From Anaerolineae bacterium (lineage in GTDB: Bacteria; Chloroflexota; Anaerolineae; CG2-30-64-16): a stretch of DNA of 64,000 nucleotides. The DNA is taken from positions 517 to 64,516 of the forward strand of contig JBBQRS010000012.1 of NCBI GenBank assembly GCA_038214535.1, given 5' to 3'. Both the position numbers and the translations under genes were made by a program. Of this stretch, positions 1 through 64,000 are shown in pieces. Positions within the stretch are counted from its first letter, which is position 1. Every line of letters begins with the position of its first letter. The notes under the pieces were generated by a model, which searched no databases, was not told where the DNA came from, and saw only the letters and a list, made by a program, of their open reading frames with translations.

Positions 1-752
1 ACAAAGACTGGCTGTTCGCACATCTGAATCTCACCGGCGATGAGTTGGCAATGTATGAACGCGTCTACGCCATTCTCGGCGAACAACTCCCCACACCCGC
101 GCTGGTCGTCTATCTCAAGGCTTCAACCAACACACTGATGCAGCGCATCGCCTATCGCGACCGCGCCTTCGAACGCCGCATGTCCCGCGACTACATCGAA
201 GCGCTGGGCGCTGAATACAAGAACCTGTTCGCGCATTACACCGATGCGCCAGTGCTCATTATTGATACGGATGACCTGGACCTGGTGAGCGATCTGAGCG
301 CGCGCGCCGGCGTCAACAAACAGGTTCGCGAGGCGCTCGAAGGGACGCCGCAACAGCCGCTTTTCCCCCAAATCGCCGCCGATCGCACCGGGGCAATCGG
401 CGCGCCCCGGCCCGGTGGCCGCCTCATGGATTTTCAGCGGCATCGTCGCTCACTCGAACACGTCAATGGCGACCTTGCCGACATCTTCTATGACTATCTG
501 TCCCTCTCGCAAGCCATCGGCCACCTGGGCGACACACTGAAACAGGTCTGGGTGCAGCAAGACAAATTGCTCCCGAAGCTCGGCAACCGGCAGGAAGCGC
601 GCGACCTCGCGGTGGAAGGGCTGAGGGCCACGCTGCAAGAAACCCTGGGCGATACCCTCGATCGGCTGCTCAAGATCGCGAATGATGCGGGCATTGACCT
701 GGAGAATGCCTACCTCAGCGCCCTCGAGCGCGCCGAGAACAGCCATGATTAA
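1..752 (+). CDS. Deoxynucleoside kinase, 5'-partial (runs off window start), with a ~120-aa C-terminal helical extension (possibly MazG-like)
   Basis: The frame is open from position 3. The dNK C-terminal motifs (DRAFERRMSRDYIEALG...) are paralogous to the next gene. The stop overlaps the next start (ATGATTAA). Confidence 0.55.
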   Translation, partial: KDWLFAHLNLTGDELAMYERVYAILGEQLPTPALVVYLKASTNTLMQRIAYRDRAFERRMSRDYIEALGAEYKNLFAHYTDAPVLIIDTDDLDLVSDLSARAGVNKQVREALEGTPQQPLFPQIAADRTGAIGAPRPGGRLMDFQRHRRSLEHVNGDLADIFYDYLSLSQAIGHLGDTLKQVWVQQDKLLPKLGNRQEARDLAVEGLRATLQETLGDTLDRLLKIANDAGIDLENAYLSALERAENSHD

Positions 753-1383
753 GCGTTTTGTCGCCATCGCAGGCAACATCGGCGTGGGAAAATCCACCCT
801 GACGGGTCTCTTAAGCAGCCGGCTCGGCTGGGAACCTTTTTACGAAGCCGTATCCGATAACCCGTATCTCGCCGACTTTTATCACGATATGCCACGCTAT
901 GCATTTCACTCGCAGGTGTTTTTCCTTTCGCGTCGCTTGCGTCACCATCGCCGGTTACTGGATTTCCCAGGTTCCGTCGTGCAGGACCGCACGGTATACG
1001 AAGACGCCGAGATCTTCGCTCGCGCGCTCTACGAACAGGGTCACATCTTGCCGCGTGACTATCAGACCTATCGCGAACTCTATGAGGTGCTCACACTTTT
1101 TCTGCCCCCACCCGACCTCGTCGTCTACCTCCGGGCCTCGACGCCCACTCTCTTACAGCGCATCACCTGCCGCGGCCGCGCCTTCGAACGCAACATCGAA
1201 CCGGAATACCTGGAACACCTCGGCGCGCTGTACGAATCCTGGCTGGACGATTTCGCCATCTGCCCGGTGCTCACCATCGCCACGGATGATCTCGATTTCG
1301 TCCACAACAACGCCCATCTCGATCTCATCGTCGCCAGGATCGAAGAGAAACTCAGCGGCAAGGATGAGTTGGTGCTGCCATGA
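745..1383 (+). CDS. Deoxynucleoside kinase (dAK/dGK/dCK family)
   Basis: P-loop GNIGVGKST at the N-terminus, plus ERS/DRAFE motifs and the family length. The ATG at 745 overlaps the upstream stop. Confidence 0.8.
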   Translation: MIKRFVAIAGNIGVGKSTLTGLLSSRLGWEPFYEAVSDNPYLADFYHDMPRYAFHSQVFFLSRRLRHHRRLLDFPGSVVQDRTVYEDAEIFARALYEQGHILPRDYQTYRELYEVLTLFLPPPDLVVYLRASTPTLLQRITCRGRAFERNIEPEYLEHLGALYESWLDDFAICPVLTIATDDLDFVHNNAHLDLIVARIEEKLSGKDELVLP

Positions 1384-1520
1384 AATTGGCAGTTGATTTG
1401 CCTCCCATCGTATGGCGTGCTAGAATTATGTCGTGTTGAGGGACAGGTTGCCCTTCGTTCCTGATCGCTTTCTTTTCCATTGACCGTTCACGCGCCACCC
1501 CCGCGCGAGGAGAGGCCGCT

Positions 1521-2585
1521 ATGGCAAACAACAACCCCTGGAGCGCCACCACACTTGTACCCGATGCCGGCGCGAATAGCCGCGAACCTTCTTTGGCCTT
1601 CAGTGGTAACGCGCTTCATCTGGCCTGGAGTCGCAATAAAACGCTCTATCACGCCGTTTTCGACGGCAGCGCATGGAGCGCCCCCGTCAGAATCGCGAGC
1701 GGAGAACAACCGACTCTGGCAGTGACCCCGGATGGCAAGCTGCACTGTCTCTTCACACATGAATTCATCGGCAATTACGAAGTATATCACGTAGTCCGGG
1801 AAGACGGCAGGTGGTTGCTGCCCGAACCGGTCTCCCGAACCCCGGGCGTTTCCACCGACCCGGCGATTGCCGTCGCCCCCAATGGGAGCCTGCACGCGAC
1901 GTGGGCCGACACCACCCCCGGCGAGTCCACCATCTATTATGGGACACTTGACGGCCTCTTCTGGACCAGTTCACCCATCCCCAGCGGTCGCGGCGCGCTT
2001 CCCAGCATCGCGATCACGTCTGCGGGCATTATTCACGTTGCCTGGCAAGACCGCACCGGCGCGGCTGCCCGTTACGAAATCCTCAGCGCCGCCCTGAGCA
2101 ACAAGCTCTGGTCTGTGCCGCAGATCGTCTCCAACAGCCCCGCAGCCCATTCCTTGCGCCCGCAATTGCTGGTCGGCGCAAACGACGACTGTTATCTGGT
2201 ATGGCAAGAAGAAGTCGCGAATCTCTACCACGTTCGCTATGCAGAGCGCGGCGAAACCGGTTGGCGTTCACCGGCCGATCTCTCCCCCGGTTCAAACGAT
2301 TGCCGCCTCCCCTACCTTGCGCGTAACAGCCAGAACTTCCTGCAGATCGTCTGGCTGGAAGGTTCACAATTACGCCACCGGATACGCCCGCCTGAGAAAC
2401 AGGCCGACTGGTGGCCGGTTGAGGTCGCAATGGCAAACAGCGAAGGTTTGAGTGAACTCAGCATGGCGATTGATCAGCAAAACCGGGTTCACATCGCACT
2501 CAGCGGCTATCTCGGTTCCGAAACGCATGAGCTGTTCTATTGTAACCGCAACCCGGTCCTCGAATCCGTGATTATCACCACATAG
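1521..2585 (+). CDS. Hypothetical beta-propeller repeat protein (BNR/Asp-box-like ~45-aa blades), no signal peptide
   Basis: Repeated pattern hLHhAW...YY......G.WS.P across the ORF. RBS GGAGAGG sits upstream of the ATG. Paralogous to the ORF at 29073. Confidence 0.5.
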   Translation: MANNNPWSATTLVPDAGANSREPSLAFSGNALHLAWSRNKTLYHAVFDGSAWSAPVRIASGEQPTLAVTPDGKLHCLFTHEFIGNYEVYHVVREDGRWLLPEPVSRTPGVSTDPAIAVAPNGSLHATWADTTPGESTIYYGTLDGLFWTSSPIPSGRGALPSIAITSAGIIHVAWQDRTGAAARYEILSAALSNKLWSVPQIVSNSPAAHSLRPQLLVGANDDCYLVWQEEVANLYHVRYAERGETGWRSPADLSPGSNDCRLPYLARNSQNFLQIVWLEGSQLRHRIRPPEKQADWWPVEVAMANSEGLSELSMAIDQQNRVHIALSGYLGSETHELFYCNRNPVLESVIITT

Positions 2586-2613
2586 ACGTCAATCTGAAAT
2601 GTCTCGCCAATCA

Positions 2614-2646
2614 AAAACCCGGTCTTTGCGACCGGGTTTTGTTTTC
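2614..2646 (+). terminator. Rho-independent terminator (AAAACCCGGTC-TTTGC-GACCGGGTTTT + T-run)
   Basis: An 11-bp perfect GC-rich stem followed by TTTTGTTTT, immediately after the stop at 2585. Confidence 0.65.
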
Positions 2647-2729
2647 CAGACGGCGATTCGATAGCACTGTGGCTACACGAAACCTGCACTTCGCAGTTTG
2701 GTGCAGGCTCAGTGCGTGCTCGCAGACAG

Positions 2730-3938
2730 CTAACGACGACGGCCTCGTAGGGCAAGCCCGCCCAGAACCAGCGCGCCGACGATCGCACCCGCCGCGATGG
2801 CGGTCGTGCGCGGCTCGACGCCAGGCATCACCACCTTGCCGTCACCATAGCTCTGGAACATGCGCCCCCATTTCGTATCCAGCGCATCCTCGACGCGCTT
2901 GCGGCCCACCGCCGGATACCAGTAGACGTTGTGATAGAAGTTAGACGCGAAATAGCTCCACGGGACAATGGGCGAGCGCAATAACAAGTTCTCCGCCGGC
3001 TTCAGCGGCCCATGATAGATCAATTTCTGGCCGCGGCTGGCGAACGTATCCTCCTGGACGAATCCCCAATCCTCAGCCGACACATCATAACCCACGATCT
3101 CGATATCTTTAGGGTCGCCGATCCCCAGACCCAGCTCGTGCGCCAGGCGGATGAACTTCAGGTCCATGGGGTTGAACCCCTGGATTTTAGCCGAAATCGC
3201 ATCAATCGCTACTTGATCGGCGGAAGCCAGCAGGATGTCCTTCTCATGCCAGCGCATCGCGCGCGGGCCCGGCCCATCGCCGGCAAACGTCCCATCCATC
3301 ACCGCGAACAAGCCACTGTGAATCTCCTGCTGAATCGCCAGCAGGTCTACCACGGTTTCATGGATCACGCTGTGCGTCCAATGTCGCTTTTCCGTCAACA
3401 AACCCCCGAAGGCGTTCTTCATCGCGCCCGTAATCGTTGTGAACACGTGCGTCTTCACGGTAGGCAACTGGATGATGTTCTTATCGAAGAAGTATGCCGG
3501 CAGCAAGATGCCTTCCGGGAAGATGCGATCCAACACCAACATCGGCGTTTTGGGCGTATAGCGAACCCAGGTGATCTCCGGTTCATACAGGTGGACGTTG
3601 CGTATCCCATAAGCATCCACGACGGCCTTATGCTTGTTGTTCTTCTCGCCGACGTATGCGTCTACCACAACCGTCTTGTTATGCGCCGCCGACAGATCAC
3701 GATAGCCGTCGGCCTGCAGCTTGCGGATTACCCCTTCGACCTGCCACGGTGTGCTGGAACAGGCAGGATACCACGTCTGCCAGGAGATGTTGATCTTCAA
3801 TATCGTTTCGCGGTCTTTGGGCAGCGCCGCCTCGTAGCCCGCCATATCCATCACGCGGCCCACATCATCCAGAACCGTTTCAGGGCGCGTCTTCAAAACG
3901 GCCACTTTACCCTTACCCGGAAAATCTTTCGGAATCAC
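2730..3938 (-). CDS. DUF362-domain protein with C-terminal TM helix
   Basis: Motif LPTVKTHVFTTITGAMKNAFGG is typical of DUF362. GTG start with GGAGGT 8 nt upstream. Hydrophobic C-terminus AIAAGAIVGALVLGGLAL. Confidence 0.55.
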   Translation of the reverse strand: MIPKDFPGKGKVAVLKTRPETVLDDVGRVMDMAGYEAALPKDRETILKINISWQTWYPACSSTPWQVEGVIRKLQADGYRDLSAAHNKTVVVDAYVGEKNNKHKAVVDAYGIRNVHLYEPEITWVRYTPKTPMLVLDRIFPEGILLPAYFFDKNIIQLPTVKTHVFTTITGAMKNAFGGLLTEKRHWTHSVIHETVVDLLAIQQEIHSGLFAVMDGTFAGDGPGPRAMRWHEKDILLASADQVAIDAISAKIQGFNPMDLKFIRLAHELGLGIGDPKDIEIVGYDVSAEDWGFVQEDTFASRGQKLIYHGPLKPAENLLLRSPIVPWSYFASNFYHNVYWYPAVGRKRVEDALDTKWGRMFQSYGDGKVVMPGVEPRTTAIAAGAIVGALVLGGLALRGRRR

Positions 3939-4016
3939 TTGTTTAACCTCCGACGCACTGATAGCACCGCCCGCCAGAAAGCATCTGGCGGGCGGTGAAG
4001 ATGGCGTACTGCGCGT

Positions 4017-6101
4017 CTATTCGTCTTCGGCTTCGTCGTGCTCGTGCTTAGATTGCGCGATCACCTGCTCGGCGATGTGCGCCGGAACCGGTTCATAGTG
4101 CGACAATTGCATCGTATAAATGCCGCGACCCTGCGTCATCGAACGTAAGTCAATCGCATAGCGTTGCATCTCGGCCATGGGAACCTGAGCCGTCACAATG
4201 CCCTTGCCGCGCGTCTGCTCCATGCCCTGCACACGACCACGGCGGGTATTGAGATCACCCATAATATCGCCCATGTACTCTTCGGGAACAGTGATGCGCG
4301 CCTCCATGATCGGCTCCAACAGCACGGGACCTGCCTGCAAGAAGGTCTTCTTGAACACCTCACGGCCGGCGATCTGGAATGCGATATCTTTCGAGTCAAC
4401 CGGATGCATCTTGCCGTCATAGATCTCGCAGCGCACGTCTACGACGGGATATCCCGCAAGCGGACCCGCATCCAACCGCGAGCGGATGCCCTTTTCAATA
4501 GACGGGAAGAAGCTGTTGGAGATCGCGCCGCCAAAGACGCGAGACGTATCAAACTCGAAACCGGTTCCCCGCTCGACGGGCTTGATTTCCATGTGAACTT
4601 CGCCGAACTGCCCTGCGCCGCCGGTCTGCTTCTTGTGGCGGTGATAATCCGCCGCACTCCGCGTGATAGATTCGTTGTAGGGCACCTTCGGCATCGCCGT
4701 CGTCAACGCCACACCGAACTTGCTCTCCATCCGCCGAATCGCGAGGTCGAGGTGCACCTCGCCCATGCCGGAAAGAATCGTCTCATTCGTGCCGGGTTCG
4801 AACCGCACGCTCAAAGTCGGGTCTTCCTCGACAGCGCGGGTCAAAGCCGGGCCCATTTTCGCCGAGTCGCCCTTCGTCTTCGGGCTGACGGCGAGCGAGA
4901 AGAGCGGTTCCGGATAGTTCACGGACGGCAAGATGATCTGGGCGGACTTTTCGCACAGCGTGTCGCTCGTGTTGGTGTTGGCTAACTTTGTCACGCCGCC
5001 GAAGTCGCCGGCCACCAGTTGATTGATGGCCAACTGCTCTTTGCCGCGTGGCACGAAGATCTGGGCAACGCGTTCCTCAGTGGCATCGGGCATGGTGTAA
5101 ACCCGGCTATCCCCGTGGAACTTCCCGGACTGCACGCGGAAATACGAAATCTTGCCGACGAATGGGTCGGCAACCGTTTTCCAGACGAATACAGCCAGCG
5201 GCCCGTCTGCGGAGATTGGCAGCGTGATTTCACTCTCGTCCGGTTTGTGAGCCACAATCGGCAGTAACTCAGACGGGTCAGGCATCGCCGCGATCAACGC
5301 GTTCATCAGCGGGATGATGGCCATGTTATTCACCGCCGAACCACAGAACACCGGGATCACGTTGCCGGAGGCAATGCCCGCCTTCAGACCCTTGCCGATT
5401 TCTTCGGGCGTGAGATCGCCGCCATCCAGATATTTCATAATCAGGTCGTCGTCGCCCTCGGCGGCAGCCTCGATCAGTTGCGTGCGCGCCGTCTCTGCGG
5501 CCTCGACCATATCAGCCGGCACATCCATCGGATCGGCGGAGTCGCCCAGATACGCCTTCAGCGAGATCAAGTCTACGATCCCGCGAAACTCCGAGCCTTC
5601 ACCGATAGGGAGCTGCGCAGCCACGATGTTACCGGGAAATGCCTCGCGCAGAAGCGCCAGCGCGTTGCTGAAGCTGGCATTATCGCGATCCATCTTATTG
5701 ATGAAGACCGCGCGCGGCAAAGATCGCTCGTCAAGAAACCCCCAACCCAGGTCCGTGCCGACCTCGACCCCGGCAACGGGATCAATAACCACAAGACCCG
5801 AATCGGTAACGGCGACCGCGCTTTTGGTCTCACCCGAGAAATCTATGAAACCGGGCGTGTCAATGATATTGAGTTTACAGCCCTGCCACTCACTGGGGAC
5901 CAATGAAGCTGAGACCGAAATTTGCCGGCGAATCGCTTCATCATCCCAGTCGGCGACCGTAGTCCCATCCTCGACGCGGCCGCGCCGGCTGGTGGCGCCA
6001 GTGTTGAAGAGCATCGCCTCAGCCAGTGTCGTCTTGCCTGAGCTGCTATGCCCAATCAAGGCCACATTTCGCAACCGCTCTGTTGTATAATTCTCCATCA
6101 C
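4017..6101 (-). CDS. fusA: Elongation factor G family GTPase (EF-G paralog)
   Basis: G1 motif GHSSSGKTTL and DTPGFIDF (G3), at EF-G length (694 aa) with domains II-V recognisable. Confidence 0.8.
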   Translation of the reverse strand: MMENYTTERLRNVALIGHSSSGKTTLAEAMLFNTGATSRRGRVEDGTTVADWDDEAIRRQISVSASLVPSEWQGCKLNIIDTPGFIDFSGETKSAVAVTDSGLVVIDPVAGVEVGTDLGWGFLDERSLPRAVFINKMDRDNASFSNALALLREAFPGNIVAAQLPIGEGSEFRGIVDLISLKAYLGDSADPMDVPADMVEAAETARTQLIEAAAEGDDDLIMKYLDGGDLTPEEIGKGLKAGIASGNVIPVFCGSAVNNMAIIPLMNALIAAMPDPSELLPIVAHKPDESEITLPISADGPLAVFVWKTVADPFVGKISYFRVQSGKFHGDSRVYTMPDATEERVAQIFVPRGKEQLAINQLVAGDFGGVTKLANTNTSDTLCEKSAQIILPSVNYPEPLFSLAVSPKTKGDSAKMGPALTRAVEEDPTLSVRFEPGTNETILSGMGEVHLDLAIRRMESKFGVALTTAMPKVPYNESITRSAADYHRHKKQTGGAGQFGEVHMEIKPVERGTGFEFDTSRVFGGAISNSFFPSIEKGIRSRLDAGPLAGYPVVDVRCEIYDGKMHPVDSKDIAFQIAGREVFKKTFLQAGPVLLEPIMEARITVPEEYMGDIMGDLNTRRGRVQGMEQTRGKGIVTAQVPMAEMQRYAIDLRSMTQGRGIYTMQLSHYEPVPAHIAEQVIAQSKHEHDEAEDE

Positions 6102-6219
6102 CCCTCCTCGCCAAAATGGCAGATAGTCAACCGCGTCATTTTACGTCCAGGGAGCCGTTCTGTCAAAGAAGCACGACTATGTGCTTAACTCCACACCTTA
6201 AACACGCGGCGCGACGGCG

Positions 6220-7509
6220 TCACGACATGGCTTCAACCATGCGCCAGCCCCGGCTTTGCGCCTCCACCATGATCGCATCTTCATCCAGCGTGAGTAGCCG
6301 CCGGTCGCGCATCAACCAGGTTCCGGCAACCATCAGGTCACTCACGTCCCGGCTCTGCGCCGTGTAGAGCACCGTTTCGAGCAACTCAGTTCCACCGCTG
6401 AGTCGGGCAGTATCCCGGTTGATCATCAATAGGTCGGCGGCAAAGCCCGGCGCGATCATCCCGCTCTGCCCAAAACCCAGTGCCGTCGCGGCGGCGTGCG
6501 TCGCCATCTGTAAACTGAATTGATCCACCGTGGCTTCGTCGGCGTCTTTCGCTTGCCACAGGGCCGCCAGGCGCGCCTCGTGCAGCATATCAAAACGGCC
6601 GCTCACCGTCGGTCGTTCCGACCCGAGGGCGACGGCCACGCCGTCGGCGCGCAAGGCAGCGACCGGCGTCGCCCCCAGGCCGCAGCGAGCCTGATACGTG
6701 GGGCATTGCACGCAGACCACAGCCTTCGAAGCAAGAATCTCACGGTCAATTTCGGTAATGTGAATCGCGTGCACCGCCAGCACCGGCACATCGAGGACGC
6801 CGTTCCGATTGAGCATCTCAACAATCGTCATATCGTATCGTGCGAGCGCCTGATCGGCCTCGCGCTGCGTTGCGGCCAGGTGCAGATGGATACTCGACCC
6901 CAGGCGCGCGGCAACCGCCGCCGTGCGCGCCAGGAATACGGGCGAGCATTCGACCGGCGAGTGCGGCCCGAACGCTGTATGCACTCGCCCATCACCTGCG
7001 CCTTGCCATTCTTCCACGAACCGCGAGATACCGGCCAAATCGCGACCGATTTCCGTGTCGCGGCCGAAAGTACACCACGACAGGCTGGCACGCAAACCGC
7101 TCTTGACCACGACTTCGGCCACGCGATCCATGAAGAAATACTGGTCAGCGAACCCAACCACGCCATTGCGAATCATCTCACAGGCGGCCAGCGCAGCGCC
7201 CCAATACACATCGTCCCCGGTCAACCCCGACCCGCGCAAAAATTCCGGATCCTCTAACCACGGATCCAGGGCATTGCCCGGCGCCCATCCTCGAAACAAC
7301 GCCATCGGGCTGTGTGTGTGCGCGTTGAAGAGACCCGGCATCACGATATGTCCGCGTGCATTCACCGTCTCATCGGCGACAAAACTCGGCGGCGGCACGC
7401 CCACCGCCGTGATTGCGCCATCCGTGATCGCAATGTCCGCGTCGAACAACAGCCGGCCATCGGCGTCGAGCGTCAAAATATCGCCATGCTGAATCAGGAT
7501 TTTGCTCAT
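6220..7509 (-). CDS. Amidohydrolase-family deaminase (MtaD/SsnA/chlorohydrolase-like)
   Basis: Metal-binding motif NAHTHSPM near the N-terminus, with TIM-barrel amidohydrolase length. Confidence 0.6.
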   Translation of the reverse strand: MSKILIQHGDILTLDADGRLLFDADIAITDGAITAVGVPPPSFVADETVNARGHIVMPGLFNAHTHSPMALFRGWAPGNALDPWLEDPEFLRGSGLTGDDVYWGAALAACEMIRNGVVGFADQYFFMDRVAEVVVKSGLRASLSWCTFGRDTEIGRDLAGISRFVEEWQGAGDGRVHTAFGPHSPVECSPVFLARTAAVAARLGSSIHLHLAATQREADQALARYDMTIVEMLNRNGVLDVPVLAVHAIHITEIDREILASKAVVCVQCPTYQARCGLGATPVAALRADGVAVALGSERPTVSGRFDMLHEARLAALWQAKDADEATVDQFSLQMATHAAATALGFGQSGMIAPGFAADLLMINRDTARLSGGTELLETVLYTAQSRDVSDLMVAGTWLMRDRRLLTLDEDAIMVEAQSRGWRMVEAMS

Positions 7510-7644
7510 ATCATCCCCCGAATGCTGAGTCTACACCAGCTTCTTACGGGCGACGAATCACCCGGTTGCGCGATCCGGCTTTGCATCCTGCCCCGGCTAC
7601 CGTATAATGTCTTCAGCATACCGACCCAACCCGGAGACCCACCC

Positions 7645-8016
7645 ATGGGCCAGTACGAAAAACATATCTTTGTGTGCACTTTTGGTTCGTGGTGTCAACG
7701 CGATGGAGACACCGAGGCGCTGACGCGCGAGCTGAAATATGAGGTCGCCCGAGCCGGCCTGAAAGGCAAGGTCAGGGTCAACAAGGCTGGCTGTCTCAAC
7801 CAGTGCGGGCATGGGCCGATGGTCGTCGTCTATCCGGCAGGGCATTGGTACGCCGGCGTCGCCCCCGAAGATGCGCCGGAAATCGTCGCCGAAGACATCC
7901 TCGGCAACCGGATCGTCGCACGGCTGGCGTATTCCGCCCCGCCCGGCGATAACAAAGACCTCACCGCATATCCTGCCGAGCTTGTGGCCGCCGAACGGGC
8001 CGCCAAACCGGATTGA
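7645..8016 (+). CDS. Thioredoxin-like [2Fe-2S] ferredoxin
   Basis: Cys pattern C-x4-C ... C-x3-C (FVCTFGSWC ... GCLNQCGHGP) at ~123 aa. Divergent from the amidohydrolase gene. Confidence 0.6.
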   Translation: MGQYEKHIFVCTFGSWCQRDGDTEALTRELKYEVARAGLKGKVRVNKAGCLNQCGHGPMVVVYPAGHWYAGVAPEDAPEIVAEDILGNRIVARLAYSAPPGDNKDLTAYPAELVAAERAAKPD

Positions 8017-8033
8017 ACCCTTAGGCGCTGCTC

Positions 8034-9473
8034 TTGAATACCACCCTGATCTTCATCCGGCACGGCGAATCCCTGCAAAACCGGGGCGATGTCAAAACCG
8101 AACTCGACAGCGGTCTCACCGAGTTGGGCTGGCGTCAGTCCATGCTGGTTGCCGATTGGCTGGCCCGAACGCAAACCCCCGATATCGTCATTTCAAGCAC
8201 AATGCGCCGCGCCCGGCAAACCGCAGACCTGATCGGGCGTCGGCTGGGCTTACCCGTACAAATTCAATCCGGGCTGGAAGAAGCCGACGGCAGCTATTGG
8301 AATGAGTTACCCGCCGCCCATCAGACGGGGCCGCTATCATTATGGGACGAGTGCTGGCTCCCTACGGCCGAAAACGCCCCCGCATACACGGAATTCAGGG
8401 CCAGGCTGCGTCGCGCGCTGGACGAGATTCTCTCAGCCTATGACGGAAAGACCATCGTTATCGTATCGCACGGCGGCTCTATTGGCACCATCCTGCGCAG
8501 CCTGTTCAGCGGGCACTCCATGCCGGTATTCACACAGAACACCGGCGTCACCCAGCTTACCTGGAAAGACGGGCGCTGGCAATTGGTCGCCCAGAATCTC
8601 CAGGAACACCTCTCGCCGTTTCTGGCGATGCGCAACAGTTCCGGAAACGGCGCCGATTCAGACTCATTTCCCTGGAAGAAACAAGCCGGGTTACAAAGCG
8701 TTCAGGCCTTCTATCGAACCGCTACGCGCGCACCGCGAGGTGAGGTACAGTCCGCCGGGAGTGACGCCTTCCTGATCGAGCTTGCCTCCACGCAATCCGG
8801 AGACGCTGTTCTCGAGGTTGGCTGTGGATCAGGCGCGCTCGCCCTGGCGCTGGCCTCCCGCGCCGGTCGCGTCATGGGGATAGACGCCTCGGCTGCCATG
8901 TTGGAGCGCGCCGAACTTAAGCGTATCGAAGCGAACTGTAACAACCTCGATCTCACGTGGGCTGAGGCCGCCGACCTTCCCATCCCCGACGCATCGCTGG
9001 ATCTGGTCGCCTCGCGCGACCTATGGAATCACCTCCCTGCGCCGCAAACCTATTTATCGGAAGCGAAGCGCGTATTGCGCTCGACAGGCCGTTTATTGCT
9101 GGACGAACTGATCGGCAGCGCCGAACCGGTCAAGCGCGCCACCCAGGAAGCGATCGAAGTGCGTCGGAATCCATCTTTTGCGCACCTGCCCACGCAGGCC
9201 GAGATCGAGCATCACCTTTCAGATGCAAGTTTCAAAGTAACGCAAGCTGAAACCTACCCCGTCAATCTGACGCTCGCCGATTGGCTGGCCGAAGTCGCCG
9301 CCGACGAAAATACCCGAAACGAGGTGCGCAAAATGCTGGAGGCGGGCATGGAAGAGGACGCAGCCGGATTGCACGTTCACCGCCATCGCGACGGCTCCAT
9401 CACGTTCACGCAACAGCGCTTGAGACTTCTCGCGGTTCCTGTTGCGCCTTCAACCTTCAACCTGTCACAGTAG
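8034..9473 (+). CDS. Fusion protein: histidine phosphatase (PGAM-like) N-domain plus class I SAM-dependent methyltransferase C-domain
   Basis: RHGES catalytic motif at the N-terminus and VLEVGCGSG (MTase motif I) in the C-terminal half. TTG start. Confidence 0.6.
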   Translation: MNTTLIFIRHGESLQNRGDVKTELDSGLTELGWRQSMLVADWLARTQTPDIVISSTMRRARQTADLIGRRLGLPVQIQSGLEEADGSYWNELPAAHQTGPLSLWDECWLPTAENAPAYTEFRARLRRALDEILSAYDGKTIVIVSHGGSIGTILRSLFSGHSMPVFTQNTGVTQLTWKDGRWQLVAQNLQEHLSPFLAMRNSSGNGADSDSFPWKKQAGLQSVQAFYRTATRAPRGEVQSAGSDAFLIELASTQSGDAVLEVGCGSGALALALASRAGRVMGIDASAAMLERAELKRIEANCNNLDLTWAEAADLPIPDASLDLVASRDLWNHLPAPQTYLSEAKRVLRSTGRLLLDELIGSAEPVKRATQEAIEVRRNPSFAHLPTQAEIEHHLSDASFKVTQAETYPVNLTLADWLAEVAADENTRNEVRKMLEAGMEEDAAGLHVHRHRDGSITFTQQRLRLLAVPVAPSTFNLSQ

Positions 9474-9491
9474 CGCCAACCGCTTTGCAAG

Positions 9492-10445
9492 ATGCAACTC
9501 GGATTCGTCGTCAACCCCCTCGGCAAGCCCGAACTCAAAAGCCACGACAGCCGGCGCTGGCAGAACTCGCCCCACTTGAGCGTCAGTCTAGCCTATCTGC
9601 GTGACATCTTCGCATATCTTGAGGCGCGCGACCTGCGCATGTATCGCATGTCCTCTTCCCTCGCCCCCTATGCAACCCACCCGGAGTTCCCCAGCTTTGC
9701 AAACCAGCTGGCAGAATGCCGCAATGAGTTGGTTCAATGCGGGCAGATGGCAAGGGCATGCGATCTGCGCCTGTCGTTTCATCCGGGACAATACACGGTC
9801 GCAAACAGCCCGAATCCAGCGACGCTGGTCCTTTCGCTTGCCGACCTCACCCTTCAAGCAGATATCTTGAACGCGATGGATTTGAACGCTGAAGCGGTTG
9901 TCGTCACGCACGTCGGCGGCATTTTTGGGAATAAACAGGCTGCACGCGAACGCTTTGCAACAAACATTCTCACGCTGCCCGAACGCGTCAGGCGGCGTCT
10001 GGTGTTAGAGAACGACGATTCACGGTTTTCGGTGTCCGACACCGTATGGGTTCACGAGAGAACCGGCCTTCGGCTCGTATTTGACAACCTGCACCATCGC
10101 CTCAACAATCCCGATAACCTGTCCGTGAGAGAAGCCCTGAACCTGTGCCTGGCGACGTGGCCCACTAATCAGGTTCCAAAGATACACTTCAGCTCGCCGC
10201 GCACGGAATGGCTGACCGAATCAGGCGACCGGGACGAATCTCCTCGTCTGCGCGCCACGCGCTGGAGCCGCCATTCCGACTATATCAACCCGTTCGAGTT
10301 CATTGATTTCATGGAGACCGCAAGCAGGCTGCGCGAATTTGATGTCATGCTCGAAGCGCGCGCCAAAGACCTGGCCGTGATGCGCCTGCGCGAAGATATG
10401 GCGCAATACGCGCCCGCCCTGGCCGCAAACCGATCGCTTAACTGA
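9492..10445 (+). CDS. uvsE: UV damage endonuclease UvdE (UVDE/UvsE family)
   Basis: Family-typical N-terminus (GFVVNPLG..., TIM-barrel AP-endonuclease-like) at ~317 aa. Confidence 0.7.
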   Translation: MQLGFVVNPLGKPELKSHDSRRWQNSPHLSVSLAYLRDIFAYLEARDLRMYRMSSSLAPYATHPEFPSFANQLAECRNELVQCGQMARACDLRLSFHPGQYTVANSPNPATLVLSLADLTLQADILNAMDLNAEAVVVTHVGGIFGNKQAARERFATNILTLPERVRRRLVLENDDSRFSVSDTVWVHERTGLRLVFDNLHHRLNNPDNLSVREALNLCLATWPTNQVPKIHFSSPRTEWLTESGDRDESPRLRATRWSRHSDYINPFEFIDFMETASRLREFDVMLEARAKDLAVMRLREDMAQYAPALAANRSLN

Positions 10446-10468
10446 ACTTCTTTTGGAGGTGATTCACC

Positions 10469-12517
10469 TTGCATATTGCACTTGGCATTGATACCGGCGG
10501 AACGTACACAGACGCAGTCCTCGTCAACCACGACGATGGCAGAGTGCTGGCCGGAGCTAAAGCACTGACAACCCGGCACAACCTCACCGAAGGCATTGCA
10601 GCCGCGCTGACCGCCCTGTTTGAGACGCCTGCGGCCGGCGCAATCAACCCGCACGACATCGGTCTGGCGTCTATCTCCACAACGCTGGCGACCAACGCCC
10701 TGGCTGAGGGACATTCCGGCGCGGTAACCTTGTTCCTGATCGGCTACGATCGAGAGCTGATGAAACAATATGGCTTCGCCGGTCAGCTCTCCACCGATGA
10801 CGTGATTTACATCCAGGGCGGTCACAATGATCGCGGCGAAGAGGTGGCCCCACTCGATCTGGAACATGTCGCCCGTGAGGTTGAGGCGCGCAAAGGCAAG
10901 ACGGAAGCCTACGCCGTTTCCGGTTATTTCAGCGTCCGCAACCCGACCCACGAACTACAGGTGCGCGACCTGATCGCCCAACACACCGATTATCCCGTAA
11001 GCTGCGGACACCAGCTCAGCAGCCGCCTGAACGCCGTGCGCAGGGCCACAACGACCGCGCTCAACGCGCACCTGATCTTGCCCCTGAATGACCTGATTCG
11101 CTCGGTTCGACGCACATTGTTGGAGCGGGGAATTACCGCGCCGCTGATGGTTGTCAAGGGAGATGGTTCGCTGATCCGCGCAGACATGGCCCTGGAGCGC
11201 CCGATCGAGACCATCCTCTCCGGCCCCGCCGCCAGCGTCGTCGGCGCATGGCACCTTGCGGGACGACGTAACGTGTGGGTCGTGGATGTCGGCGGCACCA
11301 CCACAGACATCGCCGCTCTTTCCGATGGCGCGCCCCGTCTGAGCCGGGAAGGCGCGCAGGTCGCGGGTTGGCGCACCATGGTCGAGGCCATTGACGTGCA
11401 CACCAGCGGGCTGGGTGGTGACAGTTACGTGCGGATTGACGGCGAAGGCGCGCTGCTCATCGGCCCCAGGCGTGTCATTCCCATCTCGCTGCTGGCAAGC
11501 CAATTTCCCGAGGTGAAGCAAGAGCTTGCGTTACAACAGGCAATGCCGGGCCGCAAGCACCTGGCGGAGGCTGCGCAATTCCTGACCAGGTCGCGTAACC
11601 CCGGCTATACACTATCGGCCGAAGAGGAAGAACTCCTGGCGACGCTTCAGGGCGGCCCGCAGTCGTTGCTTAACCTGGCGAAACTGGCGCGCACGCGCGG
11701 CCTCTACCGTCGCGGCCTCGAACAGATCGAGCAACGCGGGCTGGCCCGTCGTGCCGCCTTCACCCCAACTGACGCCCTGCACGTCATGGGCGTGTACCGG
11801 CGTTGGGACACCGAAGCGGCAGAACTGGCCGCGGAGTTGCTCGCCCGCCGGCAGGGGATCTCCGTCTCCGAGCTCTGCGAACGCGTCATTTCGGGGATGT
11901 CAACACGGATCGCCGCGGAGCTCGTCTCCAAAGTTCTCGAAGATTCCGGCGCGGCCGCCGCGTGGGATCGCGAGCCGACTGCCGCCGCGTTCATGCACTG
12001 CGCGCTCAACGGTGGCAATAACGCGAGCGAACTGGCATGTAGCCTCACCTTGCGCCGGCCCGTGGTCGCCATCGGCGCGCCGGTCGCCGCCTACTTGCCC
12101 ACCGTCGCATCAAAGCTCAACACCGATCTCATCATCCCGGAATGGTCTGAGGTCGCGAACGCCGTGGGCGCGGTCGCCGGCAGCGTTACGCAGCGCGCCC
12201 GCGTCTCCATCGCGCCGATTGACCAGGGCGAACGCTATCGCGTCTATCTCCCCGACGGCTTCCACGACTTCGAGCACCTGGAAGACGCCGTCGCATTCGC
12301 CCGCGCTATGATTCTGCCTGAGATCGAAATGCAGGTGCGCGCCGCCGGGGCAGAAGAGGTGGAATCGGATATGGTGCGTCGCGACGAGTACGCGCCCATA
12401 TCGGATGATCCCGCTGACCAGCTCTATCTCGGCACCGAACTGGATTTCAGAGCGGGCGGGCGACCCTCATTTGCACGTGAACCGTCGCCGGCCGACAATC
12501 AAACTGCCAAAAAATGA
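10469..12517 (+). CDS. Hydantoinase/oxoprolinase (HyuA-like) family protein
   Basis: N-terminal ALGIDTGGTYTDAVL ATPase motif of hydantoinase A, at 682 aa. TTG start with GGAGGTG RBS. Confidence 0.65.
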   Translation: MHIALGIDTGGTYTDAVLVNHDDGRVLAGAKALTTRHNLTEGIAAALTALFETPAAGAINPHDIGLASISTTLATNALAEGHSGAVTLFLIGYDRELMKQYGFAGQLSTDDVIYIQGGHNDRGEEVAPLDLEHVAREVEARKGKTEAYAVSGYFSVRNPTHELQVRDLIAQHTDYPVSCGHQLSSRLNAVRRATTTALNAHLILPLNDLIRSVRRTLLERGITAPLMVVKGDGSLIRADMALERPIETILSGPAASVVGAWHLAGRRNVWVVDVGGTTTDIAALSDGAPRLSREGAQVAGWRTMVEAIDVHTSGLGGDSYVRIDGEGALLIGPRRVIPISLLASQFPEVKQELALQQAMPGRKHLAEAAQFLTRSRNPGYTLSAEEEELLATLQGGPQSLLNLAKLARTRGLYRRGLEQIEQRGLARRAAFTPTDALHVMGVYRRWDTEAAELAAELLARRQGISVSELCERVISGMSTRIAAELVSKVLEDSGAAAAWDREPTAAAFMHCALNGGNNASELACSLTLRRPVVAIGAPVAAYLPTVASKLNTDLIIPEWSEVANAVGAVAGSVTQRARVSIAPIDQGERYRVYLPDGFHDFEHLEDAVAFARAMILPEIEMQVRAAGAEEVESDMVRRDEYAPISDDPADQLYLGTELDFRAGGRPSFAREPSPADNQTAKK

Positions 12518-13266
12518 GCTTGAATCTCGACTGTAGCGAACTCGACCCGCAAGCGCCCGCCCTCGTGGTTGTGGTCAACAGCCCGGATGACCTGGCGCGG
12601 GCGCGCGATGCCGGATGGTATCGCATCCCGCATGCGCGTGCCCCGCAGCGCACCGCCGCCGAATATCTCGCGTTCTATCAGACCGCCGCGTTTCCCCTCG
12701 AAGAACGGTGGCAGACTCGCTGGTGCGCGCCGGTGCGCGGTTACTTCCTGGTCACCCGCAGAGAATTGATCCCGGAGCAGCCAAATCACCCGCGTGCAGA
12801 TGACCTGTATTACAAAGTCACGCTGGGGCCGTTGCTCGCCTTGCCGCGCCCGATTCCAAGCCGGCGGCTCAGGCGCATCACCTTCATCCCCACCACGATG
12901 GGACGTTTATGCGCCGCACATGAGATCAACGACCTATGGATTCGGGCCGGCGCCCACGAAAAGCTCTGGAATGCCCTGCAACAGGCCGCGCTGGAAGCCG
13001 AATACGAATATCCGATTGCTGACGGCGACGAGGGGCGCCCCATTGACTTCGCGCTGCCTTGCCGTGATGGCAAGGTGGCCGTGATCGTCGAGGGCGCGCC
13101 GGGCGTCGCCCGGCTGAACGAAGCGACCGATCAGACCATGACCTATCTGCTGGCCGCACAAGGCTGGAGAACGGTGCGCCTGACACTCACAGACATCAAT
13201 CAGGATGCAACGGCCTGGGCCGCGCGCCTGGCCGCAATCTGCACAGAACTGGGTGGACTCACATGA
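12514..13266 (+). CDS. Hypothetical protein, possible C-terminal DUF559/Vsr-like PD-(D/E)xK domain
   Basis: Start and stop are translationally coupled (ATGA) to both neighbours. The C-terminus (IDFALPCRDGKVAVIVEG...AQGWRTVRL) resembles DUF559 endonuclease-fold proteins. Confidence 0.4.
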   Translation: MSLNLDCSELDPQAPALVVVVNSPDDLARARDAGWYRIPHARAPQRTAAEYLAFYQTAAFPLEERWQTRWCAPVRGYFLVTRRELIPEQPNHPRADDLYYKVTLGPLLALPRPIPSRRLRRITFIPTTMGRLCAAHEINDLWIRAGAHEKLWNALQQAALEAEYEYPIADGDEGRPIDFALPCRDGKVAVIVEGAPGVARLNEATDQTMTYLLAAQGWRTVRLTLTDINQDATAWAARLAAICTELGGLT

Positions 13267-14438
13267 CACAGACCGACTATGACTTCGACGCGATCATTGA
13301 CCGCCACAACACAGGCTCCGAAAAGTGGGATCGTTACGGGCCGGAGATCCTGCCCTTCTGGGTCGCGGATATGGACTTCCGTTCGCCGCCGCCGGTGATC
13401 GAAGCCCTGCACCGGCGGGTAGATCACGCCGTGTTCGGCTACTCGTCCGGGGTTCCCGGCCTGAAAGAAGTGCTCGTCGAACGGTTGGACAGGCTTTATG
13501 GTTGGCGCGTGAAACCTGAAGCCATCGTACCGTTGCCTGGCGTCGTCCCTGGGCTCGATCTGGCATGTCTGGCGCTCACTCGTCCCGGCGAGACGGTCGC
13601 GGTCATGCCGCCCGTGTACCCGCCGATCCTGAACGCCCCCGCCCATGCCGGTCTGACCCGGCTGGACGTTCCCCTCTGTGCCGGGGATGATCTGCATTAC
13701 GAACTGGATCTGGATGCCTTCGAAGCCGCCCTGACGCCGCAGACGCGGCTGCTGATCCTGTGCAACCCGCACAACCCCGTGGGGCGCGTCTTCACGCCCA
13801 CGGAGTTGCAGGGTCTGACGGAGATTTGCCTGCGCCACGGCGTAGACCTCTGCTCGGACGAGATTCATTGTGACCTGCTCTTTGCCGGGAACGAACACAC
13901 GCCCATCGCAGCCCTCTCGCCGGAAGTCGAATCCCGCACGATCACCCTCATGGCCCCCAGCAAGACCTTCAACATCCCCGGCCTGAAATACTCTTTTGCG
14001 GTGATCCCGAATCCCGCGGTGCGCGCCCGCTTCGAGGCCGCTCGCGCGTATCTTGTGTCCGAGCCAAACGTATTGGGGACGGTCGCGGCCCTGGCAGCCT
14101 ACGAAGAAGGGGGCGATTGGCTGGCAGCGTGCCTGAGTTATCTTGAGGCCAACCGGGACTACCTGGTAAACTTCGTGCGAAGCAATATGCCGGGCATACA
14201 CGTCACCGCACCCGAAGGGACCTATCTGGCATGGCTCGACTGCCGGACGCTCGACCTGCCTACCGGCCCATACCAGTTCTTCCTGAAAGAGGCGTGCGTC
14301 GCGTTGGGCGATGGGGGTCATTTCGGGGTGGGCGGCGCGGGATTCGTCCGGCTCAACTTCGGCTGCCCGCGCGCCATGCTCACCGAGGGGTTAGAGCGCA
14401 TGGCCGCAGCCCTTGAAGCGAACGCCGCGACCGCATAA
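13263..14438 (+). CDS. PLP-dependent C-S lyase / aminotransferase class I-II (MalY/PatB-like)
   Basis: N-terminus FDAIIDRHNTGSEKWD and overall similarity to cystathionine beta-lyase PatB/MalY. Confidence 0.7.
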   Translation: MTQTDYDFDAIIDRHNTGSEKWDRYGPEILPFWVADMDFRSPPPVIEALHRRVDHAVFGYSSGVPGLKEVLVERLDRLYGWRVKPEAIVPLPGVVPGLDLACLALTRPGETVAVMPPVYPPILNAPAHAGLTRLDVPLCAGDDLHYELDLDAFEAALTPQTRLLILCNPHNPVGRVFTPTELQGLTEICLRHGVDLCSDEIHCDLLFAGNEHTPIAALSPEVESRTITLMAPSKTFNIPGLKYSFAVIPNPAVRARFEAARAYLVSEPNVLGTVAALAAYEEGGDWLAACLSYLEANRDYLVNFVRSNMPGIHVTAPEGTYLAWLDCRTLDLPTGPYQFFLKEACVALGDGGHFGVGGAGFVRLNFGCPRAMLTEGLERMAAALEANAATA

Positions 14439-14479
14439 CGAACAGCGAACTCCTCGCCATTGAGGAGCTCGCTGTTCAC

Positions 14480-14555
14480 TGGTATCCCAGAGAGGACTTG
14501 AACCTCTGGCCTCTTCCTCCGCAGGGAAGCGCTCTATCCACTGAGCTACTGGGAC
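14480..14555 (-). tRNA. tRNA-Arg, anticodon apparently GCG
   Basis: The reverse complement folds as a cloverleaf with D-loop AGUGGAUA (A20 Arg identity), anticodon stem CUUCC/GGAAG, loop CUGCGGA, T-arm GGUUCAAGUCC and an encoded CCA. Confidence 0.65.
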
Positions 14556-14582
14556 ATATTCGCCCTGTCTCACAACAGAGCC

Positions 14583-14678
<96 letters not shown>

Positions 14679-14694
14679 TAATCCTGCTCTTTAC

Positions 14695-14785
<91 letters not shown>

Positions 14786-14990
14786 AGGGAGCAGCCCTCG
14801 CCTCACCACCGCCGTGCAGTGTATCACGGACGGGATGCTCTGTCAAAAGTCGCGGCCACATTGCTCAGAACTTCTGCTCAATCGCGCTATGTCACCCTGA
14901 GCGGGTTGACGATTCAACATTCGTCGCGCCTGGACTCCAGCAAAGGGTCTTGGCCTCGTGTCGCGAGATTCTGCGTTAGAGACGGTTACA

Positions 14991-16280
14991 TCACCCGCCA
15001 GCCTCGATGCGCTCCATCCCACCCATATACGGTCGCAACACCTCCGGCACAACAATGGCCCCATCCGCCTGCTGATAGTTCTCCATCACCGCAATCATCA
15101 CGCGCGGCAGGGCCAGCCCCGAACCGTTCAGCGTGTGGACATACTCCGGTTTGGCCCCCGGCTCAGGCCGATAGCGGATATTGGCCCGTCGCGCCTGAAA
15201 ATCGAGAAAATTACTGCACGAGCTGACTTCCAACCACTCGCCGCAGCCCGGCGCCCACATCTCCAGATCGTACTTGACGGCCGCGGTGAAGCTCAGGTCA
15301 CCAGTGCACATCTGGATCACCCGGTAAGGGATGTTCAATCCGCGACACACATCTTCCGCGTTATCCACCAACTGCGCCAATTCATCCATCGAATTTTCCG
15401 GCTTCACGAACTTCACCATCTCGACCTTATCGAACTGGTGCCCGCGTTTGATGCCGCGCACGTCCTTACCCGCGCTCATCTTCTCGCGCCGGAAGCACGC
15501 CGTGTAGGCCACGTATCCCAACGGCAGTTGCGCACCGTCCAAAATCTCCTCGCGATACATATTGGTCACCGGCACTTCCGCCGTCGGAATCCACCAGAAA
15601 TCCTCTTCGATGTCCCGATAGAGCGTATCGGCGAACTTCGGCAGATTGCCCGTGCCCACCAGGATTTCGCCGCGCACCATGTACGGCGGGTAGATTTCGG
15701 TGTAACCATGCATGCCCGTATGCAGGTCCAGCATCCACGCGATCAGCGCCCGTTGCAAACGCGCCCCCGCCCCCTTGAGCAGATAGAAGCGCGTGCCGCT
15801 GAGCTTGATGCCCCGCTCGAAATCGAGGATGCCCAGCTCCGGCCCCAGCTCCCAGTGCGGCTTCGGCGCAAAGTCGAAAACCGGGATCTCGCCTTCCGCC
15901 CGCACCACCACGTTTTCCGTCTCATCCTTGCCCACCGGCACGCTCGGATGTGGCAGGTTCGGAATGCGCAGCATCGCGTCGTTGAAGGCCGCTTCGACTT
16001 CATTCAGTTCCACATCCAGGGTCTGGATCTGATCCCCAATGATCGTCATACGCTGCTTCAGCGCCTCAGTGCCCTCGCGTTTGCCTTCGCGCATCAGTGC
16101 CCCGATTTCTTTAGACCCGGTGTTGCGCTCGGCGCGCAACGCTTCGACTTCGGTCAGAATCACCCGGCGGCGTTCGTCCAGCGTCAATGCGGCTTCAACC
16201 GGCGCATCCGTTGCCCCCAACGCCACCATCGCCGCCAACACGGCCTCCCGGTTCTCGCGCATATATCTTATGTCAAGCAT
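14991..16280 (-). CDS. serS: Seryl-tRNA synthetase
   Basis: N-terminus [14 protein letters not shown] and class II aaRS motifs. ATG at 16280 with GGAGG upstream. 17 bp downstream of the preceding gene. Confidence 0.85.
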
Positions 16281-16299
16281 ATCCCCTCCCCCCAAAGAG

Positions 16300-17583
16300 T
16301 CAAACTGGTTGTTCGCTTGCGGCGATCATCTTGAGGCGCTGGATCGTTTGAATCATCGAGCGCACCGTATGATAGCTGATCTTCCAGGCGTGACCCAACG
16401 CGTCATCAATCGGGACGCCGGCGCGGTCCACGCGTTCATACCATTCGCCGCCTGCCGGCAAATTGACGAACTTCGCAAACACGAAGTCATAGACGTTACG
16501 GAATGCTTCCCAGTACTTCTCATCCCCAAAAAGCAGATACGCGTCGAGCATCCCCACCAGCAGCTCGGCCTGCTGCCAGAACTGCTTTTCGGTGATCGTC
16601 GGCGGCGCGTCGTATGGGCCTTCCACGTACAGGCCACCATACTCCCGATCAATCCCATACCGCACACACTGATCGAAGATCGGTCGCACAATTTCCGCAT
16701 ACCGGCCGCGTTCCTGCCCCAGCACGTCCGCAGCGTGAAGCAGCAACCACGCGAACTCGACGTTATGCCCGTAGGACGTATACGCCAACGGCCGCTCTAC
16801 GCCATCTTCGGGTTTTGCATCCCGTCCCCATTCGACCTCAAACAAGATCGCGGGCAAGGGGGTGAAGTCGAGCGCGAACTGGATATATCCCGTGCCCGAT
16901 TCGGGACGCAGCATCTTGTCGGTGATCAACGCGATGCTCTCTTTCAGCCTCCGCCGGTGTGTCGGGCTGCCCGTGAGCTCGTAGTAGGTGGTCAGCGCCT
17001 CCATCATGTGCATGTGTACGTCCATGCTCTTACGGTCGCCGCCATAGACCCCGGGGCGCTCCGGCTGCCAGTCCGGGCGCATAATCTCATAATACCCACC
17101 ATAACGCGTATCTGCCATATGCTGGGAAATCGCCGCATAGGTCACCGCGGCCGTATCACGGCCCAATGTGTGACCGGTCGCCAGCGCGTACTCGCTGAAC
17201 GCATACATCGCGAAGCATTGCCCATAACCGATCTTGTTCATCACGGTGGGCCGGCCCGATCGGTCGGCGATCCAGAACCAACCCCCGTTGTCTGCGTCCC
17301 AATAATGCTGCGTGATAAACTCGGCCCCCATCTGCGCCAGTCGCGCGCAGGTCCCGCCGCCATACCCCGCGCGATGCGCACTCGCCATCGTATAGAGCAT
17401 CCGGATCTGCATCAGGAAGGTCTTGACCGTCTCACCCGTGGGTTGCCCGTCTCGGTCGAAATACGTCAAAAAACCGCCGTGCCCCGCATCCGGAGAGCGT
17501 TCGATCCAGAACGGCAACAAGTTATCCGTCAGATAATGCTCAGTATCCTCAAGAACTGCCTTTACTTCCCCGGTTCCGGGCAT
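16300..17583 (-). CDS. N-acylglucosamine 2-epimerase (AGE)/cellobiose 2-epimerase family protein
   Basis: (alpha/alpha)6-barrel AGE-family similarity along the full length. Confidence 0.65.
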
Positions 17584-17697
17584 CTTAACCTCCTACTGCA
17601 CGAAGAACTCACATACGCAAGTTGTTGCGGGGTCTATTTTACCACTTCGCGCGCATCATGCGACAATGTCGCGACAGGGCTTGCATGACCTATGTAT

Positions 17698-17726
17698 TTG
17701 ACTGAAGATAGGCGCTATGTTAAGAT
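17698..17726 (+). promoter_or_regulatory. Candidate sigma70-type promoter (TTGACT-17 bp-TAAGAT)
   Basis: Near-consensus -35 and -10 hexamers with 17-bp spacing, in the 600-bp intergenic region upstream of the glycan locus. Confidence 0.3.
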
Positions 17727-18192
17727 GACTTTTGTGTGTGATGCGGATCGAGTTGCCGTCGGCTCATCCCAATGGTCTGTTGCATTGCACCAGAGATTCT
17801 CATAGAAGAGCTTACCCGAAGATGCCTGATAAGGGTCAAGCGTTGTCGCTGACCATTACGCCTGAAAAACTCCCGCGCGCCCTGCCACTGAGAGCGACTG
17901 GAATTGGGCGTCAATATTTGGACTCAGTTCGGGTTGGCTTCATCGCTTTCACCTCTACAGCCACAAGCATTCGGCGAACGTCCCAGTCCATTCATACCGT
18001 CCCGTCAGGAGTCCTCGCGCCGAGATGGCGCGCGCCGGATGGGTGGTCTCTTTCCCGGCCATACGCGCGGCTGTTGCAGCTCGCAGTTTAGCTCCAGCGC
18101 GCGACACATCGAACACTTACCGTTCACCCGCACACCCTCCGGTGCTGCGGCGCGGCAGCGCCTGCCCACTTACCTTTCAAACCGAGAGGCCC

Positions 18193-18954
18193 ATGACGAC
18201 AGAACCTTCAACACCCAACCCCAGGCATCAATCTACTCTGGGACTGTATATCAGCCGACAGTCGAGCAGCCTGGGCCGCTATATACTCGAACAATTGGTC
18301 ATGGGGCTGGCTGGTTGGATACCGAGCGTGATCGGTGTGGGCGTGCGGGCCGTGCTCTACCGGTTGATTCTGCACATGGATGGCACAGCCGCCATCGAAA
18401 ATAACGTGCGGATACGGTTTGCGAATCATATCCACCTCAGTGATGGCAGCTATCTCGACTACGGTGTGTATCTCCACGCCTGCCCCGATGGCATTACCAT
18501 CGGTGAGAGTACATACATCATGCATGGCGCAGTGCTCCATGTCTACAATTTCCGCGACCTGCCGCATGCCTTCATCCGCATCGGCAATAACAGTCTCATC
18601 GGCGAGCTCAACGTCTTGCGTGGACAGGGCGGCATTACCATCGGGGACCGGGTCTACACCGCGCCCCTGGTTCAACTGCTGGCCGTGAATCATATCTACG
18701 ATGATCCCACCCACCCAATGGTGGAACAAGGGATCACTGCCGACGGCATTGTCGTTGAAGACGATGTCTGGATCGGCGCAGGCGCCATTGTGACCGACGG
18801 CGTGCGGATCGGGAAGGGCTCCGTCGTCGCCGCGGGAGCCGTCGTCACTTCCGATGTACCTCCGCACACGGTTGTCGGCGGAATCCCGGCCCGTGTGCTC
18901 AAACAGATCGAGGGCCCACCGTCGCCCACTCGTAACACGCCGATTTATTATTAA
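18193..18954 (+). CDS. Hexapeptide-repeat (left-handed beta-helix) acetyltransferase
   Basis: Multiple [LIV]GxxxxIG hexapeptide repeats. GAGAGG RBS before the ATG at 18193. Confidence 0.6.
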
Positions 18955-19027
18955 GCCGGAGAATCGGCCCCGGCCCCATGCCAGCCAGCCTGCCCCAATC
19001 ATCGGGTGGGTCAGGGGGGAACGAATT

Positions 19028-20242
19028 ATGACAACATTGTCCCTGGTCATTCCTGCGCTCAATGAAGAAGACGGCATCGAAGAGGTGATGGCGCGTGTCC
19101 TCTCTGCAAAACCTGGCCTGGCGGAGCTTGGCATTGACGATCTTGAACTGATCGTCGTAGATGACGGCTCCACGGATCGCACGCCAGAGCTTGTCGAGGC
19201 CACACCGGGCGTCATCCTCATTCGCCATGAGGTCAACGGCGGTTATGGCGCGGCCCTGAAAACCGGCTTCGCCGCGGCGCGGGGCGAATGGGTCGGCTTT
19301 CTCGACGCCGACGGTACCTACCCACCTGAGTATTTTCCCGCCCTCTGCGCGGCAGCTCTTGAGCAAGACGCCGACATCGTGATCGGCTCGCGCATGGCCG
19401 GCGCAGACAGCGAAATGCCGGCCGTCCGCAGGCTCGGCAACATCATTTTCGCCAACCTCGTCAGTATCATCAGCGCCCAGAAAATCACCGACTCCGCCAG
19501 CGGAATGCGGATATTCAAGAAGTCCATCCTGGAGCAGCTTTATCCGTTGCCTGACGGCTTGAATCTTACGCCCGTGATGACCACGCGTGCACTACACGAA
19601 GACCTCAAAATGATCGAAGTCGCCATCCCTTACAGTGAGCGACTCGGGCGTAGCAAGCTCAACGTCGCCCGCGATGGTGTGCGCTTTGCCCATTCCATCA
19701 CCTGGACAGCCATGACCTACAACCCCGTGCGCCAACTGGGCATGGTCGGCCTGGGTGCGCTGGGCATTTCAGCGATCATCGGCCTCATTTTACTGATTTT
19801 GCGCTTGCAGGGCACGACCACGTTGGGACCATGGGGCGTATTCGCCGTATACACGGCAGCCGTGTTCGCCGTCGCAGGCGTCAGCCTTTTCATCCTGGGC
19901 ACGATGTTCAACTATCTGGTATCGCTCTTCTACGATCAACCCATCCGGCAAGGCCTGTTCGGTAAACCCATCTTCAACACGCCGCTCGATCGCCGGTTTT
20001 GGTGGATGGGTCTGGGTGCAATAGCCATCGGCGCCATCATCGCCGTTGTCACACTGATCCTGGGCATCAACGGCTGGCCGATTTCACGTTTGTGGTTCTG
20101 GCAGCTCATCGCCGCCATGACCTCCCTCATCGGCTTGCAACTCTTCATCGGCTGGTTCATCATCCGTGTCCTCGAAGACCTGAGCCAGCGTGATCGCCTG
20201 GTCAGCTACGACATGCGCCGCGACGTAAAAAATAAGGTGTAA
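19028..20242 (+). CDS. GT2 polyprenyl-phosphate glycosyltransferase (DPM1/GtrB/ArnC-like) with C-terminal TM helices
   Basis: [10 protein letters not shown]...DDGSTD...DAD motifs, then three to four hydrophobic helices, the GtrB-like architecture. Confidence 0.7.
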
Positions 20243-20250
20243 ATCCAGAA

Positions 20251-20286
20251 CTTGTAGTCTAGCCCCTTGTGGGCGCCGACTACGAG
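20251..20286. repeat. Intergenic hairpin repeat, copy 1 of 3 (core GTAGTCTAGCCCCTTGTGGGCG)
   Basis: The 22-bp core is identical to the copy at 60209 and 20/22 with the copy at 46375. Flanked by the short inverted repeat GTAGTC/GACTAC. Confidence 0.6.
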
Positions 20287-20541
20287 CCATATCCTAAGCG
20301 TACAGTGAGGGATGCCCCCCTTTGAAACTGGTCTCTTCAGAATGATGTGAGGTGTGATGTGTCGGAACAAACAACGAAAAAGCCGGCTGGCAGTGTAGAG
20401 TGGACTGAACTACCACCTGAAATCAAGGCGAACCTGGGCACCCGGCGCGTACCGCCTCTGCCCGCCGCGCGCTTTCCTGACGCCGGCGCCGCCGTGCAAA
20501 CCCTGACGTCATCCACGCGGCCGGCCGGCAGCGTAGATATC

Positions 20542-22028
<1,487 letters not shown>

Positions 22029-22032
<4 letters not shown>

Positions 22033-23828
22033 CCCAATCCGCTATCGCCGAATCGGCTACCGCCTCCAACTCCCGGTCGCGCACCAACTCGACCCGGACC
22101 ACGGTTGCAGATCGCCGATTCGTCTTGTTCTGGCTGGCCGCGTTGGTTTTTTACGCGGGGACCCTGCTCTCTTTCTGGGCCGCTTATGACCGGAGCGCGG
22201 CTTTCGGTCGGCTTGCGGCCCTAACGGCCGGCCTGGTCGCGACCGCGGTGATCGCTCTGCTTGCCCGGCGCGGCCACCATGCGCTGATTGCCTGGATGGG
22301 CCTGGGCTGCCTCGCGCTTGCGGTGCTCATCGGCAGCTATTTCCTGCTGATCTACGATTGGCAAGCTGCCGGTGCCGGTAAGGTCGCGATCATCTATCGG
22401 CTTGGGCTTTGGCTTCAAGCCGTTCGGCCAACGATACCGTTGCCGTTTTCGGATGACATTAACGGCAATGTCGCCGGTGGGGCCTTAGTGCTGCTGCTCC
22501 CATTAGGTCTGGGCGGCGCAGGCTGGTTGATGCAAAATCGGTCCGCATCGCGGGTGGTCCGCCCTCTGGGCGGCGTCGCCGTTACCGCGGCAGCGATTTT
22601 CGTCCTTGCCGCCATCATGATGACCCTTTCGCGCGGGAGTTGGTTCGCTGTGGCCGCTTCCCTGGTCGCCGCAACCTACGTGGCGTGGCGCGGACGCATG
22701 GAAAAGGATCGTCTCTGGTTAGACGTGATCTTCTTCGCTGCGATTGCGGCTTTTCTCATTGGAATCTTCGCGCTGGCGGTACTCTGGCCCGGCTCGAGCG
22801 CCGGAGTCAGCGGCGTGGACGCCTTGCTCGGTTCAGCGACCGGCGTCGGCGGCTCAGGAGCCGGTAGAGTATCGCTCTGGCGAGACATGTTGCCTCTCGT
22901 TGCCGACTATCCCTTCACGGGGGGCGGCCTGGGCAGCACGATGATGGTCTTTTCGAGTTACATCTTGATGCTGCACGTCGGCTTCATCGGCCACGCACAC
23001 CATCTGTTTCTCCAGATCGCCGTCGAACAAGGGTTACCAGCCATGGTCGCCTTCAGTGTGATGACGGGAACCGCAGCATGGGGCGTGTTGCGTAGCGCGG
23101 CGCAGCCGGGCCGGAGACGCGATTTTCCCGCGTCGGCAGCCATCGCAGCGATCGTCGCCATGCTCATCCACGGCACAGTAGACGCCGGCACGTGGACCAG
23201 CAAGCTCGCGCCGGTGGTTTTCCTGCCGCTTGGCTTCGCGCTGGCGACTTGGGCGCTTCCAGTGTCCGACGGATTCAACTTACCGCGGAGTTCGGGGCGC
23301 ACCGCGTGGGCAGCAAGCGCACTGGCACTTGCCGCACTGTTCATCGTGGCCCTGTTGCCGTCCACTCGATCTGCGGTCCAATCCAACCTGGGGGCCGTCG
23401 CGCAAACCCGGGCCGAACTCGGTCTCTATGCGTGGCCGGAGTGGCCGATTCAGGACGCCGTGCGCCGCTCAGGTCAGATTGATCTGACGCCCGCCATGCG
23501 TCACTATGAGGCAGCCTTGAGCCTGAACCCGACCAATGCAGCCGCGAGCCGCCGGCTTGGTCAGATCGAGTTATCTCTGGGACAATACGAGGCGGCGACC
23601 AAACATATCCAGGCGGCCTTCGACGTCACGCCCGACCGGCGGCCCGAACGACAGCTTCTCGGGGAGATTCGAGCCATCAACGGCTCGCCGCAAGGCGCAG
23701 CGGAATTGTGGCGCACGATATCTTTGACCCATCAACAGTTGGCCCTGCGACATTGGTGGTACAATGAAATCGGTGAACCGGAGAAGGCCGCGCTCGTCGC
23801 TCAGGGCGCTCAACTCGCGGGGCAATAG
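22029..23828 (+). CDS. O-antigen ligase/polymerase (Wzy_C, WaaL-like) family membrane protein with C-terminal TPR repeats
   Basis: Multi-TM core with a periplasmic loop and the HNxFLQIAVEQG motif typical of the O-antigen ligase family. The C-terminus shows TPR-like YEAALSLNP...LGQYEAA. TTG start overlapping the upstream stop. Confidence 0.55.
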
Positions 23829-23974
23829 TGGCGCCCGTGGGTGAACGAGCGTCGAATCATCGTCGTTTCCGGGCGACCCAAATATCCAGGAACGGATGAT
23901 TAGCGCCATCCGACCCGATTTGTAATTTATATCGAAACCGCGCGTAAGCGCACAGCAAAGGAGTTCTCTACCTC

Positions 23975-24910
23975 ATGCCAGAACGCATCCTGGTGACCGG
24001 CGGCGCCGGTTTTATTGGTTCGCACATCGTTGACGCCTTCCTGACGGCAGGCCACGAGGTCATCGTGGTTGATAACCTGCATACCGGACATCGCGAAAAC
24101 GTCAATCTGGCGGCCCGGTTCTACGAACTGGACATCCGGGACGCCGATGGTCTGATGCGGTTGATGCTGGCGGAAAAACCAACCGCCATTTCGCATCAAG
24201 CGGCCCTGGCCGATGTGCGTGGCAGCCTGCGCGAGCCGGCCCTTTATGCAACCGTCAACGTCGTCGGCACGATCAACATCCTGGAAGCCGCGCGCGCCGC
24301 GGGAACCGTGCGTAAGCTGCTCTTCGCGTCCACCGGCGGCGCGATCTATGGCAATGCGGAAGAACTCCCCGCCACCGAAGCCTGCCCACCCCACCCACTG
24401 GATCCCTACGGTTCGAGCAAGCTCTCCAGTGAGCACTTCATTGACAACTATCGCCATAATTATGGCCTGGACTACTGTATTCTGCGCTATGCCAATGTTT
24501 ACGGCCCCCGCCAGGACCCGCGTGGCGAGGCCGGCGTCGTCGCGATTTTCACCGGCGCAATGCTCGAAGGCCGCCCGACCGTTATCAACGGCGATGGCAC
24601 GCAGCAACGTGATTTTCTATACGTCGGCGATGTCGCCCGCGCCAACGTGCGCGCCGTCGAGCAGGGTCAGGGCATATGCAACCTTGGCACCGGCGTTCCC
24701 ACCGACATCAACACGATCTTCCGCGAACTGGCGAGGCTGACCGAATACGAACAGCCCGAACGTCACGGCCCGGCGAAGCAGGGCGAGGCTTACGCCGTCT
24801 ACCTTGACGCAGGCCGCGCAGGTCGCGAACTCGATTGGCAGGCCACCGTATCGCTCACCGATGGCCTTTCCCGCACCGTAGATTTCTTCGCCGGCCAACA
24901 GGGACAATAA
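23975..24910 (+). CDS. NAD-dependent epimerase (UDP-glucose 4-epimerase GalE-like)
   Basis: TGGAGFIGSH Rossmann motif and the YGSSK catalytic YxxxK. AAAGGAG RBS. Confidence 0.7.
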   Translation: MPERILVTGGAGFIGSHIVDAFLTAGHEVIVVDNLHTGHRENVNLAARFYELDIRDADGLMRLMLAEKPTAISHQAALADVRGSLREPALYATVNVVGTINILEAARAAGTVRKLLFASTGGAIYGNAEELPATEACPPHPLDPYGSSKLSSEHFIDNYRHNYGLDYCILRYANVYGPRQDPRGEAGVVAIFTGAMLEGRPTVINGDGTQQRDFLYVGDVARANVRAVEQGQGICNLGTGVPTDINTIFRELARLTEYEQPERHGPAKQGEAYAVYLDAGRAGRELDWQATVSLTDGLSRTVDFFAGQQGQ

Positions 24911-24916
24911 GCTTAC

Positions 24917-25897
24917 ATGCGTTATCTCGTCACCGGTGGAGCCGGTTTCATCGGCAGTCATCTCTGTGAGCTATTGCTCAGTCAGGGCCACCGTGTCGTC
25001 GCCGTAGATAATCTCGCCACGGGGCAGTTGACGAACATCGCCCACCTGCAACCCCTGCCGCACTTTCAGTTCGTGCGCGAGACGATCATGAACACACAGG
25101 TGCTCGATCGTCTCACCAGCGAATCCGACGCCGTGATTCACCTGGCGGCGGCCGTGGGCGTTCAACTCATCATCCAGGACCCGGTGTATACCATCCAGAC
25201 CAACATCAACGGCACGGAAGCCGTCTTGACGGCCGCGCACCGCTACGGCTGCAAGGTGCTCATCGCCTCGACCTCGGAAGTCTACGGCAAGGGCGTGCGC
25301 GTGCCTTTCCGCGAGGACGATGACAGCCTGATGGGGCCAACCTCGCGCAGCCGTTGGGCTTACGCCACGTCTAAAGCAGTAGACGAATTCCTGGGTTTGG
25401 CTTACTTCCGTCAGTTTGGCCTGCCGGTCGTCATTGCCCGGCTGTTCAATACCGTCGGCCCGCGCCAGACAGGGCAATACGGCATGGTCGTGCCGCGTTT
25501 TGTTCGGCAGGCGCTGCGCGGTGAGACGCTGACCGTCTATGGTGACGGTAGCCAATCGCGCTGCTTCTCCGACGTTGCGGACATCACGCGGGCATTGGCG
25601 CAACTCGCCGAACACCCCACCGCAGTTGGCGAGGTGTTCAACGTCGGTGCAACTCAGGAAATCACCATCCTCGACCTGGCCCATAGAATCATCGCGCTCT
25701 CCGGCAGCGGCTCCGAAATCGAGCTGGTGCCTTACGATCAAGCCTACGGGATCGGCTTCGAGGACATGCAGCGTCGCGTGCCCAGCATCGAGAAGATCGC
25801 TGAGGCCATCGGCTATGCTCCTCGCAACACGTTGGACGATACGTTGCACAAAGTCATCGCCTACGAACGAATCAAGCTGGAGCAAGATGGTCAGTAA
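24917..25897 (+). CDS. NAD-dependent epimerase/dehydratase (UDP-glucuronate decarboxylase-like)
   Basis: TGGAGFIGSH motif, YATSK catalytic motif, extended SDR fold. Confidence 0.65.
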   Translation: MRYLVTGGAGFIGSHLCELLLSQGHRVVAVDNLATGQLTNIAHLQPLPHFQFVRETIMNTQVLDRLTSESDAVIHLAAAVGVQLIIQDPVYTIQTNINGTEAVLTAAHRYGCKVLIASTSEVYGKGVRVPFREDDDSLMGPTSRSRWAYATSKAVDEFLGLAYFRQFGLPVVIARLFNTVGPRQTGQYGMVVPRFVRQALRGETLTVYGDGSQSRCFSDVADITRALAQLAEHPTAVGEVFNVGATQEITILDLAHRIIALSGSGSEIELVPYDQAYGIGFEDMQRRVPSIEKIAEAIGYAPRNTLDDTLHKVIAYERIKLEQDGQ

Positions 25898-26837
25898 GAT
25901 CGAGCAGACCCATCCAGCCGACCCGGTTGACGCAGGAGAGATTGTCTCCACGTCGCGAGACGCGACGTCGCCTCCCGTGGGCCATCCTCTCACCACTGCG
26001 GGGCCGCTCCAGACAACGCTCATCAAACCCGACAGTGGCCTTATGCTGCCCGACCTGGGCGCGGTGTGGGAATATCGGGAACTGCTGCTTTTCCTGGTGT
26101 GGCGCGATGTAAAAGTCCGTTACAAGCAGACCGCGCTGGGCGTCGGCTGGATCTTGCTGCAACCGCTGCTCAGCGTAATCGTGTTCACGGTCATCTTTGG
26201 CATGTTGCTCAACGTGCCTTCCGGCGACGTGCCTTACCCGGTCTTCGCATTGGCCGGTCTGCTGCCCTGGCAATATTTCTCCAGTTCGATGAGCCGCGTC
26301 GGCACAAGCCTGGTCAATAGCTCCCAACTCATCACCAAAGTCTACTTCCCGCGGCTGATTATCCCGGCCTCCGGCGTGCTCTCGACTCTGGTAGATTTCG
26401 GAATCGGCTTCATTGTCCTGCTGGCGCTCCTGTTGTTCTATCGTATGCCGATCTCGCCACGCATCGCGTGGATCGTGCCCTTCTTGCTTCTCGCCATCAT
26501 CACCGCGTTGGCGTTTGGCCTCTGGCTGGCGGCGCTCAACGTGCGCTATCGCGACATCAACTACCTGATCCCGTTTCTGCTCCAACTCTGGATGTATGTC
26601 ACACCCGTCATCTACGGTAGCGCGATCATCCCTGAGCGTTACCGCTTTCTACTGGCGCTCAACCCGATGACGGTCGTCGTAGAGGGTTTCCGCTGGGCCA
26701 TCATCGGCAAACAGAGTACGGATTCTGTGATTTCGATCCCACTGTTCGCCGTTTCGATCCTGATTACACTGGTGACGTTCGTGTCCGGTCTGATCTACTT
26801 CCGTAAGACCGAACGAACTTTCTCTGATATCATCTGA
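25887..26837 (+). CDS. ABC-2 type polysaccharide export permease (Wzm-like)
   Basis: Wzm-like N-terminus (VRYKQTALGVGW), six TM segments, immediately upstream of the ATPase gene. Confidence 0.7.
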   Translation: MVSKIEQTHPADPVDAGEIVSTSRDATSPPVGHPLTTAGPLQTTLIKPDSGLMLPDLGAVWEYRELLLFLVWRDVKVRYKQTALGVGWILLQPLLSVIVFTVIFGMLLNVPSGDVPYPVFALAGLLPWQYFSSSMSRVGTSLVNSSQLITKVYFPRLIIPASGVLSTLVDFGIGFIVLLALLLFYRMPISPRIAWIVPFLLLAIITALAFGLWLAALNVRYRDINYLIPFLLQLWMYVTPVIYGSAIIPERYRFLLALNPMTVVVEGFRWAIIGKQSTDSVISIPLFAVSILITLVTFVSGLIYFRKTERTFSDII

Positions 26838-26842
26838 CAATA

Positions 26843-28129
26843 ATGACTGAAACCGTTATCCAGGTCGAGCATCTCTCGAAAATGTTCCATATCGGACGGT
26901 CGCGCCAGCAGCATGACACGCTGCGCGATTCGCTGATGGCCGGCCTGAAATCCACCACAGGGCGCTTACGACGCCAGGACCCGGCAACAGACCAGGCCCG
27001 CGACGATTCTTTCTGGGCGCTTCAGGATATTTCGTTTGAAGTTCAGCCGGGTGAAATCGTTGGCATTATCGGTCGCAACGGGGCCGGCAAAAGCACACTC
27101 CTGAAGATTCTCTCCCGCATCACCGAGCCGACGCAAGGCCAGGCCCTCATCCACGGTCGGGTCGGATCGCTGTTGGAGGTCGGCACCGGCTTTCACCCTG
27201 AGCTTACAGGGCGCGAGAACATTTACCTGAACGGCGCGATCCTGGGCATGCGGCGCACGGAAATCGAGCAGAAGTTCGACGAGATCGTCTCTTTTGCAGA
27301 AATCGAGCAGTTCCTGGAAACGCCCGTCAAACGCTACTCCAGCGGCATGTATGTGCGGCTGGCCTTTGCCGTAGCCGCGCACCTCGAACCGGAAATCCTG
27401 CTCGTTGACGAAGTGCTGGCCGTCGGTGACATGGAGTTCCAACGCAAATGCCTCGGCAAGATGGGCGATGTCGCGAAAACCGGCCGCACGGTGCTATTTG
27501 TCAGCCACAACATGGCCGCCATCGAGGGCCTGTGTACACATGGCGTCCTGTTGAAAAAAGGTCGCGTAACCAGTTACGGTCCCGTAAAAGACGTGATTGA
27601 GGATTATCTTGCCGACCAAAAGGCTCCGGCAGCGCGCAGTGTGGGTGGCGTCCTCGGCCAGGATCCAACCAGCGGCGTATCCATTCTCGACATCGGCCCG
27701 CTCGACCGTAACGGCGCGTTCGTGCCCATGACCCGCAGCGGCGATGATCTGAACCTTGCGGTCACCCTGCAACTCGAACGCGCCATCCCGCGTGCGACGG
27801 TCACCATCGGTTTGAATGATGTCTATGGCACCCGCACCACGGTCCTGCACAGCAGCATCGCCGGCTTCCCGCTCTCACTCGATACCGGCGCGCAGATGGT
27901 CACCGTCCACATACCGAAATTCCAGCTCAAAGCGGGCAGCTACACCATGGATGTCCAGGTCTTTTCAGGCATGGAGAGCGTCCTCTGGGCGCCGAGCCTG
28001 GGCCCGCTGATGGTTGAATCGGGAGACTTTTACGGCAGCGGCAAGTTACCGGACGCATCATGGGCAGGCTACTTCTATGCCTCCCAGGCATGGAAGGCCG
28101 CCCCATCCGCAGAGGGCCAAAAATCGTGA
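26843..28129 (+). CDS. ABC polysaccharide export ATP-binding protein (Wzt-like) with ~170-aa C-terminal extension
   Basis: Walker A GRNGAGKST, signature YSSGM, Walker B LLVDEVLAVGD, plus an extra C-terminal beta-rich domain as in the Wzt glycan-binding domains. Confidence 0.75.
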   Translation: MTETVIQVEHLSKMFHIGRSRQQHDTLRDSLMAGLKSTTGRLRRQDPATDQARDDSFWALQDISFEVQPGEIVGIIGRNGAGKSTLLKILSRITEPTQGQALIHGRVGSLLEVGTGFHPELTGRENIYLNGAILGMRRTEIEQKFDEIVSFAEIEQFLETPVKRYSSGMYVRLAFAVAAHLEPEILLVDEVLAVGDMEFQRKCLGKMGDVAKTGRTVLFVSHNMAAIEGLCTHGVLLKKGRVTSYGPVKDVIEDYLADQKAPAARSVGGVLGQDPTSGVSILDIGPLDRNGAFVPMTRSGDDLNLAVTLQLERAIPRATVTIGLNDVYGTRTTVLHSSIAGFPLSLDTGAQMVTVHIPKFQLKAGSYTMDVQVFSGMESVLWAPSLGPLMVESGDFYGSGKLPDASWAGYFYASQAWKAAPSAEGQKS

Positions 28130-29076
28130 CGCCGACCGTTTCCGTAGTTCTGCCAACCCACAATGGCCGGCGTTACATCCGCCAGTCCCTCGACAGCGTG
28201 TTGGCGCAAACTCTAGGCGATTTCGAGCTAATCGTTGTAGACGATGCTTCGACCGATGACACGGCCGCGATCGTCGGTGAATACAACGACGCCAGGCTCC
28301 GTCTGATCCGCTTGACCGAAAACGCCAAATTGCCGGGCGCGCTCAATATCGGCTTCCGCGCCACCCGCGCCCCATTTCTCACCTGGACGTCGGATGACAA
28401 CTGGTATGCGCCCGATGCCCTGGAGAAACTACACGCACAACTGCATCGTGACCCGGCGTTGGGCATGGTATACGCCCATGCCTATCTGGTGGACGATTCA
28501 GGCCAGACCGTCGGCGAAGCTCCCGTCCGCCCGATGTCCGGGTTCGATGATAATCCCTGGAATCCTGTCGGCGCATGTTTCATGTACACACGGGCGGCTT
28601 ACGAGCGCGTGGGCGATTACAATGAATCCTACCGACTGGTCGAGGATTTCGATTATTGGTTGCGCATTGCCGCCGCCTTCCCCACGACCATCCTGGCGGA
28701 ATATCTGTACTATTATCGCGTCCATGCAGGTTCCTTAACGGGCCAGCACAGCTTTCACGGCGCTCGTCTCACGATGGACCTTTTGCGCGACGGCGGCTAC
28801 ATGTCTCCGGCAGCGCACAAGCGTTGGATTGCCTGGCTCGACCACAACCAGGCCTATGATGCCTGGAAGAATAAGCACAATCGGCGCGAAACCTTTCATT
28901 ACGCTTCGAGCGCCCTCTCCGGCGACGCGCAGTACTGGAAAGACAAAGGGGTCGTGCGCGCATTGGTGTGGGCTTTAATCGGCGACGGGCTGTATGAGCA
29001 GCTTCAACGACTCAAACCCACGGAAACCGTCGCCCCCGCCATGCCGGGCTTTATTGAGGAGAATCACAAAGAATGA
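28126..29076 (+). CDS. GT2 family glycosyltransferase
   Basis: VSVVLPTHNG...DDASTD...DDN motifs (GT-A fold, DXD). GTG start overlapping the upstream stop. Confidence 0.65.
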   Translation: MTPTVSVVLPTHNGRRYIRQSLDSVLAQTLGDFELIVVDDASTDDTAAIVGEYNDARLRLIRLTENAKLPGALNIGFRATRAPFLTWTSDDNWYAPDALEKLHAQLHRDPALGMVYAHAYLVDDSGQTVGEAPVRPMSGFDDNPWNPVGACFMYTRAAYERVGDYNESYRLVEDFDYWLRIAAAFPTTILAEYLYYYRVHAGSLTGQHSFHGARLTMDLLRDGGYMSPAAHKRWIAWLDHNQAYDAWKNKHNRRETFHYASSALSGDAQYWKDKGVVRALVWALIGDGLYEQLQRLKPTETVAPAMPGFIEENHKE

Positions 29077-30500
29077 AACGAACTGCCTGGCTCCTCGCCA
29101 TGCTGGTCGTGGTTTCCATACTGCTGCCTGCATGGCCCGCACGCGCCCAACAAGGCACCGGCTGGAGCGCCCCGGTTGACATGACCGAAGGCAGCGACGT
29201 GGATAAAGGCGGCTTCAGCTACCTGTTGTGCGATCCCTACCAGAACGATCACCTCGTCTGGGCGGCTCGCATCGGCGATCTCGCGTATATCTACTATCAA
29301 ACCGATAAGAGCGGTGAATGGAGCCAACCGAGTGACATCATCGCCACCACGGATCCGCTTGTCACCGGCCCTGTCGCCGTCATCTCGCCGGCAGACAATC
29401 GGATTCACCTGACCTGGGCGAGCACCGTCTTTGGCGGGCGATTCTATTACAGCAATGCACCCCTCGATAACGCCGCCGACGCGAACGCCTGGTCAAAACC
29501 GATCCTGCTTCATCAAGCCATCGGCGGATTGTTTGCGGCCATGGCCGTTGAGCCGTCCGGCGTATTGCACGTCGCTTATGGCGTGCCCAACGACAACGCG
29601 CTGCAACCGGCGCTCGAGCACATCACTTCGACCGATAGCGGCAAAACCTGGTCGCCCCCGACCACCATCTTTTCCACCAACGTGCCGACCGAGTCAACGA
29701 TCTACACCATGATGACGATTGATGATACCGGTAAGATGCACCTCACCTACAACATCCGCTCATTCGAGTACGGCGCTTATTCTGAAGCCGGGTATCTCAC
29801 CTCAAAAGACGAGGGGCAAACCTGGACCCAGGATACGCGCATCGGCGGTAAATCAACCACGTCCCCCGGCCTGGATTATTTGGGCGTCTATACCTTTGGC
29901 GATAACGAGATTCACCTCACCTGGCACGAGCCCCGGCGCATGCATCAATATTCCACCGATGGCGGCGCAACCTGGAGCAAGCCCGCGGAAATCGTCTCCC
30001 TGGGGGCCGCGTTTGGCGGATACAACAAGATCGTGCGGGATAGCGGCGGCAATTTACGCGCCATCACAGGCGTCGCCGACGGCCTGTACGCTGTGCCCTT
30101 CCGCAACGGCGGATGGCTGCCCCCCGAACAAATTGATAATCGTTATCTCGATCCGCACTATTGGAATATGGTGGTCTGCGGAGGCAACCGGCTTTCAGCC
30201 GTCTTCACCGATCGCCTTGGGTCAGAGCACGTCTGGTACTTTACCCGGCAACTTCCGGTCTCGGCCATCGCCCGGCAACCGATCCCGGCTCCTGCGGCCA
30301 CATTCACACCTTCACCTGCCGCGGAGGCAACGCCCGCCGCGGTACAAGAAGTCGCCGCCGTATCCGCGAATGCACCCATTGCAGACACTTCCGCCGGAAT
30401 CCCCCCGCCATCGAATACCTCCACCATGCTGGTTCTGGCGATCGCGATTCTACCCGTGTTGGCTCTGATTGCGGGTGTATTCGTGTTCAAGTTCCGCTGA
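29073..30500 (+). CDS. Secreted BNR/Asp-box-like beta-propeller protein with C-terminal membrane anchor
   Basis: Signal peptide MKRTAWLLAMLVVVSILLPAWPARA. SxDxGxTW motifs (STDSGKTWS, SKDEGQTWT, STDGGATWS). C-terminal TM plus KFR. Confidence 0.55.
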   Translation: MKRTAWLLAMLVVVSILLPAWPARAQQGTGWSAPVDMTEGSDVDKGGFSYLLCDPYQNDHLVWAARIGDLAYIYYQTDKSGEWSQPSDIIATTDPLVTGPVAVISPADNRIHLTWASTVFGGRFYYSNAPLDNAADANAWSKPILLHQAIGGLFAAMAVEPSGVLHVAYGVPNDNALQPALEHITSTDSGKTWSPPTTIFSTNVPTESTIYTMMTIDDTGKMHLTYNIRSFEYGAYSEAGYLTSKDEGQTWTQDTRIGGKSTTSPGLDYLGVYTFGDNEIHLTWHEPRRMHQYSTDGGATWSKPAEIVSLGAAFGGYNKIVRDSGGNLRAITGVADGLYAVPFRNGGWLPPEQIDNRYLDPHYWNMVVCGGNRLSAVFTDRLGSEHVWYFTRQLPVSAIARQPIPAPAATFTPSPAAEATPAAVQEVAAVSANAPIADTSAGIPPPSNTSTMLVLAIAILPVLALIAGVFVFKFR

Positions 30501-30512
30501 GGTTCACGGCCA

Positions 30513-31061
30513 ATGCAATTTACCGAGACAACGATTCCCTCCGTCATTCTGGTCGAACCCAAAGTCTTCGGCGACGCGCGCGGCTTCTTCATGGAAGCCT
30601 ACGAGCTACGCAAGTTCGCCGGAGGCGGCATCACTGCGGCCTTCGTCCAGGACAATCAGTCCGGCTCACACCAGGGCGCGTTGCGCGGCCTGCACTATCA
30701 GATCCGTCAAGCGCAGGGTAAACTCGTGCGCGCCATCGTCGGCGAAATCTTCGATGTCGCCGTAGACCTCCGCCGGTCCTCGCCCACCTTCGGGCGCTAC
30801 GTCGGCGAGATTCTCACCGCCGAAAACAAACGCCAACTCTGGATTCCACCCGGCTTCGCCCACGGGTTCTACGTGCTAAGCGACTGGGCCGAAGTGCTCT
30901 ACAAAGCAACCGACTACTATGCCCCGGAATGGGATCGCACCCTGCGTTGGGACGACCCCGACCTCGCTATTCCCTGGCCGCTCATCAACGGGCAACCTCC
31001 GACGCTTTCCGAGAAAGACGCCCGCGGCAGCAGCCTGGCCGACGCCGACCTGTTTGTCTGA
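30513..31061 (+). CDS. rmlC: dTDP-4-dehydrorhamnose 3,5-epimerase
   Basis: Cupin RmlC motifs (GFFMEAY, RGLHYQ, WIPPGFAHGF) at 182 aa. Confidence 0.8.
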   Translation: MQFTETTIPSVILVEPKVFGDARGFFMEAYELRKFAGGGITAAFVQDNQSGSHQGALRGLHYQIRQAQGKLVRAIVGEIFDVAVDLRRSSPTFGRYVGEILTAENKRQLWIPPGFAHGFYVLSDWAEVLYKATDYYAPEWDRTLRWDDPDLAIPWPLINGQPPTLSEKDARGSSLADADLFV

Positions 31062-31097
31062 TGCCTTTGATCGTTCATTCCTGAGGAGTTAACGTAT

Positions 31098-31958
31098 ATG
31101 CGTGTTCTCGTTACCGGCGCTCGCGGCATGATGGGCATGGATGTATGTCGGGTCTTTACCGGGCAACATGAAGTGGTCGCGACCAACATCGAAGAACTCG
31201 ACGTGCGGGACGCAGACGCAGTCCTCAAGTTCGCTGAACAGGTCCAGCCCGACCTCGTGCTCCATCTTGCGGCCGCGACCGATGTGGACGAATGCGAACG
31301 CAATCCGGACGCCGCGTATCTCGCCAACACGATCGGCACACGCAACGTCGCGCTCGCATGCCAACGCACCGACGCCGAGATGGTCTATATTTCTACCATC
31401 GCCGTGTTTGACGGTCACAAGACCGAACCGTATACCGAATACGATGAACCTGGCCCCCTGAGCGTTTATGGGCGCTCCAAATACGAGGGCGAGCGCATTG
31501 TCCGCAGCCTGCTGAATCGCTATTACGTCGTGCGTGCGGGTTGGATGTTTGGCGGACGTGAACAGGACAAGAAATTCGTCGCCAAAATCCTGGCGTTGGC
31601 GGCTGAAAAACCCTCGCTCACCGTGGTGGACGATAAGTTCGGTTCACCAACCTATTCGGTAGACATCGCGAACGGGTTGCTCAACCTCACGGACACAGGC
31701 TATTACGGAACCTATCACCTGGTCGGAACCGGCCCGTATTGTAGCCGGCTGGCTTTTGCCGAAACCATCCTTGAGTACGCAGGCGTCACTTCCTGCACCA
31801 TCAACCCCATTTCGTCGGCCAGCTTTCCCCTGGCCGCGCCCCGCCCCCGCATGGAGGCAGCGCGCAACTATCACCTGGAACTGATGAGCATGCAACTCAT
31901 GCGACCCTGGCGCGAATCGTTGCGCGAATACCTCGCAGAGTTGGGCGCGAAAGGTTAG
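31098..31958 (+). CDS. rmlD: dTDP-4-dehydrorhamnose reductase
   Basis: VLVTGARGMMG N-terminus and the YGRSK catalytic motif, at 286 aa. Confidence 0.75.
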   Translation: MRVLVTGARGMMGMDVCRVFTGQHEVVATNIEELDVRDADAVLKFAEQVQPDLVLHLAAATDVDECERNPDAAYLANTIGTRNVALACQRTDAEMVYISTIAVFDGHKTEPYTEYDEPGPLSVYGRSKYEGERIVRSLLNRYYVVRAGWMFGGREQDKKFVAKILALAAEKPSLTVVDDKFGSPTYSVDIANGLLNLTDTGYYGTYHLVGTGPYCSRLAFAETILEYAGVTSCTINPISSASFPLAAPRPRMEAARNYHLELMSMQLMRPWRESLREYLAELGAKG

Positions 31959-31961
31959 CTC

Positions 31962-33161
31962 GTGTCAACTCCTGTGGTCAGCGTGGTGATCCCTGCCTAC
32001 AATCACGGGGCATACCTCACCCAAACCATCAACAGCGCCCTCGCGCAGATCTGGTACGACCGCGAGATCATCGTCGTGGATGATGGCTCACAAGACAATA
32101 CCCCCGAAGTCGCCACGTCCTTCGGCTCCGCCATCCGCTTCGTCCGGCAGGAAAACAAAGGCATGGCCGGATCACGCAACACGGGCATTGATGCGGCGCG
32201 CGGCGAGTTCGTCGCCTTCCTCGATGACGACGACCTGTGGGAACCCGAATATCTCGCGCACGTTGTCCCGGCACTCCAACAAGACCCGGCTGCGGGCGCA
32301 TGTCGCACAGGCTTCCAGATCATGGACGGCGTCGGAACGCGTTTGCCCCAGGAAACGGTGCTCGAAATCGCGCCCGATCGCATGTACGACCGGCTGATTG
32401 ACGGCGGGTTCTTTCCGCCATGCACGGTCACCGTGCGAAAAGCCGCCTTCGAGAAGCTGGGCGTCTTCGACACCAACCTGCAAGGTTTCGCCGATTGGGA
32501 CATGTGGCTACGCATTTCAAAGGATTACCGCTATTTGAGCCTGCCAGAAACGCTGGTGCTATATCGGGTGCATGGCGGTGGGCTTTCTTCCAACGTAGAG
32601 CACATGTTCACCGATCATCTGAAAGCCGTGCGAAAACACTTCGGCCCCGAAGAAGGCGACCCCGCATCCTGGCCCACGAATCGTCGGCGTGCGTATGCCG
32701 GGGCATATCTCAGCGCCGCCCTGGCGTATTATCAGAAGGGCGACCTCCCCATGGGTGACCGGCAACTGATCAAGGCGTTTCAGGCATATCCACCCCTGGC
32801 AAAACGTGTGGATGTTTTCTACGAATTAGCGCTCGCCGATCAACCACGCGGTTTCCGCGGGCGGATTGAATCGGAAAACCTTGCGGAGCGCGCCGCGTTG
32901 CTGTATGCCAAAGTCGAAATGTTGAATGCATCCGGGGGCGCCGAAATGGCCGGCCTGCGTTCCACTGCCGCGGCCAATGCAAACCTCGTTCTCGGAATGC
33001 TGGCCGACCAGTCCGGCGATTGGCCGCTGGCTCGGCGCTATTTGCTGCAAGCCGTGCGCGCAAACCCGAACCTGCTCACAAACCCATCCTTTGCTCGTCG
33101 CCTGGCTAAGGTAACCGCAGGGAAGCAAATCGTCGGCCTGGCGCGCAAACCCTCCGGCTGA
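31962..33161 (+). CDS. GT2 family glycosyltransferase with C-terminal helical (TPR-like) extension
   Basis: VSVVIPAYNH...DDGSQD...DDDD motifs. GTG start. Confidence 0.65.
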   Translation: MSTPVVSVVIPAYNHGAYLTQTINSALAQIWYDREIIVVDDGSQDNTPEVATSFGSAIRFVRQENKGMAGSRNTGIDAARGEFVAFLDDDDLWEPEYLAHVVPALQQDPAAGACRTGFQIMDGVGTRLPQETVLEIAPDRMYDRLIDGGFFPPCTVTVRKAAFEKLGVFDTNLQGFADWDMWLRISKDYRYLSLPETLVLYRVHGGGLSSNVEHMFTDHLKAVRKHFGPEEGDPASWPTNRRRAYAGAYLSAALAYYQKGDLPMGDRQLIKAFQAYPPLAKRVDVFYELALADQPRGFRGRIESENLAERAALLYAKVEMLNASGGAEMAGLRSTAAANANLVLGMLADQSGDWPLARRYLLQAVRANPNLLTNPSFARRLAKVTAGKQIVGLARKPSG

Positions 33162-33164
33162 TAC

Positions 33165-34184
33165 ATGATTAAAAAGACCGAGAGACTTCTCAGCCTACAA
33201 ACACTTCGATGGTTTGCTGCCCTCGGAGTCGTTCAATATCATCTATGGTTCAATTATCTGGGTGTCGAAATCAAGCACCCCGGCACCGATTTCTTCCTGG
33301 TGCTCGTCGCCGTGGTGGCCGCTTACTCTCAGGCCCGGTATATCCCCGGCGGGCAGTGGGGGCGATATCTTCAAATCAGATACGTCCGCCTCTATGTTTC
33401 GTATGTCCCGGTTTTCCTTCTCGCCCTGTTGGCGAAACGAGACGAGTTGAACCTGGGCTGGGCCCTGCGGTCGTTGTTCTTCCTGCCCTTGCCCAACGGC
33501 CAGCTTCCCGTGGTCTCCGTCACGTGGATGCTCTCGATGTTCGTGCTCTTCTACTGGATCTTCAGCCTGGCGTTCGTGGCGCGCCGCGAGTGGGTGCTGG
33601 CCCCGATCTTCCTGATCTGGGCAGTCCTGGTCATCGTGTATTCCTGGATGGGTTGGTGGCCGAACCTGCCAGGCGAATGGTCTACACTTTTTTTCCAGGC
33701 CCGCAATCTCGACTTCATCTTCGGTTACGTCGTCGGCATCCTGCTGCGCCAGGATCGCCTCACGCTGAAGCAAGGTCGCGGTATCCTCTGGGCCGGCATC
33801 GCCGGGCTGATCGGCGGCGTGGCGCTGTTGAATATCCCGCCTGTAACTGACGGCAAAAGTATTTTCGTGGGGATCACCGCAGCGTTCGTTGTCCTCGGCC
33901 TCGGCTCCCTGGAGCTTAACCATGCGCCCGATTTCATCCTGCGCTTCATGACGCTCCCGGTCCTGGTCTGGCTCGGCGCGACCTCTTACGTCCTCTATCT
34001 GAGTCACAACACGGTCTTCCGGGTATGGGATGCCATCCTGTCCATCCTGCCCGTTCTCGTCTCGCTGCTGACCCTTGCGGCAGTCCTTGTCGGCGCCCTC
34101 GGCTATCGTTATTGGGAAAGACCGATCCTGACACGGCTGAGGCAGCGTTTTGGGTTCTATCTAAAAACCACAAGTCTTGCCTAA
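33165..34184 (+). CDS. Acyltransferase family 3 (OatA/OafA-like membrane O-acyltransferase)
   Basis: LRWFAALGVVQYH N-terminal motif and about 10 TM helices. Confidence 0.65.
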   Translation: MIKKTERLLSLQTLRWFAALGVVQYHLWFNYLGVEIKHPGTDFFLVLVAVVAAYSQARYIPGGQWGRYLQIRYVRLYVSYVPVFLLALLAKRDELNLGWALRSLFFLPLPNGQLPVVSVTWMLSMFVLFYWIFSLAFVARREWVLAPIFLIWAVLVIVYSWMGWWPNLPGEWSTLFFQARNLDFIFGYVVGILLRQDRLTLKQGRGILWAGIAGLIGGVALLNIPPVTDGKSIFVGITAAFVVLGLGSLELNHAPDFILRFMTLPVLVWLGATSYVLYLSHNTVFRVWDAILSILPVLVSLLTLAAVLVGALGYRYWERPILTRLRQRFGFYLKTTSLA

Positions 34185-35446
34185 TGCGATTACTCTTTCT
34201 TTCAAACCTCTACCCGCCCGCTGAAATGGGCGGCCTGGAACAAATCTGCGAAGAAGTCGTGCAGGCTTTCCGGGCTTCGGGACACGAAGTCGTCGTCCTG
34301 ACCGCCCATCACGGTGCCGGCCGCGCGCCTGCGGATGAGCAAGGCATCGTCCGCACCCTGCACCTCCAGGCCGATGTCAGTCACTATCGCCCTGCAGATT
34401 TCTTCTTGCTCCGCAAACCTCAGGAGGAAGAAAATCTCGCTGAGTTGTCCCGTCTGATCCGTGACTTTGGTCCCGACATCATTCTAGTGTGGGGCATGTG
34501 GAACCTGAGCCGCGCGCTGCCGGCGCTGGCCGAACAATTGATGCCCGAACGCGTCGCCTATTACATGGCTTCCTACTGGGCCAACGATCCCGACATTCAC
34601 GTGGAATACTGGTCGCAACCCGCATCCCGCGCCTTGACCCGGCTTGCCATCAAGCCGTTGCAGGTCGCAGCCCTGTCGCAACTCCATCGCGAATCGTATC
34701 CTCCGCAGTTAGCTTTCGACAACGTAGCCTGCGTCAGTCAATACGTGCGCGAGACGCTGGTCTCCGGCGGTAAAATATCACCCTCCTCCGGGGTGATCCT
34801 GCTCGGCATCCACCCCGAAGCCTTTGTGCGAGCCGGCGCGGCGCGGCAGCCTGCGCCGGATGGCCTTCTTCGTCTCCTCTATTTCGGCAGTCTCCTGGAA
34901 AAGAAGGGCGTCCACACCGCGATCGAGGCGTTAGGTCTCCTCAAAAAACGGGGCCAACATCATAACCTCCAGCTTACCATCCTCGGCGGCGGCCATCCCG
35001 ACTATGAAGCGCATCTACGCCGGCGGATTGTCGAATTGGGGCTGCAAGAGCAGGTGTCCATGCACGGGCGCGTCGCCCGAGATGAAGTCCCATCCTGGTT
35101 GGGCCAGTCCGATGTCTTTCTGTTCACCTCGATCTGGCCGGAACCGATGGCGCGCAGCGTCATGGAAGCGATGGCCGCGGGGATGCTCGTCATCGGCACA
35201 GAAGTTGGCGGCCAGTCTGAAATGCTGATCCATGGTCAAAACAGTCTCACCTTTCCAGCCGATGACGCCGCTACGCTCGCCGACCGGATCGCGCAAGCAG
35301 CTTCCGATCCGAATGCCGCCCGGCGACTGGCAGAAACCGGAAAACAGCTCATCCTCTCTGATTTCGTCATGAAACGTTACTTCGATGAACTGGAATGCTG
35401 GTTGCAATCCATCCATGACAGCCGTGATGCAGCGAACGCAACATGA
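34184..35446 (+). CDS. GT4 family glycosyltransferase
   Basis: GT-B fold with the E-x7-E style C-terminal motif (EPMARSVMEAMAAGMLVIGTEVGG). ATG overlapping the upstream TAA. Confidence 0.65.
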   Translation: MRLLFLSNLYPPAEMGGLEQICEEVVQAFRASGHEVVVLTAHHGAGRAPADEQGIVRTLHLQADVSHYRPADFFLLRKPQEEENLAELSRLIRDFGPDIILVWGMWNLSRALPALAEQLMPERVAYYMASYWANDPDIHVEYWSQPASRALTRLAIKPLQVAALSQLHRESYPPQLAFDNVACVSQYVRETLVSGGKISPSSGVILLGIHPEAFVRAGAARQPAPDGLLRLLYFGSLLEKKGVHTAIEALGLLKKRGQHHNLQLTILGGGHPDYEAHLRRRIVELGLQEQVSMHGRVARDEVPSWLGQSDVFLFTSIWPEPMARSVMEAMAAGMLVIGTEVGGQSEMLIHGQNSLTFPADDAATLADRIAQAASDPNAARRLAETGKQLILSDFVMKRYFDELECWLQSIHDSRDAANAT

Positions 35447-35467
35447 TGACTTTCACCCTGTAACGGC

Positions 35468-36658
35468 ATGAGAATCCTCCAATTAAGCCAGTTCGGAACG
35501 CCCACCGGTGGGGCCGAGGGATATATCGTGGACGTCTCGCGCGCGTTGCTGGCCGCCGGCCACGAAACCCGGCTGGTCTGCTTCCAGCCCGGCGACCCGG
35601 CTGACCTGATGGCCGGCACAGTGTGCGTTCCCGTGTCGCCCGAACAGCCGCTCGAAACAACGCTCTCATCGCTGGAGGCCATTATCCGCGAATACAAACC
35701 CGATGTGGCTTATCTCCACCTCATGTATTCCAACGATGTCCTGCGGTGGATTTCCGAGCGCCTGCCGGTGCTGGCCTATGTACACGGCCCATACGTCACC
35801 TGTCCGGGCATGGCGCAATATTTGCGACGCAGCGCGCGGGTCTGCCCGCGCAGCGGCAACTGGGGCTGCCTCTACTACGCTCAGACCGAACGCTGCTGCT
35901 TCGGGCGCAGCCCGATGCGTCACATTGAACGCGTGATCGCCGCCAAAGGTTCAACCGCGGTCTATCGCAAGATACGTTGCGCCGTGGGCAGCGCCTACAT
36001 GCGTGGCTTGATGGTGCGCAACGGCATCCCCCGTAACCAGGTGGAGTTGCTCACTCCGGTCCTCATGGATGGCCCTTTCGATGCTTACGCGCCGGCCGCC
36101 AGACCCAATACCTTTCTCTTCGCCGGCCGCATCTTGCCGGAAAAAGGCATTGGCGTCCTCCTCGAAGCCGCCGCCAGGCTCGATGAGGAGTGGCGTCTGG
36201 TGATCGCCGGTGACGGCCCAAAAATGGAAACGTGGCAAGCCAAAGCTCAGGACCTGCACATCGCCGATCGGGTGCATTTTGCGGGCCGCCAGGACGACGC
36301 CGGCCTGGATCGCCTGTATCGCGAATGTGGTTTTACCGTCGTACCCTCGCTTTGGCCTGAACCCTTCGGGCGCATTGGCCCTGAAGCATTCGCGCGCGGG
36401 CGTCCGGTAGTCGCCTTCTCAACCGGCGGCATTCCCGACTGGCTGCAGGATGGCGTCAACGGGATATTGGTGGAGCCGGGCAGCGTCGAGGGGTTGCACG
36501 CCGCGCTGTCAACCCTGTTGCAGTCGCGCGAAATGCAAGAGACGTTGGGACGACAGGCCCTCACTATCGCGAACAGTGCATGGTCTTCGACAGAACATGT
36601 CCACAAACTCACTGGCATGTTAGAACGCTCCATCGCGGATTTTCAACCGCGCCCATGA
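35468..36658 (+). CDS. GT4 family glycosyltransferase
   Basis: GT-B fold with the EPFGRIGPEAFARGRPVVAFSTGG motif. Confidence 0.65.
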   Translation: MRILQLSQFGTPTGGAEGYIVDVSRALLAAGHETRLVCFQPGDPADLMAGTVCVPVSPEQPLETTLSSLEAIIREYKPDVAYLHLMYSNDVLRWISERLPVLAYVHGPYVTCPGMAQYLRRSARVCPRSGNWGCLYYAQTERCCFGRSPMRHIERVIAAKGSTAVYRKIRCAVGSAYMRGLMVRNGIPRNQVELLTPVLMDGPFDAYAPAARPNTFLFAGRILPEKGIGVLLEAAARLDEEWRLVIAGDGPKMETWQAKAQDLHIADRVHFAGRQDDAGLDRLYRECGFTVVPSLWPEPFGRIGPEAFARGRPVVAFSTGGIPDWLQDGVNGILVEPGSVEGLHAALSTLLQSREMQETLGRQALTIANSAWSSTEHVHKLTGMLERSIADFQPRP

Positions 36659-36683
36659 CAGGTTCAACAATCAGGCTTATACG

Positions 36684-37283
36684 TTGAAAAACTCGCAAAT
36701 GGACCAGACCTCCAACTCTTCTCTTGGCGACGCCTTGTTGAAGCGGCCCACGCTGCATCGCTACGCGCTGGGTCTCCACTTCACGCTAACGTTGATGGTG
36801 GGCTATGTCCCATCCCAACACATTCGGAAATTCATCTATCACCGCTTGCTCGGCATGAAGATCGCGGATTCGACCATCATCTACGGGGGTGCAGAAATCC
36901 GCTCGCCCCACCATATCCACATCGGCGAACGCTCTGTCATCGGACATCACGCCATCCTCGACGGACGCAACGGATTGGAGATTGGCGAGAACGTCAGCCT
37001 GGGCACCGCTGTCTGGATCTGGACGATGGAACACGACCCGCAATCGCCCGACTTCGCCATCCGCGGCGGGCCTGTTGTGATCGAGGACTACGCATGGATC
37101 GGCGGCCGGGCCGTCATTCTGCCGGGATTACGCATCGGCAAAGGCGCAGTCGTCGCTACCGGCGCGGTTGTCACCAAAGACGTGCCACCCTACACGATCG
37201 TCGCCGGCGTCCCGGCTCGTGAAATCGGCAAACGCACAACCGACTTACAGTATCAGCTTAACTGGTATCAGCCGTTCTTTTAG
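36684..37283 (+). CDS. Hexapeptide-repeat acetyltransferase (WcaF/CysE-like)
   Basis: Left-handed beta-helix hexapeptide repeats in the C-terminal half. Confidence 0.6.
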   Translation: MKNSQMDQTSNSSLGDALLKRPTLHRYALGLHFTLTLMVGYVPSQHIRKFIYHRLLGMKIADSTIIYGGAEIRSPHHIHIGERSVIGHHAILDGRNGLEIGENVSLGTAVWIWTMEHDPQSPDFAIRGGPVVIEDYAWIGGRAVILPGLRIGKGAVVATGAVVTKDVPPYTIVAGVPAREIGKRTTDLQYQLNWYQPFF

Positions 37284-37285
37284 CA

Positions 37286-38505
37286 TGAATTCTCCCTTAC
37301 GCATTCTCTACATCACCACTTGGTGCCCATTTCCAGCGGATAACGGCTCCAAGATCCGTACAGCATACCTGCTGCGGGCGCTGGCCCGGCATCATGATGT
37401 GACCCTATTGACTTTCTCACCCGACGGCCTCTCGGCGGATGACATCGCCGCGCAGGCGCCGCCGCTGGCTGGGATTTATCCTGTCCATGAAGACCCGTTT
37501 CGCTACAACAGCTTGCCATCTTATGTAAAGTACGCCAGCCCGATGCCCATAGCCTTTTGGAAAAGCCCGGCGATGACCCGGCAAGCTACCGCCCTCGCCG
37601 CCGGACCTGCATTTGATGTGGTCGCGGCGATGAGCGTCCCGGTCGCGCGCTACCCCTTTCAGCTCAGGCATACGCCCCGGCTGCTCGACCTGGAGCAATC
37701 GCACACCTTAGTGCTGGAGGACCGCTATCGCGCGGCGAGCACCACGGCCGCCAGACAGCGCGCCCTGATCGGCTGGCGCAAATCCGCCTTCTACGAAGCG
37801 CGCTTCATCCGGGCCTATCAGGCGACGACGCTCGTTTCGCAACACGAAGTAGACTACTACACGCCGATGATTCGGGACGCATCCACCCGATTGAGCATCA
37901 TCCCTAACGGCGTTGATCTGGATCGTATGCAACCAAACATGGCGGCCAGGACAGAGAATCACCTGGTCTTTAATGGGGCGCTCACCTACAGCGTGAACTA
38001 TGACGCCATGCAATACTTTCTCCGGGATGTCTATCCACGCATCAAGCAACGCGTCGCAGATGCTTCGCTCACCATCACCGGCTCGACTCACGGGGTTGAC
38101 CTGAACGGCCTGAGGCTGGATACAAGTGTTAATCTCAGCGGTTACGTCCCCGACATACGACCGTTGGTTGCCGGAGCGACCGTTTGCGTCGCGCCGCTGC
38201 GCCAGGGCGCCGGCACTCGGTTGAAGATTCTCGAAGCGATGGCCCTGGGCACGCCGGTTGTATCCACCAGCAAGGGGATCGAAGGGCTAAACGCCGTCCC
38301 CGAACGCGATTTCCTGCTGGCAGACAATCCGCAAAGTTTCGCCGCCCAGACTATCCGCTTGCTTGAAGACGCCGACCTACGTTGCTCGTTGGCGTTAAAC
38401 GCACGCGGATTGATCGAACGCGAGTATAATTGGATGGACATTGGGGCCAGGTTCTGTCGATTGATCGAAGAAGTAGTCTCAGAGCAAGCGACAAGGCGCA
38501 GTTAA
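37286..38505 (+). CDS. GT4 family glycosyltransferase
   Basis: GT-B fold. N-terminus ILYITTWCPFP. Motif LEAMALGTPVVSTSKG. Confidence 0.6.
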
Positions 38506-38509
38506 CACA

Positions 38510-39940
38510 ATGAGCGCATTGATAAACCGATCCCGTACATTCCCCTGGCCGACGCTATTGGTCATCATGGGTACTCTGGGGTTAGCGGGCCTGATGGGGT
38601 TGCGTCCCTCCGTCCAACTATTGGCGCTTGTCGGCGTCGCGGTGGGCGCGATCATCCTGTTGCTCAAGCCGCAACTCGGCCTCCTGGCGTTGATCGTGCT
38701 GGCCCTCGTAGCCCCGCTCCAGCTCAACACCGGCACCGATGTCGCCATCAACCCCACCACCCTGTTCGTCCCAGCCTTGATCGGCGTTTGGCTGCTGGCA
38801 ATGATCGTGCGCCGGGATCTCGTCTTTGTGCGGGCGCGCGCGAGCCTGCCGTTGATGCTCTTCCTGCTCTCATCCATGCTCTCTCTCATTATCGGGCAAG
38901 CCACGTGGGATCCCTTTGTGCCCCAATCGAACAGCTTCATCCTAGTCCAGATCGCTCAGTGGGCAATTTTCGCCTTCTCAGCAGGCGCTTTCTGGATGGC
39001 GGCCAACTTAATCACGGATGAGGTCTGGCTGCGCAGGATTCTCTTCACATTTATCGGACTCGCCGCGATCATCGGCCTGATGCGTTCGATCCCTGCGGCC
39101 TACCCCATCGTCGTCAAGGCCTTCACCTTCGCGGTCTATCGGCCGCCTTTCTGGTTGCTGTTGGCGGCCATGGCCGGCGGACAACTATTTTTCAATCAGA
39201 GCCTGTCCACGCCGGCGCGCGTCATCCTGGGTGCGATCGTCCTGATGACCGTCCTCTTCGTCTTTATAGTAGAACGCACAACCCTTTCCTACTGGATCGG
39301 GGTCGCCGTCGCGCTGGCCGTCCTCCTCTGGCTCAAGTTACAGAGAAGCCGGATCATCCTCGTTGCTTTGATCGGCCTTCTCCTGCTCACCGGTCAGGTT
39401 CTGCCGCGCGCGTATGACTTTGCCGGCGGCGAAAGCGAGTGGGTAGAGAGCGGCGGATCGCGGATCACGCTTGCAGAGCGCGTCATCTCGGTCACCATGC
39501 GCAACCCCATCACGGGCCTCGGGCCGGCCGCCTATCGCCCTTACGCCCGTATGAAGCCGCTGCCCTATAAAGACGCCTTCTGGGTTTCGCCCAACGTGTC
39601 CGCGCACAACAACTACGTGGACCTGTTCGCGCATTCAGGCATCCTCGGGCTGGGCCTCTTCCTCTGGTTCATCGTTGAATTTATCTTCCTCTGTCGGCGC
39701 GTCAGTCAGAAGAAACTCAGCGGCCTTTCCCTCGGTTATGTCAATGGCATCCTGGCGACCGTCGCAGGCGCCCTGGTCATCATGATGCTCGCCGACTGGA
39801 TTTTGCCCTTTGTGTACAACATCAGCTTCATCGGCTTCCAGGCCAGCGTGTTGGTCTGGCTGATGATGGGCGGCGTGATCGCCATTGATCAGTGGACTGA
39901 AGCGAATGAAGATGTGGAACCTGAAGAGCCGGCCGCATGA
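38510..39940 (+). CDS. O-antigen polymerase/ligase family (Wzy-like) polytopic membrane protein
   Basis: More than 10 predicted TM helices, a large loop with the NNYVDLFAHSGILG motif typical of the Wzy_C family, and an acidic C-terminus. Confidence 0.55.
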   Translation: MSALINRSRTFPWPTLLVIMGTLGLAGLMGLRPSVQLLALVGVAVGAIILLLKPQLGLLALIVLALVAPLQLNTGTDVAINPTTLFVPALIGVWLLAMIVRRDLVFVRARASLPLMLFLLSSMLSLIIGQATWDPFVPQSNSFILVQIAQWAIFAFSAGAFWMAANLITDEVWLRRILFTFIGLAAIIGLMRSIPAAYPIVVKAFTFAVYRPPFWLLLAAMAGGQLFFNQSLSTPARVILGAIVLMTVLFVFIVERTTLSYWIGVAVALAVLLWLKLQRSRIILVALIGLLLLTGQVLPRAYDFAGGESEWVESGGSRITLAERVISVTMRNPITGLGPAAYRPYARMKPLPYKDAFWVSPNVSAHNNYVDLFAHSGILGLGLFLWFIVEFIFLCRRVSQKKLSGLSLGYVNGILATVAGALVIMMLADWILPFVYNISFIGFQASVLVWLMMGGVIAIDQWTEANEDVEPEEPAA

Positions 39941-40881
39941 GTGAGCAGTCACCGCAACTGACGATCGTCATCGTGAGTTGGAACACGCGCCAGTTGCTTG
40001 CCGACTGCCTTGCCGCAGTTTACCGCACAGTGCATCGTTACCCTTTCGAGGTCATCGTCGTAGACAACGCGTCGAGTGACGGCAGCGCCGATCACGTCCG
40101 GCGCGAATTTCCACAGGTCAGGCTGATCGAAACAGGCGCAAATCTCGGGTTTGCGCGCGGCAACAACGTTGCGCTGCGCCAGATTCAAAGCGATTACGCC
40201 TTGCTCCTCAACCCCGATACAGTCGCCCACGACGGCGCCATTGACGACCTGTGCGACGTGCTGGCCGCCGTGCCTGAGGTCGGTGGCATCGGCGCACAAC
40301 TCCTCAACCCTGACGGCTCGTTGCAACATTCCTGGGGTCAGTTCCCCTTCGCCGAGCGCGAGGTGCCCCTGCTGCGCACGCGCTTTGCGAAAGAACCGGA
40401 GCCATTTACGGCATCGGTCAATGGATCAGACGTGCCGCTCTTACGGGTTGATTGGGCCAAAGGCGCTTGCCTCATGATGCGCGGGGAAACCCTGGCCCAG
40501 ATCGGTCTCCTCGATGAAGAATACTGGCTCTATACCGAAGAAACCGACTGGTGTTATCGCGCCCGCCAGGCCGGCTGGGAAATCGTGGGGCGACCCGACG
40601 CCTTCATCACCCACATCGAGCAGGCCTCCTCCGCGCAACGCCTGGGGAAAAGCTTCGTCAACTTTGCCGACTCGCGAGTCCTCTTCGCCCGAAAATATCA
40701 GGGCCGCCTCGCCGCCGCCGTCGTGTGGGGCGTGTTTGCCACCCGGTCCGTCGTTTTCTCGATCTTTCCGCAACGTTCACATCTGGGTCGCCCCGAAGCC
40801 GGCTACGCAGAGAGCGATGTGCGCGCAGCCTACAAAACATTTCTCGAAACATCGTTCAAACGCATCGTCGGCCGCGCATAA
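39937..40881 (+). CDS. GT2 family glycosyltransferase (rhamnosyltransferase-like)
   Basis: TIVIVSWNTR...DNASSDGS...NPD motifs. Start overlaps the upstream stop. Confidence 0.65.
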   Translation: MSEQSPQLTIVIVSWNTRQLLADCLAAVYRTVHRYPFEVIVVDNASSDGSADHVRREFPQVRLIETGANLGFARGNNVALRQIQSDYALLLNPDTVAHDGAIDDLCDVLAAVPEVGGIGAQLLNPDGSLQHSWGQFPFAEREVPLLRTRFAKEPEPFTASVNGSDVPLLRVDWAKGACLMMRGETLAQIGLLDEEYWLYTEETDWCYRARQAGWEIVGRPDAFITHIEQASSAQRLGKSFVNFADSRVLFARKYQGRLAAAVVWGVFATRSVVFSIFPQRSHLGRPEAGYAESDVRAAYKTFLETSFKRIVGRA

Positions 40882-40943
40882 CTCAAAGCGCCCATTCAAC
40901 GATTCCACCCCGCACGTTACGCTATCACGAAGTCTGAGGCCAC

Positions 40944-42329
40944 ATGACGTCGCTTTTTCGTCGCATAAACATGCCGCTCATTATCCTGATTGCGATCTTG
41001 CTGCGATTGGCCGCCGGCGTCTATTTGGGCAATACGGTGCCCCTCAACACCGACGAGACATCTTACTCGGCCCTGGGCGCACGACTGTCAACCGGACACG
41101 GCTATTCGTTCGATCGCGGCTGGTATCCTTTCACGCCGCCCGACACGCCCACCGCGCACTGGTCGTTCCTCTATTCCGCGTTTGTGGCAGCCGTTTACAG
41201 CATCACCGGCCCACACCCGCTGGCGGCGCGTCTCATCAGTGCGGTGCTTGGCGGCATCCTTCTCCCGTGGATCATGTACCGCTTCGCCCGGCGTCTCTAC
41301 ATCGAAGAAGAACCTGCTCAAACGGCCGCGCCAGGCTCGCAAAACGCCGTAAGCCAAAGCCTTTCGGCGGCGCAGATATTGCCCTTGCTGTCGGCCCTGC
41401 TCGCCGCGGTCTATCTCTTCTTCATCATTTTCTCCGCCAGCCTGATGACCGAGACTTTTTACATCACGGCCCTGTTGTGGTCGCTCGAACGCGGCCTGGC
41501 CCTCCAGCAAACGCTGCGCGCAATCTATGCACCCCAACGGCAGGTTCTACTGATCGGGCTGGGCCTGGGGATCGCCCTCGGCATCGCCACGCTGCTTCGC
41601 CAATCCATCTTGCCCTGGGCCCCGGTGATGGGCCTCTGGCTGCTCTGGCGCGGTTGGCGACAAGCGCGGTTCGGCGCGGCCTTCCAGGCGATGGCGGTCG
41701 CCGCCGTGGTTGTCATTGCGTGTATTCTGCCGTTTACGGTGCGCAATTACCGCGTCTATCACGAATTTCTGCTCCTGAACTCAAACGCCGGTTATGCGAT
41801 GTACTCCGCCCAGCACCCGATGCACGGTGATAGCTTCAAAGAATATGCCGCAGCGCCCATACCTGAGGGATTGGGCAACCTTAATGAGGCGCAACTCGAC
41901 AAAGAGTTGATGGCGCGGGGGATCGGTTTCATCCTCGCCGACCCGGTGCGCTACGTGAGGTTGTCGCTGAGCCGCGTCCGCGACTATTTCGAGTTCTGGC
42001 CGACGCCCAACGCGCCGCTCATCAGCAACATCGGGCGGGTCTTCTCGATTGCCCTGCTCCTACCCTTCATGCTTTACGGCATTTGGCTGGCTGTGCGCAA
42101 TCCGAATCGCTCTCCGGCGCACGCCCTGCTACACGGCGAAGACGTGGCCTTCCTGCTGCTCTTCATGGCCTTCTACAGCCTGCTGCACATCCTCACCTGG
42201 GCCATGGCGCGCTATCGACTGCCCGTAGATGCGGTTGCAATACCGTTTGCCGCGCTCGCCCTGCTCGATCTTGCGGAGCGCCTCAACCTTGTGACGCTCG
42301 CCCCGGCTTCCGACGCCGGTGTAGCGTAG
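40944..42329 (+). CDS. GT-C fold membrane glycosyltransferase (ArnT/PMT, GT39/GT83-like)
   Basis: N-terminal TM followed by the DETSY (DE-motif) loop typical of ArnT/PMT-family GT-C enzymes. 11-13 TM helices. Confidence 0.55.
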   Translation: MTSLFRRINMPLIILIAILLRLAAGVYLGNTVPLNTDETSYSALGARLSTGHGYSFDRGWYPFTPPDTPTAHWSFLYSAFVAAVYSITGPHPLAARLISAVLGGILLPWIMYRFARRLYIEEEPAQTAAPGSQNAVSQSLSAAQILPLLSALLAAVYLFFIIFSASLMTETFYITALLWSLERGLALQQTLRAIYAPQRQVLLIGLGLGIALGIATLLRQSILPWAPVMGLWLLWRGWRQARFGAAFQAMAVAAVVVIACILPFTVRNYRVYHEFLLLNSNAGYAMYSAQHPMHGDSFKEYAAAPIPEGLGNLNEAQLDKELMARGIGFILADPVRYVRLSLSRVRDYFEFWPTPNAPLISNIGRVFSIALLLPFMLYGIWLAVRNPNRSPAHALLHGEDVAFLLLFMAFYSLLHILTWAMARYRLPVDAVAIPFAALALLDLAERLNLVTLAPASDAGVA

Positions 42330-42347
42330 CAGAGCCTGCTTTCTCCC

Positions 42348-43574
42348 ATGCGCATTATCTACGTACTCCTATCGCCGACCTTCGGGATGCACCAATACAC
42401 CGCCGACCTCGCGAATCGTGCGGCGGCGGGCGCTTTCAGCTTTGGCGAGACGCCGGACGTACACGTGGTGACAACCACCGGGTTTCCCCGCGATGCGTAT
42501 GGGCCGCATATCCAGATGCACACGCCGCTGGCCTCCACCGGGACAGGCTTCTCACCCGAAGGGGCGGCGATCGGCGCATTGCGACGCACCATCCGCGCCG
42601 TCACACAACTCGCAACCGACCATCAGGTTCCCGAACTGACGATTGTACATATCACAGGCGTACATCTCTGGAACGTCGCGCTGGTACGCGTCCTAACCCG
42701 GCAAGGCGTTCCCACCGTCCACACACTGCATGATCTTCAGGCGCACAGCGGCGTCAAGTTTGGGTCACTGATCCCGCGCTGGAATGCGCTGGTCATGCAG
42801 GCCGGCGCGCATATCCTCGTCCACGGTCAACGTTATCGCGCACAATTGCTTGCCCAGGGCGTTCCAGCAGATCGCGTGACCTATGCGCCGCTGCTCCACG
42901 GATTCTGGAGATTCGGCGCGGGGCCAGATGAACATATGTCAACCCGTTTGTATGCTGCGGAACTTGACAGTGCCGTTCAAGGGTGCAAAGATGATACGCG
43001 TGGGCTAGTATTGTTCTTTGGACGGGTGGAGACGTACAAAGGTGTAGACACACTGCTTGATGCGTGGCATCAAGCGTGGTCGCAGTCAGGCAATGATGAC
43101 CTCGATGTTCGTCTGGTGGTCGCGGGCGCCTGGCCGCAAGGCGTCGAACCTCCCGCCGGCCTCCACAACGTCGAATTCCGAAATTACCGCATCACCGACG
43201 ATGAAGCCATTACGTTGTTTCGTTCGGCGATGCTATTGGTGCTGCCCTATGAAGATGCAACCCAGTCGGCGCTGATCGCCGCAAGCTATGCGTTTGGGGT
43301 GCCGGTCGTCGTGACGGATTCCGGCGCGCTGCCGGAGTATGTGATACCCGGGGAAACCGGCTGGGTCGTCCCGGTTCATGATGCTGTGCAATTGAGCGCC
43401 GTACTGCGACAGGCCATCGCAGGTCGTTCACATCTCGCTCGAATGGGCGACAATGGGCGGCGCTGGTACGAAGAACAACGCCGGGTTGAGACGGATACGC
43501 TGGCCCATATGTATCGCCACTTGATTCATCACGTGGCCGCTAACGTCAGGGGGGCCGAATATGACAACCGATAG
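42348..43574 (+). CDS. GT4 family glycosyltransferase
   Basis: GT-B fold C-terminal motif (PYEDATQSALIAASYAFGVPVVVTDSGALPE). Confidence 0.55.
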   Translation: MRIIYVLLSPTFGMHQYTADLANRAAAGAFSFGETPDVHVVTTTGFPRDAYGPHIQMHTPLASTGTGFSPEGAAIGALRRTIRAVTQLATDHQVPELTIVHITGVHLWNVALVRVLTRQGVPTVHTLHDLQAHSGVKFGSLIPRWNALVMQAGAHILVHGQRYRAQLLAQGVPADRVTYAPLLHGFWRFGAGPDEHMSTRLYAAELDSAVQGCKDDTRGLVLFFGRVETYKGVDTLLDAWHQAWSQSGNDDLDVRLVVAGAWPQGVEPPAGLHNVEFRNYRITDDEAITLFRSAMLLVLPYEDATQSALIAASYAFGVPVVVTDSGALPEYVIPGETGWVVPVHDAVQLSAVLRQAIAGRSHLARMGDNGRRWYEEQRRVETDTLAHMYRHLIHHVAANVRGAEYDNR

Positions 43575-45063
43575 GCTTTCCAGCGTCCAGTCGCCGTCCG
43601 CAGATATGGCGACGCGCCTGCGTGCGCTTCCGCCGCATCTTTCGTTGCCCAGTGTCGGCCTGCGGCGTTCCGAGCGTATCATCCTTTTGTGGGCGGTGGA
43701 TGTCCTCTTGCTGTTCACATCGCTCATCGTTGCCGTCAGGCTCCGGGAAAGCTGGCTCAATGAACCGGGTGCGGTGTTCGCCTACTGGCGCTGGTTCTTG
43801 ACGCTTACGGTCGTCTGGTGGATTTCAGCGCACTTGTTTGATATTTACGATCTGGCGCGCTCAGCCAGCGCTTCACACAGCATGGTCAACACCGGCGCGG
43901 CGGTCGCCTTGACGGTCCTCGTCTATCACTGGATTCCCGTCTATAGCCCGCCGCTGGCCTCACGTGGTCTGGTCTTCATCTTCGCTGCGCTTGCCATCGT
44001 GAGCGTGAGCCTCTGGCGCGGCGTCTATGCCCGGGCCATCAGGCAGCCCAACTTTCAGCGGCGCGCGATTGTGCTCGGCGCAGGCCTGGCCGGCAAGACA
44101 TTCGTTGAGGAACTGCGCGAACTCCCGGCTTACGGCAACCCATATTCCGGCACAGGCTACGAGATCGTCGGCTTCGTTGACGATGATCCGGCCAAACAAA
44201 ACAGCGCGCAGTTCGCCGGCGTTCAGGTGCTTGGCGACAGCACGGAGTTGGCGGCGTGGGCCGAAGCCACCGGTGCGGAAGATGTCGTCGTTGCGATCAC
44301 GCACCGCAACACGCTTTCACAAGCGGCCCTCAACGCGCTACTGGCCTGCCGCGAAAAAGGGATCACCATCACGACGATGCCCGCGCTTTATGAACAACTG
44401 CTCGGGCGTGTCCCCGTCGAACATGTCGGCGGCGATCTCGCCGCGGTGCTGCCCATGCAAAACGGCCCGACAGACCGCCTGTTTCATGGCGTGAAGCGAG
44501 TGACCGATATTTTCCTTTCCACCATTGGCCTCGGTTTGCTCGGCCTGTTACTGCCGTTTCTGGCGCTCGCCAACATGTTTGCCAATCCGGGGCCGTTATT
44601 CTACTCGCAAACGCGCGTCGGGCGCGGCGGGCGGCATTACACAGTCATCAAGCTGCGGTCTATGCTCCCCAACGCCGAAGCCAAGAGCGGCGCAGTCTGG
44701 TCAACCACCAACGACCCGCGGATTACGCCATTTGGCAAATTCCTGCGCAAGTCCCGGCTCGACGAGTTACCTCAGTTCTATAACGTCCTCAAGGGCGATA
44801 TGAGCGTCATCGGGCCGCGGCCTGAGCGTCCCGAATTCGTAGACGAACTGGCCGCCAAGATTCCGTTCTATCGCGCCCGTCACGCCGAAAAACCGGGCAT
44901 CACCGGCTGGGCGCAGGTTCGCTATAGCTATGGCAGCACCATCGAAGATTCACGCATCAAGCTGGAGTACGATCTCTATTACGTGCGTCACGCCGGGTTC
45001 TATCTCGACCTGTTGATTGCCATGAAAACCATCGGCGAAATGTTGCGCCTGAAGGGGCGTTAG
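43561..45063 (+). CDS. Polyprenyl glycosylphosphotransferase (WbaP/CpsE-like initiating sugar-phosphate transferase)
   Basis: N-terminal TM helices, a Rossmann-like middle region, and the C-terminal bacterial sugar transferase domain (PRITPFGKFLRKSRLDELPQ...GDMSVIGPRP). Confidence 0.8.
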   Translation: MTTDRLSSVQSPSADMATRLRALPPHLSLPSVGLRRSERIILLWAVDVLLLFTSLIVAVRLRESWLNEPGAVFAYWRWFLTLTVVWWISAHLFDIYDLARSASASHSMVNTGAAVALTVLVYHWIPVYSPPLASRGLVFIFAALAIVSVSLWRGVYARAIRQPNFQRRAIVLGAGLAGKTFVEELRELPAYGNPYSGTGYEIVGFVDDDPAKQNSAQFAGVQVLGDSTELAAWAEATGAEDVVVAITHRNTLSQAALNALLACREKGITITTMPALYEQLLGRVPVEHVGGDLAAVLPMQNGPTDRLFHGVKRVTDIFLSTIGLGLLGLLLPFLALANMFANPGPLFYSQTRVGRGGRHYTVIKLRSMLPNAEAKSGAVWSTTNDPRITPFGKFLRKSRLDELPQFYNVLKGDMSVIGPRPERPEFVDELAAKIPFYRARHAEKPGITGWAQVRYSYGSTIEDSRIKLEYDLYYVRHAGFYLDLLIAMKTIGEMLRLKGR

Positions 45064-46340
45064 TGGCTCGCATCCTGTTCCTGACACAGGTCCTGCCCTA
45101 TCCCCTGGACGCCGGACCCAAAGTGCGCGCATATCACATGATCCGCCACCTGGCGCAGCGTCATGAGATCATGCTGGTCAGTTTCGTGCGCAAGGACGAT
45201 CAGCGCGCATCCATCGAACATTTACGCGGCATCTGCGCCGATGTCCGCACCGTGCTGATGCAACGCTCCATGCCGCAAAACCTGCGCGCCGCGATCAAGA
45301 GCTTCGCCACCGGCATCCCGATTGTCGCCGCCCGTGATGAAACGGCAGCCATGACCCTGGCCATTCATGAGGCCGTAACCGCTTTTCAGCCCGATGTGGT
45401 TCATGCCGATCAACTCTCGATGGCCGGTTACGGTCAGTTGACGGCCCGGCGGACAGAGCAACGTCGCCCCGCAACCGTCCTTGACGAGCACAACGCCATT
45501 TATCTATTGACTCGCCGCATCGCCGCAGGGGAAACCAACCCACTCCGGCGCGCCATCGTCGAACGCGAGGCGCGCGCCTTCGTGCGCTACGAAGCCGACA
45601 TGTGCCGCGCCTACGATCACATCTTCACGGTCACCGCCGAAGACAAAGATCACCTGTTGGCCCTGGAACCCATCGAAGCGCGGGCCGCCGCTGCGAGCCG
45701 GTTCACCGTTGTGCCCATCTGTGTAGACCCCGACCGCACCGCCGTGGTGCAGCCACAGCACGCCACGCCGCCAACGATCCTGCACCTGGGCACGATGTTC
45801 TGGCCGCCCAATGTGGCCGGGGTGCTATGGTTTGCGCGCGAGGTCTTGCCGCTGATCCATCGCGTTCAGCCGGATGCGAAGTTTGTGATCGTCGGCAAAA
45901 ACCCGCCGGATGAGATCCTTGCGCTCGCCGCAGATCCTCGCATCGAGGTCACCGGCTATGTCGCGGATCCCATGCCTTATCTTACGGCAGCAGACGTCTT
46001 CATCGTCCCCCTGCACGCGGGCGGCGGGATGCGCGTCAAAATCCTCGATGCGTGGTTATGGGGCATGCCCATTGTGTCTACGGCCATCGGCGCGGAAGGC
46101 ATCGAAGTCCTGGATGGTGAGAACATCCTGCTTGCAGACCATCCGCCCGCCTTCGCTTCCGCGGTTCTCGCGCTCTTGCAGGATGAGGCCCTTAATCAAA
46201 AACTGCGCGTCCGGGGCCGCGCCTGGGTAGAAACCCACTACGCCTGGCAAACCGTCTATCAACGCGTCGACCAGGTTTACGACCGTCTGCTTTCGGGCAG
46301 CCGTTCGCCGCAGCAAAGCGCCGTCGCATTATCTGCTTAA
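45063..46340 (+). CDS. GT4 family glycosyltransferase
   Basis: GT-B fold (ILFLTQVLPYPLDAGPKVR N-terminus; C-terminal GGMRVKILDAWLWGMPIVSTAIGAEG). GTG start overlapping the upstream stop. Confidence 0.65.
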   Translation: MARILFLTQVLPYPLDAGPKVRAYHMIRHLAQRHEIMLVSFVRKDDQRASIEHLRGICADVRTVLMQRSMPQNLRAAIKSFATGIPIVAARDETAAMTLAIHEAVTAFQPDVVHADQLSMAGYGQLTARRTEQRRPATVLDEHNAIYLLTRRIAAGETNPLRRAIVEREARAFVRYEADMCRAYDHIFTVTAEDKDHLLALEPIEARAAAASRFTVVPICVDPDRTAVVQPQHATPPTILHLGTMFWPPNVAGVLWFAREVLPLIHRVQPDAKFVIVGKNPPDEILALAADPRIEVTGYVADPMPYLTAADVFIVPLHAGGGMRVKILDAWLWGMPIVSTAIGAEGIEVLDGENILLADHPPAFASAVLALLQDEALNQKLRVRGRAWVETHYAWQTVYQRVDQVYDRLLSGSRSPQQSAVALSA

Positions 46341-46360
46341 AACCGATTTCGCCAAAAGTC

Positions 46361-46439
46361 TATCCTCAAACTTCGTAGTATAGCCCCTCGTGGGCGTTCG
46401 CGACGGGCACAAGGCCCTACACTACGAAATTTGAGGATA
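46361..46439. repeat. Intergenic palindromic repeat element, copy 2 of 3 (19-bp terminal inverted repeat around the conserved core)
   Basis: TATCCTCAAACTTCGTAGT ... ACTACGAAATTTGAGGATA, inverted with one mismatch. The core GTAGTATAGCCCCTCGTGGGCG matches 20/22 with the other copies. It lies between the last GT gene and the next gene. Confidence 0.6.
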
Positions 46440-46470
46440 GATTCCAAGTTTACACTGCCAGGCTAAAAAC

Positions 46471-48786
46471 ATGACCCAAAACAACTTCACTGTCTGTCCA
46501 TATCTCGGCATGTCGGGAGAGCGCACCGTCGTGCGCACCGAACCCGATCTGATGCACCGTTGTTTCGCGCAAAGTCCTGCCGGCCAGCCCGATCTCGACC
46601 ATCAGGCTCGTTACTGCCTGAGCGCCAATTATCCGGCCTGCTCGATCTACAAACAATACGTCGAGCCGGAAACCGAAGAGCTTGAAGAAGACGAAGAAGA
46701 GACGCGCCAGGGAATGAGCTCCGCCGCGCGTCTGGCCCTCTTGTTGATTCCCATCGCATTGTTGCTCACCCTGGCCTTACTCTACTTCCGAGACCTGGCA
46801 TCCGCCCCCACGCCGGTTGCGATCGAAGTCGCTCAACCGACCCAGGCGTCTCCAATCCCGACGCAACCACCCGTTGCGACCACCGATTCTTCTCAGCCGC
46901 AACCGATTGCCGCAGTGACGCTGGTTCGCCCCGAAACGGTCACGCCGGCGCCAGGTGGTCAGGTCTTCTCGGCCACGCCGTTACAGGGTGAAGTCGGCTG
47001 GTGGACCAGCAGTGAGGCGGATAGCAACCACGTCTCCGATTCTTATCTCTATGCCGGATACTACGAAGGAAATTCATTCCTGTCGGCCGTGCGGTTCGAC
47101 CTCAAAGGCGCCCCACGCGGCGCGCCGATCAGCGACGGAACCATCCAACTGACGGGCTTACTGGACGACCGCTTCAACCCGGGCTCAGGCGGAACGTGGT
47201 CCGTTCAACTGATCCCCGGCAAAGCCTTGCCGCCGTTGCAACAGGTCAACTTCCAGACATTGCTCAACACCCCGGCGCAAATGACCCTTTTCCCTGAGCT
47301 TTATCCTGCCGACCTGGGCGTCGGTCAAGTCAACATCGTGAACCTCGACGCATCGGCGCGTTCTTGGCTCCAGGAGCAAATCCTGCTCGGCGAAACCGAA
47401 ATCATCGCTCGCATCACCGGGCCAGGCGGCGGTGATTCGCTCTTCGCCTGGGATAGCGGAGACGGCCCCGCGACGGCCGGTGAAGCGCCGCGGCTCATTC
47501 TCAGCCTCGACGCTCCGCCGCCGACCGCGCCGCCCCTGCCGACCGATGTCTTCCTGGTCGCCACGCTGACGCCTACGCCTGAAAACGTGCTTACCGCGGC
47601 CGCAGAGATTGCCCTGAGCACCCAGCAAGCGCTCGACGGCGCATCGGGGTCACAGATCATCCCCGTTTACACGCCGACGCTCGTGCCTGAAAATCTGGCA
47701 ACCGTGCAAGCCGGTCGGTTGCTCGCGGGGCTACCGCTTTACGTGGTCTACACACCCGTCCCCGCGAATGGGGCGACCGCGACGGCCAACGCATTGGAGG
47801 CGACGGCTATCGCCGTAACCACGGGCACATTCACGCCGGTGCCGCCCGATGCAGTGACCCCAATCATCGTGCTGCCCACGCCCATGCCGGAAAACGTTGC
47901 GACGGCGGCGGCGCAGAAAGCCATCACCACCGCGCAGGCCGCCTCAGTCGGCACGGTCACCCCCTTGCCGCCGAATATCGTCATGGCAACACGCACGCCG
48001 ACCGCGATCGTCGTCACTCGCACACTGACCCCGGAAAATCAACAAACGGCGGCGATCAATTCGCTCATCATGACGGCTGTCGCAGCGACAACCGGCACCT
48101 TCACGCCCTTCCCGCCCAACGTGGTGACGGCCACGCCCAGCCCGTTGCCGACCGCCACGCCAAAGGCACCCTTCCTGATCTATCTCGATCAGATTACACC
48201 CGATCCGACGGCAACCGGCGACGGCAGGATGCCTCAAGAACTGCGCGGCAAGGTTCTGTTCAAGAGCGACCGCGAAGATGGAACTCGCATCATGGCCGTG
48301 GACCCCGCGACCGGACGGCAGGCCAACCTCGCCAGCCCCTGGCCGTACAGCGAAGCCGAACATATCCAGTTGACTTCGCCTGATGGCCGTTTCGTCCTCA
48401 CCGTGGAATATGACGATATCGGGCGCACCCAGATTATCTCCACGGACGTCTCGACCGGCGCACGTCAAAAGATCACGAACAACCGCCTGGGCGCGTATGA
48501 GCCTGCATGGTCGCCCACTGCCAACAGGATCGCTTTCGGCTCGTGGGATTCGGGCAACGAAGACATCTACACCATGGATCCCGATGGTTCCAACGTGATT
48601 CAAATTACCACGAATGGCAGCCAGGATCGCTATCCTTCGTGGTCGCCCAACGGCTCACAGATCGTCTATTGGTCCTCGCGTGACACGGGCCGCAGACAAC
48701 TGTGGGTGATGAACGCCGACGGCAGCAATCCGCGGCGGATGCTGACCTCCAACTATAATGACTATAATCCCATCTGGGTAAGATGA
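46471..48786 (+). CDS. Membrane-anchored protein: N-terminal Cys-rich (zinc-finger-like) cytoplasmic domain, single TM, Pro/Thr/Ala-rich tandem repeats, C-terminal TolB-like (PD40) beta-propeller
   Basis: N-terminal CPY..HRC..YC..AC pattern. TM segment ARLALLLIPIALLLTLALLYF. About 45-aa PEN-x-TAAA...TGTFTP-PPN repeats. C-terminal repeats of SP(D/N)G..(I/V).(F/Y) typical of PD40/TolB blades. Confidence 0.5.
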   Translation: MTQNNFTVCPYLGMSGERTVVRTEPDLMHRCFAQSPAGQPDLDHQARYCLSANYPACSIYKQYVEPETEELEEDEEETRQGMSSAARLALLLIPIALLLTLALLYFRDLASAPTPVAIEVAQPTQASPIPTQPPVATTDSSQPQPIAAVTLVRPETVTPAPGGQVFSATPLQGEVGWWTSSEADSNHVSDSYLYAGYYEGNSFLSAVRFDLKGAPRGAPISDGTIQLTGLLDDRFNPGSGGTWSVQLIPGKALPPLQQVNFQTLLNTPAQMTLFPELYPADLGVGQVNIVNLDASARSWLQEQILLGETEIIARITGPGGGDSLFAWDSGDGPATAGEAPRLILSLDAPPPTAPPLPTDVFLVATLTPTPENVLTAAAEIALSTQQALDGASGSQIIPVYTPTLVPENLATVQAGRLLAGLPLYVVYTPVPANGATATANALEATAIAVTTGTFTPVPPDAVTPIIVLPTPMPENVATAAAQKAITTAQAASVGTVTPLPPNIVMATRTPTAIVVTRTLTPENQQTAAINSLIMTAVAATTGTFTPFPPNVVTATPSPLPTATPKAPFLIYLDQITPDPTATGDGRMPQELRGKVLFKSDREDGTRIMAVDPATGRQANLASPWPYSEAEHIQLTSPDGRFVLTVEYDDIGRTQIISTDVSTGARQKITNNRLGAYEPAWSPTANRIAFGSWDSGNEDIYTMDPDGSNVIQITTNGSQDRYPSWSPNGSQIVYWSSRDTGRRQLWVMNADGSNPRRMLTSNYNDYNPIWVR

Positions 48787-48918
48787 AACCGGAAATCGAA
48801 AAGAGGTCTCGCCCACTTGTGAGCACGCCTCGCGCGTGTTATAGTCCACTCGTTGTGGGCTTCTTGAAACGCGACGTCAAAAGATGCGCGTCTTCCCACG
48901 GCCTCAGGAGATCGTTGC

Positions 48919-50571
48919 GTGGAACTTAAAGACTACATTCGACCGATTCGTAAATGGTGGTGGTTGATTGCCGCATCGGTGCTCATCGCGACGCTGGCCG
49001 CTTATGTCGCGACGCGCCGGCAGCCGCCGATTTACAGCACGCGCACCACCGTCATGGTCGGCAATGCGATTGACAACCCGAACCCCAGTGGGTACGAGTT
49101 TTATCTCACCCAGCAATTAGCCAATACCTACGCCGACATTGCCGGTCGCGACAACGTCCGCGACGCGATCCAGATCGCGCTCGATTTGCCTTACGTGCCG
49201 CCCTACTCGGCGCGTGTCGTGCCCAACACCCAGTTGGTCGAAATAGTCGTCACTGACACGGACCCGCGCCGCGCGCAAAGCGTCGCCGAAGAAGTCGTTC
49301 ACCAACTCAGCCAGCTCAGCCCCACCGGTCAGGGCGGCCAGAGCCAGGCGCGCCAGGAATTCATCCAGAATCAGCTCAACGAGCTGGAAACCAACATTCG
49401 CAACACCCAGGCTGAATTAACCAAGCGCCAGGATGAATTGGCGACGCTTTTCAGCGCCCGCCAAATCGCCGATGCTCAGGCCACCATCGCCGGCCTCCAG
49501 AACAAGCTCGCCACGCTTCAGACCAATTACTCCGGCCTGCTCGCCAACACCCAGGCGGGCGCGCTCAACGCCATTAACATCATCGAAAAAGCTGCCCTGC
49601 CAACGAACCCGGTCGGGCCCAACAAGATGATGACCATCCTGATGGCCGCGGCGATTGGGCTCGCGCTGGCGACGGCCGCGAGCTATCTCCTCGAATACAT
49701 GGACGACTCCCTGAAAAACCCCGAGGATGTCAAGAAGGCCCTTGGGGTGACGACGCTTGGCGCCGTGCCGCGCATTGATGGCACAGCTCCCGGCAACGAA
49801 CTCGCGATCCTTACCAACAGTCAATCCACGGCCGCCGAAGCCTATCGCGTGCTGCGCACCAATCTGCAATTCGCAGCCGTTGACCGACCGCTAGATACTC
49901 TGTTGGTCACCAGCCCGGCCCCCAGTGAGGGCAAATCCATGACCATCGCCAATCTGGCGGCGGCGCTGGCCCAGGCCGGCCAGAAGGTCATCATCGTGGA
50001 CACCGACCTCCACCGCCCGCGCCTGCACAAAGTCTTTGGCCTGCGCAACAACCTCGGCGTCACCACGGCGCTCCTGCAAGAGCATCCCAATATTGACGGC
50101 TTGCTCCAGGAGACCACCCTGCCGAATCTGCGCGTGCTGACCGCCGGCCCATTGCCGCCCAACCCGGCCGAGTTGCTCGGTTCGCAACGCATGGCCGAAC
50201 TTATGGCAACCCTCAAGAACGAGTCGGACATCGTGCTCTTCGATAGCCCGCCCGTAACGGCCCTATCGGATACGGCGATCCTCTCCACGCAGATGGACGG
50301 TGTGCTGCTAGTCATAGACGCCGGCAAGACGCGTCGCGACATCGCGAAGCGCGCCATCGAAGCGCTAAACCGCGTCAATGCCCACGTGATCGGCGTGCTG
50401 CTCAATCGCATGCCCATGCAAGGCGGCGGCGGTTACTACTACTACTACCAGTATGGCGACTATTACGGGTCAAACGACGGCTCCGCCAGCCAGGGTAAGA
50501 AGGGCAAGCGGCCGCGCGCTCGAGCGCGCGGTGCCGAGTCGCCGCAAACGATCACCGAAACGCCGCAATAA
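48919..50571 (+). CDS. Polysaccharide co-polymerase / tyrosine autokinase (Wzc/EpsB-like: Wzz domain + BY-kinase)
   Basis: N-terminal Wzz TM domain, a coiled-coil region, Walker A SEGKS, A' VDTDLHRP, Walker B VLFDSPP, and a C-terminal Tyr cluster GGGGYYYYYQYGDYYG. GTG start. Confidence 0.75.
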   Translation: MELKDYIRPIRKWWWLIAASVLIATLAAYVATRRQPPIYSTRTTVMVGNAIDNPNPSGYEFYLTQQLANTYADIAGRDNVRDAIQIALDLPYVPPYSARVVPNTQLVEIVVTDTDPRRAQSVAEEVVHQLSQLSPTGQGGQSQARQEFIQNQLNELETNIRNTQAELTKRQDELATLFSARQIADAQATIAGLQNKLATLQTNYSGLLANTQAGALNAINIIEKAALPTNPVGPNKMMTILMAAAIGLALATAASYLLEYMDDSLKNPEDVKKALGVTTLGAVPRIDGTAPGNELAILTNSQSTAAEAYRVLRTNLQFAAVDRPLDTLLVTSPAPSEGKSMTIANLAAALAQAGQKVIIVDTDLHRPRLHKVFGLRNNLGVTTALLQEHPNIDGLLQETTLPNLRVLTAGPLPPNPAELLGSQRMAELMATLKNESDIVLFDSPPVTALSDTAILSTQMDGVLLVIDAGKTRRDIAKRAIEALNRVNAHVIGVLLNRMPMQGGGGYYYYYQYGDYYGSNDGSASQGKKGKRPRARARGAESPQTITETPQ

Positions 50572-50642
50572 CCTGAACATTCGCACGCGGGTTCCAACCG
50601 CAATAGACCGCAATTTAGATTGAAATTTCACACTGGAAAGTC

Positions 50643-50671
50643 TTGACATCTGCTCGAAAAGCTGCTACAGT
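50643..50671 (+). promoter_or_regulatory. Candidate sigma70-type promoter (TTGACA-17 bp-TACAGT) in an AT-rich 290-bp intergenic region
   Basis: Consensus -35 with a plausible -10 at 17-bp spacing, about 190 bp upstream of the vWA gene, which has a GGAGG RBS. Confidence 0.3.
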
Positions 50672-50862
50672 TATGATCGGTTTCAGTTGTATTTTCATTC
50701 GACATCGGCAGCGCCGCCCTCATAGTTCTCCCATTCCAGATCTCATTCTTTCGTTAAGGCGCCCTGCTTACAGCGCATACCTCACCCGGTTCCGGTTAGA
50801 GTTGATCATGGGCGCGTATTACAGATGATGCGACTGCTTCGACATTCACGAGGAGGGACAAG

Positions 50863-52314
50863 ATGACATTACTTCCGAAGAGAGCAAACTTACTCCTGAT
50901 TGTGGTCCTGCTGTTAAGCTTCACGCTCGCCATCCCGGTGAGCGCGCAGGCTCCGACGCCGGAACCCAACGACATCGAGCTCGCCCTGGTGCTTGACGGT
51001 TCGGGCAGCATCGGGATCGATAACTTCAGAATCATGAAAGAAGGCATCGCGGCGGCCCTCGCTAACCCCGCATGTGTGCCGGAAGATGGTTCCATCTGGG
51101 TTTCCGTAACCCAGTTCGGTGCGGACGCGACGGTCGAGATGCCGCTGACGGAAGTCACGGTCGCCAGCATTGCCGGCATTGCCGCGACGGTGGCAAACAT
51201 TCCCTACAAGGATTCCTTCACCAATTATCAGGCAGGCATCGAGACCGGCTTGAGCACTTACGCGGGTACCGGTCGCCGCCAGGTCATGAACTTCGCAACC
51301 GATGGTCAGCCGAATACAGGCGACATCCAGCACACACCCACCTTGCGTCAGATGGCGATTGACGCCGGTGTTGATGAACTGGACATCGAAGCCATTGGCG
51401 ACCCTGAGATCCTTAACATCCCGCGCCTTCAGGACCTTGCCCACCCGCAGCCGGGCGTCCTCTGGGAAAATACGCCCCTGCCGACTGCACCGGGTTGGGT
51501 AAAACGGGTCGAGAATTACAATGAGTTCGCGGACAGCATCTGCGCCAAGTTCGTTTCGATCGCCAGCGGTCGCCTGGTCGTCAGCAAGGTCACGAACCCC
51601 AGAGGCGCGGGCCACGTGTTTGACTTCTCATTGACCGGCCCCAATACGAACGAAACGTTCCAGTTGAAGGACGGCGAAAGCTTCAGCACCGAGGCGAACC
51701 TGGCGGACGGAACCTACACGGTTACCGAAATCTACAATGACGACGGAGCCGGGGGCGAAGACGGCTGGACGACAGCCATCTCCTGCGACACCGCGCCGCC
51801 CACCACCTCAGAGACCAACACGATTGACGTGATGGTTGACGGCCCGGTGGAGTGCATCGTCACCAATACCGCCGATCCGACATCGGTGCAACTGGCCGAT
51901 TTCAGCGGCGCCGTCAAGCCGGATCACATCCTGCTGAGCTGGGAAACCGTCAGCGAAGTGAACAACCTGGGCTTCAACGTCTACCGTAGCGACGCCGCCA
52001 ACGGCGCGCAGAGCCTCATCTCGGCCACGATGATCCCGGCCAACAACCCGGGCGCGACTCAGGGCTCGACCTACAGCTTCCAGGACACCAACGTGCAGCC
52101 GGGCGTAACCTACTACTACTGGCTCGAAGATCTGGACGCAACTGGCCAGGCGAGCAAAGCCGGCCCGGTGGCCGTGACCTTCCTCGGCCCCACGTCCGTC
52201 GGCCTGAATAGCTTCACCGCTGCGGCTTCGTCGGCTCCCGCCCTGCTCGGGTTGGGGGGCGCAGCAATGGCTGCCCTCGCCGGCCTCGCCGTCGCCCGTC
52301 GCAAACAAGACTGA
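50863..52314 (+). CDS. Secreted vWA-domain protein with C-terminal PEP-CTERM-like sorting signal variant
   Basis: Signal peptide, the MIDAS-like LVLDGSGSI motif, a central beta-sandwich region, and the C-terminus SAPALLGLGGAAMAALAGLAVARRKQD (hydrophobic helix plus basic tail). Confidence 0.5.
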   Translation: MTLLPKRANLLLIVVLLLSFTLAIPVSAQAPTPEPNDIELALVLDGSGSIGIDNFRIMKEGIAAALANPACVPEDGSIWVSVTQFGADATVEMPLTEVTVASIAGIAATVANIPYKDSFTNYQAGIETGLSTYAGTGRRQVMNFATDGQPNTGDIQHTPTLRQMAIDAGVDELDIEAIGDPEILNIPRLQDLAHPQPGVLWENTPLPTAPGWVKRVENYNEFADSICAKFVSIASGRLVVSKVTNPRGAGHVFDFSLTGPNTNETFQLKDGESFSTEANLADGTYTVTEIYNDDGAGGEDGWTTAISCDTAPPTTSETNTIDVMVDGPVECIVTNTADPTSVQLADFSGAVKPDHILLSWETVSEVNNLGFNVYRSDAANGAQSLISATMIPANNPGATQGSTYSFQDTNVQPGVTYYYWLEDLDATGQASKAGPVAVTFLGPTSVGLNSFTAAASSAPALLGLGGAAMAALAGLAVARRKQD

Positions 52315-52346
52315 CAACGCGGTCACCACTCAAGGAGTTTGAAACT

Positions 52347-52535
52347 ATGGAGAAAATCACACACACGCAGCCGATGGCGACCAGGCAAGTCTGGGAAGAA
52401 CCCGCCATCATCCTTGAACGCCCGTTGGAAGTCGTCGCCCAGGATGGCCCAACCGATGATAACTGGGTCGCACCCAGCCCGTGGCGTCTGCCCGGCCCGC
52501 TTGCCGCATCCGGCGGCGCCGGCTTCTGCCAGTAA
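52347..52535 (+). CDS. Candidate RiPP precursor peptide, copy 1 (62 aa)
   Basis: Strong RBS AAGGAG 10 nt upstream. The C-terminal 47 aa are identical to copy 2 at 54391 despite many synonymous nucleotide differences. A terminator follows. Confidence 0.6.
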   Translation: MEKITHTQPMATRQVWEEPAIILERPLEVVAQDGPTDDNWVAPSPWRLPGPLAASGGAGFCQ

Positions 52536-52561
52536 TCACCTGCCCTGACTCGTAACATGGT

Positions 52562-52596
52562 GCGCCGGGCCTTGCGGCCCGGCGCATTTGTTTTTT
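52562..52596 (+). terminator. Rho-independent terminator (GCGCCGGGCC-TTGC-GGCCCGGCGC + ATTTGTTTTTT)
   Basis: A perfect 10-bp GC stem followed by a U-run, 27 nt after the precursor stop. Confidence 0.65.
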
Positions 52597-52697
52597 CCAC
52601 CGGCGTCTCCGGCGCAAGTTGCTGATCGCAACAGTCGTTGCGACTTATCGTCGCCAGTAGAGATGCCTCAATGACCCGGTAATGTAACTTTGCTTGC

Positions 52698-52726
52698 TTG
52701 ACACTTGCATCACTCCATGCTAAAAC
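52698..52726 (+). promoter_or_regulatory. Candidate sigma70-type promoter (TTGACA-17 bp-TAAAAC) upstream of the RRE/rSAM genes
   Basis: Consensus -35 with an AT-rich -10 at 17-bp spacing, in the 270-bp gap between the terminator and the PqqD-like gene. Confidence 0.3.
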
Positions 52727-52867
52727 TAAAGCGATTGCCGTAGAGGTCGCTTACGGATCTGGGCGGCTGCGATTGTCTTCCTGGTCCGGGCAATGTCGCC
52801 CCCATCACCCGGCAGTGACCCGCTATTTACTGCCAATTCTTTGACTCCCAACGGAGCACAAAACGTC

Positions 52868-53155
52868 ATGTCTCAAACCGATACCCGCAGGCCATCGCAT
52901 CATTCACGAACGGCATCGCGCGTCTTCAGCGGTGAAGCCGTGGTCATTACCCCTGCCGAAAACGTCGTGCGTATGCTCAACCCGATCGGTTCCCGAATCT
53001 GGGAACTGGCCGACGGCACGCGCACGATTGACGACATAGCGTCCGTGCTCACCGGCGAATTCGATGTAGACTTCGCTCACGCCCATCAAAGCGCAACAAC
53101 CTTCGTCGAAGACCTGGCTGCCAGAGGCTTGATCGCATTCGAGGAGAGCGAATGA
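52868..53155 (+). CDS. PqqD-like RiPP recognition element (RRE) protein
   Basis: About 95 aa. The motif GEAVVITPAENVVRMLNPIGSRIWELADGTRTIDDIASVL matches the PqqD family pattern (E.V.L.....y.LN..g..IWeLldG..t..eI). GGAG RBS. The stop overlaps the rSAM start. Confidence 0.6.
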   Translation: MSQTDTRRPSHHSRTASRVFSGEAVVITPAENVVRMLNPIGSRIWELADGTRTIDDIASVLTGEFDVDFAHAHQSATTFVEDLAARGLIAFEESE

Positions 53156-54345
53156 GCGGCATTCCTCTGATGCTCACGCCACCCACAGAGCCTCTGCATC
53201 GCGGTTTCGAGGCTTGCGGCTCAGACAGCGCCCCACACGATGCCTTCGAGGCGCTGCTGGCGCGGATGCGTGACGAGTTCATCCCCTTCACCGTGCTTTG
53301 GGAGATGACCCACACCTGCAACCTGGACTGCATCATGTGCTACAACGTGAAGCAGTCGCAGCCCGAGCTCGCGACCGATGAAGCGTTGGAGTTGCTCGAA
53401 CAGATGGCGCAGGCAGGGACGTTACGGCTCATCATGACCGGCGGTGAAATCCTGGCCCGCCGTGACTTCTTCACCATCGCCAACCGGGCACGCGCCCTGG
53501 GTTTTGCGCTGGACCTGAAAACCAACGGCAGCCTGCTCACGTCCGAATCTGCGGATCGCATGGCCGCGTTGGAACCGGTGCAGGTGGAAATCAGCCTGCT
53601 TGGCGCGACCACGGCGACGTTCGACGCCATCGCGCAAAGCAAGGACACGCTGCGGCGCGTCCTGCGCGGCGTCAAGCTCCTGAAAGAGCGCAGCGTCCGC
53701 GTCAAGCTCAATACCCTGCTGATGGACCTCAATTTCGCCGAGCGTGAGCAGATGTTCGAAATCGCAAGCGAGCTTGGCGTGGAGTACGAACAGGCCATCA
53801 AGATATCCCAGTCTGATGACGGCTCGGACAAGGCCGGCAGCCACCAGATCAGCCGCGCGCAGATCACCGACACGCTGGTCACCTACGAAGCGCCGTTTGC
53901 GCCGATTCAACTCACGCCCAACCGGCGCACCTGTAAAGTGGGCTTGTCTTCGTGTCTCATCAGTCCCTACGGCATCGTTTACCCGTGCGTCGAATTGCGC
54001 ATCCCCGCCGGCGATTTGCGCAAACGCTCGTTCGGTGAGATTTGGGCCGACGCGCCGATTTTTAGCAATTTACGGGCAAACCACACATTCAAGAATCTGC
54101 CGGAATGCCAGGTCTGCCCCATCAACACCTATTGCGAGGGGCGCTGCGCCGGCCTGGCATGGAAAGAGCACGGCGATCCTTACGGCGGTCACATGCTGGC
54201 CTGCCGGCACGCGCAAGCGCGCTTCGCCCAACAGAACCCGGATGAAGCCATCCCTGAGACGCCGTTGCAGGCGCGCCTCAAGCGTGAGCGCGGCGGCGAA
54301 CAAGAAACCGTCAAACACCAACCGATTATGCTTGTTGACATGTAA
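53152..54345 (+). CDS. Radical SAM / SPASM-domain peptide maturase
   Basis: The CNLDCIMC (CX3CX2C) motif after an N-terminal extension, and a C-terminal Cys-rich SPASM region (CKVGLSSC...YPC...CQVCPINTYCEGRC). Confidence 0.8.
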   Translation: MSGIPLMLTPPTEPLHRGFEACGSDSAPHDAFEALLARMRDEFIPFTVLWEMTHTCNLDCIMCYNVKQSQPELATDEALELLEQMAQAGTLRLIMTGGEILARRDFFTIANRARALGFALDLKTNGSLLTSESADRMAALEPVQVEISLLGATTATFDAIAQSKDTLRRVLRGVKLLKERSVRVKLNTLLMDLNFAEREQMFEIASELGVEYEQAIKISQSDDGSDKAGSHQISRAQITDTLVTYEAPFAPIQLTPNRRTCKVGLSSCLISPYGIVYPCVELRIPAGDLRKRSFGEIWADAPIFSNLRANHTFKNLPECQVCPINTYCEGRCAGLAWKEHGDPYGGHMLACRHAQARFAQQNPDEAIPETPLQARLKRERGGEQETVKHQPIMLVDM

Positions 54346-54390
54346 TTTGGTTGTTATGTAAACGTTATAGAGAAGCGAAGGAGTCGTCTC

Positions 54391-54579
54391 ATGGACACAA
54401 AACCATATCCGCAAAATGTCGTAACCAAACGAACGTGGGAAGAACCCGCGATCATCCTGGAACGCCCGCTCGAGGTCGTCGCGCAAGACGGGCCGACCGA
54501 CGACAACTGGGTCGCGCCCAGCCCGTGGCGTTTGCCCGGCCCCCTCGCCGCATCCGGTGGCGCCGGTTTCTGCCAATAA
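54391..54579 (+). CDS. Candidate RiPP precursor peptide, copy 2 (62 aa)
   Basis: AAGGAG RBS. The residue 16-62 region is identical to copy 1 (WEEPAIILERPLEVVAQDGPTDDNWVAPSPWRLPGPLAASGGAGFCQ). The N-terminal 15 aa differ. Confidence 0.6.
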   Translation: MDTKPYPQNVVTKRTWEEPAIILERPLEVVAQDGPTDDNWVAPSPWRLPGPLAASGGAGFCQ

Positions 54580-54607
54580 TTATCCGTACACAACCCTATA
54601 GGCAAAG

Positions 54608-54640
54608 ATTGCGAGGTCTTGGAACCTCGCAATTTAATTT
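54608..54640 (+). terminator. Rho-independent terminator (ATTGCGAGGT-CTTGGA-ACCTCGCAAT + TTAATTT)
   Basis: A 10-bp perfect stem and a U-rich tail about 30 nt after the copy-2 stop. Confidence 0.55.
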
Positions 54641-54671
54641 ACACCCTTTGAGAGGCAGCGTGTCGTTAGCA

Positions 54672-57536
54672 ATGAAAAACCACAAGCGCGCCTGGGGCGT
54701 CATCTCGGCTATCCTCCTGGTGTCCATGCTCGTCACACCCGGATATGCCGGCAGCGCCGCGCAGGCTTCCGAACCGATCACACTCAGCGTCCGAACTCCC
54801 GAATATCAACTTGACGCGGCCGGTCTGCGCGTGCCCGGCTATACCACAAATCGTACGCCCGGCGCGCCGGCCCTTCCCGTCTATCAAACCATCGTTGAGT
54901 TGCCCCCATCGGGCGATTTCCAATTAGTGGTGACCACGCCCGGCGCTCAGGAGATGGCGACCTCTGTCACCATCCCCGCCGCGCCGTCACCCGATCCATC
55001 CGCCGATCATCCTCGCACCGGCTCCGATCCGGATGAGTTGCCCACCGACGCCGCCATGATCGTGCAACCCGACCCCGCGATCTACGACGTGGACGCCTTC
55101 TATCCGGGCCAGCCGGTCATCGCGGGCGAGGTGCAAATCCAGCGCGGCCGCCGGTTCCTGCCGCTCCAGGTGTTCCCCTTCCAGTACAACCCGACCACCG
55201 GCGCGCTGCGTTATCTGCCTGATATTGGCGTCACCGTGGAAATCACGCCCGCCGACAGCCAGGCAACCAACATTGCTGCACCCGATCTGGCACAGGTCAA
55301 CCCGCCTGCCGTGAACGGCGCCGCGCTGCGCATCTACATCTCGCAGCGTGGGATGCATCGGCTCACGTACAGCGACCTATCCGCCGCTGGCGTGCCGTTG
55401 GCCTCGACCAACGTCTCGGCCTTCGCCATATACTATCTCGGCCAGCCGGTGGACATCCAGGTGCTGGACCGCAACGGCAACAACCGGTTCGACGCCGATG
55501 ACCTGGTCATTTTCTACGCCGAGCCCTATCAGGGCCGCTACATGACCCGCAACGTCTACTGGTTCAGCTATGGCGCGGGCAGCGGGGCGCGGATGCAAAC
55601 GCGCGCCCGCACACCCTCGGGCGGGGAACCTGTCGTAACATCCATCACCCAGACCTCCCGCGTCGAGGTGGACAAGGTCTACGTGAGCGACATTCAGCGC
55701 CCGATAGACGAAGACCATTACTATGACAACTCGCTTTACGCCAACGCCGCCTACCCCACCGTAACCCGGACCTATAGCCTGCCTGTGGACGACCTGGTGA
55801 CCTCAGGCGCCGCATCGCTGCGCGCCAGCGTCTACGGGGGTAAAGTGCAGGGCGCCGCCACCGACCAATCCATGGCGATCCGTGTCAACGGGAACAACGC
55901 CGGAACGTACAAGTGGAAAGGCAAAACGGGATATACCGCCTCGACGGGCGTCTCCGGCGCGTGGCTCACCGATGGCGTCACCCAGGTTACGCTGGAAGCC
56001 GCGTTGAGCCAACTACCGGCGCTATCGTACTACTGGATTTACCCCGATTGGGTCGAACTGACCTATACCGCCACCGCCGACGCCGAAGCCGATCGCATCT
56101 ACATCGAAGCCGCGCCCGCGGGGGCTAATAAAGTCGTAGTGACAGGTTTCTCGTCGCCTGACGTACACGTGTACGATGTGCGCAACCCGCGCCAACCCGT
56201 CCAACTGACGACAGTGCAATCTCAGCCTGCGGGTGGAAGCAACACCATCCACTTCTGGGACGCCGATCTACCGAACCCGAGTTACTATCTGGCAACCGAA
56301 GCCGCACTGCTCGCGCCCGCCGAGATCCAGGCCGATACGCCATCCAGTTGGCAGTCGCCTTCCCGCAACGCGTCTTACATCGCCATCGTCCACAGCGACC
56401 TGTGGAACGCCGTCCAACCGCTACTCGACTTCCGGCAGGCCGAAGGGCTCGCCGTCGCCAAAGTCAACATCCAGGACGTTTACGACGAATTCAGCTACGG
56501 ACTGGTTGACCCCGAGGCCATCCGCGCATTTCTGACTTACGCCTATCAAAACTGGCGCAGCGACGGCAGCCCCCCCGAATACGTCATGCTTGTCGGCGAT
56601 GGGCATCACGATTTCAAGAACGCCGAAAACTCGACGCTCAAGAATCTGATCCCGCCCTACCTCGTGGACATAGACCCGTGGATCGGCGAAACCGCGGCGG
56701 ACAATCGTTTCGTCAGCGTGGACAGCCCCACAGACTTCCTGCCCGAAATGCACATCGGTCGGGTCTCCGCGCAGGATGCAGCAGGCGTCAACGCCTTCGT
56801 CAACAAGGTACTGGCCTACGAAGGCGCGCCCGGCGGGGCGTGGCAAAGCAACGTCGCCTTCATCGCAGACGACTGCAATAACGCGGTGGGCGACTTTAAC
56901 GCCATCAGCGAACTGATCCGTAAGAACTGGTTGCCCGCGCAATACAACGCATCCAGGACTTACTATCGCGTGCCGACGGCGGGCGACAACTGCCCCAATG
57001 CGAACTACACCGACCCGGCGGCGATGAAGAACGCCATCAAGACCGTCTACAACGGCCAGAATCTCATGTTACAGTGGTTCGGGCACGGCTCGCGCTTCCG
57101 CTGGGGCTATTCTTCCAGCCTCTTCAATTACGAAGATATCCCGGCGTTGGCCCCGAACACCGTTTGGCCCGTAGTGATGCACTACACGTGCTACACCGGT
57201 TACTTCCACAACGTCTATCAGAATCTGCAATCGCTGGCCGAAACGGAGTTGACCACCGCAAACCGGGGTTCCGTCGCCAGCTACGCCGCCACCGGTCAAC
57301 ACCTGGGCGTGGACGAACTGGTGATGAACGAGGGCGTCAACAAGGCCCTGTTTTATGATCGCCTGCCGCGGATCGGTCAGGTCATAGACTCGGCCCGCTA
57401 CTTCTACTTCGCAAACTCGCCGGTCTACCTCGACCTGATTGACTCTTCGGTTCTGTTCGGCGACCCGGCGCTCAAGGTCAAGTTGCCGGCGGCCATGGTC
57501 AACGTCAGCACGTACTTGCCAATGATCTCGCGGTAA
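54672..57536 (+). CDS. Secreted clan CD cysteine peptidase, C25 (gingipain)-like family, with large N-terminal propeptide/beta-rich region
   Basis: Signal peptide MKNHKRAWGVISAILLVSMLVTPGYAGSAA. Catalytic-dyad-like motifs WFGHGS (His) and HYTCYTGYF (Cys) in the C-terminal third. A GTG at 54660 is an alternative start. Confidence 0.5.
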   Translation: MKNHKRAWGVISAILLVSMLVTPGYAGSAAQASEPITLSVRTPEYQLDAAGLRVPGYTTNRTPGAPALPVYQTIVELPPSGDFQLVVTTPGAQEMATSVTIPAAPSPDPSADHPRTGSDPDELPTDAAMIVQPDPAIYDVDAFYPGQPVIAGEVQIQRGRRFLPLQVFPFQYNPTTGALRYLPDIGVTVEITPADSQATNIAAPDLAQVNPPAVNGAALRIYISQRGMHRLTYSDLSAAGVPLASTNVSAFAIYYLGQPVDIQVLDRNGNNRFDADDLVIFYAEPYQGRYMTRNVYWFSYGAGSGARMQTRARTPSGGEPVVTSITQTSRVEVDKVYVSDIQRPIDEDHYYDNSLYANAAYPTVTRTYSLPVDDLVTSGAASLRASVYGGKVQGAATDQSMAIRVNGNNAGTYKWKGKTGYTASTGVSGAWLTDGVTQVTLEAALSQLPALSYYWIYPDWVELTYTATADAEADRIYIEAAPAGANKVVVTGFSSPDVHVYDVRNPRQPVQLTTVQSQPAGGSNTIHFWDADLPNPSYYLATEAALLAPAEIQADTPSSWQSPSRNASYIAIVHSDLWNAVQPLLDFRQAEGLAVAKVNIQDVYDEFSYGLVDPEAIRAFLTYAYQNWRSDGSPPEYVMLVGDGHHDFKNAENSTLKNLIPPYLVDIDPWIGETAADNRFVSVDSPTDFLPEMHIGRVSAQDAAGVNAFVNKVLAYEGAPGGAWQSNVAFIADDCNNAVGDFNAISELIRKNWLPAQYNASRTYYRVPTAGDNCPNANYTDPAAMKNAIKTVYNGQNLMLQWFGHGSRFRWGYSSSLFNYEDIPALAPNTVWPVVMHYTCYTGYFHNVYQNLQSLAETELTTANRGSVASYAATGQHLGVDELVMNEGVNKALFYDRLPRIGQVIDSARYFYFANSPVYLDLIDSSVLFGDPALKVKLPAAMVNVSTYLPMISR

Positions 57537-57583
57537 GTTGGCGCTCCGACTATCCCTGTAGCACAAACGCGATTAGAATAGGG

Positions 57584-58777
57584 ATGCAGCATCGGCTGCG
57601 TCCCTATTTTTTTTGGAAAGCGCCAATGGCCGCTAACTCAGTATTCGATCCCTTTGAGCTTTCAACGCGAGGCTCTCTTCCACCGAAGTGGGTGGACTGG
57701 CTGGGCCACACGCTGCGCGCGGAGGGCGCGCCGCCTGCGCCCGATCACCACCTCCTCGCCGAATGGCGCGCCGTGCTGCCCGCACTGGACGTTCACGCCA
57801 TCACGCCGCTGCTCTACCTGCGCCTGCGCGACGCCCGCCTCCTGCAAGCCTTGCCGCCGGAATTTCGCGATGCGCTCTACGTCACATTTCAAGACAACGC
57901 CTTGCGCTCCCTCGTCTTCGAACACGAACTTGAATCCATCATTGCGACCTTCGCGCGTGAGGGCATCCCCCTGATCTTGCTCAAGGGGCTTGCCACCGGG
58001 CGGCTGGTCTACGGCAGTCCCGCCGAACGCCCCATCGGAGACCTCGATCTGCTGGTTCCTTTCGACGATATGGCGCGGGCGCGCCGCACCCTGCGCCAAG
58101 CCGGCTACGAGAGCATCGGCTGGGCCGGGCTGGATCGTGTGGCGCGCTGGCAACACGCCTTCCGCTCGGAGATGCCCATGCTCTGCACCCGGCCCGACCG
58201 CTACGGCCTGGTCACCGAGTTGCACTGGTCGCTATTAGAGATTCCCTACTACATCCAGTGCATCCCTATGGCGGATGTTTGGGCTGCCGCCGCGCCGGTA
58301 TCCGGCCACCCCGGCGTCAGCGTCCCCGACCCGGCCACCCTGCTGATCCACAGCGCCGCGCACCTGGCGCTACATCACAGCCGCGAGCTGCGCCTGATCT
58401 GGTTGCTCGATCTCGACCGGCTCGCCCGCTGGCAGGCAATGGATTGGGCCGGGGTGATCGCATGGACGGAAACCTGGGGCCTCGGCAGGGCCGTCCACAC
58501 GGCTCTGAGCGTCTCACAGCGCTGGCTTGGCACGCCCGTCCCGCCAGACGCCCTTGCGCAACTCTCGCGGCTCACACATAGCGCCGCGGGCGATGCCACC
58601 TGGGGACTGGGCGATGAACAGGCCGGCCGCTCGCGCCGTCGCGCCGTCGTCAGTTGGCAATTGCTGAATGGGCGCGACCGCCTGCGTTACGCTGCCTGGC
58701 TGGGGTTTCGCTTGCTCCTGCGCCCCTTCGAGCTTGCCGGCCGCCCGGACAAACGCGCGAACATGGAGGTTCACTGA
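57584..58777 (+). CDS. Nucleotidyltransferase-fold protein (PF14907-like uncharacterised nucleotidyltransferase)
   Basis: Pol-beta NTase signature PIGDLDLLVP...D. This family is recurrently encoded beside HPr-kinase-like genes in RiPP (lasso) clusters. Confidence 0.5.
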   Translation: MQHRLRPYFFWKAPMAANSVFDPFELSTRGSLPPKWVDWLGHTLRAEGAPPAPDHHLLAEWRAVLPALDVHAITPLLYLRLRDARLLQALPPEFRDALYVTFQDNALRSLVFEHELESIIATFAREGIPLILLKGLATGRLVYGSPAERPIGDLDLLVPFDDMARARRTLRQAGYESIGWAGLDRVARWQHAFRSEMPMLCTRPDRYGLVTELHWSLLEIPYYIQCIPMADVWAAAAPVSGHPGVSVPDPATLLIHSAAHLALHHSRELRLIWLLDLDRLARWQAMDWAGVIAWTETWGLGRAVHTALSVSQRWLGTPVPPDALAQLSRLTHSAAGDATWGLGDEQAGRSRRRAVVSWQLLNGRDRLRYAAWLGFRLLLRPFELAGRPDKRANMEVH

Positions 58778-58778
58778 A

Positions 58779-59621
58779 ATGGCTGACGCGCTCACGCTCG
58801 ACATCAGCGGTCTGAAGATCTCCGTCGGCATCCCCCATCCCGATTGGCGCCCCGGCTTGGCCGAACGCTATGCCGCCTTCCTGAGCGACGACTCGCCGCG
58901 CTGGCGCGTGGATTTGCGCCACGACCCGGCGCTCACAGACACCGAGCATCCCTGGCTGCGCCACCACGGCGCGCTTTCGGTCTTCCGGGTTAACGCCTAC
59001 GCCGGCTGGATAGATATGGCGCGCCGCGCCGGATCGGTCGCCACGCCTTCCCACGCGCGGGCCGTCTCCGCCCTCGAACGCACGTTGGCCTACGTCTGTA
59101 TGCAGGCCCTGCCGCGTGAATACGATGCGCTCCTGCTCCACAGCGTCGGCGTTGAGGTGGGCGGACAAGGTCACGTTTTCTTTGGGCCGTCCGGCGCGGG
59201 CAAAACCATGATTGCGCGTTTGAGCGCAGGCTTCGGGCGTATCCTCAGCGATGAAAGCATCATCCTCCGTGACACCGGCGACGGCATCGCCCTCGACAGC
59301 ACCCCCTTCTGGGGCCTCAGCACGCCCCCGGAGATGGTGCATCGGGTGCGCCGCACGCTACCCCTCACGGCGCTCTACACGCTCGTCCACGCCCCCACCT
59401 TCGAATTGGAACGTCTGCGCCCGTGGGAGGCCGTCTCGACTTTGCTGAACACCGAGAAGGTCGCCGTAGAGCGCGTCGAAAGCGCCACAGTCTGGCTCTC
59501 CATCGTCGAGCGCATCCTGGCGCGCGTGCCGGTCTACCGGCTCAGTTTTCCGCCAACGGCCGATCTCTGGCCGTTCCTCAAATCCGCGCTCCCTGAACGT
59601 GCGTCGCCGCCGGCCGCCTGA
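58779..59621 (+). CDS. HPr kinase/phosphorylase C-terminal-domain-like P-loop protein (putative peptide kinase)
   Basis: P-loop GPSGAGKT preceded by LLLHSVGVEVGGQGHVFFG, like the HprK C-domain. GGAGG RBS. The start overlaps the upstream stop region. Confidence 0.5.
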   Translation: MADALTLDISGLKISVGIPHPDWRPGLAERYAAFLSDDSPRWRVDLRHDPALTDTEHPWLRHHGALSVFRVNAYAGWIDMARRAGSVATPSHARAVSALERTLAYVCMQALPREYDALLLHSVGVEVGGQGHVFFGPSGAGKTMIARLSAGFGRILSDESIILRDTGDGIALDSTPFWGLSTPPEMVHRVRRTLPLTALYTLVHAPTFELERLRPWEAVSTLLNTEKVAVERVESATVWLSIVERILARVPVYRLSFPPTADLWPFLKSALPERASPPAA

Positions 59622-59624
59622 ACG

Positions 59625-60089
59625 ATGCCCACGTCTTCCATCCCGCAGCACCGCGAGGCCGCGGCCTGGGTCCCCCTCCTGCTGGAGATCCTCAACCAGA
59701 AGGGGCGCTGCCGCTGGCCCTTACGCGGCCAGAGTATGCTGCCCACCCTGCCCTCCGACTGCGAGATTGACGTCGCGCCGCTGCCGTTCGACGTGCCGCT
59801 CGGTTCGCTGATCGTCTTCGCCAACGGCGACGCGCTGGTCGCCCATCGGCTGGTGCGGCGCGCCGGCGCCAAATGGATCGCGCAGGGCGACCACCGTCGC
59901 AGTCCCGACAGAGGGCTTGATCCCGCCCAGGTATTGGGCATCGTGCGCGCAGCCTACCTTCCGAACGGGGAACAATGCTGGCCGCCGGCCTTGTCCGGCG
60001 CGCTGGCGTGGTATTGGATTGCGCGCTATCATATGTATCGAGCGGCGCGCTTCGCCATTCGCGCGATGTACGGTCGTCCCAGAGGATAG
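59625..60089 (+). CDS. S24/S26-family (signal peptidase I / LexA-like) peptidase
   Basis: GQSMLPTL Ser-nucleophile motif and a downstream conserved basic residue region (AHRLVRR). 154 aa. Confidence 0.45.
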   Translation: MPTSSIPQHREAAAWVPLLLEILNQKGRCRWPLRGQSMLPTLPSDCEIDVAPLPFDVPLGSLIVFANGDALVAHRLVRRAGAKWIAQGDHRRSPDRGLDPAQVLGIVRAAYLPNGEQCWPPALSGALAWYWIARYHMYRAARFAIRAMYGRPRG

Positions 60090-60195
60090 CTCGTGTGTAG
60101 ATGGGGATTGGGAACCATAACCAGGAACCACAAGGCCGATTGCGGCGTCAAATCGAGTAAGAGCGGGTATGCCCACCCGTTAAAATTTAGAATCT

Positions 60196-60248
60196 ATCCG
60201 CAGATTCCGTAGTCTAGCCCCTTGTGGGCGTTCGCGACGTGCGCGGAT
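60196..60248. repeat. Intergenic hairpin repeat, copy 3 of 3 (core GTAGTCTAGCCCCTTGTGGGCG + TTCGCGACG)
   Basis: The core is identical to copy 1. The TTCGCGACG extension is shared with copy 2. Flanked by the inverted ATCCGC/GCGGAT. Confidence 0.6.
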
Positions 60249-60291
60249 ATGATTGTTAGCGTCACAGGGTTGTTCATGAAGGAGGGTTGCA

Positions 60292-63200
60292 ATGTCGCGT
60301 CTCTTTAAGCTCATAGGGATGATCATACTGGCAGGTCTGCTGGGCGGTTGCACTGCGGGCCTGACACCAGACAGCCCGCCCACACAATCTTCCAGCACAG
60401 GCACAACGTCCGTGCGCGTCATCCGAGCGGCGCAGTTCACGGATTCCGGCCCGATCAGTGAGGGCGGCCCGACAACCGGGCTGCAATTCAGCCTGACCCG
60501 GGGTCAGGAACAGCCGGAGTCTTCCGCGCCCATCACGCAGGCGGTTACTTCGCCGCTCAAGCCGGCCGAGGTGGACGCCCTCCTGCAACGCCTGCCGCCC
60601 CTGGCGAAGGCGACCGGCGATGTGCAAGACCTGGCGCTGCCGCCAACCACCATTCCGCCACCGCGCACCGGCGCCACAGTCAATGAACCTTTCCCGCCGC
60701 CCGCCACGCCGCCTCCCACCGTGCTGCCAGAGAACACGCCGCTCGAGGTCTTGCGCTACGCACCCGAAGGCGACGTGCCGCTGGCCGCCAACCTCAGCGT
60801 GACCTTCAACCAGCCCATGGTCGCGCTGACCGGTCTGCAAGACCTGGGTAACGCGCCGCCGCCCGTGCAACTCTCACCGCTGCCGCCCGGCCAATGGCGT
60901 TGGGTGGGCACAAACACGCTGCTCTACGAACCGGACCCGCGCTTCCCCATGGCGACCCGTTACACCGTCGAAGTTCCTGCGGGCACAAAATCGGCCACAG
61001 GTAACACGCTTGCCAGGGCCGTCACCTGGACCTTCACCACGCCGCCACCGCAGGTGTTGCAATTCTCGCCCACGGGCAGCGGCCTGCCCCTCGACCCACT
61101 GATGGTCGCAACCTTCGACCAGAGAATTGACCCCGATGCCGTACTCGCCGCGATCCAGGTGAAAGCCAATGGCGCAGCCACGCCGATCCGACTGGCGACC
61201 GCCGCCGAACTCGACGGCGACAGGACCGCCGGCGCACTGATCGAGGACGCAGGCGAAGACCGCTGGATCGCCTTCCGCGCGCAAGAGCCATTCGCACCTG
61301 CCGCTTCCGTAACGGTTACGTTTGGCTCCGGCCTGCCCTCCGCGGAAGGCCCGCTGAAGACCGAGAAGCCCCAGGAGTTCAGCTTCGAGACGCACGGCCC
61401 GCTCGCCGTGGTGCGCAGCCAATGCGGATGGGATAGCAACTGCCCGCCGCTCATGCCCTGGAACATCGAGTTCAGCAACCCGCTGAATCCTGACGTATTC
61501 GACGCGTCGCAAGTGAGCATCACCCCGGAGCTTCCGAATACCGTCATCCAGATTTTCGGCAACACGCTCCAGATTCAGGGCCGCAGCCAGGGACGCATGC
61601 AGTACAGCGTCCGCCTGAGCAGAACGATCCGCGATATTTACGAGCAAACGCTCGTTGAAGACCAGACCGTCGTCTTCAACGTTGGCGAGGCCAACCCGGC
61701 GATCTGGGCCGCAGGCACGCCCTTCGTCGTGCTCGACCCGGCCCTGCCGCCGCGCTTCTCCGTCTTCACGGTCAACTTCCCCCGGCTCGATGTCAAAGCC
61801 TACGCGGTCAAACCGGAGGACGGGCAAGCTTTCCAGCTTCATCTGCGATCCTACTATCGCGATGAAAAGCCGACCACACCGCCCGGACGCCTGGTCCTTT
61901 CCAAAAAGATCGAGGTCAAGTCGCAACCGGATCAACTGACGGAGACGACGATTGACCTCGACCCGGCCCTGAAGGACGGCAAGGGTCAACTCGTCCTCAT
62001 CATCACCCCGGAGACGACCGGCCTGACCCGGCTTCTCGAAATGTTCGGGGGTAGGCCGCCCGTGATCACGACGTGGGTTCAGGCCACCCAGATCGGCCTC
62101 GACGCATTCGTGGATAACACGGAAATGGTTGCCTGGGCCACCTCGCTGGCCGACGGCAAGCCGCTGCCGGACGTAGCGTTTGATCTCCTTGACGTGAATG
62201 GCAAGTCGCTCGGCGCGGGCGCGCGTTCGGATGCAGACGGAACCGCTCGCATTGCCCTCCGCCCGCAGACCGCCGCGACCCTGGTCGCGCGCCTGGGCGA
62301 CGATATGGCGATGCTGCCGGCGAACACCTACATGTGGGGCGACGGCGGCTGGACGGCGCAACCCGTCCGCGACCGACTGGCTTGGCACGTCTTCGATGAT
62401 CGCGGCATGTATCGCCCCGGCGAGGAAGTCCACGTCAAGGGCTGGCTCCGCCGGATCGGCGGCGGCGAGGACGGCGACGTTGGCGCGCTGCGCGGCGGGG
62501 TGGAATCCGTGAGCTACCGCGTCATGGATGCGCAGGGCAACCAGGTGGGGCAGGGTTCCGCCGATCTCAGCCCGCTCGGCGGGTTCGATTTGGCTTTCAC
62601 GTTGCCTGAGGGCATCAACCTGGGCTACACCACACTGGATCTGACCGCCGTGGGCAACCTGAATGACTTGGACGGCGCAAACTACGGCCACAACTTCCAG
62701 GTACAGGAGTTCCGTCGCCCCGAGTTTGAAGTCAAAACATCCGCGTCCGAAGGCCCGCACTTCGTCGGCGACGCCGCGACGCTGGAAGTGAGCGCCGCCT
62801 ACTATGCCGGCGGCCCTCTGCCCAACGCGCAGACCACCTGGCAGGTGAGCAGCGCCGCCGGTCAGTACTCGCCCCCCGGCTGGGACGATTTCACCTTCGG
62901 CCAATGGATCCCGTGGTGGCGCGGCTATCAGCCCTCGTTCCCTGCCATGGATAACACGCAGACTTTCGACGGGCTCACGGACGCCGCGGGCGTTCATCGG
63001 CTCCAGATCAACTTCGAGTCCGTCGAGCCGCCCGGCCCCAGCACGGTCACGGCGCAAGCCACCGTGATGGACGTCAACCGGCAGGCGTGGACTGCGCAGA
63101 CTACCCTGCTGGTGCATCCTGCATCGCTCTACGTCGGCCTGCGCAGCGACCGCATGTTCGTCGAGCGCGAAGAGCCGCTGCCTATCGAAGCCATCGTCAC

Positions 63201-64000
63201 CGACCTCGACGGTCGCCCCACAACGGGCGTGAAGATCACCATGCTCGCCGCGCGCATGGAGTGGCGCTACAAGAACGGTGAATGGCGCGAGGAAGCCGTC
63301 GCCCCGCAAAACTGCACCGTCGTATCGGCGGCGCAGCCCGTGCGTTGCACCTTCGAGACGCCGGAGGGCGGAACCTATCGTATCACGGCGGAAGTGACCG
63401 ACCCCGCAGGCCGCCGCAACCGCACGCAGTTCGACCGCTGGGTCAGCGGCGGCGGTGCGCCGCCCGCCCGCCAACTCGAGCAGGAAGAAGCCACGTTAAT
63501 CCCCGACCACAAGGACTATCAACCGGGCGATGTGGCCGAAATCCTGGTGCAATCGCCGTTCACCCCGGCAGAGGGTGTACTCACCCTGCGCCGGTCAGGC
63601 ATCATCAGCACGCAACAGTTCACCATGAACGAAGCCACCACGATCCTGCGCATCCCGATCGAGGAGGCCCACATCCCCAACCTCTACATGCAGGTTGACC
63701 TGGTCGGCTCCGCCCCGCGCCTGAACGCGAACGGCGAGGTAGATGAGAGCCTGCCGCGTCGGCCCGCCTTCGCATCGGGCCAACTCGCTCTGACCATCCC
63801 GCCGCTCAGCCGCACCCTCTCGGTGACGGTCGCGCCGCGCGACGAAAAGCTCGAGCCGGGCGGCGAAACCTCGATAGACGTCACCGTCCTGGATGCGGCC
63901 GGTCGCCCACAGGAACGCGCAGAGGTCACCGTGGTCGTCGTAGATGAGGCCATTCTCGCTCTCAGCAACTACCAGCTTCCCGACCCCATTGCGACCTTCT
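60292..64000 (+). CDS. Alpha-2-macroglobulin-family large lipoprotein, 3'-partial (continues beyond window)
   Basis: Lipobox LAGLLGGC after a signal peptide. The reading frame is uninterrupted for more than 1230 codons to the window end, with MG-domain-like beta-sandwich repeats. GGAGGG RBS. The 866-aa minus-strand ORF here is the antisense artifact. Confidence 0.65.
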   Translation, partial: MSRLFKLIGMIILAGLLGGCTAGLTPDSPPTQSSSTGTTSVRVIRAAQFTDSGPISEGGPTTGLQFSLTRGQEQPESSAPITQAVTSPLKPAEVDALLQRLPPLAKATGDVQDLALPPTTIPPPRTGATVNEPFPPPATPPPTVLPENTPLEVLRYAPEGDVPLAANLSVTFNQPMVALTGLQDLGNAPPPVQLSPLPPGQWRWVGTNTLLYEPDPRFPMATRYTVEVPAGTKSATGNTLARAVTWTFTTPPPQVLQFSPTGSGLPLDPLMVATFDQRIDPDAVLAAIQVKANGAATPIRLATAAELDGDRTAGALIEDAGEDRWIAFRAQEPFAPAASVTVTFGSGLPSAEGPLKTEKPQEFSFETHGPLAVVRSQCGWDSNCPPLMPWNIEFSNPLNPDVFDASQVSITPELPNTVIQIFGNTLQIQGRSQGRMQYSVRLSRTIRDIYEQTLVEDQTVVFNVGEANPAIWAAGTPFVVLDPALPPRFSVFTVNFPRLDVKAYAVKPEDGQAFQLHLRSYYRDEKPTTPPGRLVLSKKIEVKSQPDQLTETTIDLDPALKDGKGQLVLIITPETTGLTRLLEMFGGRPPVITTWVQATQIGLDAFVDNTEMVAWATSLADGKPLPDVAFDLLDVNGKSLGAGARSDADGTARIALRPQTAATLVARLGDDMAMLPANTYMWGDGGWTAQPVRDRLAWHVFDDRGMYRPGEEVHVKGWLRRIGGGEDGDVGALRGGVESVSYRVMDAQGNQVGQGSADLSPLGGFDLAFTLPEGINLGYTTLDLTAVGNLNDLDGANYGHNFQVQEFRRPEFEVKTSASEGPHFVGDAATLEVSAAYYAGGPLPNAQTTWQVSSAAGQYSPPGWDDFTFGQWIPWWRGYQPSFPAMDNTQTFDGLTDAAGVHRLQINFESVEPPGPSTVTAQATVMDVNRQAWTAQTTLLVHPASLYVGLRSDRMFVEREEPLPIEAIVTDLDGRPTTGVKITMLAARMEWRYKNGEWREEAVAPQNCTVVSAAQPVRCTFETPEGGTYRITAEVTDPAGRRNRTQFDRWVSGGGAPPARQLEQEEATLIPDHKDYQPGDVAEILVQSPFTPAEGVLTLRRSGIISTQQFTMNEATTILRIPIEEAHIPNLYMQVDLVGSAPRLNANGEVDESLPRRPAFASGQLALTIPPLSRTLSVTVAPRDEKLEPGGETSIDVTVLDAAGRPQERAEVTVVVVDEAILALSNYQLPDPIATF

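Follow-up and report, generated by a model that had tools for sequence, protein, structure and literature searches.

C-terminal sorting signals decide which proteins reach the cell surface, and cognate enzymes are known for several classes of such signals. The window analysed here, a stretch of DNA of 64 kb, contains a gene for a secreted vWA protein whose C-terminal end (...NSFTAAASSAPALLGLGGAAMAALAGLAVARRKQD) raises the question of whether it is a signal of this kind and, if so, of which class and for which enzyme. A first-pass annotation had read the tail as a variant of PEP-CTERM, with SAP in the place of PEP, and as a substrate of an exosortase or archaeosortase; the C-terminal letters that it quoted agree with the translated ORF at 50863–52314 on the plus strand.

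Domain order and genomic setting of the vWA protein

From the N- to the C-terminus, the protein comprises a signal peptide, a vWA domain, a SpaA-like β-sandwich, an FN3-like domain, the segment PTSVGLNSFTA, a short linker, a hydrophobic helix of 19 residues and the terminal cluster RRKQD. These parts and the elements flanking the gene are located as follows.

43561–45063: Bac_transf protein, the WbaP-like transferase (match 1e-59)
48919–50571, +: Wzc-like chain-length determinant (Wzz/GNVR) with tyrosine autokinase, located where the EPS locus ends (TIGR01007, 3.1e-55)
50643–50671, +: promoter-like site upstream of the vWA gene, TTGACA, 17-nt spacer and TACAGT with a TG extension (consensus match only)
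50863–52314, +: gene for the 483-aa secreted vWA protein with the C-terminal module, ATG start
50863–50952, +: Sec-type signal peptide, as read from its letters, with K6/R7, a hydrophobic core and SAQA followed by P
50980–51333, +: vWA domain, residues 40–157 (Pfam VWA 6.5e-11, above cut-off; DUF1194 4.8e-7)
50995–51009, +: intact MIDAS motif DxSxS in the sequence (DGSGS, residues 45–49; D45, S47, S49)
51568–51873, +: SpaA-like (prealbumin-fold) β-sandwich stalk domain; the equivalent region of homologues matches PF24514 SpaA_4
51877–52188, +: FN3-like domain, the body of the C-terminal module (PTSVQLADFSGA ... WETVSEVNNLGFNVYR ... YYYWLEDLD ... GPVAVTF)
52189–52221, +: signature PTSVGLNSFTA, family consensus P-T-A-V-x-L-x-x-[LFV]-x-A (165 tails)
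52222–52239, +: variable Ala/Ser/Pro linker AASSAP, which includes the 'SAP' (columns variable in the tail alignments)
52240–52296, +: hydrophobic helix ALLGLGGAAMAALAGLAVA, 19 aa, interpreted as a stop-transfer anchor in the membrane
52297–52311, +: basic cluster RRKQD, with a predicted cytoplasmic location (Arg cluster nearly invariant in the family)
52347–52535, +: small peptide gene, copy 1, separated from the upstream vWA gene by 32 bp; its 62-aa product ends GAGFCQ
52559–52588, +: terminator-like hairpin 3′ of peptide copy 1, 13-bp stem with 10 G-C pairs, and a T-run

The N-terminal leader (MTLLPKRANLLLIVVLLLSFTLAIPVSAQA) is seen as a helix (residues 6–21) in a low-confidence full-length AF2 model, which, with a mean pLDDT of 59.8 from too shallow an alignment, served for domain order only. 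The vWA domain scores 43.2 bits with Pfam VWA, compared to a cut-off of 23.8, and contains the DxSxS motif; D147 is nearly invariant among the aligned homologues. The SpaA-like region of the protein itself gave a weak match to DUF7601 only, with β-strands at residues 236–337 of the full-length model. No model in Pfam or NCBIfam covers the FN3-like domain. It was predicted by AF2 with pLDDT above 90 for residues 11–100 of the 145-residue module, and the best Foldseek matches of this model are FNIII domains.

Both the Wzc-like kinase and the WbaP-like transferase are present upstream of the vWA gene as first annotated, and the kinase displays sub-threshold similarity to XrtA-associated kinases. 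On the other side, the claimed distance of 32 bp to the small peptide gene, copy 1, proved exact. A ribosome-binding site, AAGGAG, is present in this gap, where nothing resembling a terminator was seen; the hairpin follows only after the peptide gene. The co-transcription proposed earlier is plausible.

A C-terminal module with many passengers in Chloroflexota

A profile search gave 51,610 cluster representatives at E ≤ 1e-3, of which 16,282 remain at E ≤ 1e-10, and a genome scan gave 269 relatives of the module; below, taxon counts and surveys of the genes around the module refer to 77 kept loci and to the 80 matches listed of these 269. All but one of the 77 kept loci come from records named Chloroflexota, the exception being a 2.3-kb contig of a MAG labelled Planctomycetales. 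The nearest GTDB representative (L002) is 90% identical to the vWA protein in the module. The part common to the homologues is limited to the C-terminal half of the vWA protein, as evidenced by BLAST overlaps that fall within residues 225–483, mostly after residue ~300; it includes the FN3-like domain, which is found once per protein in 123/124 cases, its median distance from the C-terminus being 123.5 residues. The N-terminal passengers include vWA, SpaA_3/4, lamin-tail, GEVED, G8, alpha-amylase, subtilase S8 and SdrD_B domains. The module is a fixed C-terminal cassette on many unrelated passengers; it recurs several times within a genome, and none of the described sorting-domain models matches it. 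In the sequence sources, tail-bearing proteins are named only 'hypothetical protein' or 'lamin tail domain-containing protein', and a literature search for sorting signals and for PorU-like or C25 peptidases in Chloroflexota found nothing relevant.

Among 165 non-redundant tails, the signature positions are conserved at 80–92% (P92, T85, A90, V92, L80, A88), unlike the linker and helix that follow, which vary freely. The recurrence of the signature in these relatives, which belong to other genomes, indicates that the tail exceeds a chance hydrophobic end; the objection foreseen in the first-pass annotation, that no other proteins carry the tail, fails because many other proteins share it. The signature repeats strand A of the FN3-like domain, a strand with the same pattern (P80, A85, V82, L91, F91, A94), and the PTAVxL pattern flanks the domain on both sides. 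In the AF2 model of the module, the signature segment forms no strand and lies outside the fold, with pLDDT dropping from 76 to 52, and the signature is also carried by two proteins without the FN3-like domain. On these two grounds, the idea that PTAV forms the final strand of the FN3 fold was rejected. The distance from the signature to the helix core has a median of 20 residues (range 12–31).

Eight attributes of tripartite C-terminal sorting signals have been published (bioRxiv 10.1101/2023.06.07.544157) and, as far as can be judged from sequence, the module fits most of them, with reservations. The complete tail is present in 80 of the 124 module proteins in the loci and, at the extreme C-terminus, in 94 of the 145 best representatives, with the signature at a median of 42 residues from the end (attribute 1). 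Up to six loci per genome were found among the 80 matches listed, of which several genomes supply three to six (for example, HK-STAS-CHLO-17 and DTUCFX11 with six each), some of them in tandem (attribute 2). The conserved signature is nearly always preceded by the FN3-like domain and is separated from the helix by the linker (attribute 3), and the hydrophobic helix is followed by two to five basic residues, mostly Arg (attributes 4 and 5). A simple hydrophobicity test detected a hydrophobic N-terminal leader on 65 of 78 module proteins, compared to 113 of 333 neighbouring proteins as controls (attribute 6). The overlap of homologues with the vWA protein is confined to the C-terminal region, the shared part including the FN3-like domain, and the passengers are diverse (attribute 7). 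Homologues with other signals also exist (attribute 8): a distant DUF1194/vWA relative, P0027, bears a true PEP-CTERM domain (PF07589), and the FN3-like domain of P0028 is followed by a T9SS C-terminal domain. Other relatives stop right after the FN3-like domain or end in YLPxVxR.

Sorting-domain models and candidate enzymes

The vWA protein, its isolated tail and 60 related tails were compared with the CTERM models of NCBIfam. TIGR02595 gave nothing at E ≤ 10 with the protein or its isolated tail, PF07589 gave nothing at E ≤ 1 with the protein, and 2 of the 60 related tails matched PEP_CTERM at E ≤ 0.1 (best E 0.015), fewer than matched MYXO-CTERM, LPXTG_anchor or GVDTG. Nor does Pro-Glu-Pro stand directly before the helix: the SAP of the vWA protein is variable among relatives (TAP, SVP, TTP, ALP or none), and the conserved motif is PT[AS]VxL, which disposes of SAP as the key element. 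An LPXTG anchor was rejected with TIGR01167 scores of 12.3 bits for the whole protein and 17.2 bits for the isolated tail, restricted to model positions 11–33. Likewise, the scattered sub-threshold matches to PEP-CTERM, LPXTG, MYXO-CTERM, GlyGly-CTERM, IPTL and other CTERM models concern the generic helix and basic part only, the helix being the sole part of the tail that the generic models LPXTG_anchor and GVDTG_CTERM recognise, and this weakly. An LPXTG-like, GlyGly or Cys-containing motif is absent from the related tails, and neither a T9SS C-terminal domain nor Por_Secre_tail matched the vWA protein at E ≤ 1 (Pfam) or E ≤ 10 (NCBIfam).

Searches of the 64 kb window, with Pfam on the large, gene-like ORFs and NCBIfam on unassigned and membrane proteins, gave no exosortase, archaeosortase, sortase or rhomboid, in agreement with the first reading that no exosortase gene is in view. 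In the ~1 Mb flanking the 77 related loci, no exosortase-like gene, no sortase TLxTC motif (motif scan) and no candidate polytopic sorting protease were found; the polytopic proteins in these flanks, identified by eye, are transporters, cytochrome oxidase parts, DUF368, DUF2085 and similar proteins.

The strongest lead for a sorting enzyme is a candidate encoded in a conserved cassette 3′ of the vWA gene, a putative PorU-like C25 peptidase.

52793–53155, +: PqqD-family chaperone
53152–54345, +: radical SAM/SPASM enzyme
54391–54579, +: small peptide gene, copy 2, directly 5′ of the C25 gene, a pairing that is conserved elsewhere
54672–57536, +: secreted PorU-like C25 cysteine peptidase, ending ...STYLPMISR (Pfam Peptidase_C25, 9.1e-74)
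57584–58777, +: NTP_transf_5, conserved cassette
58668–59621, +: HprK/ScmC-like P-loop protein, conserved cassette
59625–60089, +: S24/S26-like peptidase, conserved cassette

The C25 gene lies 2.3 kb downstream of the vWA gene, and the catalytic motifs GHG (His) and YTCYTGY (Cys) are conserved in its product. PorU (6ZA2) is the sole PDB sequence match, and the NCBIfam model T9SS_sortase PorU (NF033707) was matched with 7.1e-65 over model positions 4–743, with a score of 219 bits, below the cut-off of 420. The protein is PorU-like, yet not a PorU equivalog. PorU is a sortase-like enzyme that takes off a C-terminal β-sandwich signal (PMC4560394).

C25 is the commonest recurring neighbour of module genes (~10 of 77 loci, in ~10 genomes). 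A metagenome scan for C25 relatives used the catalytic region of the C25 alignment as query; among 80 independently collected C25-centred loci, 37 contain a module gene, as do 27 of the 44 loci that measure 9 kb or more. Of the 38 module ORFs, 21 are found no more than 1 kb from the C25 gene, a density of 1.79 per 10 kb, compared to 0–0.5 per 10 kb at most other distances in these loci and a second peak of 1.13 at 3–4 kb. The pairing of C25 genes with a small Cys-terminated peptide gene is even tighter than that with the module gene, and radical SAM and PqqD genes are often present as well, and the real substrate of the C25 peptidases may be this peptide. Moreover, most C25 homologues end in a different motif, YLPxVxR, so these proteins may themselves be cargo and not the enzyme. 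Many genes for tail-bearing proteins are remote from any C25 gene, and no peptidase or sortase was found among the Pfam-labelled neighbours of three dispersed tail loci. Wzc and TolB-like homologues adjoin the same C25 cassette in a locus of Ca. Amarolinea (L095), and a Wzc homologue is likewise located beside it in another locus (L096).

Proposed processing, rival explanations and known systems

Combining these results, the best overall explanation, to which we assign a probability of roughly 0.55, is that the vWA protein is a surface-displayed adhesin with a Chloroflexota C-terminal sorting or anchoring module, for which the C25 peptidase is the best enzyme candidate. The vWA (MIDAS) adhesin would be exported via Sec, and its last ~145 residues form one copy of the Chloroflexota-specific module, consisting in order of an FN3-like stalk, an exposed and unstructured P-T-[A/S]-V-x-L-x-x-[LFV]-x-A segment, a short variable linker, the hydrophobic helix and the Arg/Lys cluster. 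The helix is likely to stop transfer, with the basic cluster remaining in the cytoplasm, and the protein would therefore begin as a type I membrane protein, whose vWA domain may be kept off the membrane by the two β-sandwich domains. An extracytoplasmic enzyme may recognise the module and cut at or near the PTAV signature, which would set the passenger free or fix it to the envelope; for this step, the secreted PorU-like cysteine peptidase of the same conserved cassette would be the best candidate.

The odds that the module is processed at all appear evenly balanced, and the assignment of the C25 peptidase as its processing enzyme is tentative and rather doubtful. It is also fairly unlikely, though conceivable, that Chloroflexota possess a T9SS-independent sorting pathway in which the C25 peptidase acts as a sortase on cargo bearing the FN3-like module, cutting at PTAVxL and perhaps transferring the passenger to an envelope acceptor. 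Such an acceptor could be whatever the adjacent EPS locus produces, or else the Cys-terminated peptide, modified by the radical SAM enzyme, whose gene lies directly 5′ of the C25 gene. In the familiar classical sorting signals, the motif immediately abuts the helix; the spacing of 12–31 residues between signature and helix core, unlike that of classical motifs, speaks against processing.

A serious rival to the sorting reading, which we regard as possible with the odds leaning against it, is a permanent type I membrane anchor that is never cleaved, in which PTAVxL is a membrane-adjacent structural element or the remnant of a second FN3 strand A. Being a copy of the domain's strand A, the signature could indeed be such a second-domain remnant or structural element, and its unusual distance from the helix, the absence of a membrane-embedded sorting enzyme near any of the 77 loci and the three dispersed tail loci with no peptidase neighbour all agree with a plain anchor. 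Against this stand the fit to most of the published attributes, the conservation of the signature beside a linker and helix that vary, its position outside the domain fold in the AF2 model, its occurrence on the two proteins lacking the domain and the tight pairing of module genes with the gene of a sortase-type peptidase.

The other two alternatives keep a cleaved signal and differ in the enzyme. The signal could be genuine and served by a divergent sortase, a rhombosortase or a CPBP/myxosortase-type intramembrane protease encoded elsewhere, with C25 acting only in a peptide-modification cassette. One-to-many sorting enzymes are usually encoded away from most of their substrates, the C25 gene favours the small peptide gene as partner, and the weak matches to LPXTG_anchor, MYXO-CTERM and GVDTG show a helix and basic part of generic type; we nevertheless consider this improbable, given tails with no LPXTG-like, GlyGly or Cys-containing motif, ~1 Mb of flanks with neither TLxTC nor a candidate polytopic protease, and a signature too distant from the helix for an intramembrane active site. 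As for a PEP-CTERM variant with SAP for PEP, cut by an EPS-linked exosortase or archaeosortase whose gene lies in another part of the genome, the tripartite layout is borne out by the presence of motif, helix and basic cluster. The vWA gene also closes a large EPS locus, next to the kinase that resembles XrtA-associated kinases below threshold, and P0027 provides a distant relative with a true PEP-CTERM domain. However, this reading is nearly refuted by the silence of TIGR02595 and PF07589, the two weak matches among the related tails, the variable SAP position and the lack of any exosortase-like protein in the window or the ~1 Mb of flanks; the tail of the vWA protein very probably belongs to a new module family instead.

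The sorting or anchoring module on the secreted vWA adhesin is a very large, apparently undescribed one of Chloroflexota, and its tail apparently an orphan class of sorting signal, present in tens of thousands of protein clusters without Pfam or NCBIfam annotation. Chloroflexota dominate activated sludge, sediments and soils, and their envelope architecture is debated. An HMM of the module would flag part of the predicted surface proteome, such as amylases, subtilases and adhesins, in Anaerolineae, Caldilineae and related classes. The tight gene pairing with PorU-like peptidases offers a testable candidate for a sortase-type enzyme beyond the FCB superphylum, and in the conserved neighbourhood, an EPS locus and a peptide cassette of the radical SAM type are linked with surface display.

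Among known systems, PEP-CTERM/exosortase (TIGR02595, PF07589) resembles the module in its C-terminal motif, helix and Arg cluster on secreted proteins with many copies per genome, in its frequent link to EPS and in vWA/DUF1194 passengers (P0027). The module differs in having PTAVxL rather than PEP, placed ~20 residues from the helix core instead of directly against it and nearly always preceded by an FN3-like domain, in matching no PEP-CTERM model, in the lack of an exosortase among the genes seen and in its phylum. The T9SS/PorU system (NF033707; 6ZA2) likewise places a β-sandwich at the C-terminus of diverse secreted hydrolases and adhesins, a PorU-type C25 cysteine peptidase is encoded nearby in both cases, and P0028 has a T9SS C-terminal domain where the module has its tail. 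Unlike in T9SS, the β-sandwich of the module is followed by a membrane helix and Arg cluster, Por_Secre_tail is not matched and the C25 peptidase scores below the PorU cut-off; T9SS has been described as specific to the FCB superphylum (PMC12398890, PMC11205867).

LPXTG/sortase signals (TIGR01167, PF00746) are tripartite as well, and their generic helix and basic part is weakly matched (17.2 bits for the isolated tail, limited to model positions 11–33); the module lacks an LPXTG-like motif, and no sortase was found in the window or flanks. The orphan and Cys-type tripartite signals MYXO-CTERM, JDVT-CTERM and WGxxGxxG-CTERM (bioRxiv 10.1101/2023.06.07.544157) share both the design and the route of discovery. 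The module differs from them in having no invariant Cys, another signature, spacing and taxon, and no CPBP-family neighbour among the genes seen. Two further systems bear comparison. The PGF-pre-PGF domain with PGF-CTERM is archaeal, its PGF motif abuts the helix and its enzyme is archaeosortase A; as in the module, a dedicated β-rich 'pre' domain directly precedes the tripartite tail. The marine proteobacterial sortase target combines VIT, vWA and LPXTG with a dedicated sortase and, like the vWA protein, would pair a vWA adhesin with a nearby gene for the sorting enzyme that acts on it, although the module has another signal and enzyme family, and its signal is found on many proteins rather than one.

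The vWA protein and its genetic setting

The vWA gene is a real ORF, whose 483-aa product carries a typical Sec leader at its N-terminus (MTLLPKRANLLLIVVLLLSFTLAIPVSAQA), a vWA domain (Pfam VWA, 6.5e-11; DUF1194, 4.8e-7) with an intact MIDAS motif (DGSGS, residues 45-49) and the C-terminus ...SAPALLGLGGAAMAALAGLAVARRKQD, as quoted in the first-pass annotation. That annotation also correctly placed a Wzc-like kinase and a WbaP-like transferase upstream, where a long EPS locus contains glycosyltransferase, Wzy and ABC-transporter genes.

Features of the window
14480-14784, minus strand: tRNA genes Arg-GCG, Ser-GCT and Ser-TGA
43561-45063: WbaP-like Bac_transf protein, upstream of the vWA gene
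48919-50571: Wzc-like kinase, upstream of the vWA gene at the end of the EPS locus
50863-52314, plus strand: vWA protein gene
52559-52588, plus strand: terminator-like hairpin of 13 base pairs (10 G-C) with a trailing T-run, between peptide copy 1, which it follows directly, and the PqqD and radical SAM genes
57507-57536: YLPxVxR-type end of the C25 peptidase, ...VSTYLPMISR
59625-60089, plus strand: 154-aa ORF with homologues in two related loci (L002 and L065), accompanying the cassette of HprK-like, PqqD, radical SAM and C25 genes

The vWA gene lies 32 bp from the first copy of a 62-aa peptide gene. Because an AAGGAG site lies in this gap and nothing there resembles a terminator, the hairpin following only after the peptide gene, the proposed co-transcription of the two genes is plausible. 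The hairpin may serve as an attenuator, raising the precursor:enzyme ratio. No exosortase, archaeosortase, sortase or rhomboid was detected in the window when large genuine-looking ORFs were searched against Pfam, and unassigned and membrane proteins against NCBIfam, in line with the earlier remark that no exosortase gene was in view.

Elsewhere in the window, the plus-strand ORF at 60292-63999 (>1,236 aa) runs off the window's end, lies in the G+C-richest part of the window (63-68%) and has a single weak match, to an FxLYD domain; an 866-aa ORF opposite it looks spurious. The minus-strand ORF adjoining the three tRNA genes (14991-16295) was identified by eye as seryl-tRNA synthetase, and plus-strand ORFs over this region were dismissed as artefacts.

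A C-terminal module of Chloroflexota proteins

Similarity between the window protein and its homologues is confined to the C-terminal part. Alignment revealed a fixed layout: an FN3-like domain (consensus P-x-A-V-x-L-A-x-F-x-A ... WETVSE..N.GFNVYR ... YYYWLED.D ... HGPVSV), directly followed by the signature P-T-A-V-x-L-x-x-[LFV]-x-A, a variable Ala/Ser/Gly/Pro linker, a hydrophobic helix and an Arg cluster. Across 165 non-redundant tails the signature residues are well conserved (P 92%, T 85%, A 90%, V 92%, L 80% and A 88%), at a median of 42 residues from the C-terminus and 20 residues (range 12-31) from the helix core. AF2 modelling of the last 145 residues gave a confident FN3-like sandwich (pLDDT >90 at residues 11-100, strands up to residue 102), for which the top Foldseek matches are FNIII domains, while the PTSVGL segment of the window protein is unstructured, with pLDDT dropping there from 76 to 52. 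Strand A, at the start of the FN3-like domain, has the same residue pattern as the signature (P80, A85, V82, L91, F91 and A94 in 242 sequences), the two copies in the window protein being PTSVQLADFSGA and PTSVGLNSFTAA. Two proteins bear the PTAV, helix and Arg tail with no FN3-like domain, so the tail is separable from the domain.

The tail had initially been read as a PEP-CTERM variant, with 'SAP' as its key motif, marking an exosortase-type substrate. This holds as to kind, a sorting-type tail shared with other proteins (269 relatives in the genome scan), and fails as to identity: 'SAP' sits in the variable linker, the window protein gave no match to TIGR02595 at E<=10 or to PF07589 at E<=1, and PEP_CTERM gave sub-threshold matches to only 2 of 60 related tails. 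Sub-threshold matches of these 60 tails are spread over a dozen CTERM models (MYXO-CTERM 12, LPXTG_anchor 10, GVDTG 9). The isolated window tail matches LPXTG_anchor (17.2 bits, model positions 11-33 only) and GVDTG_CTERM (17.7 bits, cut-off 29) weakly, in both cases within its generic helix and basic part. No described sorting-domain model claims the window tail or the 60 related tails, no model in Pfam or NCBIfam release 20 covers the module, and source databases name its proteins only 'hypothetical' or 'lamin tail domain-containing'. Two other window proteins end in a hydrophobic helix with basic residues, a DUF362 protein (2730-3938, minus strand, ...LVLGGLALRGRRR) and a BNR-repeat protein (29073-30500, plus strand, ...LIAGVFVFKFR); the PTAV signature and FN3-like domain are absent from both, and both ends resemble ordinary C-terminal anchors.

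These 269 relatives came from a pattern scan in which each GTDB species was represented by one genome; 77 loci were kept, and up to six of those listed come from a single genome. All 77 come from records named Chloroflexota (Anaerolineae, Caldilineales, Ardenticatenales, Thermoflexales and Ca. Amarolinea) bar one 2.3-kb contig of a 'Planctomycetales' MAG (JAGQOW010000333.1), which is probably mis-binned, since its displayed module C-terminus is identical to that of a Caldilineae locus (HK-STAS-CHLO-19) over their overlap. With the module profile, 51,610 cluster representatives were retrieved at E<=1e-3, a number that falls to 16,282 at E<=1e-10; the full tail stands at the extreme C-terminus in 94 of the best 145. 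The tail belongs to a Chloroflexota module that is very large and, it seems, undescribed. Host proteins range from about 200 to >2,800 aa, with passenger domains including vWA, SpaA_3/4, lamin-tail, GEVED, G8, alpha-amylase, subtilase S8 and SdrD_B, and 65 of 78 module proteins have a hydrophobic leader at the N-terminus, compared with 113 of 333 neighbouring proteins. In 123 of 124 module proteins the FN3-like domain is single-copy, and its median distance from the C-terminus is 123.5 residues; in three proteins (P0029, P0038 and P0043) this WETxSE domain is repeated many times in tandem (9, 42 and 33 matched stretches), and it occurs only once in tail-bearing proteins.

A PorU-like peptidase as candidate partner

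Clustering of the ORFs flanking the 77 module loci identified a C25 peptidase family as the commonest recurring neighbour. Its window member (54672-57536) is a secreted protein (Pfam Peptidase_C25, 9.1e-74) with conserved GHG (His) and TCxxGY (Cys) motifs, whose sole PDB sequence match is PorU (6ZA2); it matches the NCBIfam model 'T9SS sortase PorU' at 7.1e-65 over model positions 4-743, but its 219 bits fall below the cut-off of 420. In the reverse direction, 80 metagenome loci gathered via the C25 catalytic region contained a module ORF in 37 cases; the share is 27 of 44 when loci shorter than 9 kb are set aside. Of the 38 module ORFs, 21 are no more than 1 kb from the C25 gene, a density of 1.79 per 10 kb where most other distances give 0-0.5; the density peaks again at 3-4 kb (1.13 per 10 kb), which is taken to reflect module genes across intervening cassette genes. 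Five C25 proteins themselves bear the FN3-like domain. A Ca. Amarolinea locus (L095) unites TolB-like, Wzc, HprK-like, PqqD, radical SAM/SPASM, C25 and FN3-module genes as in the window, and a second locus (L096) has most of this set plus NTP_transf_5, TolB-like and HprK-like homologues being undetected there; in both loci the sequence immediately upstream of C25 matches the small peptide by tblastn. The C25 peptidase is a concrete, unexpected candidate partner enzyme.

Judging from sequence, the vWA protein would be exported by Sec via its leader, until the 19-residue helix stops transfer and, by the positive-inside rule, leaves RRKQD in the cytoplasm. Domain order in Pfam and AF2 suggests that SpaA-like and FN3-like domains form a stalk presenting the vWA/MIDAS head. 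A putative extracytoplasmic enzyme may then recognise the exposed PTSVGL and either free the passenger or attach it to the envelope, a reading to which we assign a probability of roughly 0.5. Our leading candidate for this enzyme is the PorU-like C25 peptidase, an assignment that we regard as doubtful.

A serious rival is a permanent type I anchor, with the tail merely holding the vWA protein in the membrane. Cleavage is a prediction, and tail-bearing genes are in many cases dispersed, lacking a peptidase neighbour. Moreover, the small Cys-terminated peptide (WEEPAIxLERxLE...GPL..SG..G.C[Q/K]; 52347-52535 and 54391-54579) forms a gene pair with C25 at least as tight as that of the module genes, with matches just upstream of C25 in more than 10 loci from different genomes (L002, L034, L048, L075, L079-L081 and L093-L096), some with no detected radical SAM gene, and may be the true substrate. 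Most C25 homologues also end in another motif, YLPxVxR/K, and so could be cargo and not enzyme. These points keep the anchor in serious contention; recognition of PTSVGL by an extracytoplasmic enzyme remains our working reading.

The YLPxVxR/K ending is a second C-terminal motif, one with no helix, and reads [Y/F/W]-L-P-[hydrophobic]-[V/I]-x-[R/K] in roughly the final 10 residues. Besides the window it is found in L042, L079, L085, L098, L100, L104, L139 and many more loci; of the 1,346 ORFs in all loci retrieved, 65 end in it, where shuffled sequences would give 2.9 (at most 9). It also replaces the PTAV, helix and Arg tail in some FN3-module proteins, and may be another orphan C-terminal signal; an NCBIfam scan of the window C25 protein returned PorU-type models only. 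The 154-aa ORF had no NCBIfam match, and a GGSMLPTL motif in its L065 homologue suggests an S24/S26-type (signal-peptidase or LexA-like) peptidase. Among the 80 C25-centred loci, 7 have S24/S26 matches, e.g. L082.

Comparison with known sorting systems

PorU is a sortase-like enzyme that acts on T9SS cargo by removing its C-terminal beta-sandwich domain (PMC4560394), and T9SS is regarded as specific to the FCB superphylum (PMC12398890, PMC11205867); our literature search for PorU-like enzymes in Chloroflexota found nothing. Among related proteins, one DUF1194/vWA protein (P0027) ends in a true PEP-CTERM domain, and in another (P0028) the FN3-like domain is followed by a T9SS C-terminal domain. 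The module has most of the eight attributes of tripartite sorting signals set out by Haft (bioRxiv 10.1101/2023.06.07.544157), and differs from such signals in its near-constant 'pre' domain and in the spacer between motif and helix.

Follow-up and report, generated by a model that had tools for sequence, protein, structure and literature searches.

Which product does a compact group of genes in this Anaerolineae genome make, and which residue of its peptide is the target? The locus lies at 52347-60089 of the window, the whole 64,000-nucleotide stretch analysed here, and a sequence-only reading had taken it for a self-contained RiPP cluster that might define a new class of radical SAM (rSAM)-modified peptides. 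We searched the window proteins against Pfam and NCBIfam profiles with family cut-offs and compared the locus with its counterparts in other genomes. The results indicate that it is probably a ribosomal-peptide maturation cassette conserved across the class Anaerolineae.

Gene layout and the precursor peptides

All eight ORFs were found on the + strand, co-directional, at the coordinates that the sequence-only reading had given (52347-60089). The cassette and its associated features are as follows.

48919..50571, +: Wzz/BY-kinase polysaccharide co-polymerase, associated context
50863..52314, +: vWA protein, associated context outside the maturation machinery
52347..52535, +: precursor peptide A1, 62 aa, lineage-specific extra copy
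52559..52598, +: terminator-like hairpin and T-run of the intrinsic type, directly 3' of A1
52868..53155, +: PqqD-family stand-alone RRE (Pfam PqqD), 95 aa
53152..54345, +: radical SAM/SPASM peptide maturase, 397 aa
54391..54579, +: precursor peptide A2, 62 aa
54606..54635, +: 12-bp hairpin, then A/U-rich sequence, 3' of A2, weak terminator or attenuator candidate
54672..57536, +: secreted clan-CD C25 cysteine peptidase, 954 aa
57584..58777, +: PF14907 'uncharacterised nucleotidyltransferase' (NTase; Pfam), 397 aa
58779..59621, +: ScmC-like/HPr-kinase-like (HPrK-like) P-loop protein, 280 aa
59625..60089, +: S24/S26-like (clan SF) serine peptidase with conserved motifs, 154 aa

The mechanical PqqD ORF begins at 52793, but translation probably starts at 52868, which gives the ortholog length of 95 aa; that of C25 begins at 54351, overlapping A2, and its true start is the Met before the signal peptide at 54672. 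For the HPrK-like protein the likely start is 58779, not 58668.

The two 62-aa peptides share an identical 47-aa C-terminal region (residues 16-62), as first noticed. Within the 47 shared codons, A1 and A2 differ at 18 synonymous sites and at no non-synonymous one; their first 15 codons show 12 non-synonymous changes, and the flanking DNA is unrelated. This pattern, far beyond chance, shows that A1 and A2 are real genes under purifying selection in this frame. The A1 leader (approximately residues 1-31) contains W16-E-E-P-A-I-I-L-E-R-P-L-E-V-V-A31, and the core runs from Q32 to the C-terminal …L-P-G-P-L-A-A-S-G-G-A-G-F-C61-Q. Each peptide gene is preceded by an AGGAG ribosome-binding site, that of A1 lying 8 nt upstream. 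The hairpin 3' of A1 has a 13-bp stem, 10 of whose pairs are GC, and at -35 kcal/mol (z = -4.4) it is more stable than all 200 shuffled sequences; the 12-bp one behind A2 (-18.6 kcal/mol, z = -1.9), equalled in stability by 6 of 200 shuffles, is a weak candidate for a terminator or attenuator. A2 occupies the position conserved in the family, 3' of the rSAM gene and 5' of the C25 gene.

Conservation of the cassette and co-variation of Cys with the rSAM

The order PqqD-rSAM/SPASM-peptide-C25 was found in about 45 Anaerolineae loci, with rSAMs 51-94% identical, in Anaerolineales, Caldilineales, Thermoflexales, Ardenticatenaceae, Ca. Amarolinea and Litorilinea. In these some 45 loci homologous peptides adjoin homologous rSAMs, so the small ORFs are conserved as the original proposal had anticipated. 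In about 44 loci the gene immediately before the rSAM is a PqqD ortholog. With few exceptions the peptide gene adjoins C25, also in L003, whose rSAM lies 7 kb off, and C25, rightly counted in the cluster, is the most constant partner (30 of the 31 loci with enough downstream flank). Within 10 kb of the cassette, the kinase occurs in ~53%, the NTase in ~45% (17/38) and the S24-like peptidase in ~26% of loci, so that these three may be accessory or encoded elsewhere. A survey of the neighbourhoods found no conserved transporter near the cassette, and peptides of the A1/A2 type have no signal sequence.

The peptide family comprises 131 matches; in a set of 1.84 billion representatives it forms 134 clusters (50% identity), all unannotated. 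The leader has a basic pair and then the motif W-x-x-P-x-I-x-L-E-R-x-L-E-[VA]-x-A, with Q directly after it; the motif is present in 112 of 113 members. At the putative cleavage site Ala occupies -1 in 110/112 and V/A occupies -3 in 108/112. The core starts with Q-G-G-P-P and ends with [FL]-[LI]-G-P-[LF]-x-x-S-G-…-C plus 0-3 aa; the last Cys lies at most 3 residues from the C-terminus in 99 of 112 peptides, and its distance from G-P-L is 8-14 residues. Across the 113 members, conservation is limited to the leader motif, G-P-[LF], a Ser and a single C-terminal Cys. The two Trp and many Pro of the window core are thus lineage-specific, and the Trp-derived cyclophane suggested earlier is unlikely to be the defining chemistry. 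The cassette fits no curated family, every NCBIfam score being far below its cut-off. Of the proposed new rSAM-modified class, the RiPP-type cassette and the lack of a curated family hold, but the Trp/Pro features held to mark its core do not extend beyond the lineage.

The distribution of Cys provides a clue to the modified residue. Seven distant, independent loci (L082, L083, L084, L085, L086, L088 and L089) encode Cys-less peptides in the arrangement PqqD->peptide with no rSAM, while C25, S24 or ScmC is kept; the distant Cys-bearing member L093 has an rSAM. Variants that retain PqqD, peptide and C25 but lack the rSAM also mean that the rSAM is not the universal core of the unit. Without correction for phylogeny, the association of Cys with the rSAM has a Fisher p of 4.5e-8; it could stem from just one evolutionary event, and one exception, P0337, has two Cys yet lies directly after PqqD, on contigs <1 kb. 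Among core side chains, Cys alone is invariant in loci that have the rSAM. That Cys-less peptides go without the rSAM points to Cys as the enzyme's target, and it is probably the site of modification. Whether the resulting link is a thioether is close to an even call, leaning slightly against; the single thioether named earlier as an alternative fits the conserved C-terminal Cys better, its chemistry being predicted.

Enzymes of the cassette and their nearest relatives

The PqqD protein matches Pfam PqqD (8.9e-16), and its stop codon is overlapped by 4 nt by the rSAM ATG (ATGA), which confirms a stand-alone PqqD-like RRE translationally coupled to the rSAM. Its best NCBIfam matches, all below cut-off, are ScmD, GeoRSP PqqD and lasso PqqD. 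The rSAM matches Radical_SAM (2.3e-20) and SPASM (9.8e-10), the latter being the domain on which the peptide-maturase proposal hinged. It carries the cluster motif C56-x3-C60-x2-C63 and the auxiliary-cluster cysteines C261, C268, C279, C319, C322, C328, C332 and C351, and the SPASM cysteines are invariant in 27 homologs. PqqE (1.9e-21) and SkfB (4e-18) are the closest solved relatives, and full-length sub-threshold alignments to StsB and AlbA were obtained.

Peptidase_C25 (7.1e-74) and NTP_transf_5 (PF14907, 2.2e-50) were likewise detected as expected; for the HPrK-like and S24/S26-like window proteins the Pfam search gave no match, so that the anticipated Hpr_kinase_C and Peptidase_S24/S26 hits were missing. 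Both identities nevertheless draw support from elsewhere. The HPrK-like protein gave NCBIfam matches below cut-off (ScmC 5.5e-6, HprK_rel_A 1.4e-5), and PF27840 ScmC is the annotation of an ortholog with 82% identity. The ScmC-like alignment has an invariant Walker A G-P-S-G-A-G-K-T with S-D-E 16 residues later; PEPCK_ATP is matched by 9/13 orthologs and Hpr_kinase_C by 2/13, and a distant homolog attains the Hpr_kinase_C gathering score. In the S24/S26-like alignment S37-M-x-P-T-L, H74-R-L and G88-D89 are invariant, the Ser/His/Asp pattern of ER/archaeal-type signal peptidases. All of its PDB profile matches (7/7) are signal peptidases, the best being SEC11C (0.013), and 8 of 11 orthologs match Peptidase_S24 (best 1.7e-8). 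In the Nitrospiraceae locus L060 the NTase is fused to an S26-like peptidase, and this fusion matches TIGR02228 (7.6e-7). The window protein, which has no clear N-terminal membrane anchor, is a candidate leader peptidase.

C25 has an N-terminal Sec-type signal peptide, a PorU-like catalytic domain with a His (G-H-G) and Cys (Y-T-C) dyad, and a C-terminus ending …S-T-Y-L-P-M-I-S-R. That this enzyme is secreted while the peptide, having no signal sequence, would be cytoplasmic counts against the pathway proposed below. Its only solved relative is PorU (6za2, 1e-10), the C25-family C-terminal signal peptidase/sortase of the T9SS; the catalytic domains are homologous over ~370 residues with the dyad aligned. 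PorU is also the best NCBIfam match, but the score of 219 bits is below the cut-off of 420, and the N-terminal 570 residues and C-terminal tails differ. To our knowledge, T9SS is not known in Chloroflexota.

Among the nearest known systems is the SynChlorMet cassette of TIGRFAMs/NCBIfam (SCM; ScmC, the PqqD-like ScmD and the rSAM/SPASM proteins ScmE/ScmF), together with the related HPr-rel-A and GeoRSP systems. It shares the PqqD-family, rSAM/SPASM and HPrK-related P-loop parts, and ScmD and ScmC are the best matches of the window PqqD and P-loop proteins. However, none of the scores comes near its equivalog cut-off (40 vs 100, 26 vs 125 and 80 vs 400 bits), the cassette has one rSAM rather than two or three, C25 is an obligate partner, and precursor peptides are identifiable here. 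Related cassettes with PqqD, rSAM/SPASM, NTase, HPrK-like and S24/S26-like proteins occur in Nitrospirota, Methylomirabilota and Acidimicrobiia. The NTase/HPrK-like pair, first viewed as an oddly placed lasso-peptide module, therefore belongs to a recurring SynChlorMet-related cassette type. Lasso systems (PsmK/PadeK, PsmN, B1 RRE) do resemble the cassette: both combine a PqqD-type RRE and a PF14907-type NTase with an HPrK-like P-loop protein whose Walker A is followed by an acidic pair, and their leaders have the aromatic-x-x-P-x-aliphatic spacing in common. In contrast, Pfam found neither an Asn-synthetase-like cyclase nor a B2 transglutaminase-like protease among the eight window proteins, and the candidate for leader removal here is a serine peptidase of the S26-like type.

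Sactipeptide (AlbA, SkfB, StsB) and ranthipeptide (CteB, PapB, NxxcB) systems resemble the cassette in their full SPASM domain, RRE-dependent leader recognition and core Cys. Here, however, the RRE is a separate protein, one conserved Cys sits at the extreme C-terminus, and the cassette has no transporter and no recognised bacteriocin-type immunity gene. PqqE/PqqD and MftC/MftB likewise couple a stand-alone PqqD-type chaperone translationally to an rSAM/SPASM enzyme that acts on a short peptide, and an exporter is absent here as in those cofactor pathways; yet the core is unlike PqqA (E…Y) or MftA (…GVY), other pqq/mft genes are missing, and scores are below family cut-offs.

Proposed pathway, alternatives and cell-envelope context

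The peptide is very probably the substrate of the PqqD/rSAM pathway. PqqD would bind the W-x-x-P-x-I leader, whose spacing is that of the lasso Y-x-x-P-x-L motif, and present the peptide to the enzymes. The target of the rSAM would be the single conserved C-terminal Cys, which it would most likely link through one thioether ring to an acceptor 8-14 positions upstream, in or near G-P-L-x-x-S. The HPrK-like protein may phosphorylate a Ser/Thr of this motif, and the NTase may then extend the phosphate, for example with a hexose, by analogy with PsmK/PsmN in pseudomycoidin, where PsmK (HPrK family) phosphorylates Ser and the NTase-family PsmN is needed for hexose on the phosphate (PMC6993621). Such phospho-glycosylation of Ser is a tentative prediction, held with less assurance than the next step, itself somewhat doubtful, in which the cytoplasmic S26-like peptidase would remove the leader at the A-Q junction of the signal-peptidase-like [VA]-x-A/Q site. 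The product would reach the cell surface, where C25 might process or use it.

The constancy of C25, which is kept even where the rSAM is absent, leaves some room for a different role, in which the peptide is no free natural product but serves a PorU-like sorting system as co-substrate or anchor. The leader-less, phospho-glycosylated peptide would carry or prime a glycan; C25 would be a transpeptidase that links it to surface proteins sharing a C-terminal domain, or that attaches or cyclises it, with the rSAM cross-link as an optional stabiliser. Consistent with this, the only solved C25 relative is a sortase, the Q-G-G core start offers a plausible amine nucleophile, and the NTase-family PsmN adds hexose to phospho-Ser. 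Proteins that combine the shared domain with a hydrophobic helix and a tail rich in Arg are clustered in the loci, some C25 orthologs bear the domain themselves, and polysaccharide genes recur nearby, BY-kinase even beside C25-less Acidimicrobiia cassettes. We consider this unlikely: the evidence is entirely circumstantial, C25 falls well short of the PorU cut-off, no peptide export route is evident at the loci, and the domain-bearing proteins occur in only about half of them. Moreover, we know of no transpeptidase activity outside T9SS PorU. Less likely again is that the peptide is an inhibitor, latency factor or substrate regulating C25, in the style of a trans pro-peptide or RiPP protease inhibitor. 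Its gene stays beside C25 when the rSAM is distant or absent, and a gene for the protease inhibitor alpha-2-macroglobulin (A2M) follows the cluster in the window and close relatives; but no similarity to Propeptide_C25 was detected, the peptide is cytoplasmic and the enzyme secreted, and A2M is confined to those relatives.

Two further readings concern the rSAM. Enzymes of the rSAM/SPASM type with a PqqD-type RRE, such as PqqE, StrB, DarE and triceptide enzymes, make aromatic-derived cyclophanes or other C-C cross-links, and the window core has two Trp, so that Cys could be incidental. Neither Trp is conserved, however: the aligned positions hold F/L/V/M/G/N, no core aromatic is invariant, and Cys is the one whose presence goes with that of the rSAM, which renders this very improbable. 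Hardly credible is a cofactor or heme-type enzyme (AhbD/NirJ-like) beside unrelated or spurious small ORFs. The heme synthase AhbD is the best NCBIfam match and JGI labels some homologs 'AdoMet-dependent heme synthase', but 154 bits is far under the family cut-off (500), the neighbourhood has no heme genes, and the rSAM is always flanked by PqqD and a conserved peptide under strong purifying selection.

Maturation of the peptide by the PqqD/rSAM pathway, which we prefer, would take place in a setting less self-contained than first described, as vWA-type proteins and polysaccharide genes recur with the cassette in other genomes. The gene downstream encodes the bacterial alpha-2-macroglobulin, and the one upstream a vWA protein (Pfam vWA, 6.5e-11) whose C-terminal ~150 aa comprise a domain, a hydrophobic helix and an R-R-K tail; other proteins of these loci bear the same domain. 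A ~25-kb locus for cell-surface polysaccharide lies at 25.5-50.6 kb with the Wzz/BY-kinase at its end; BY-kinase is near the cassette in 11/38 Anaerolineae loci and in the Acidimicrobiia loci L049 and L050, and recurrent neighbours include a priming transferase, GT4s, BY-kinase and WecG. The adjoining polysaccharide genes and surface-anchored proteins suggest that the cassette has a role in the cell envelope, rather than being a free-standing antibiotic cluster.

Gene layout and the two peptide genes

The eight co-directional + strand genes that the sequence-only reading had placed between 52347 and 60089 are all present in the ORF list, and the flanking genes are those it named, a vWA protein (by Pfam) upstream and a bacterial alpha-2-macroglobulin downstream. 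The stand-alone RRE (PqqD) and the radical SAM/SPASM maturase (rSAM) are coupled as proposed, their stop and start codons overlapping by ATGA. The genes for the PF14907 nucleotidyltransferase (NTase), the HPrK-like P-loop protein (ScmC-like) and the S24/S26 peptidase (S24-like) are spaced by 1-3 nt. The gene starts were assigned as follows.

Starts of three cassette genes (window coordinates)
52868, + strand, most likely start of PqqD, giving 95 aa, the length of its orthologs
54672, + strand, start of the gene for the secreted clan-CD cysteine peptidase C25, with Met followed by a Sec-type signal peptide; a longer mechanical ORF overlaps the second peptide gene, A2
58779, + strand, start of the P-loop (ScmC-like) gene, directly after the NTase stop

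The two 62-aa precursor peptide genes, A1 and A2, do share the identical 47-aa C-terminal region that had been reported: their last 47 codons encode the same peptide in spite of 19 nucleotide differences, which alter 18 codons, all synonymously. In the first 15 codons 12 amino-acid positions differ, the flanks are unrelated, and the limits of the repeat are exactly the ORF limits. Both genes are preceded by an AGGAG ribosome-binding site, and a strong terminator-like hairpin lies directly 3' of A1. Since the divergence is synonymous only, A1 and A2 are real genes, neither an accidental pair of ORFs nor the artefact of a recent duplication.

The second copy (A1) is confined to the close relatives of the window at loci L001, L002 and L004. 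Residue 38 (window 52458 in A1 and 54502 in A2) is Asp in both window copies and Glu in both copies of those three loci, an agreement that holds despite many synonymous differences between the copies; the two paralogs may have changed in a co-ordinated manner, by selection or by short-tract conversion. Rfam and tRNA scans of the cassette region gave no matches, and a promoter scan within it yielded no convincing sigma-70 site. Three tRNA genes (Arg-GCG, Ser-GCT and Ser-TGA) lie on the - strand at 14480-14784 of the window.

The radical SAM enzyme and its peptide family

HMM searches gave the matches that the sequence-only reading had expected for PqqD (Pfam PqqD, 8.9e-16), for the rSAM (Radical_SAM, 2.3e-20; SPASM, 9.8e-10), for C25 and for the NTase, and failed to give those expected for Hpr_kinase_C and S24/S26 in the window's own proteins. 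The CX3CX2C motif of the rSAM (C56-N-L-D-C60-I-M-C63) is invariant in 27 homologs, and the set of 7-8 Cys for two auxiliary clusters is complete: C261-x12-G274-x4-C279, C319-x2-C322-x5-C328-x3-C332 and C351 are invariant in the same homologs, with C268 at least 90% conserved. PqqE and SkfB are its closest solved relatives. The enzyme reaches none of the NCBIfam family cut-offs; it aligns over its full length, below threshold, with the sactisynthase StsB, MftC and AlbA, and its top-scoring NCBIfam match, AhbD, covers mainly the N-terminal half. By its rSAM cluster, SPASM domain, RRE and co-located precursor, the cassette fits a predicted rSAM/SPASM RiPP maturase system with a PqqD-type RRE.

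The system is widespread within one lineage. At least 280 rSAM homologs were found, the best 120 of which are at least 59% identical, and the named sources among the homologs listed are all Chloroflexota or Anaerolineae. Scanning a single genome for each GTDB species gave 269 rSAM relatives. About 46 orthologous loci (rSAM identity 51-94%) come from Anaerolineales, Caldilineales, Thermoflexales, Ardenticatenaceae, Ca. Amarolinea and Litorilinea, beyond which identity drops to 37% or less in other phyla. As revealed by tblastn and HMM searches, the orthologous loci keep the constant order PqqD, rSAM, small peptide and C25 peptidase. A conserved precursor, with leader and core, adjoins the homologous rSAM in about 45 loci, in line with the neighbourhood proposed earlier, and PqqD does so in about 44. 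C25 is present in 30 of the 31 loci whose downstream flank extends for 5 kb or more; at L003 the peptide lies 7 kb from the rSAM, yet directly upstream of C25. The tailoring genes are patchy near the cassette: within the available flanks of 38 loci, the ScmC-like gene was seen in 20, the NTase in 17, the S24-like gene in 10 and a BY-kinase in 11. No conserved exporter was found among the recurring neighbour families, where the search for one turned up nothing but housekeeping genes (RNase J, RNase Y, RecX, Lon, PAP2 and M20). In some MAGs the C25 gene is split into several frames (L001 12356-15224, L017 11561-14326, L023 11547-14352, L073 9592-12309 and L047), as is the rSAM gene in L043, L047 and L073, probably owing to long-read frameshift errors rather than pseudogene formation.

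A profile search collected 131 peptides of 55-81 aa, all unnamed or annotated "hypothetical protein" and none with a Pfam domain; only 134 clusters emerged when 1.84 billion representative proteins were searched exhaustively with an HMM, and the family is put at some 130 clusters. Conservation was counted over 113 aligned members. The leader motif W-x-x-P-x-[ILVM]-x-x-[ED]-R-x-L is found in 112 of the 113 and is followed by E-[VA]-x-A-[QDE]-[GD]-G, in which the Ala is kept in 110/112 and V or A two positions before it in 108/112. The leader has the spacing of the lasso leader Y-x-x-P-x-L, with Tyr replaced by Trp, and its recognition by PqqD is putative. The core is a variable Pro/Gly-rich stretch that ends in [FL]-[LI]-G-P-[LF]-x-x-S-G-…-C. 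Its single near-invariant Cys lies 8-14 residues past the Gly of G-P-L and, in 99 of the 112 members, no more than 3 residues from the C-terminus. More than one Cys occurs in 29/113, the extra one being mostly in the leader; where it directly follows the invariant Pro (W-E-D-P-C-I-T-L-E-R), it marks a subfamily (for example the peptides P0147, P0155 and P0194, and loci L016, L022 and L028).

The two Trp and many Pro that the sequence-only reading had highlighted in the core turned out to be lineage-specific, W40 and W46 of the window peptides and most Pro residues being unconserved across the family. Because the Trp residues are not conserved, a Trp cyclophane is rejected as the chemistry of the class. 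The core has no invariant aromatic residue, and a conserved aromatic motif of the triceptide, streptide or darobactin type was not seen in the aligned members.

The site of rSAM action is indicated by natural variants. The weakest profile matches retain the leader and the F-L-G-P-L-S-T-S motif, terminate within a few residues of it and lack the Cys. They come from seven independent loci (L082, L083, L084, L085, L086, L088 and L089), and in 7/7 the peptide directly follows PqqD with no rSAM. The locus of a distant member that bears the Cys, L093, encodes S24, ScmC and C25 and, at its customary position, an rSAM of 53% identity. An rSAM accompanies 0/7 Cys-less peptides versus 46/47 Cys-bearing ones (Fisher p = 4.5e-8, a value that ignores shared ancestry). 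The one exception, P0337 (L091 465-629 / L092 418-582), has two Cys (…F-L-G-P-L-S-L-S-C-V-G-C-G) and directly follows PqqD without an rSAM between; its contigs are shorter than 1 kb and display gene order only around PqqD and the peptide. This co-variation is the best available, though indirect, evidence that the rSAM would act on the C-terminal Cys extension, and such variants make for a clear, falsifiable prediction of its site of action. The seven loci also keep a C25 gene (39-42% identical to that of the window), an S24-like gene or an HPrK/ScmC-like gene; since the rSAM-less variants retain these genes, PqqD, peptide and C25, with S24 and kinase, form the older core.

Two further arrangements were observed. 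At L032 the peptide copy after the rSAM has the Cys, and a second copy just upstream of C25 (14635-14790, P0216) ends in …F-L-G-P-L-K-L-S without one; it is a truncated pseudogene or else a naturally Cys-less paralog in a locus that does have an rSAM. At L089 (825-1721) a DUF362 protein (1.7e-41) is followed by the HPrK-like gene, PqqD and the Cys-less peptide.

Predicted tailoring enzymes and related cassettes

The NTase matches Pfam NTP_transf_5/PF14907 at 2.2e-50. The ScmC-like protein carries an invariant G135-P-S-G-A-G-K141-T and, 16 residues later, an invariant D157-E158, the same Walker A and acidic-pair arrangement as in HPr kinase. PsmK, the kinase of the lasso peptide pseudomycoidin, depends on the equivalent acidic residues for activity, its D158/D159 mutant being inactive (PMC6993621). 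Pfam Hpr_kinase_C does not match the window protein; among 13 orthologs it is found in 2 (up to 7e-4) and PEPCK_ATP in 9, and a distant homolog in L089 sits at the Hpr_kinase_C gathering score (33.7 versus 33.3). The NCBIfam models ScmC and HprK_rel_A match weakly, below cut-off, and an 82%-identical ortholog is annotated as PF27840 ScmC. In a profile search against PDB sequences generic P-loop matches dominate, with HPrK (1ko7) and PEPCK weakly present. Together, these matches are weak but consistent with an HPr-kinase-like protein.

The S24-like protein of the window matches no Pfam or NCBIfam model, and Peptidase_S24 is found in 8 and S26 in 2 of its 11 orthologs. Its S-M-x-P-T-L, H-R-L and G-D boxes hold S37, H74 and D89, invariant in those orthologs, and align with SEC11C, the best PDB profile match; every PDB match is a signal peptidase. 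It shares the Ser/His/Asp boxes with the ER/archaeal-type signal peptidase I (S26B; TIGR02228) but neither reaches that model's cut-off nor has the N-terminal anchor. As no obvious hydrophobic N-terminal helix is seen, the protein is probably cytoplasmic. Signal peptidases follow a -3/-1 rule at the cleavage site, and the near-invariant [VA]-x-A↓Q of the peptides agrees with it; the S24-like protein is accordingly the foremost leader peptidase candidate. Single-sequence AlphaFold2 models were uninformative (pLDDT 41.6 for the S24-like and 33.8 for the ScmC-like protein).

The kinase/NTase pair had been described as a lasso-peptide tailoring module, and its combination with this cassette as unusual for want of lasso B/C genes. 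The earlier statement that lasso B/C genes are absent holds, as neither an Asn-synthetase-like cyclase nor a transglutaminase-like protease was detected by Pfam or NCBIfam in the eight proteins and the flanking genes, and a lasso cluster is rejected on the absence of its defining cyclase and B/B2 protease. The combination itself is not unusual, having known relatives in SynChlorMet-like (SCM-like) cassettes. More remote rSAM relatives, at 31-37% identity, belong to cassettes found in Nitrospirota, Methylomirabilota and related phyla, in the order PqqD, rSAM, rSAM, ScmC-like, rSAM and NTase, at times followed by S24; in the Nitrospiraceae locus L060 the NTase is fused to an S26-like peptidase (14367-16046; 29 bits against the 51.85-bit cut-off of TIGR02228). 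In the Acidimicrobiia loci L049 and L050 the order is BY-kinase, ScmC-like, PqqD, rSAM and peptide, followed in L050 by S26-like and NTase genes; C25 is in neither. Because cassettes of Nitrospirota, Methylomirabilota and Acidimicrobiia have relatives of the pair, comparison of the loci indicates that it is integral to a broad SynChlorMet-like cassette family rather than a stray lasso module. The SCM cassette proper is in turn rejected as the identity of the window cassette by its equivalog cut-offs (TIGR04248-04251), which neither the window nor these related loci reach: the window scores are 40 versus 100 bits for ScmD, 25.9 versus 125 for ScmC, 80 versus 400 for ScmE and 56 versus 400 for ScmF. 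Moreover, SCM has two rSAM/SPASM genes, whereas the window and all Anaerolineae loci have a single rSAM.

Small ORFs were also seen in these more distant cassettes.

Small ORFs in related cassettes
L060, 11989-12147 and 12221-12427, two unannotated ORFs between the second rSAM and the ScmC-like gene
L049, about 10971-11171, Acidimicrobiia small ORF
L050, about 11025-11187 and 11214-11582, Acidimicrobiia cassette with the conserved small ORF

Those of L060 have a lasso-like leader, K-x-Y-Q-x-P-Q-L-F-R-V-x-L-x-P-E-Q-A-I-L, and Cys-rich cores, and are candidate precursors for the SCM-like cassette type. The Acidimicrobiia ORF overlaps the 3' end of the rSAM gene and reads K-K-x-W-x-R-P-Q-L-R-S-E-x-V-D-E-T-L-A-x-P-A-C-Q-F-K-P-P…G-P-A-F-S, with the same W-x-x-P-x-L leader spacing. 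To our knowledge, descriptions of the SynChlorMet-like and HPrK-related cassette families list no identified precursor. Candidate substrates for the Chloroflexota, Nitrospiraceae and Acidimicrobiia versions make these systems testable by simple co-expression.

The C25 peptidase, the envelope setting and a proposed pathway

C25 matches Pfam Peptidase_C25 over its full length (7.1e-74). Its G-H-G and T-C align with the His/Cys dyad region of PorU (6za2), the C25-family sortase of the type IX secretion system and the only solved relative; PorU proper is rejected as its identity, the score being 219.3 bits against a cut-off of 420 for the family model NF033707. The C-terminal modules of C25 orthologs are interchangeable. 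Compared with window 57510-57536, those of L001, L004, L005, L030, L044 and L073 include a bare [YF]-L-P-x-[IV]-x-[RK] tail, dockerin-like D-L-D-G-N-D repeats, a shared C-terminal domain with helix plus R-R-R, and another domain of ~110-130 aa; the window C25 has a bare tail, …S-T-Y-L-P-M-I-S-R.

The last ~150 residues of the vWA protein (window 51850-52314) form this shared domain, which recurs on many different proteins of these loci, including some C25 orthologs, with the pattern W-E-T-x-S-E…G-F-N-x-Y-R…Y-Y-Y-W-L-E-D-V-D…H-G-P-V-S-V…P-T-A-V-T-L.

Examples of the shared C-terminal domain elsewhere
L003, 15079-18180
L017, 17811-20475
L022, 14965-15831
L042, 4622-10399
others

It ends in a hydrophobic helix with an Arg-rich (R-R-R) tail in 16 of 31 cases and in a short W-L-P-x-x-x-R/Q tail in 6 of 31. 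No NCBIfam model for it was found, and by its recurrence and tails it looks like an undescribed sorting signal. BLASTP rejected a domain common to the window's own C25 and vWA proteins; the link suggested by clustering stemmed from C25 orthologs in other genomes that carry the domain. Its H-G-P-V-S loosely resembles the L-G-P-L-S of the peptides.

The window cassette is the end of a co-directional polysaccharide locus of ~25 kb.

Genes of the polysaccharide locus, 25539-50571, co-directional
Wzm/Wzt ABC transporter
two GT2 glycosyltransferases
BNR-repeat protein
RmlD
five GT4/GT1 glycosyltransferases
Wzy_C
Bac_transf priming transferase
PD40 beta-propeller protein
Wzz/BY-kinase

The priming transferase, GT4 and BY-kinase recur beside the cassette in other genomes. 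The pairing of C25 with the peptide, and this setting, hint at a role in envelope or sheath biology. In the searchable literature, no RiPP-type peptide was found that is obligatorily paired with a secreted PorU-like peptidase of clan CD in a setting of polysaccharide and surface-anchored protein genes.

A RiPP-type pathway is the best-supported reading of the cassette as judged from its genes. PqqD would bind the leader, and the rSAM would then work on the C-terminal Cys, most probably forming a single thioether macrocycle; a Cys-to-carbon thioether of the sactipeptide or ranthipeptide kind is putative here. By analogy with PsmK and the pseudomycoidin NTase PsmN, phosphorylation of Ser/Thr and extension by the NTase may follow, after which the S26-like peptidase would remove the leader at A↓Q and the product would be functionally handed off to the secreted C25 peptidase. 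Given the envelope setting and the resemblance of C25 to PorU, there is room for another reading, which we consider improbable: the cassette might be the core of a hitherto unrecognised sortase-like system of surface assembly in Chloroflexota, with the modified peptide as its adaptor or co-substrate. In that scheme PqqD would bind the peptide, the HPrK-like kinase and the NTase would phospho-glycosylate it, the rSAM could optionally close a ring, and the S26-like peptidase would trim it. As adaptor or anchor, the peptide would then be joined by a PorU-like C25 transpeptidase to surface proteins that bear the shared C-terminal sorting domain, or to polysaccharide of the adjoining locus. Were this so, the RiPP would be a structural building block of the envelope and not a secreted bioactive compound.

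The component parts of the RiPP-type pathway are of known kinds, and there are many rSAM-RiPP families that still await characterisation. Neither curated libraries nor the searchable literature contain the peptide family, its obligatory pairing with C25 or an architecture in which the rSAM is optional; full-text searches on this cassette system found nothing, the only useful precedent being the pseudomycoidin paper (PMC6993621). The peptide family has no Pfam or NCBIfam model and is class-wide in Anaerolineae, with its predicted maturation genes now identified. Anaerolineae, which are filamentous, abound in activated sludge, sediments and soils, and in them the system stands out for its class-wide conservation, its link to C25 and its immediately testable predictions.

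Follow-up and report, generated by a model that had tools for sequence, protein, structure and literature searches.

A pair of diverged paralogous genes with an identical 47-residue product core beside PqqD-type and radical SAM/SPASM genes in an Anaerolineae bacterium

The window, a 64,000-nt stretch of one Anaerolineae contig, carries two genes, A1 and A2, each encoding a peptide of 62 aa. With a probability of about 0.75, they are paralogous genes for the same precursor of a PqqD-dependent modification pathway, with A1 as the inserted copy, both copies under purifying selection and both presumably kept for reasons of dose and regulation. The duplication is real and old, and both genes are genuine.

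Two precursor genes and their surroundings

The genes and signals of the module are as follows.

50863–52314, + strand: VWA-domain surface protein (Pfam VWA, 6.5e-11)
52332–52337, + strand: ribosome-binding site of A1, AAGGAG, 9 nt before the ATG, invariant in assemblies L001, L015 and L016
52347–52535, + strand: precursor gene A1, 62 aa (ORF scan); the derived, inserted copy
52559–52598, + strand: intrinsic terminator after A1, with a 13-bp stem, 10 G-C pairs and a T run (−30 kcal/mol, z = −5.5)
52698–52726, + strand: candidate promoter of the PqqD-radical SAM-A2 unit, TTGACA-17 nt-TAAAAC (alignments)
52727–52867, + strand: conserved 5′ leader upstream of the PqqD gene (alignments)
52868–53155, + strand: PqqD-family peptide-binding protein (RRE-type), 95 aa (Pfam PqqD, 8.9e-16)
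53152–54345, + strand: radical SAM/SPASM enzyme, 397 aa (Pfam Radical_SAM, 2.3e-20; SPASM, 9.8e-10)
54378–54383, + strand: ribosome-binding site of A2, AAGGAG, 7 nt before the ATG (sequence reading)
54391–54579, + strand: precursor gene A2, 62 aa (ORF scan), at the position of the sole copy in the nearest single-copy relatives
54606–54635, + strand: hairpin after A2 (−17.1 kcal/mol, z = −3.75), also in L001 and L015
54672–57536, + strand: secreted Peptidase_C25 (PorU-like; Pfam, 7.1e-74, 249.7 bits) with an N-terminal signal peptide
57584–58777, + strand: NTP_transf_5 (PF14907) nucleotidyltransferase-family protein (Pfam, 2.2e-50), conserved module member
58779–59621, + strand: ScmC/HprK-related P-loop protein (GPSGAGKT; synteny), conserved module member
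59625–60089, + strand: small S24/S26-like peptidase candidate (GQSMLPTL), conserved module member

In the codon-by-codon comparison, A1 and A2 encoded identical residues from W16 to Q62, comprising 47 codons followed by a common TAA stop. Differences were present in 18 of the 47 core codons, amounting to 19 nt and no amino-acid change, and Leu27 (TTG/CTC) was the sole codon with a two-nucleotide difference. An earlier note on this DNA had put the number at about 18 of 47, all synonymous. This count was exact, its examples were all found (GCC/GCG, CTT/CTG, TTG/CTC, GAA/GAG, CAG/CAA, GAT/GAC three times, GGC/GGT twice and CCA/CCG), and the recount for nonsynonymous changes in W16–Q62 gave zero. 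The N-terminal 15 codons, also described as different in that note, differed at 12 of 15 residues and 22 of 45 nt. The core held 34.7 synonymous and 106.3 non-synonymous sites, and the chance that 19 random substitutions were all silent was ~(34.7/141)^19 = 2.6e-12. Calculated with NG86, the core dS was 0.88; the accompanying dN of 0.009 is a path-averaging artefact at the TTG/CTC codon. The annotated frame alone showed 0 of 47 differences, while the other five frames showed 5–18. Within A1, an unconstrained N-terminus (M1–V15) is followed by a family-wide recognition-like motif (W16–Q32), a variable Pro-rich linker (D33–R47) and a conserved C-terminal motif (L48–Q62) with G50, P51, S55 and C61.

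Spurious ORFs or an assembly artefact were rejected with near certainty. All 19 differences were silent in one frame only and orthologues were present in five further assemblies, as expected from the earlier view that neither ORF is spurious; a family size of 135–225 clusters also contradicts spurious reading frames. Because the two copies are not the same at the DNA level, a collapsed or duplicated assembly is excluded, and the layout recurs in independent assemblies. Mirror ORFs were present on the opposite strand; chance ORFs are common in high-GC DNA.

The AAGGAG ribosome-binding sites previously proposed for both ORFs were found. The claim that each gene has its own rho-independent terminator was firm for A1, where the hairpin is canonical and compensatory changes preserve the pairing of the stem in L015 and L034. 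It was weaker for A2, because the U tract of the hairpin there is weak and interrupted (UUUAAUUU) and the hairpin was not among the calls of the terminator scan. Ahead of the C25 gene, it may act as an attenuator or stabilise the RNA. The 32-nt gap between the VWA gene and A1 holds no terminator, so the two are probably transcribed together. In the promoter-like element, five genomes had TTGAC without variation, and L034 had G as the sixth base. It was missed by a strict promoter scan because its −10 element has no final T. In the 5′ leader of PqqD, a first hairpin showed compensatory changes, conserved boxes were present, and the ribosome-binding site of PqqD was covered by a CTCC..GGAG hairpin. 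The leader matched no family in Rfam.

The PqqD-type protein and the radical SAM/SPASM enzyme lie between A1 and A2, in agreement with the position noted earlier for an RRE/radical SAM pair. The former reached 58.4 bits against a Pfam cut-off of 23.4, with its start chosen from the 95-aa orthologues in L015 and L016. The latter carried the motif CNLDCIMC at residues 56–63 (C56, C60, C63; CX3CX2C) and the SPASM cysteines C261, C279, CQVCPINTYCEGRC (319–332) and C351. Its scores were below every NCBIfam cut-off, so its reaction is not readable from homology. Together with the conserved short precursor ORF, the PqqD-type protein, the CX3CX2C motif and the SPASM domain would place the locus among RRE-dependent radical SAM/SPASM RiPP systems.

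The VWA protein ended in FLGPTSVGLNSF, a hydrophobic helix and an RRKQD tail, and this tail was kept in L001, L015, L024 and L034. The C25 protein showed the motifs GHG and TCYTG and matched PorU in the PDB at 1e-10. It is not PorU by curated score, with 219.3 against 420 and 176.4 against 450 for the PorU and PorU2 models. The P-loop protein matched the NCBIfam models ScmC (5.5e-6) and HprK_rel_A (1.4e-5), both below cut-off, and its orthologues matched Pfam PF27840 ScmC. The product of 59625–60089 is a candidate leader peptidase. The window protein itself matched no family; its L017 orthologue matched Peptidase_S24 at E = 0.043, the gene at the equivalent position in L044 matched PF00717, and a 42%-identical homologue was located directly 5′ of PqqD in L041. 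The conserved gene set of the module consists of PqqD, the ScmC/HprK-like P-loop protein, NTP_transf_5, the S24-like peptidase and the secreted C25 peptidase. No exporter was identified in the module, though the C25 peptidase is secreted.

Age of the duplication and identity of the two copies

The two-copy layout was present at the same two positions in the window and in the independent assemblies L001, L015, L016, L034 and L035. The A1 copies and the A2 copies of four genomes formed two separate groups, with at least 8 silent sites fixed between them. This layout and the paralog-specific silent differences common to four genomes bear out the old duplication postulated in the earlier note. Neighbouring radical SAM genes showed dS values of 0.59–0.90 between three lineages and 0.12 between the near-identical L015 and L016. 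Four-sequence site patterns of the window and L001 comprised 10 orthology-type sites, 0 concerted-type sites and 1 site of the third type, and other close-clade pairs held 7–12 orthology-type and at most 1 concerted-type site. Over the N-terminal 45 nt, the A1 gene of L034 differed from that of the window at 15 positions, compared with 33–34 for A1 versus A2. The nearest single-copy lineages, L017–L019 and L024, had only the downstream copy and no gene at the A1 position, and their VWA-PqqD spacer was short. The single gene of these relatives is located 3′ of the radical SAM gene, at the position of A2. In the ancestor shared by a small clade of Anaerolineae, the upstream VWA gene and PqqD were probably separated by an insertion of ~520 nt, which would have brought A1, the strong terminator, the promoter-like element and the structured 5′ leader.

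Between orthologues, dN was ~0 for each copy alone, and the codon-aware comparison of the two copies likewise returned no replacement in the core. Since the duplication, purifying selection on both copies has been extremely strong over W16 to the stop codon, while silent sites drifted to a dS of ~0.9. Purifying selection had been named earlier as the cause of the identity. At the protein level it is strong, but as an explanation it is incomplete. Cores varied between genomes at residues 38, 42 and 60, never between the two copies of one genome, and the replacements D38E, Q/A42 and F60Y were carried by both copies within each genome. These mirrored replacements were therefore coordinated, either through gene conversion over short tracts or through parallel selection, and the few replacements since the duplication were each fixed in both copies.

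Alternatively, identity may be maintained mainly by gene conversion that recurs over short tracts of A1 and A2, with purifying selection acting merely as a filter; this explanation is tentative and less probable than selection on both copies. Concerted evolution would account for the presence of every between-genome replacement in both copies, including Q42 to A, which takes two nucleotide changes and yet is found in both paralogs of the window clade. The A2 gene of L034 was 14 nt from its own A1 and 24–28 nt from other A2 genes. The window and L034 showed 5 concerted-type against 4 orthology-type sites, two of the former being silent (codons 50 and 58) and close to F60Y. Within the window clade, however, 7–12 paralog-specific silent differences were kept with 0–1 concerted-type sites; A1 and A2 differed by 16–19 nt and A1 orthologues by 3–8 nt. 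Codon 38 for Glu was GAG in one copy and GAA in the other in L001, L015 and L016, which argues against simple conversion, as this would erase such a difference. The longest identical runs of 15–26 nt were within chance (permutation p = 0.39–0.93).

The earlier note had proposed two leaders delivering one core to the same maturase. On this view the two genes would be functionally different, for example in their partners or in protein-level regulation. The 12 differing positions among the N-terminal 15 residues would fit this proposal, as would the A1-type N-terminus (..QPMATRQVW), which was fairly well kept among A1 orthologues. It is nevertheless very unlikely. The N-terminal codons evolve near the silent rate, with dN/dS of ~0.6–1 between orthologues, and the difference between A1 and A2 over codons 2–15 (p = 0.52) is as large as the saturated divergence at silent core sites, a value within the range that the core dS predicts for sequence free of constraint. 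Across the family, the N-terminal segment was variable in length and sequence except for a basic residue 2 or 3 positions before Trp. Silent divergence was equally low over the whole of A1, so the conservation of its N-terminus is a property of the gene and not of the leader. The conserved recognition-like motif W16–Q32 lies inside the identical part, and the precursors from both genes are therefore functionally the same, also in their recognition sequence. The extra constraint at silent sites of A1 hints at a function of its DNA or RNA outside the proposed model.

Peptide family, cysteine and the proposed pathway

The precursors belong to an unnamed and unannotated family of 225 clusters at 90% identity, or ~135 representatives at 50%, all of ~45–75 aa. 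They had no match among NCBIfam and Pfam models, PqqA included. The family occurs in Anaerolineae, among them Ca. Amarolinea, a filament of wastewater. In an alignment of 66 sequences, W16, P19, E24, R25, L27, A31, P51 and C61 were invariant. The family-wide motif W-E-x-P-x-I-x-L-E-R-x-L-E-x-x-A-Q, corresponding to W16–Q32, is a plausible recognition sequence for PqqD, judged from its conservation. The shortest members ended in ..GPLTS, ..GPLTT or ..GPLST. Cys-containing peptides held only one Cys, 0–11 residues from the C-terminus.

Besides the two in the window, a precursor homologue adjoined the radical SAM gene in 14 radical SAM-containing loci with a detected precursor; in L026 and L027, it was located upstream. 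A C-terminal Cys was present in every one of these loci, and all Cys-containing loci held a radical SAM gene. In all four Cys-less loci examined, PqqD was followed directly by the precursor with no radical SAM gene between them, and a confirmed C25 gene followed in three. These four loci are not phylogenetically independent and two are on short contigs. The presence of the radical SAM gene thus follows that of a C-terminal Cys, and this gives a testable prediction of what the enzyme does.

In the favoured model of one precursor encoded twice, the shared segment W16–Q32 would be the binding site of the PqqD protein, which would hand the peptide to the enzymes that modify it. The radical SAM/SPASM enzyme would act on or through Cys61, a thioether-type crosslink being the most likely chemistry. 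The ScmC/HprK-like P-loop and NTP_transf_5 proteins may decorate the conserved GPL-x-x-Ser region, by analogy to lasso peptides, and the leader may be removed by the S24-like and/or the secreted C25 peptidase. A1 would be expressed with the VWA gene, ending at its own terminator, and A2 within the enzyme operon. With two genes, transcription would have two inputs, and more would be made of a substrate of which every product uses up one molecule.

The module was located within large exopolysaccharide loci in many genomes, and 15 of the examined loci had the C25 gene after the precursor. These observations, and the type IX secretion sortase PorU as the best named relative of the C25 protein, would also suit peptides that serve as substrates or acceptors of a PorU-like C25 sortase and are joined to exopolysaccharide or surface proteins of the surrounding locus. 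The universal core motif F-L-G-P-L-x-S/T moreover resembles FLGPTSV, which precedes the membrane anchor in the neighbouring VWA protein. However, the resemblance covers four residues, and the anchor looks like a general surface-anchor module, because the same domain ends the C25 protein in L005. With PorU models far below their cut-offs and no conjugate known, such a sortase role is improbable. Equally doubtful is a new class of ribosomal peptides tied to exopolysaccharide or cell-surface biogenesis in Anaerolineae, with decoration by the HprK-like kinase and nucleotidyltransferase and extracellular handling by C25. The radical SAM enzyme would then modify the Cys-bearing branch only, and C25 would possibly be a transpeptidase coupling the peptide to polymer or anchored proteins. 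If this were true, the peptides of both copies would be exactly identical because selection acts on them as a structural or recognition unit, and not through simple redundancy.

Duplicated precursor genes are ordinary, and the general picture of ribosomal peptide biosynthesis is unchanged. The pair is a clean natural experiment, with 47 residues free of difference at a dS of ~0.9 and rare replacements mirrored. Its constraint pattern points to W16–Q32, G50–P51 and C61 as residues that matter. It also draws attention to a fairly large unannotated peptide family and a conserved enzyme set in Anaerolineae exopolysaccharide loci.

Comparison with known systems

The SynChlorMet (SCM) cassette (NCBIfam TIGR04248–TIGR04251, PF27840), defined in silico, shares the ScmC-type HprK-related P-loop protein, PqqD and radical SAM/SPASM components with the module. 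No publication on it was found in the searchable literature. The best NCBIfam matches of the PqqD protein and of 58779–59621 were ScmD and ScmC, respectively. All scores were far below the curated cut-offs, with 40 against 100 for ScmD, 25.9 against 125 for ScmC, 80.2 against 400 for ScmE and 56.4 against 400 for ScmF. One radical SAM gene is present here and two in SCM. The C25 peptidase, S24-like peptidase, NTP_transf_5 and own precursor family are additional here, and the module differs in its Chloroflexota host range and exopolysaccharide-locus context.

The phosphorylated or phosphoglycosylated lasso peptides paeninodin and pseudomycoidin have an HPr-kinase homologue, a nucleotidyltransferase and a PqqD-type protein in common with the module. 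Lasso-peptide precursors are phosphorylated at the C-terminal Ser by HPr-kinase homologues, and hexose is attached to this phosphate by a nucleotidyltransferase (PMC8498205). The C-terminal Ser target there has a likeness in the ends of the shortest family members. Among the module genes there was no lasso cyclase or B2 protease, and lasso PqqD (B1) models gave 32.3 against 80 and 20.4 against 70; the module has a radical SAM enzyme and a C25 peptidase in their place.

PQQ biosynthesis (PqqA/PqqD/PqqE) likewise combines a small peptide, PqqD and a radical SAM/SPASM enzyme, and more than one pqqA copy is present in several bacteria. The PqqA pattern is W-x-K-P-x-x-x-x-x-R-x-G-x-E-V, which the segment W-E-E-P-A-I-I-L-E-R-P-L-E-V resembles by eye. 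The window peptide has no Glu-x3-Tyr pair and no Tyr, the PqqE and PqqD models gave 98.7 against 381.35 and 26.8 against 46, and PqqB and PqqC were absent among the genes examined. For mycofactocin, the MftC model gave 117.6 against 265, and the peptide ends in ..GFCQ, not in Gly-Val-Tyr.

Sactipeptides and ranthipeptides carry Cys-derived thioethers made by RRE-dependent radical SAM/SPASM enzymes. The StsB maturase model matched the radical SAM enzyme over its full length (121.6 bits, residues 47–354), and AlbA and SkfB were matched as well, all model scores being below cut-off. The strict co-occurrence of the radical SAM gene with Cys in the peptide, in comparison with the four Cys-less loci, is a further likeness. 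The single Cys per peptide, C61 in the window, is a difference.

In the thiocillin system, the four tclE–H genes are identical. They are prepeptide genes (PMC10704990) and, as here, several genes for one precursor are combined with one enzyme set. Copies are in tandem there, whereas A1 and A2 stand on either side of the enzyme genes and belong to separate transcription units. Their silent sites have diverged strongly, and they are traceable as orthologous pairs through several genomes.

Twin precursor genes and their expression signals

The 62-aa open reading frames A1 and A2, reported in an earlier note made from the sequence alone, were located exactly at 52347-52535 and 54391-54579 on the forward strand. 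Residues W16 to Q62, referred to as the core, were identical. The note had estimated that about 18 codons differed, all synonymously; the codon-by-codon comparison gave 18 of 47 codons, 19 nucleotides and no amino-acid change. Leu27 held the two-nucleotide codon difference, with TTG in one copy and CTC in the other. With 34.7 synonymous and 106.3 non-synonymous sites in the core, the probability that 19 random hits were all silent was approximately 2.6e-12. The codon-aware dN/dS comparison proposed in the note yielded a core dS of 0.88 (NG86) and no true replacement; the NG86 dN of 0.009 is an artefact of path averaging at the TTG/CTC codon. The annotated reading frame alone showed 0/47 differences, and the remaining five showed 5-18, minus-strand mirror ORFs included. 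The codon comparison, the frame test and the homologues in other loci ruled out a spurious ORF or an assembly artefact, and the original observation is fully confirmed. Pfam and NCBIfam searches with both peptides gave no match.

Features of the window around the precursor genes
~31000-50600, exopolysaccharide locus directly upstream of the module
50863-52314, VWA surface protein, upstream of A1
52347-52535, forward strand, precursor peptide A1
52868-53155, PqqD-family protein, 95 aa (Pfam 8.9e-16)
53152-54345, radical SAM/SPASM enzyme (rSAM), 397 aa, with CX3CX2C and the full SPASM cysteine set
54391-54579, forward strand, precursor peptide A2
54672-57536, secreted Peptidase_C25 protein (C25), PorU-like, PorU match below cut-off
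57584-58777, NTP_transf_5 protein
58779-59621, ScmC/HprK-related P-loop protein (ScmC-like)
59625-60089, small S24/S26-like protein

Near-consensus AAGGAG ribosome-binding sites preceded both start codons, as had been claimed, at a distance of 9 nt in A1 and 7 nt in A2. A terminator for each gene had also been proposed. This held for A1, which was followed by a textbook intrinsic terminator, but the hairpin 3' of A2, although kept in the related loci L001 and L015, had an interrupted U tract and was not called by the terminator scan. Between the A1 terminator and PqqD, the spacer at 52690-52867 contained a TTGACA-17-TAAAAC element resembling a promoter and, 5' of PqqD, a ~140-nt leader conserved across five genomes, with the conserved boxes TCCGGGCAATG and GTCACCCGGCAGTGAC. 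The first hairpin of this leader was maintained via compensatory changes, and a CTCC..GGAG hairpin covered the PqqD ribosome-binding site. An Rfam search of 52300-54800 returned terminator-like noise alone, and the PqqD leader matched no Rfam family. The longest ORF of the C25 gene ran from a TTG start at 54351 to 57536, overlapping A2 in another frame, so that A2 could be hidden by longest-ORF gene calling. Translation of C25 most likely begins at the ATG at 54672, and a signal peptide follows this codon.

Age of the duplication and identity of the copies

A1 and A2 were both present, at matching positions, in the window and in the loci L001, L015/L016 and L034/L035 of other assemblies, with rSAM identities to the window of 94%, 89% and 76%, respectively. 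The nearest single-copy lineages (L017-L019 and L024, rSAM 77-80% identical) held the downstream copy alone, and in them the VWA gene and PqqD were separated by ~100 nt. A2 is therefore at the position of their sole copy. A1 arrived together with its terminator, the TTGACA-containing promoter-like element and the conserved 5' leader, ~520 nt in total. Within the clade of the window, L001 and L015/L016, A1s grouped with A1s and A2s with A2s, and each genome pair showed 7-12 orthology-type versus 0-1 concerted-type sites. The rSAM dS among these three lineages was 0.59-0.90 (0.12 between the near-identical L015 and L016). The duplication therefore predates the splits of this clade and is old, as the earlier note had held. 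Recent whole-gene conversion in the window clade was ruled out because paralog-specific silent sites were common to several genomes, and the bulk of the gene has not been homogenised since the splits. Between orthologues, dN was ~0 for A1 and A2 separately; thus, neither copy is decaying.

A1 was a local peak of nucleotide identity against L001, L015 and L016, with a third-position divergence of 0.09-0.16 versus 0.28-0.38 in the adjacent rSAM gene, which is 2-4 times lower (Fisher p 1e-4 to 0.015). No significant difference from the rSAM gene was observed for A2. A regional effect was rejected as the cause of the low A1 value because the identity peak is local to A1, and mRNA structure because folding z-scores were just -1.4 (A1) and -1.1 (A2).

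Replacements within the core were mirrored in both copies. Each two-copy genome carried equal residues in A1 and A2 at positions 38, 42 and 60: D38, A42 and F60 in the window, E38 in L001, L015 and L016, and E38, Q42 and Y60 in L034. Residue 42 was Q in L022 and L024 and E in L017, with D38 and F60 in all three. Replacing Q42 by A requires two nucleotide substitutions, and this therefore took place in each of the two window-clade paralogs. At codon 38, L001, L015 and L016 used Glu codons that differed between the copies (GAG, GAA), which favours either parallel mutation or a conversion with a subsequent silent change. L034 had GAG in both copies, its A2 was 14 nt from its own A1 versus 24-28 nt from other A2s, and two silent sites near F60Y were also common to both copies, a pattern that favours partial conversion. 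Detection of conversion tracts by the longest identical run was not significant (p = 0.39-0.93). We conclude that the identity of A1 and A2 is actively kept, by micro-conversion or parallel selection, with mixed evidence for the mechanism.

The first 15 codons of A1 and A2 differed at 12 residues and 22 of 45 nt, and had been interpreted as two leaders for one core. Codons 2-15 showed a dN/dS of ~0.6-1 between orthologues, and their difference between A1 and A2 (p = 0.52) fell within the range that sequence free of constraint would show at the silent divergence of the core. The N-terminus thus represents a nearly unconstrained extension and not a second leader type, and a recognition-like motif was situated within the identical part. 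The evolutionary reading of the earlier note is right in substance, with two corrections: there are not two leaders, and purifying selection alone is insufficient to explain the mirrored replacements.

Peptide family and related loci

Scanning species-representative genomes with rSAM as query revealed 13 related loci. Twelve came from assemblies of Chloroflexota; most of these were labelled Anaerolineae, and Ca. Amarolinea aalborgensis was among them. The remaining one (L012) was on a short contig binned as Methylococcaceae. One additional locus, L014, was just 24% identical. In these loci, homologues of the precursor adjoined the rSAM gene, and NTP_transf_5, ScmC-like, PqqD, rSAM, precursor and C25 formed a conserved gene set of varying order. 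Gene order around the precursor was not constant in distant lineages: in Ca. Amarolinea (L002, 7125-8381) the rSAM gene and the precursor were ~1.2 kb apart, and the precursor was ~2.4 kb upstream of the rSAM gene in L026/L027 (position 2). Metagenome scans gave 600 pattern matches with none confirmed for the peptide as query, and 10 loci for rSAM as query.

The profile search yielded 225 peptide clusters at 90% identity and the exhaustive search 135 representatives at 50% identity. All of these peptides were ~45-75 aa long, lacked Pfam domains and had no assigned name. The N-terminal part of the consensus was [R/K]-K-x-W-E-x-P-A-I-V-L-E-R-x-L-E-V-x-A-Q-G-G-P-P, followed by a variable Pro-rich stretch, G-F-L-G-P-L-x-x-S-G-G-x-G-x-C and 0-11 further residues. 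W16, P19, E24, R25, L27, A31, P51 and C61 were invariant in a 66-sequence alignment, and the segment before W16 differed in length and sequence throughout the family.

The exopolysaccharide locus comprised RmlD, GT2, an acyltransferase, several GT4s, a Wzy-like protein, a priming glycosylphosphotransferase and a Wzc-like tyrosine kinase. The top NCBIfam matches of this locus were XrtA/PEP-CTERM-type models, below cut-off, and similar contexts were observed in L006, L011, L015, L043 and L044. The small S24/S26 signal-peptidase-like protein with a GQSMLPTL motif was a conserved module member and is a candidate leader peptidase. It followed ScmC in the window (59625-60089) and directly preceded PqqD in L041 (1-267); L044 carried a gene matching Pfam Peptidase_S24 (3329-3718) between NTP_transf_5 and ScmC. 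Downstream of C25, L044 held a second pair of ScmC (weak match) and NTP_transf_5 genes (10756-12201), which suggests that tailoring genes are duplicated in some genomes. The VWA protein ended in a conserved domain (52150-52314; W-E-T-x-S-E .. G-F-x-V-Y-R-S .. L-E-D-L-D .. F-L-G-P-T-S-V-G-L-N-S-F), a hydrophobic helix and RRKQD, and this anchor tail matched no NCBIfam sorting-signal model. Its FLGP part resembled the peptide motif FLGPL; a sorting motif common to both is improbable, as the C25 protein of L005 terminates in the same anchor (about 10500-10740).

Radical SAM enzyme, candidate chemistry and known systems

Distant family members without the Cys stopped soon after F-L-G-P-L-x-S/T-S/T; these peptides were shorter, with ends such as ..FLGPLSTSGT and ..GPLTT. 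In all four Cys-less loci examined (L038-40, L041, L042 and L043), the precursor directly followed PqqD and no rSAM gene was present between them. The precursor was followed by C25 in L038-40 and L041 and by a 1151-aa ORF with no family assigned in L043; the L042 contig ends there. The distant, Cys-bearing L044 encoded NTP_transf_5, S24, ScmC, PqqD, rSAM, precursor and C25. The rSAM thus tracks the Cys, a co-occurrence that would point to a Cys-directed reaction, and its gene appears to be an add-on accompanying the C-terminal Cys. PqqD, ScmC-like, precursor and C25 form the universal module, which also includes NTP_transf_5 and S24 wherever the available flanking sequence extends far enough. 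In some lasso peptides, a C-terminal Ser is phosphorylated by HPr-kinase homologues and glycosylated by a nucleotidyltransferase (PMC8498205). By analogy, the conserved Ser/Thr after G-P-L is likely the target of the ScmC-like and NTP_transf_5 enzymes.

The window rSAM scored under every curated NCBIfam cut-off, with AhbD, NirJ2, the sactipeptide maturase StsB and MftC as top matches and BlsE, PqqE and SkfB as best PDB matches. A PDB sequence search with the ScmC-like protein gave nothing beyond P-loop-level matches. The module failed the membership tests for PQQ, mycofactocin, lasso and PorU systems, and a literature search found no publication on this peptide family. Cases in which one product has several precursor genes are well documented, as with the identical copies tclE-H, and the duplication as such is unremarkable for a ribosomal peptide cluster. 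The nearest named system was the in-silico SynChlorMet cassette, although the window module misses every curated cut-off. The pathway represents an uncharacterised variation on PqqD/radical SAM peptide modification, and both its enzyme set and its genomic context are unusual.
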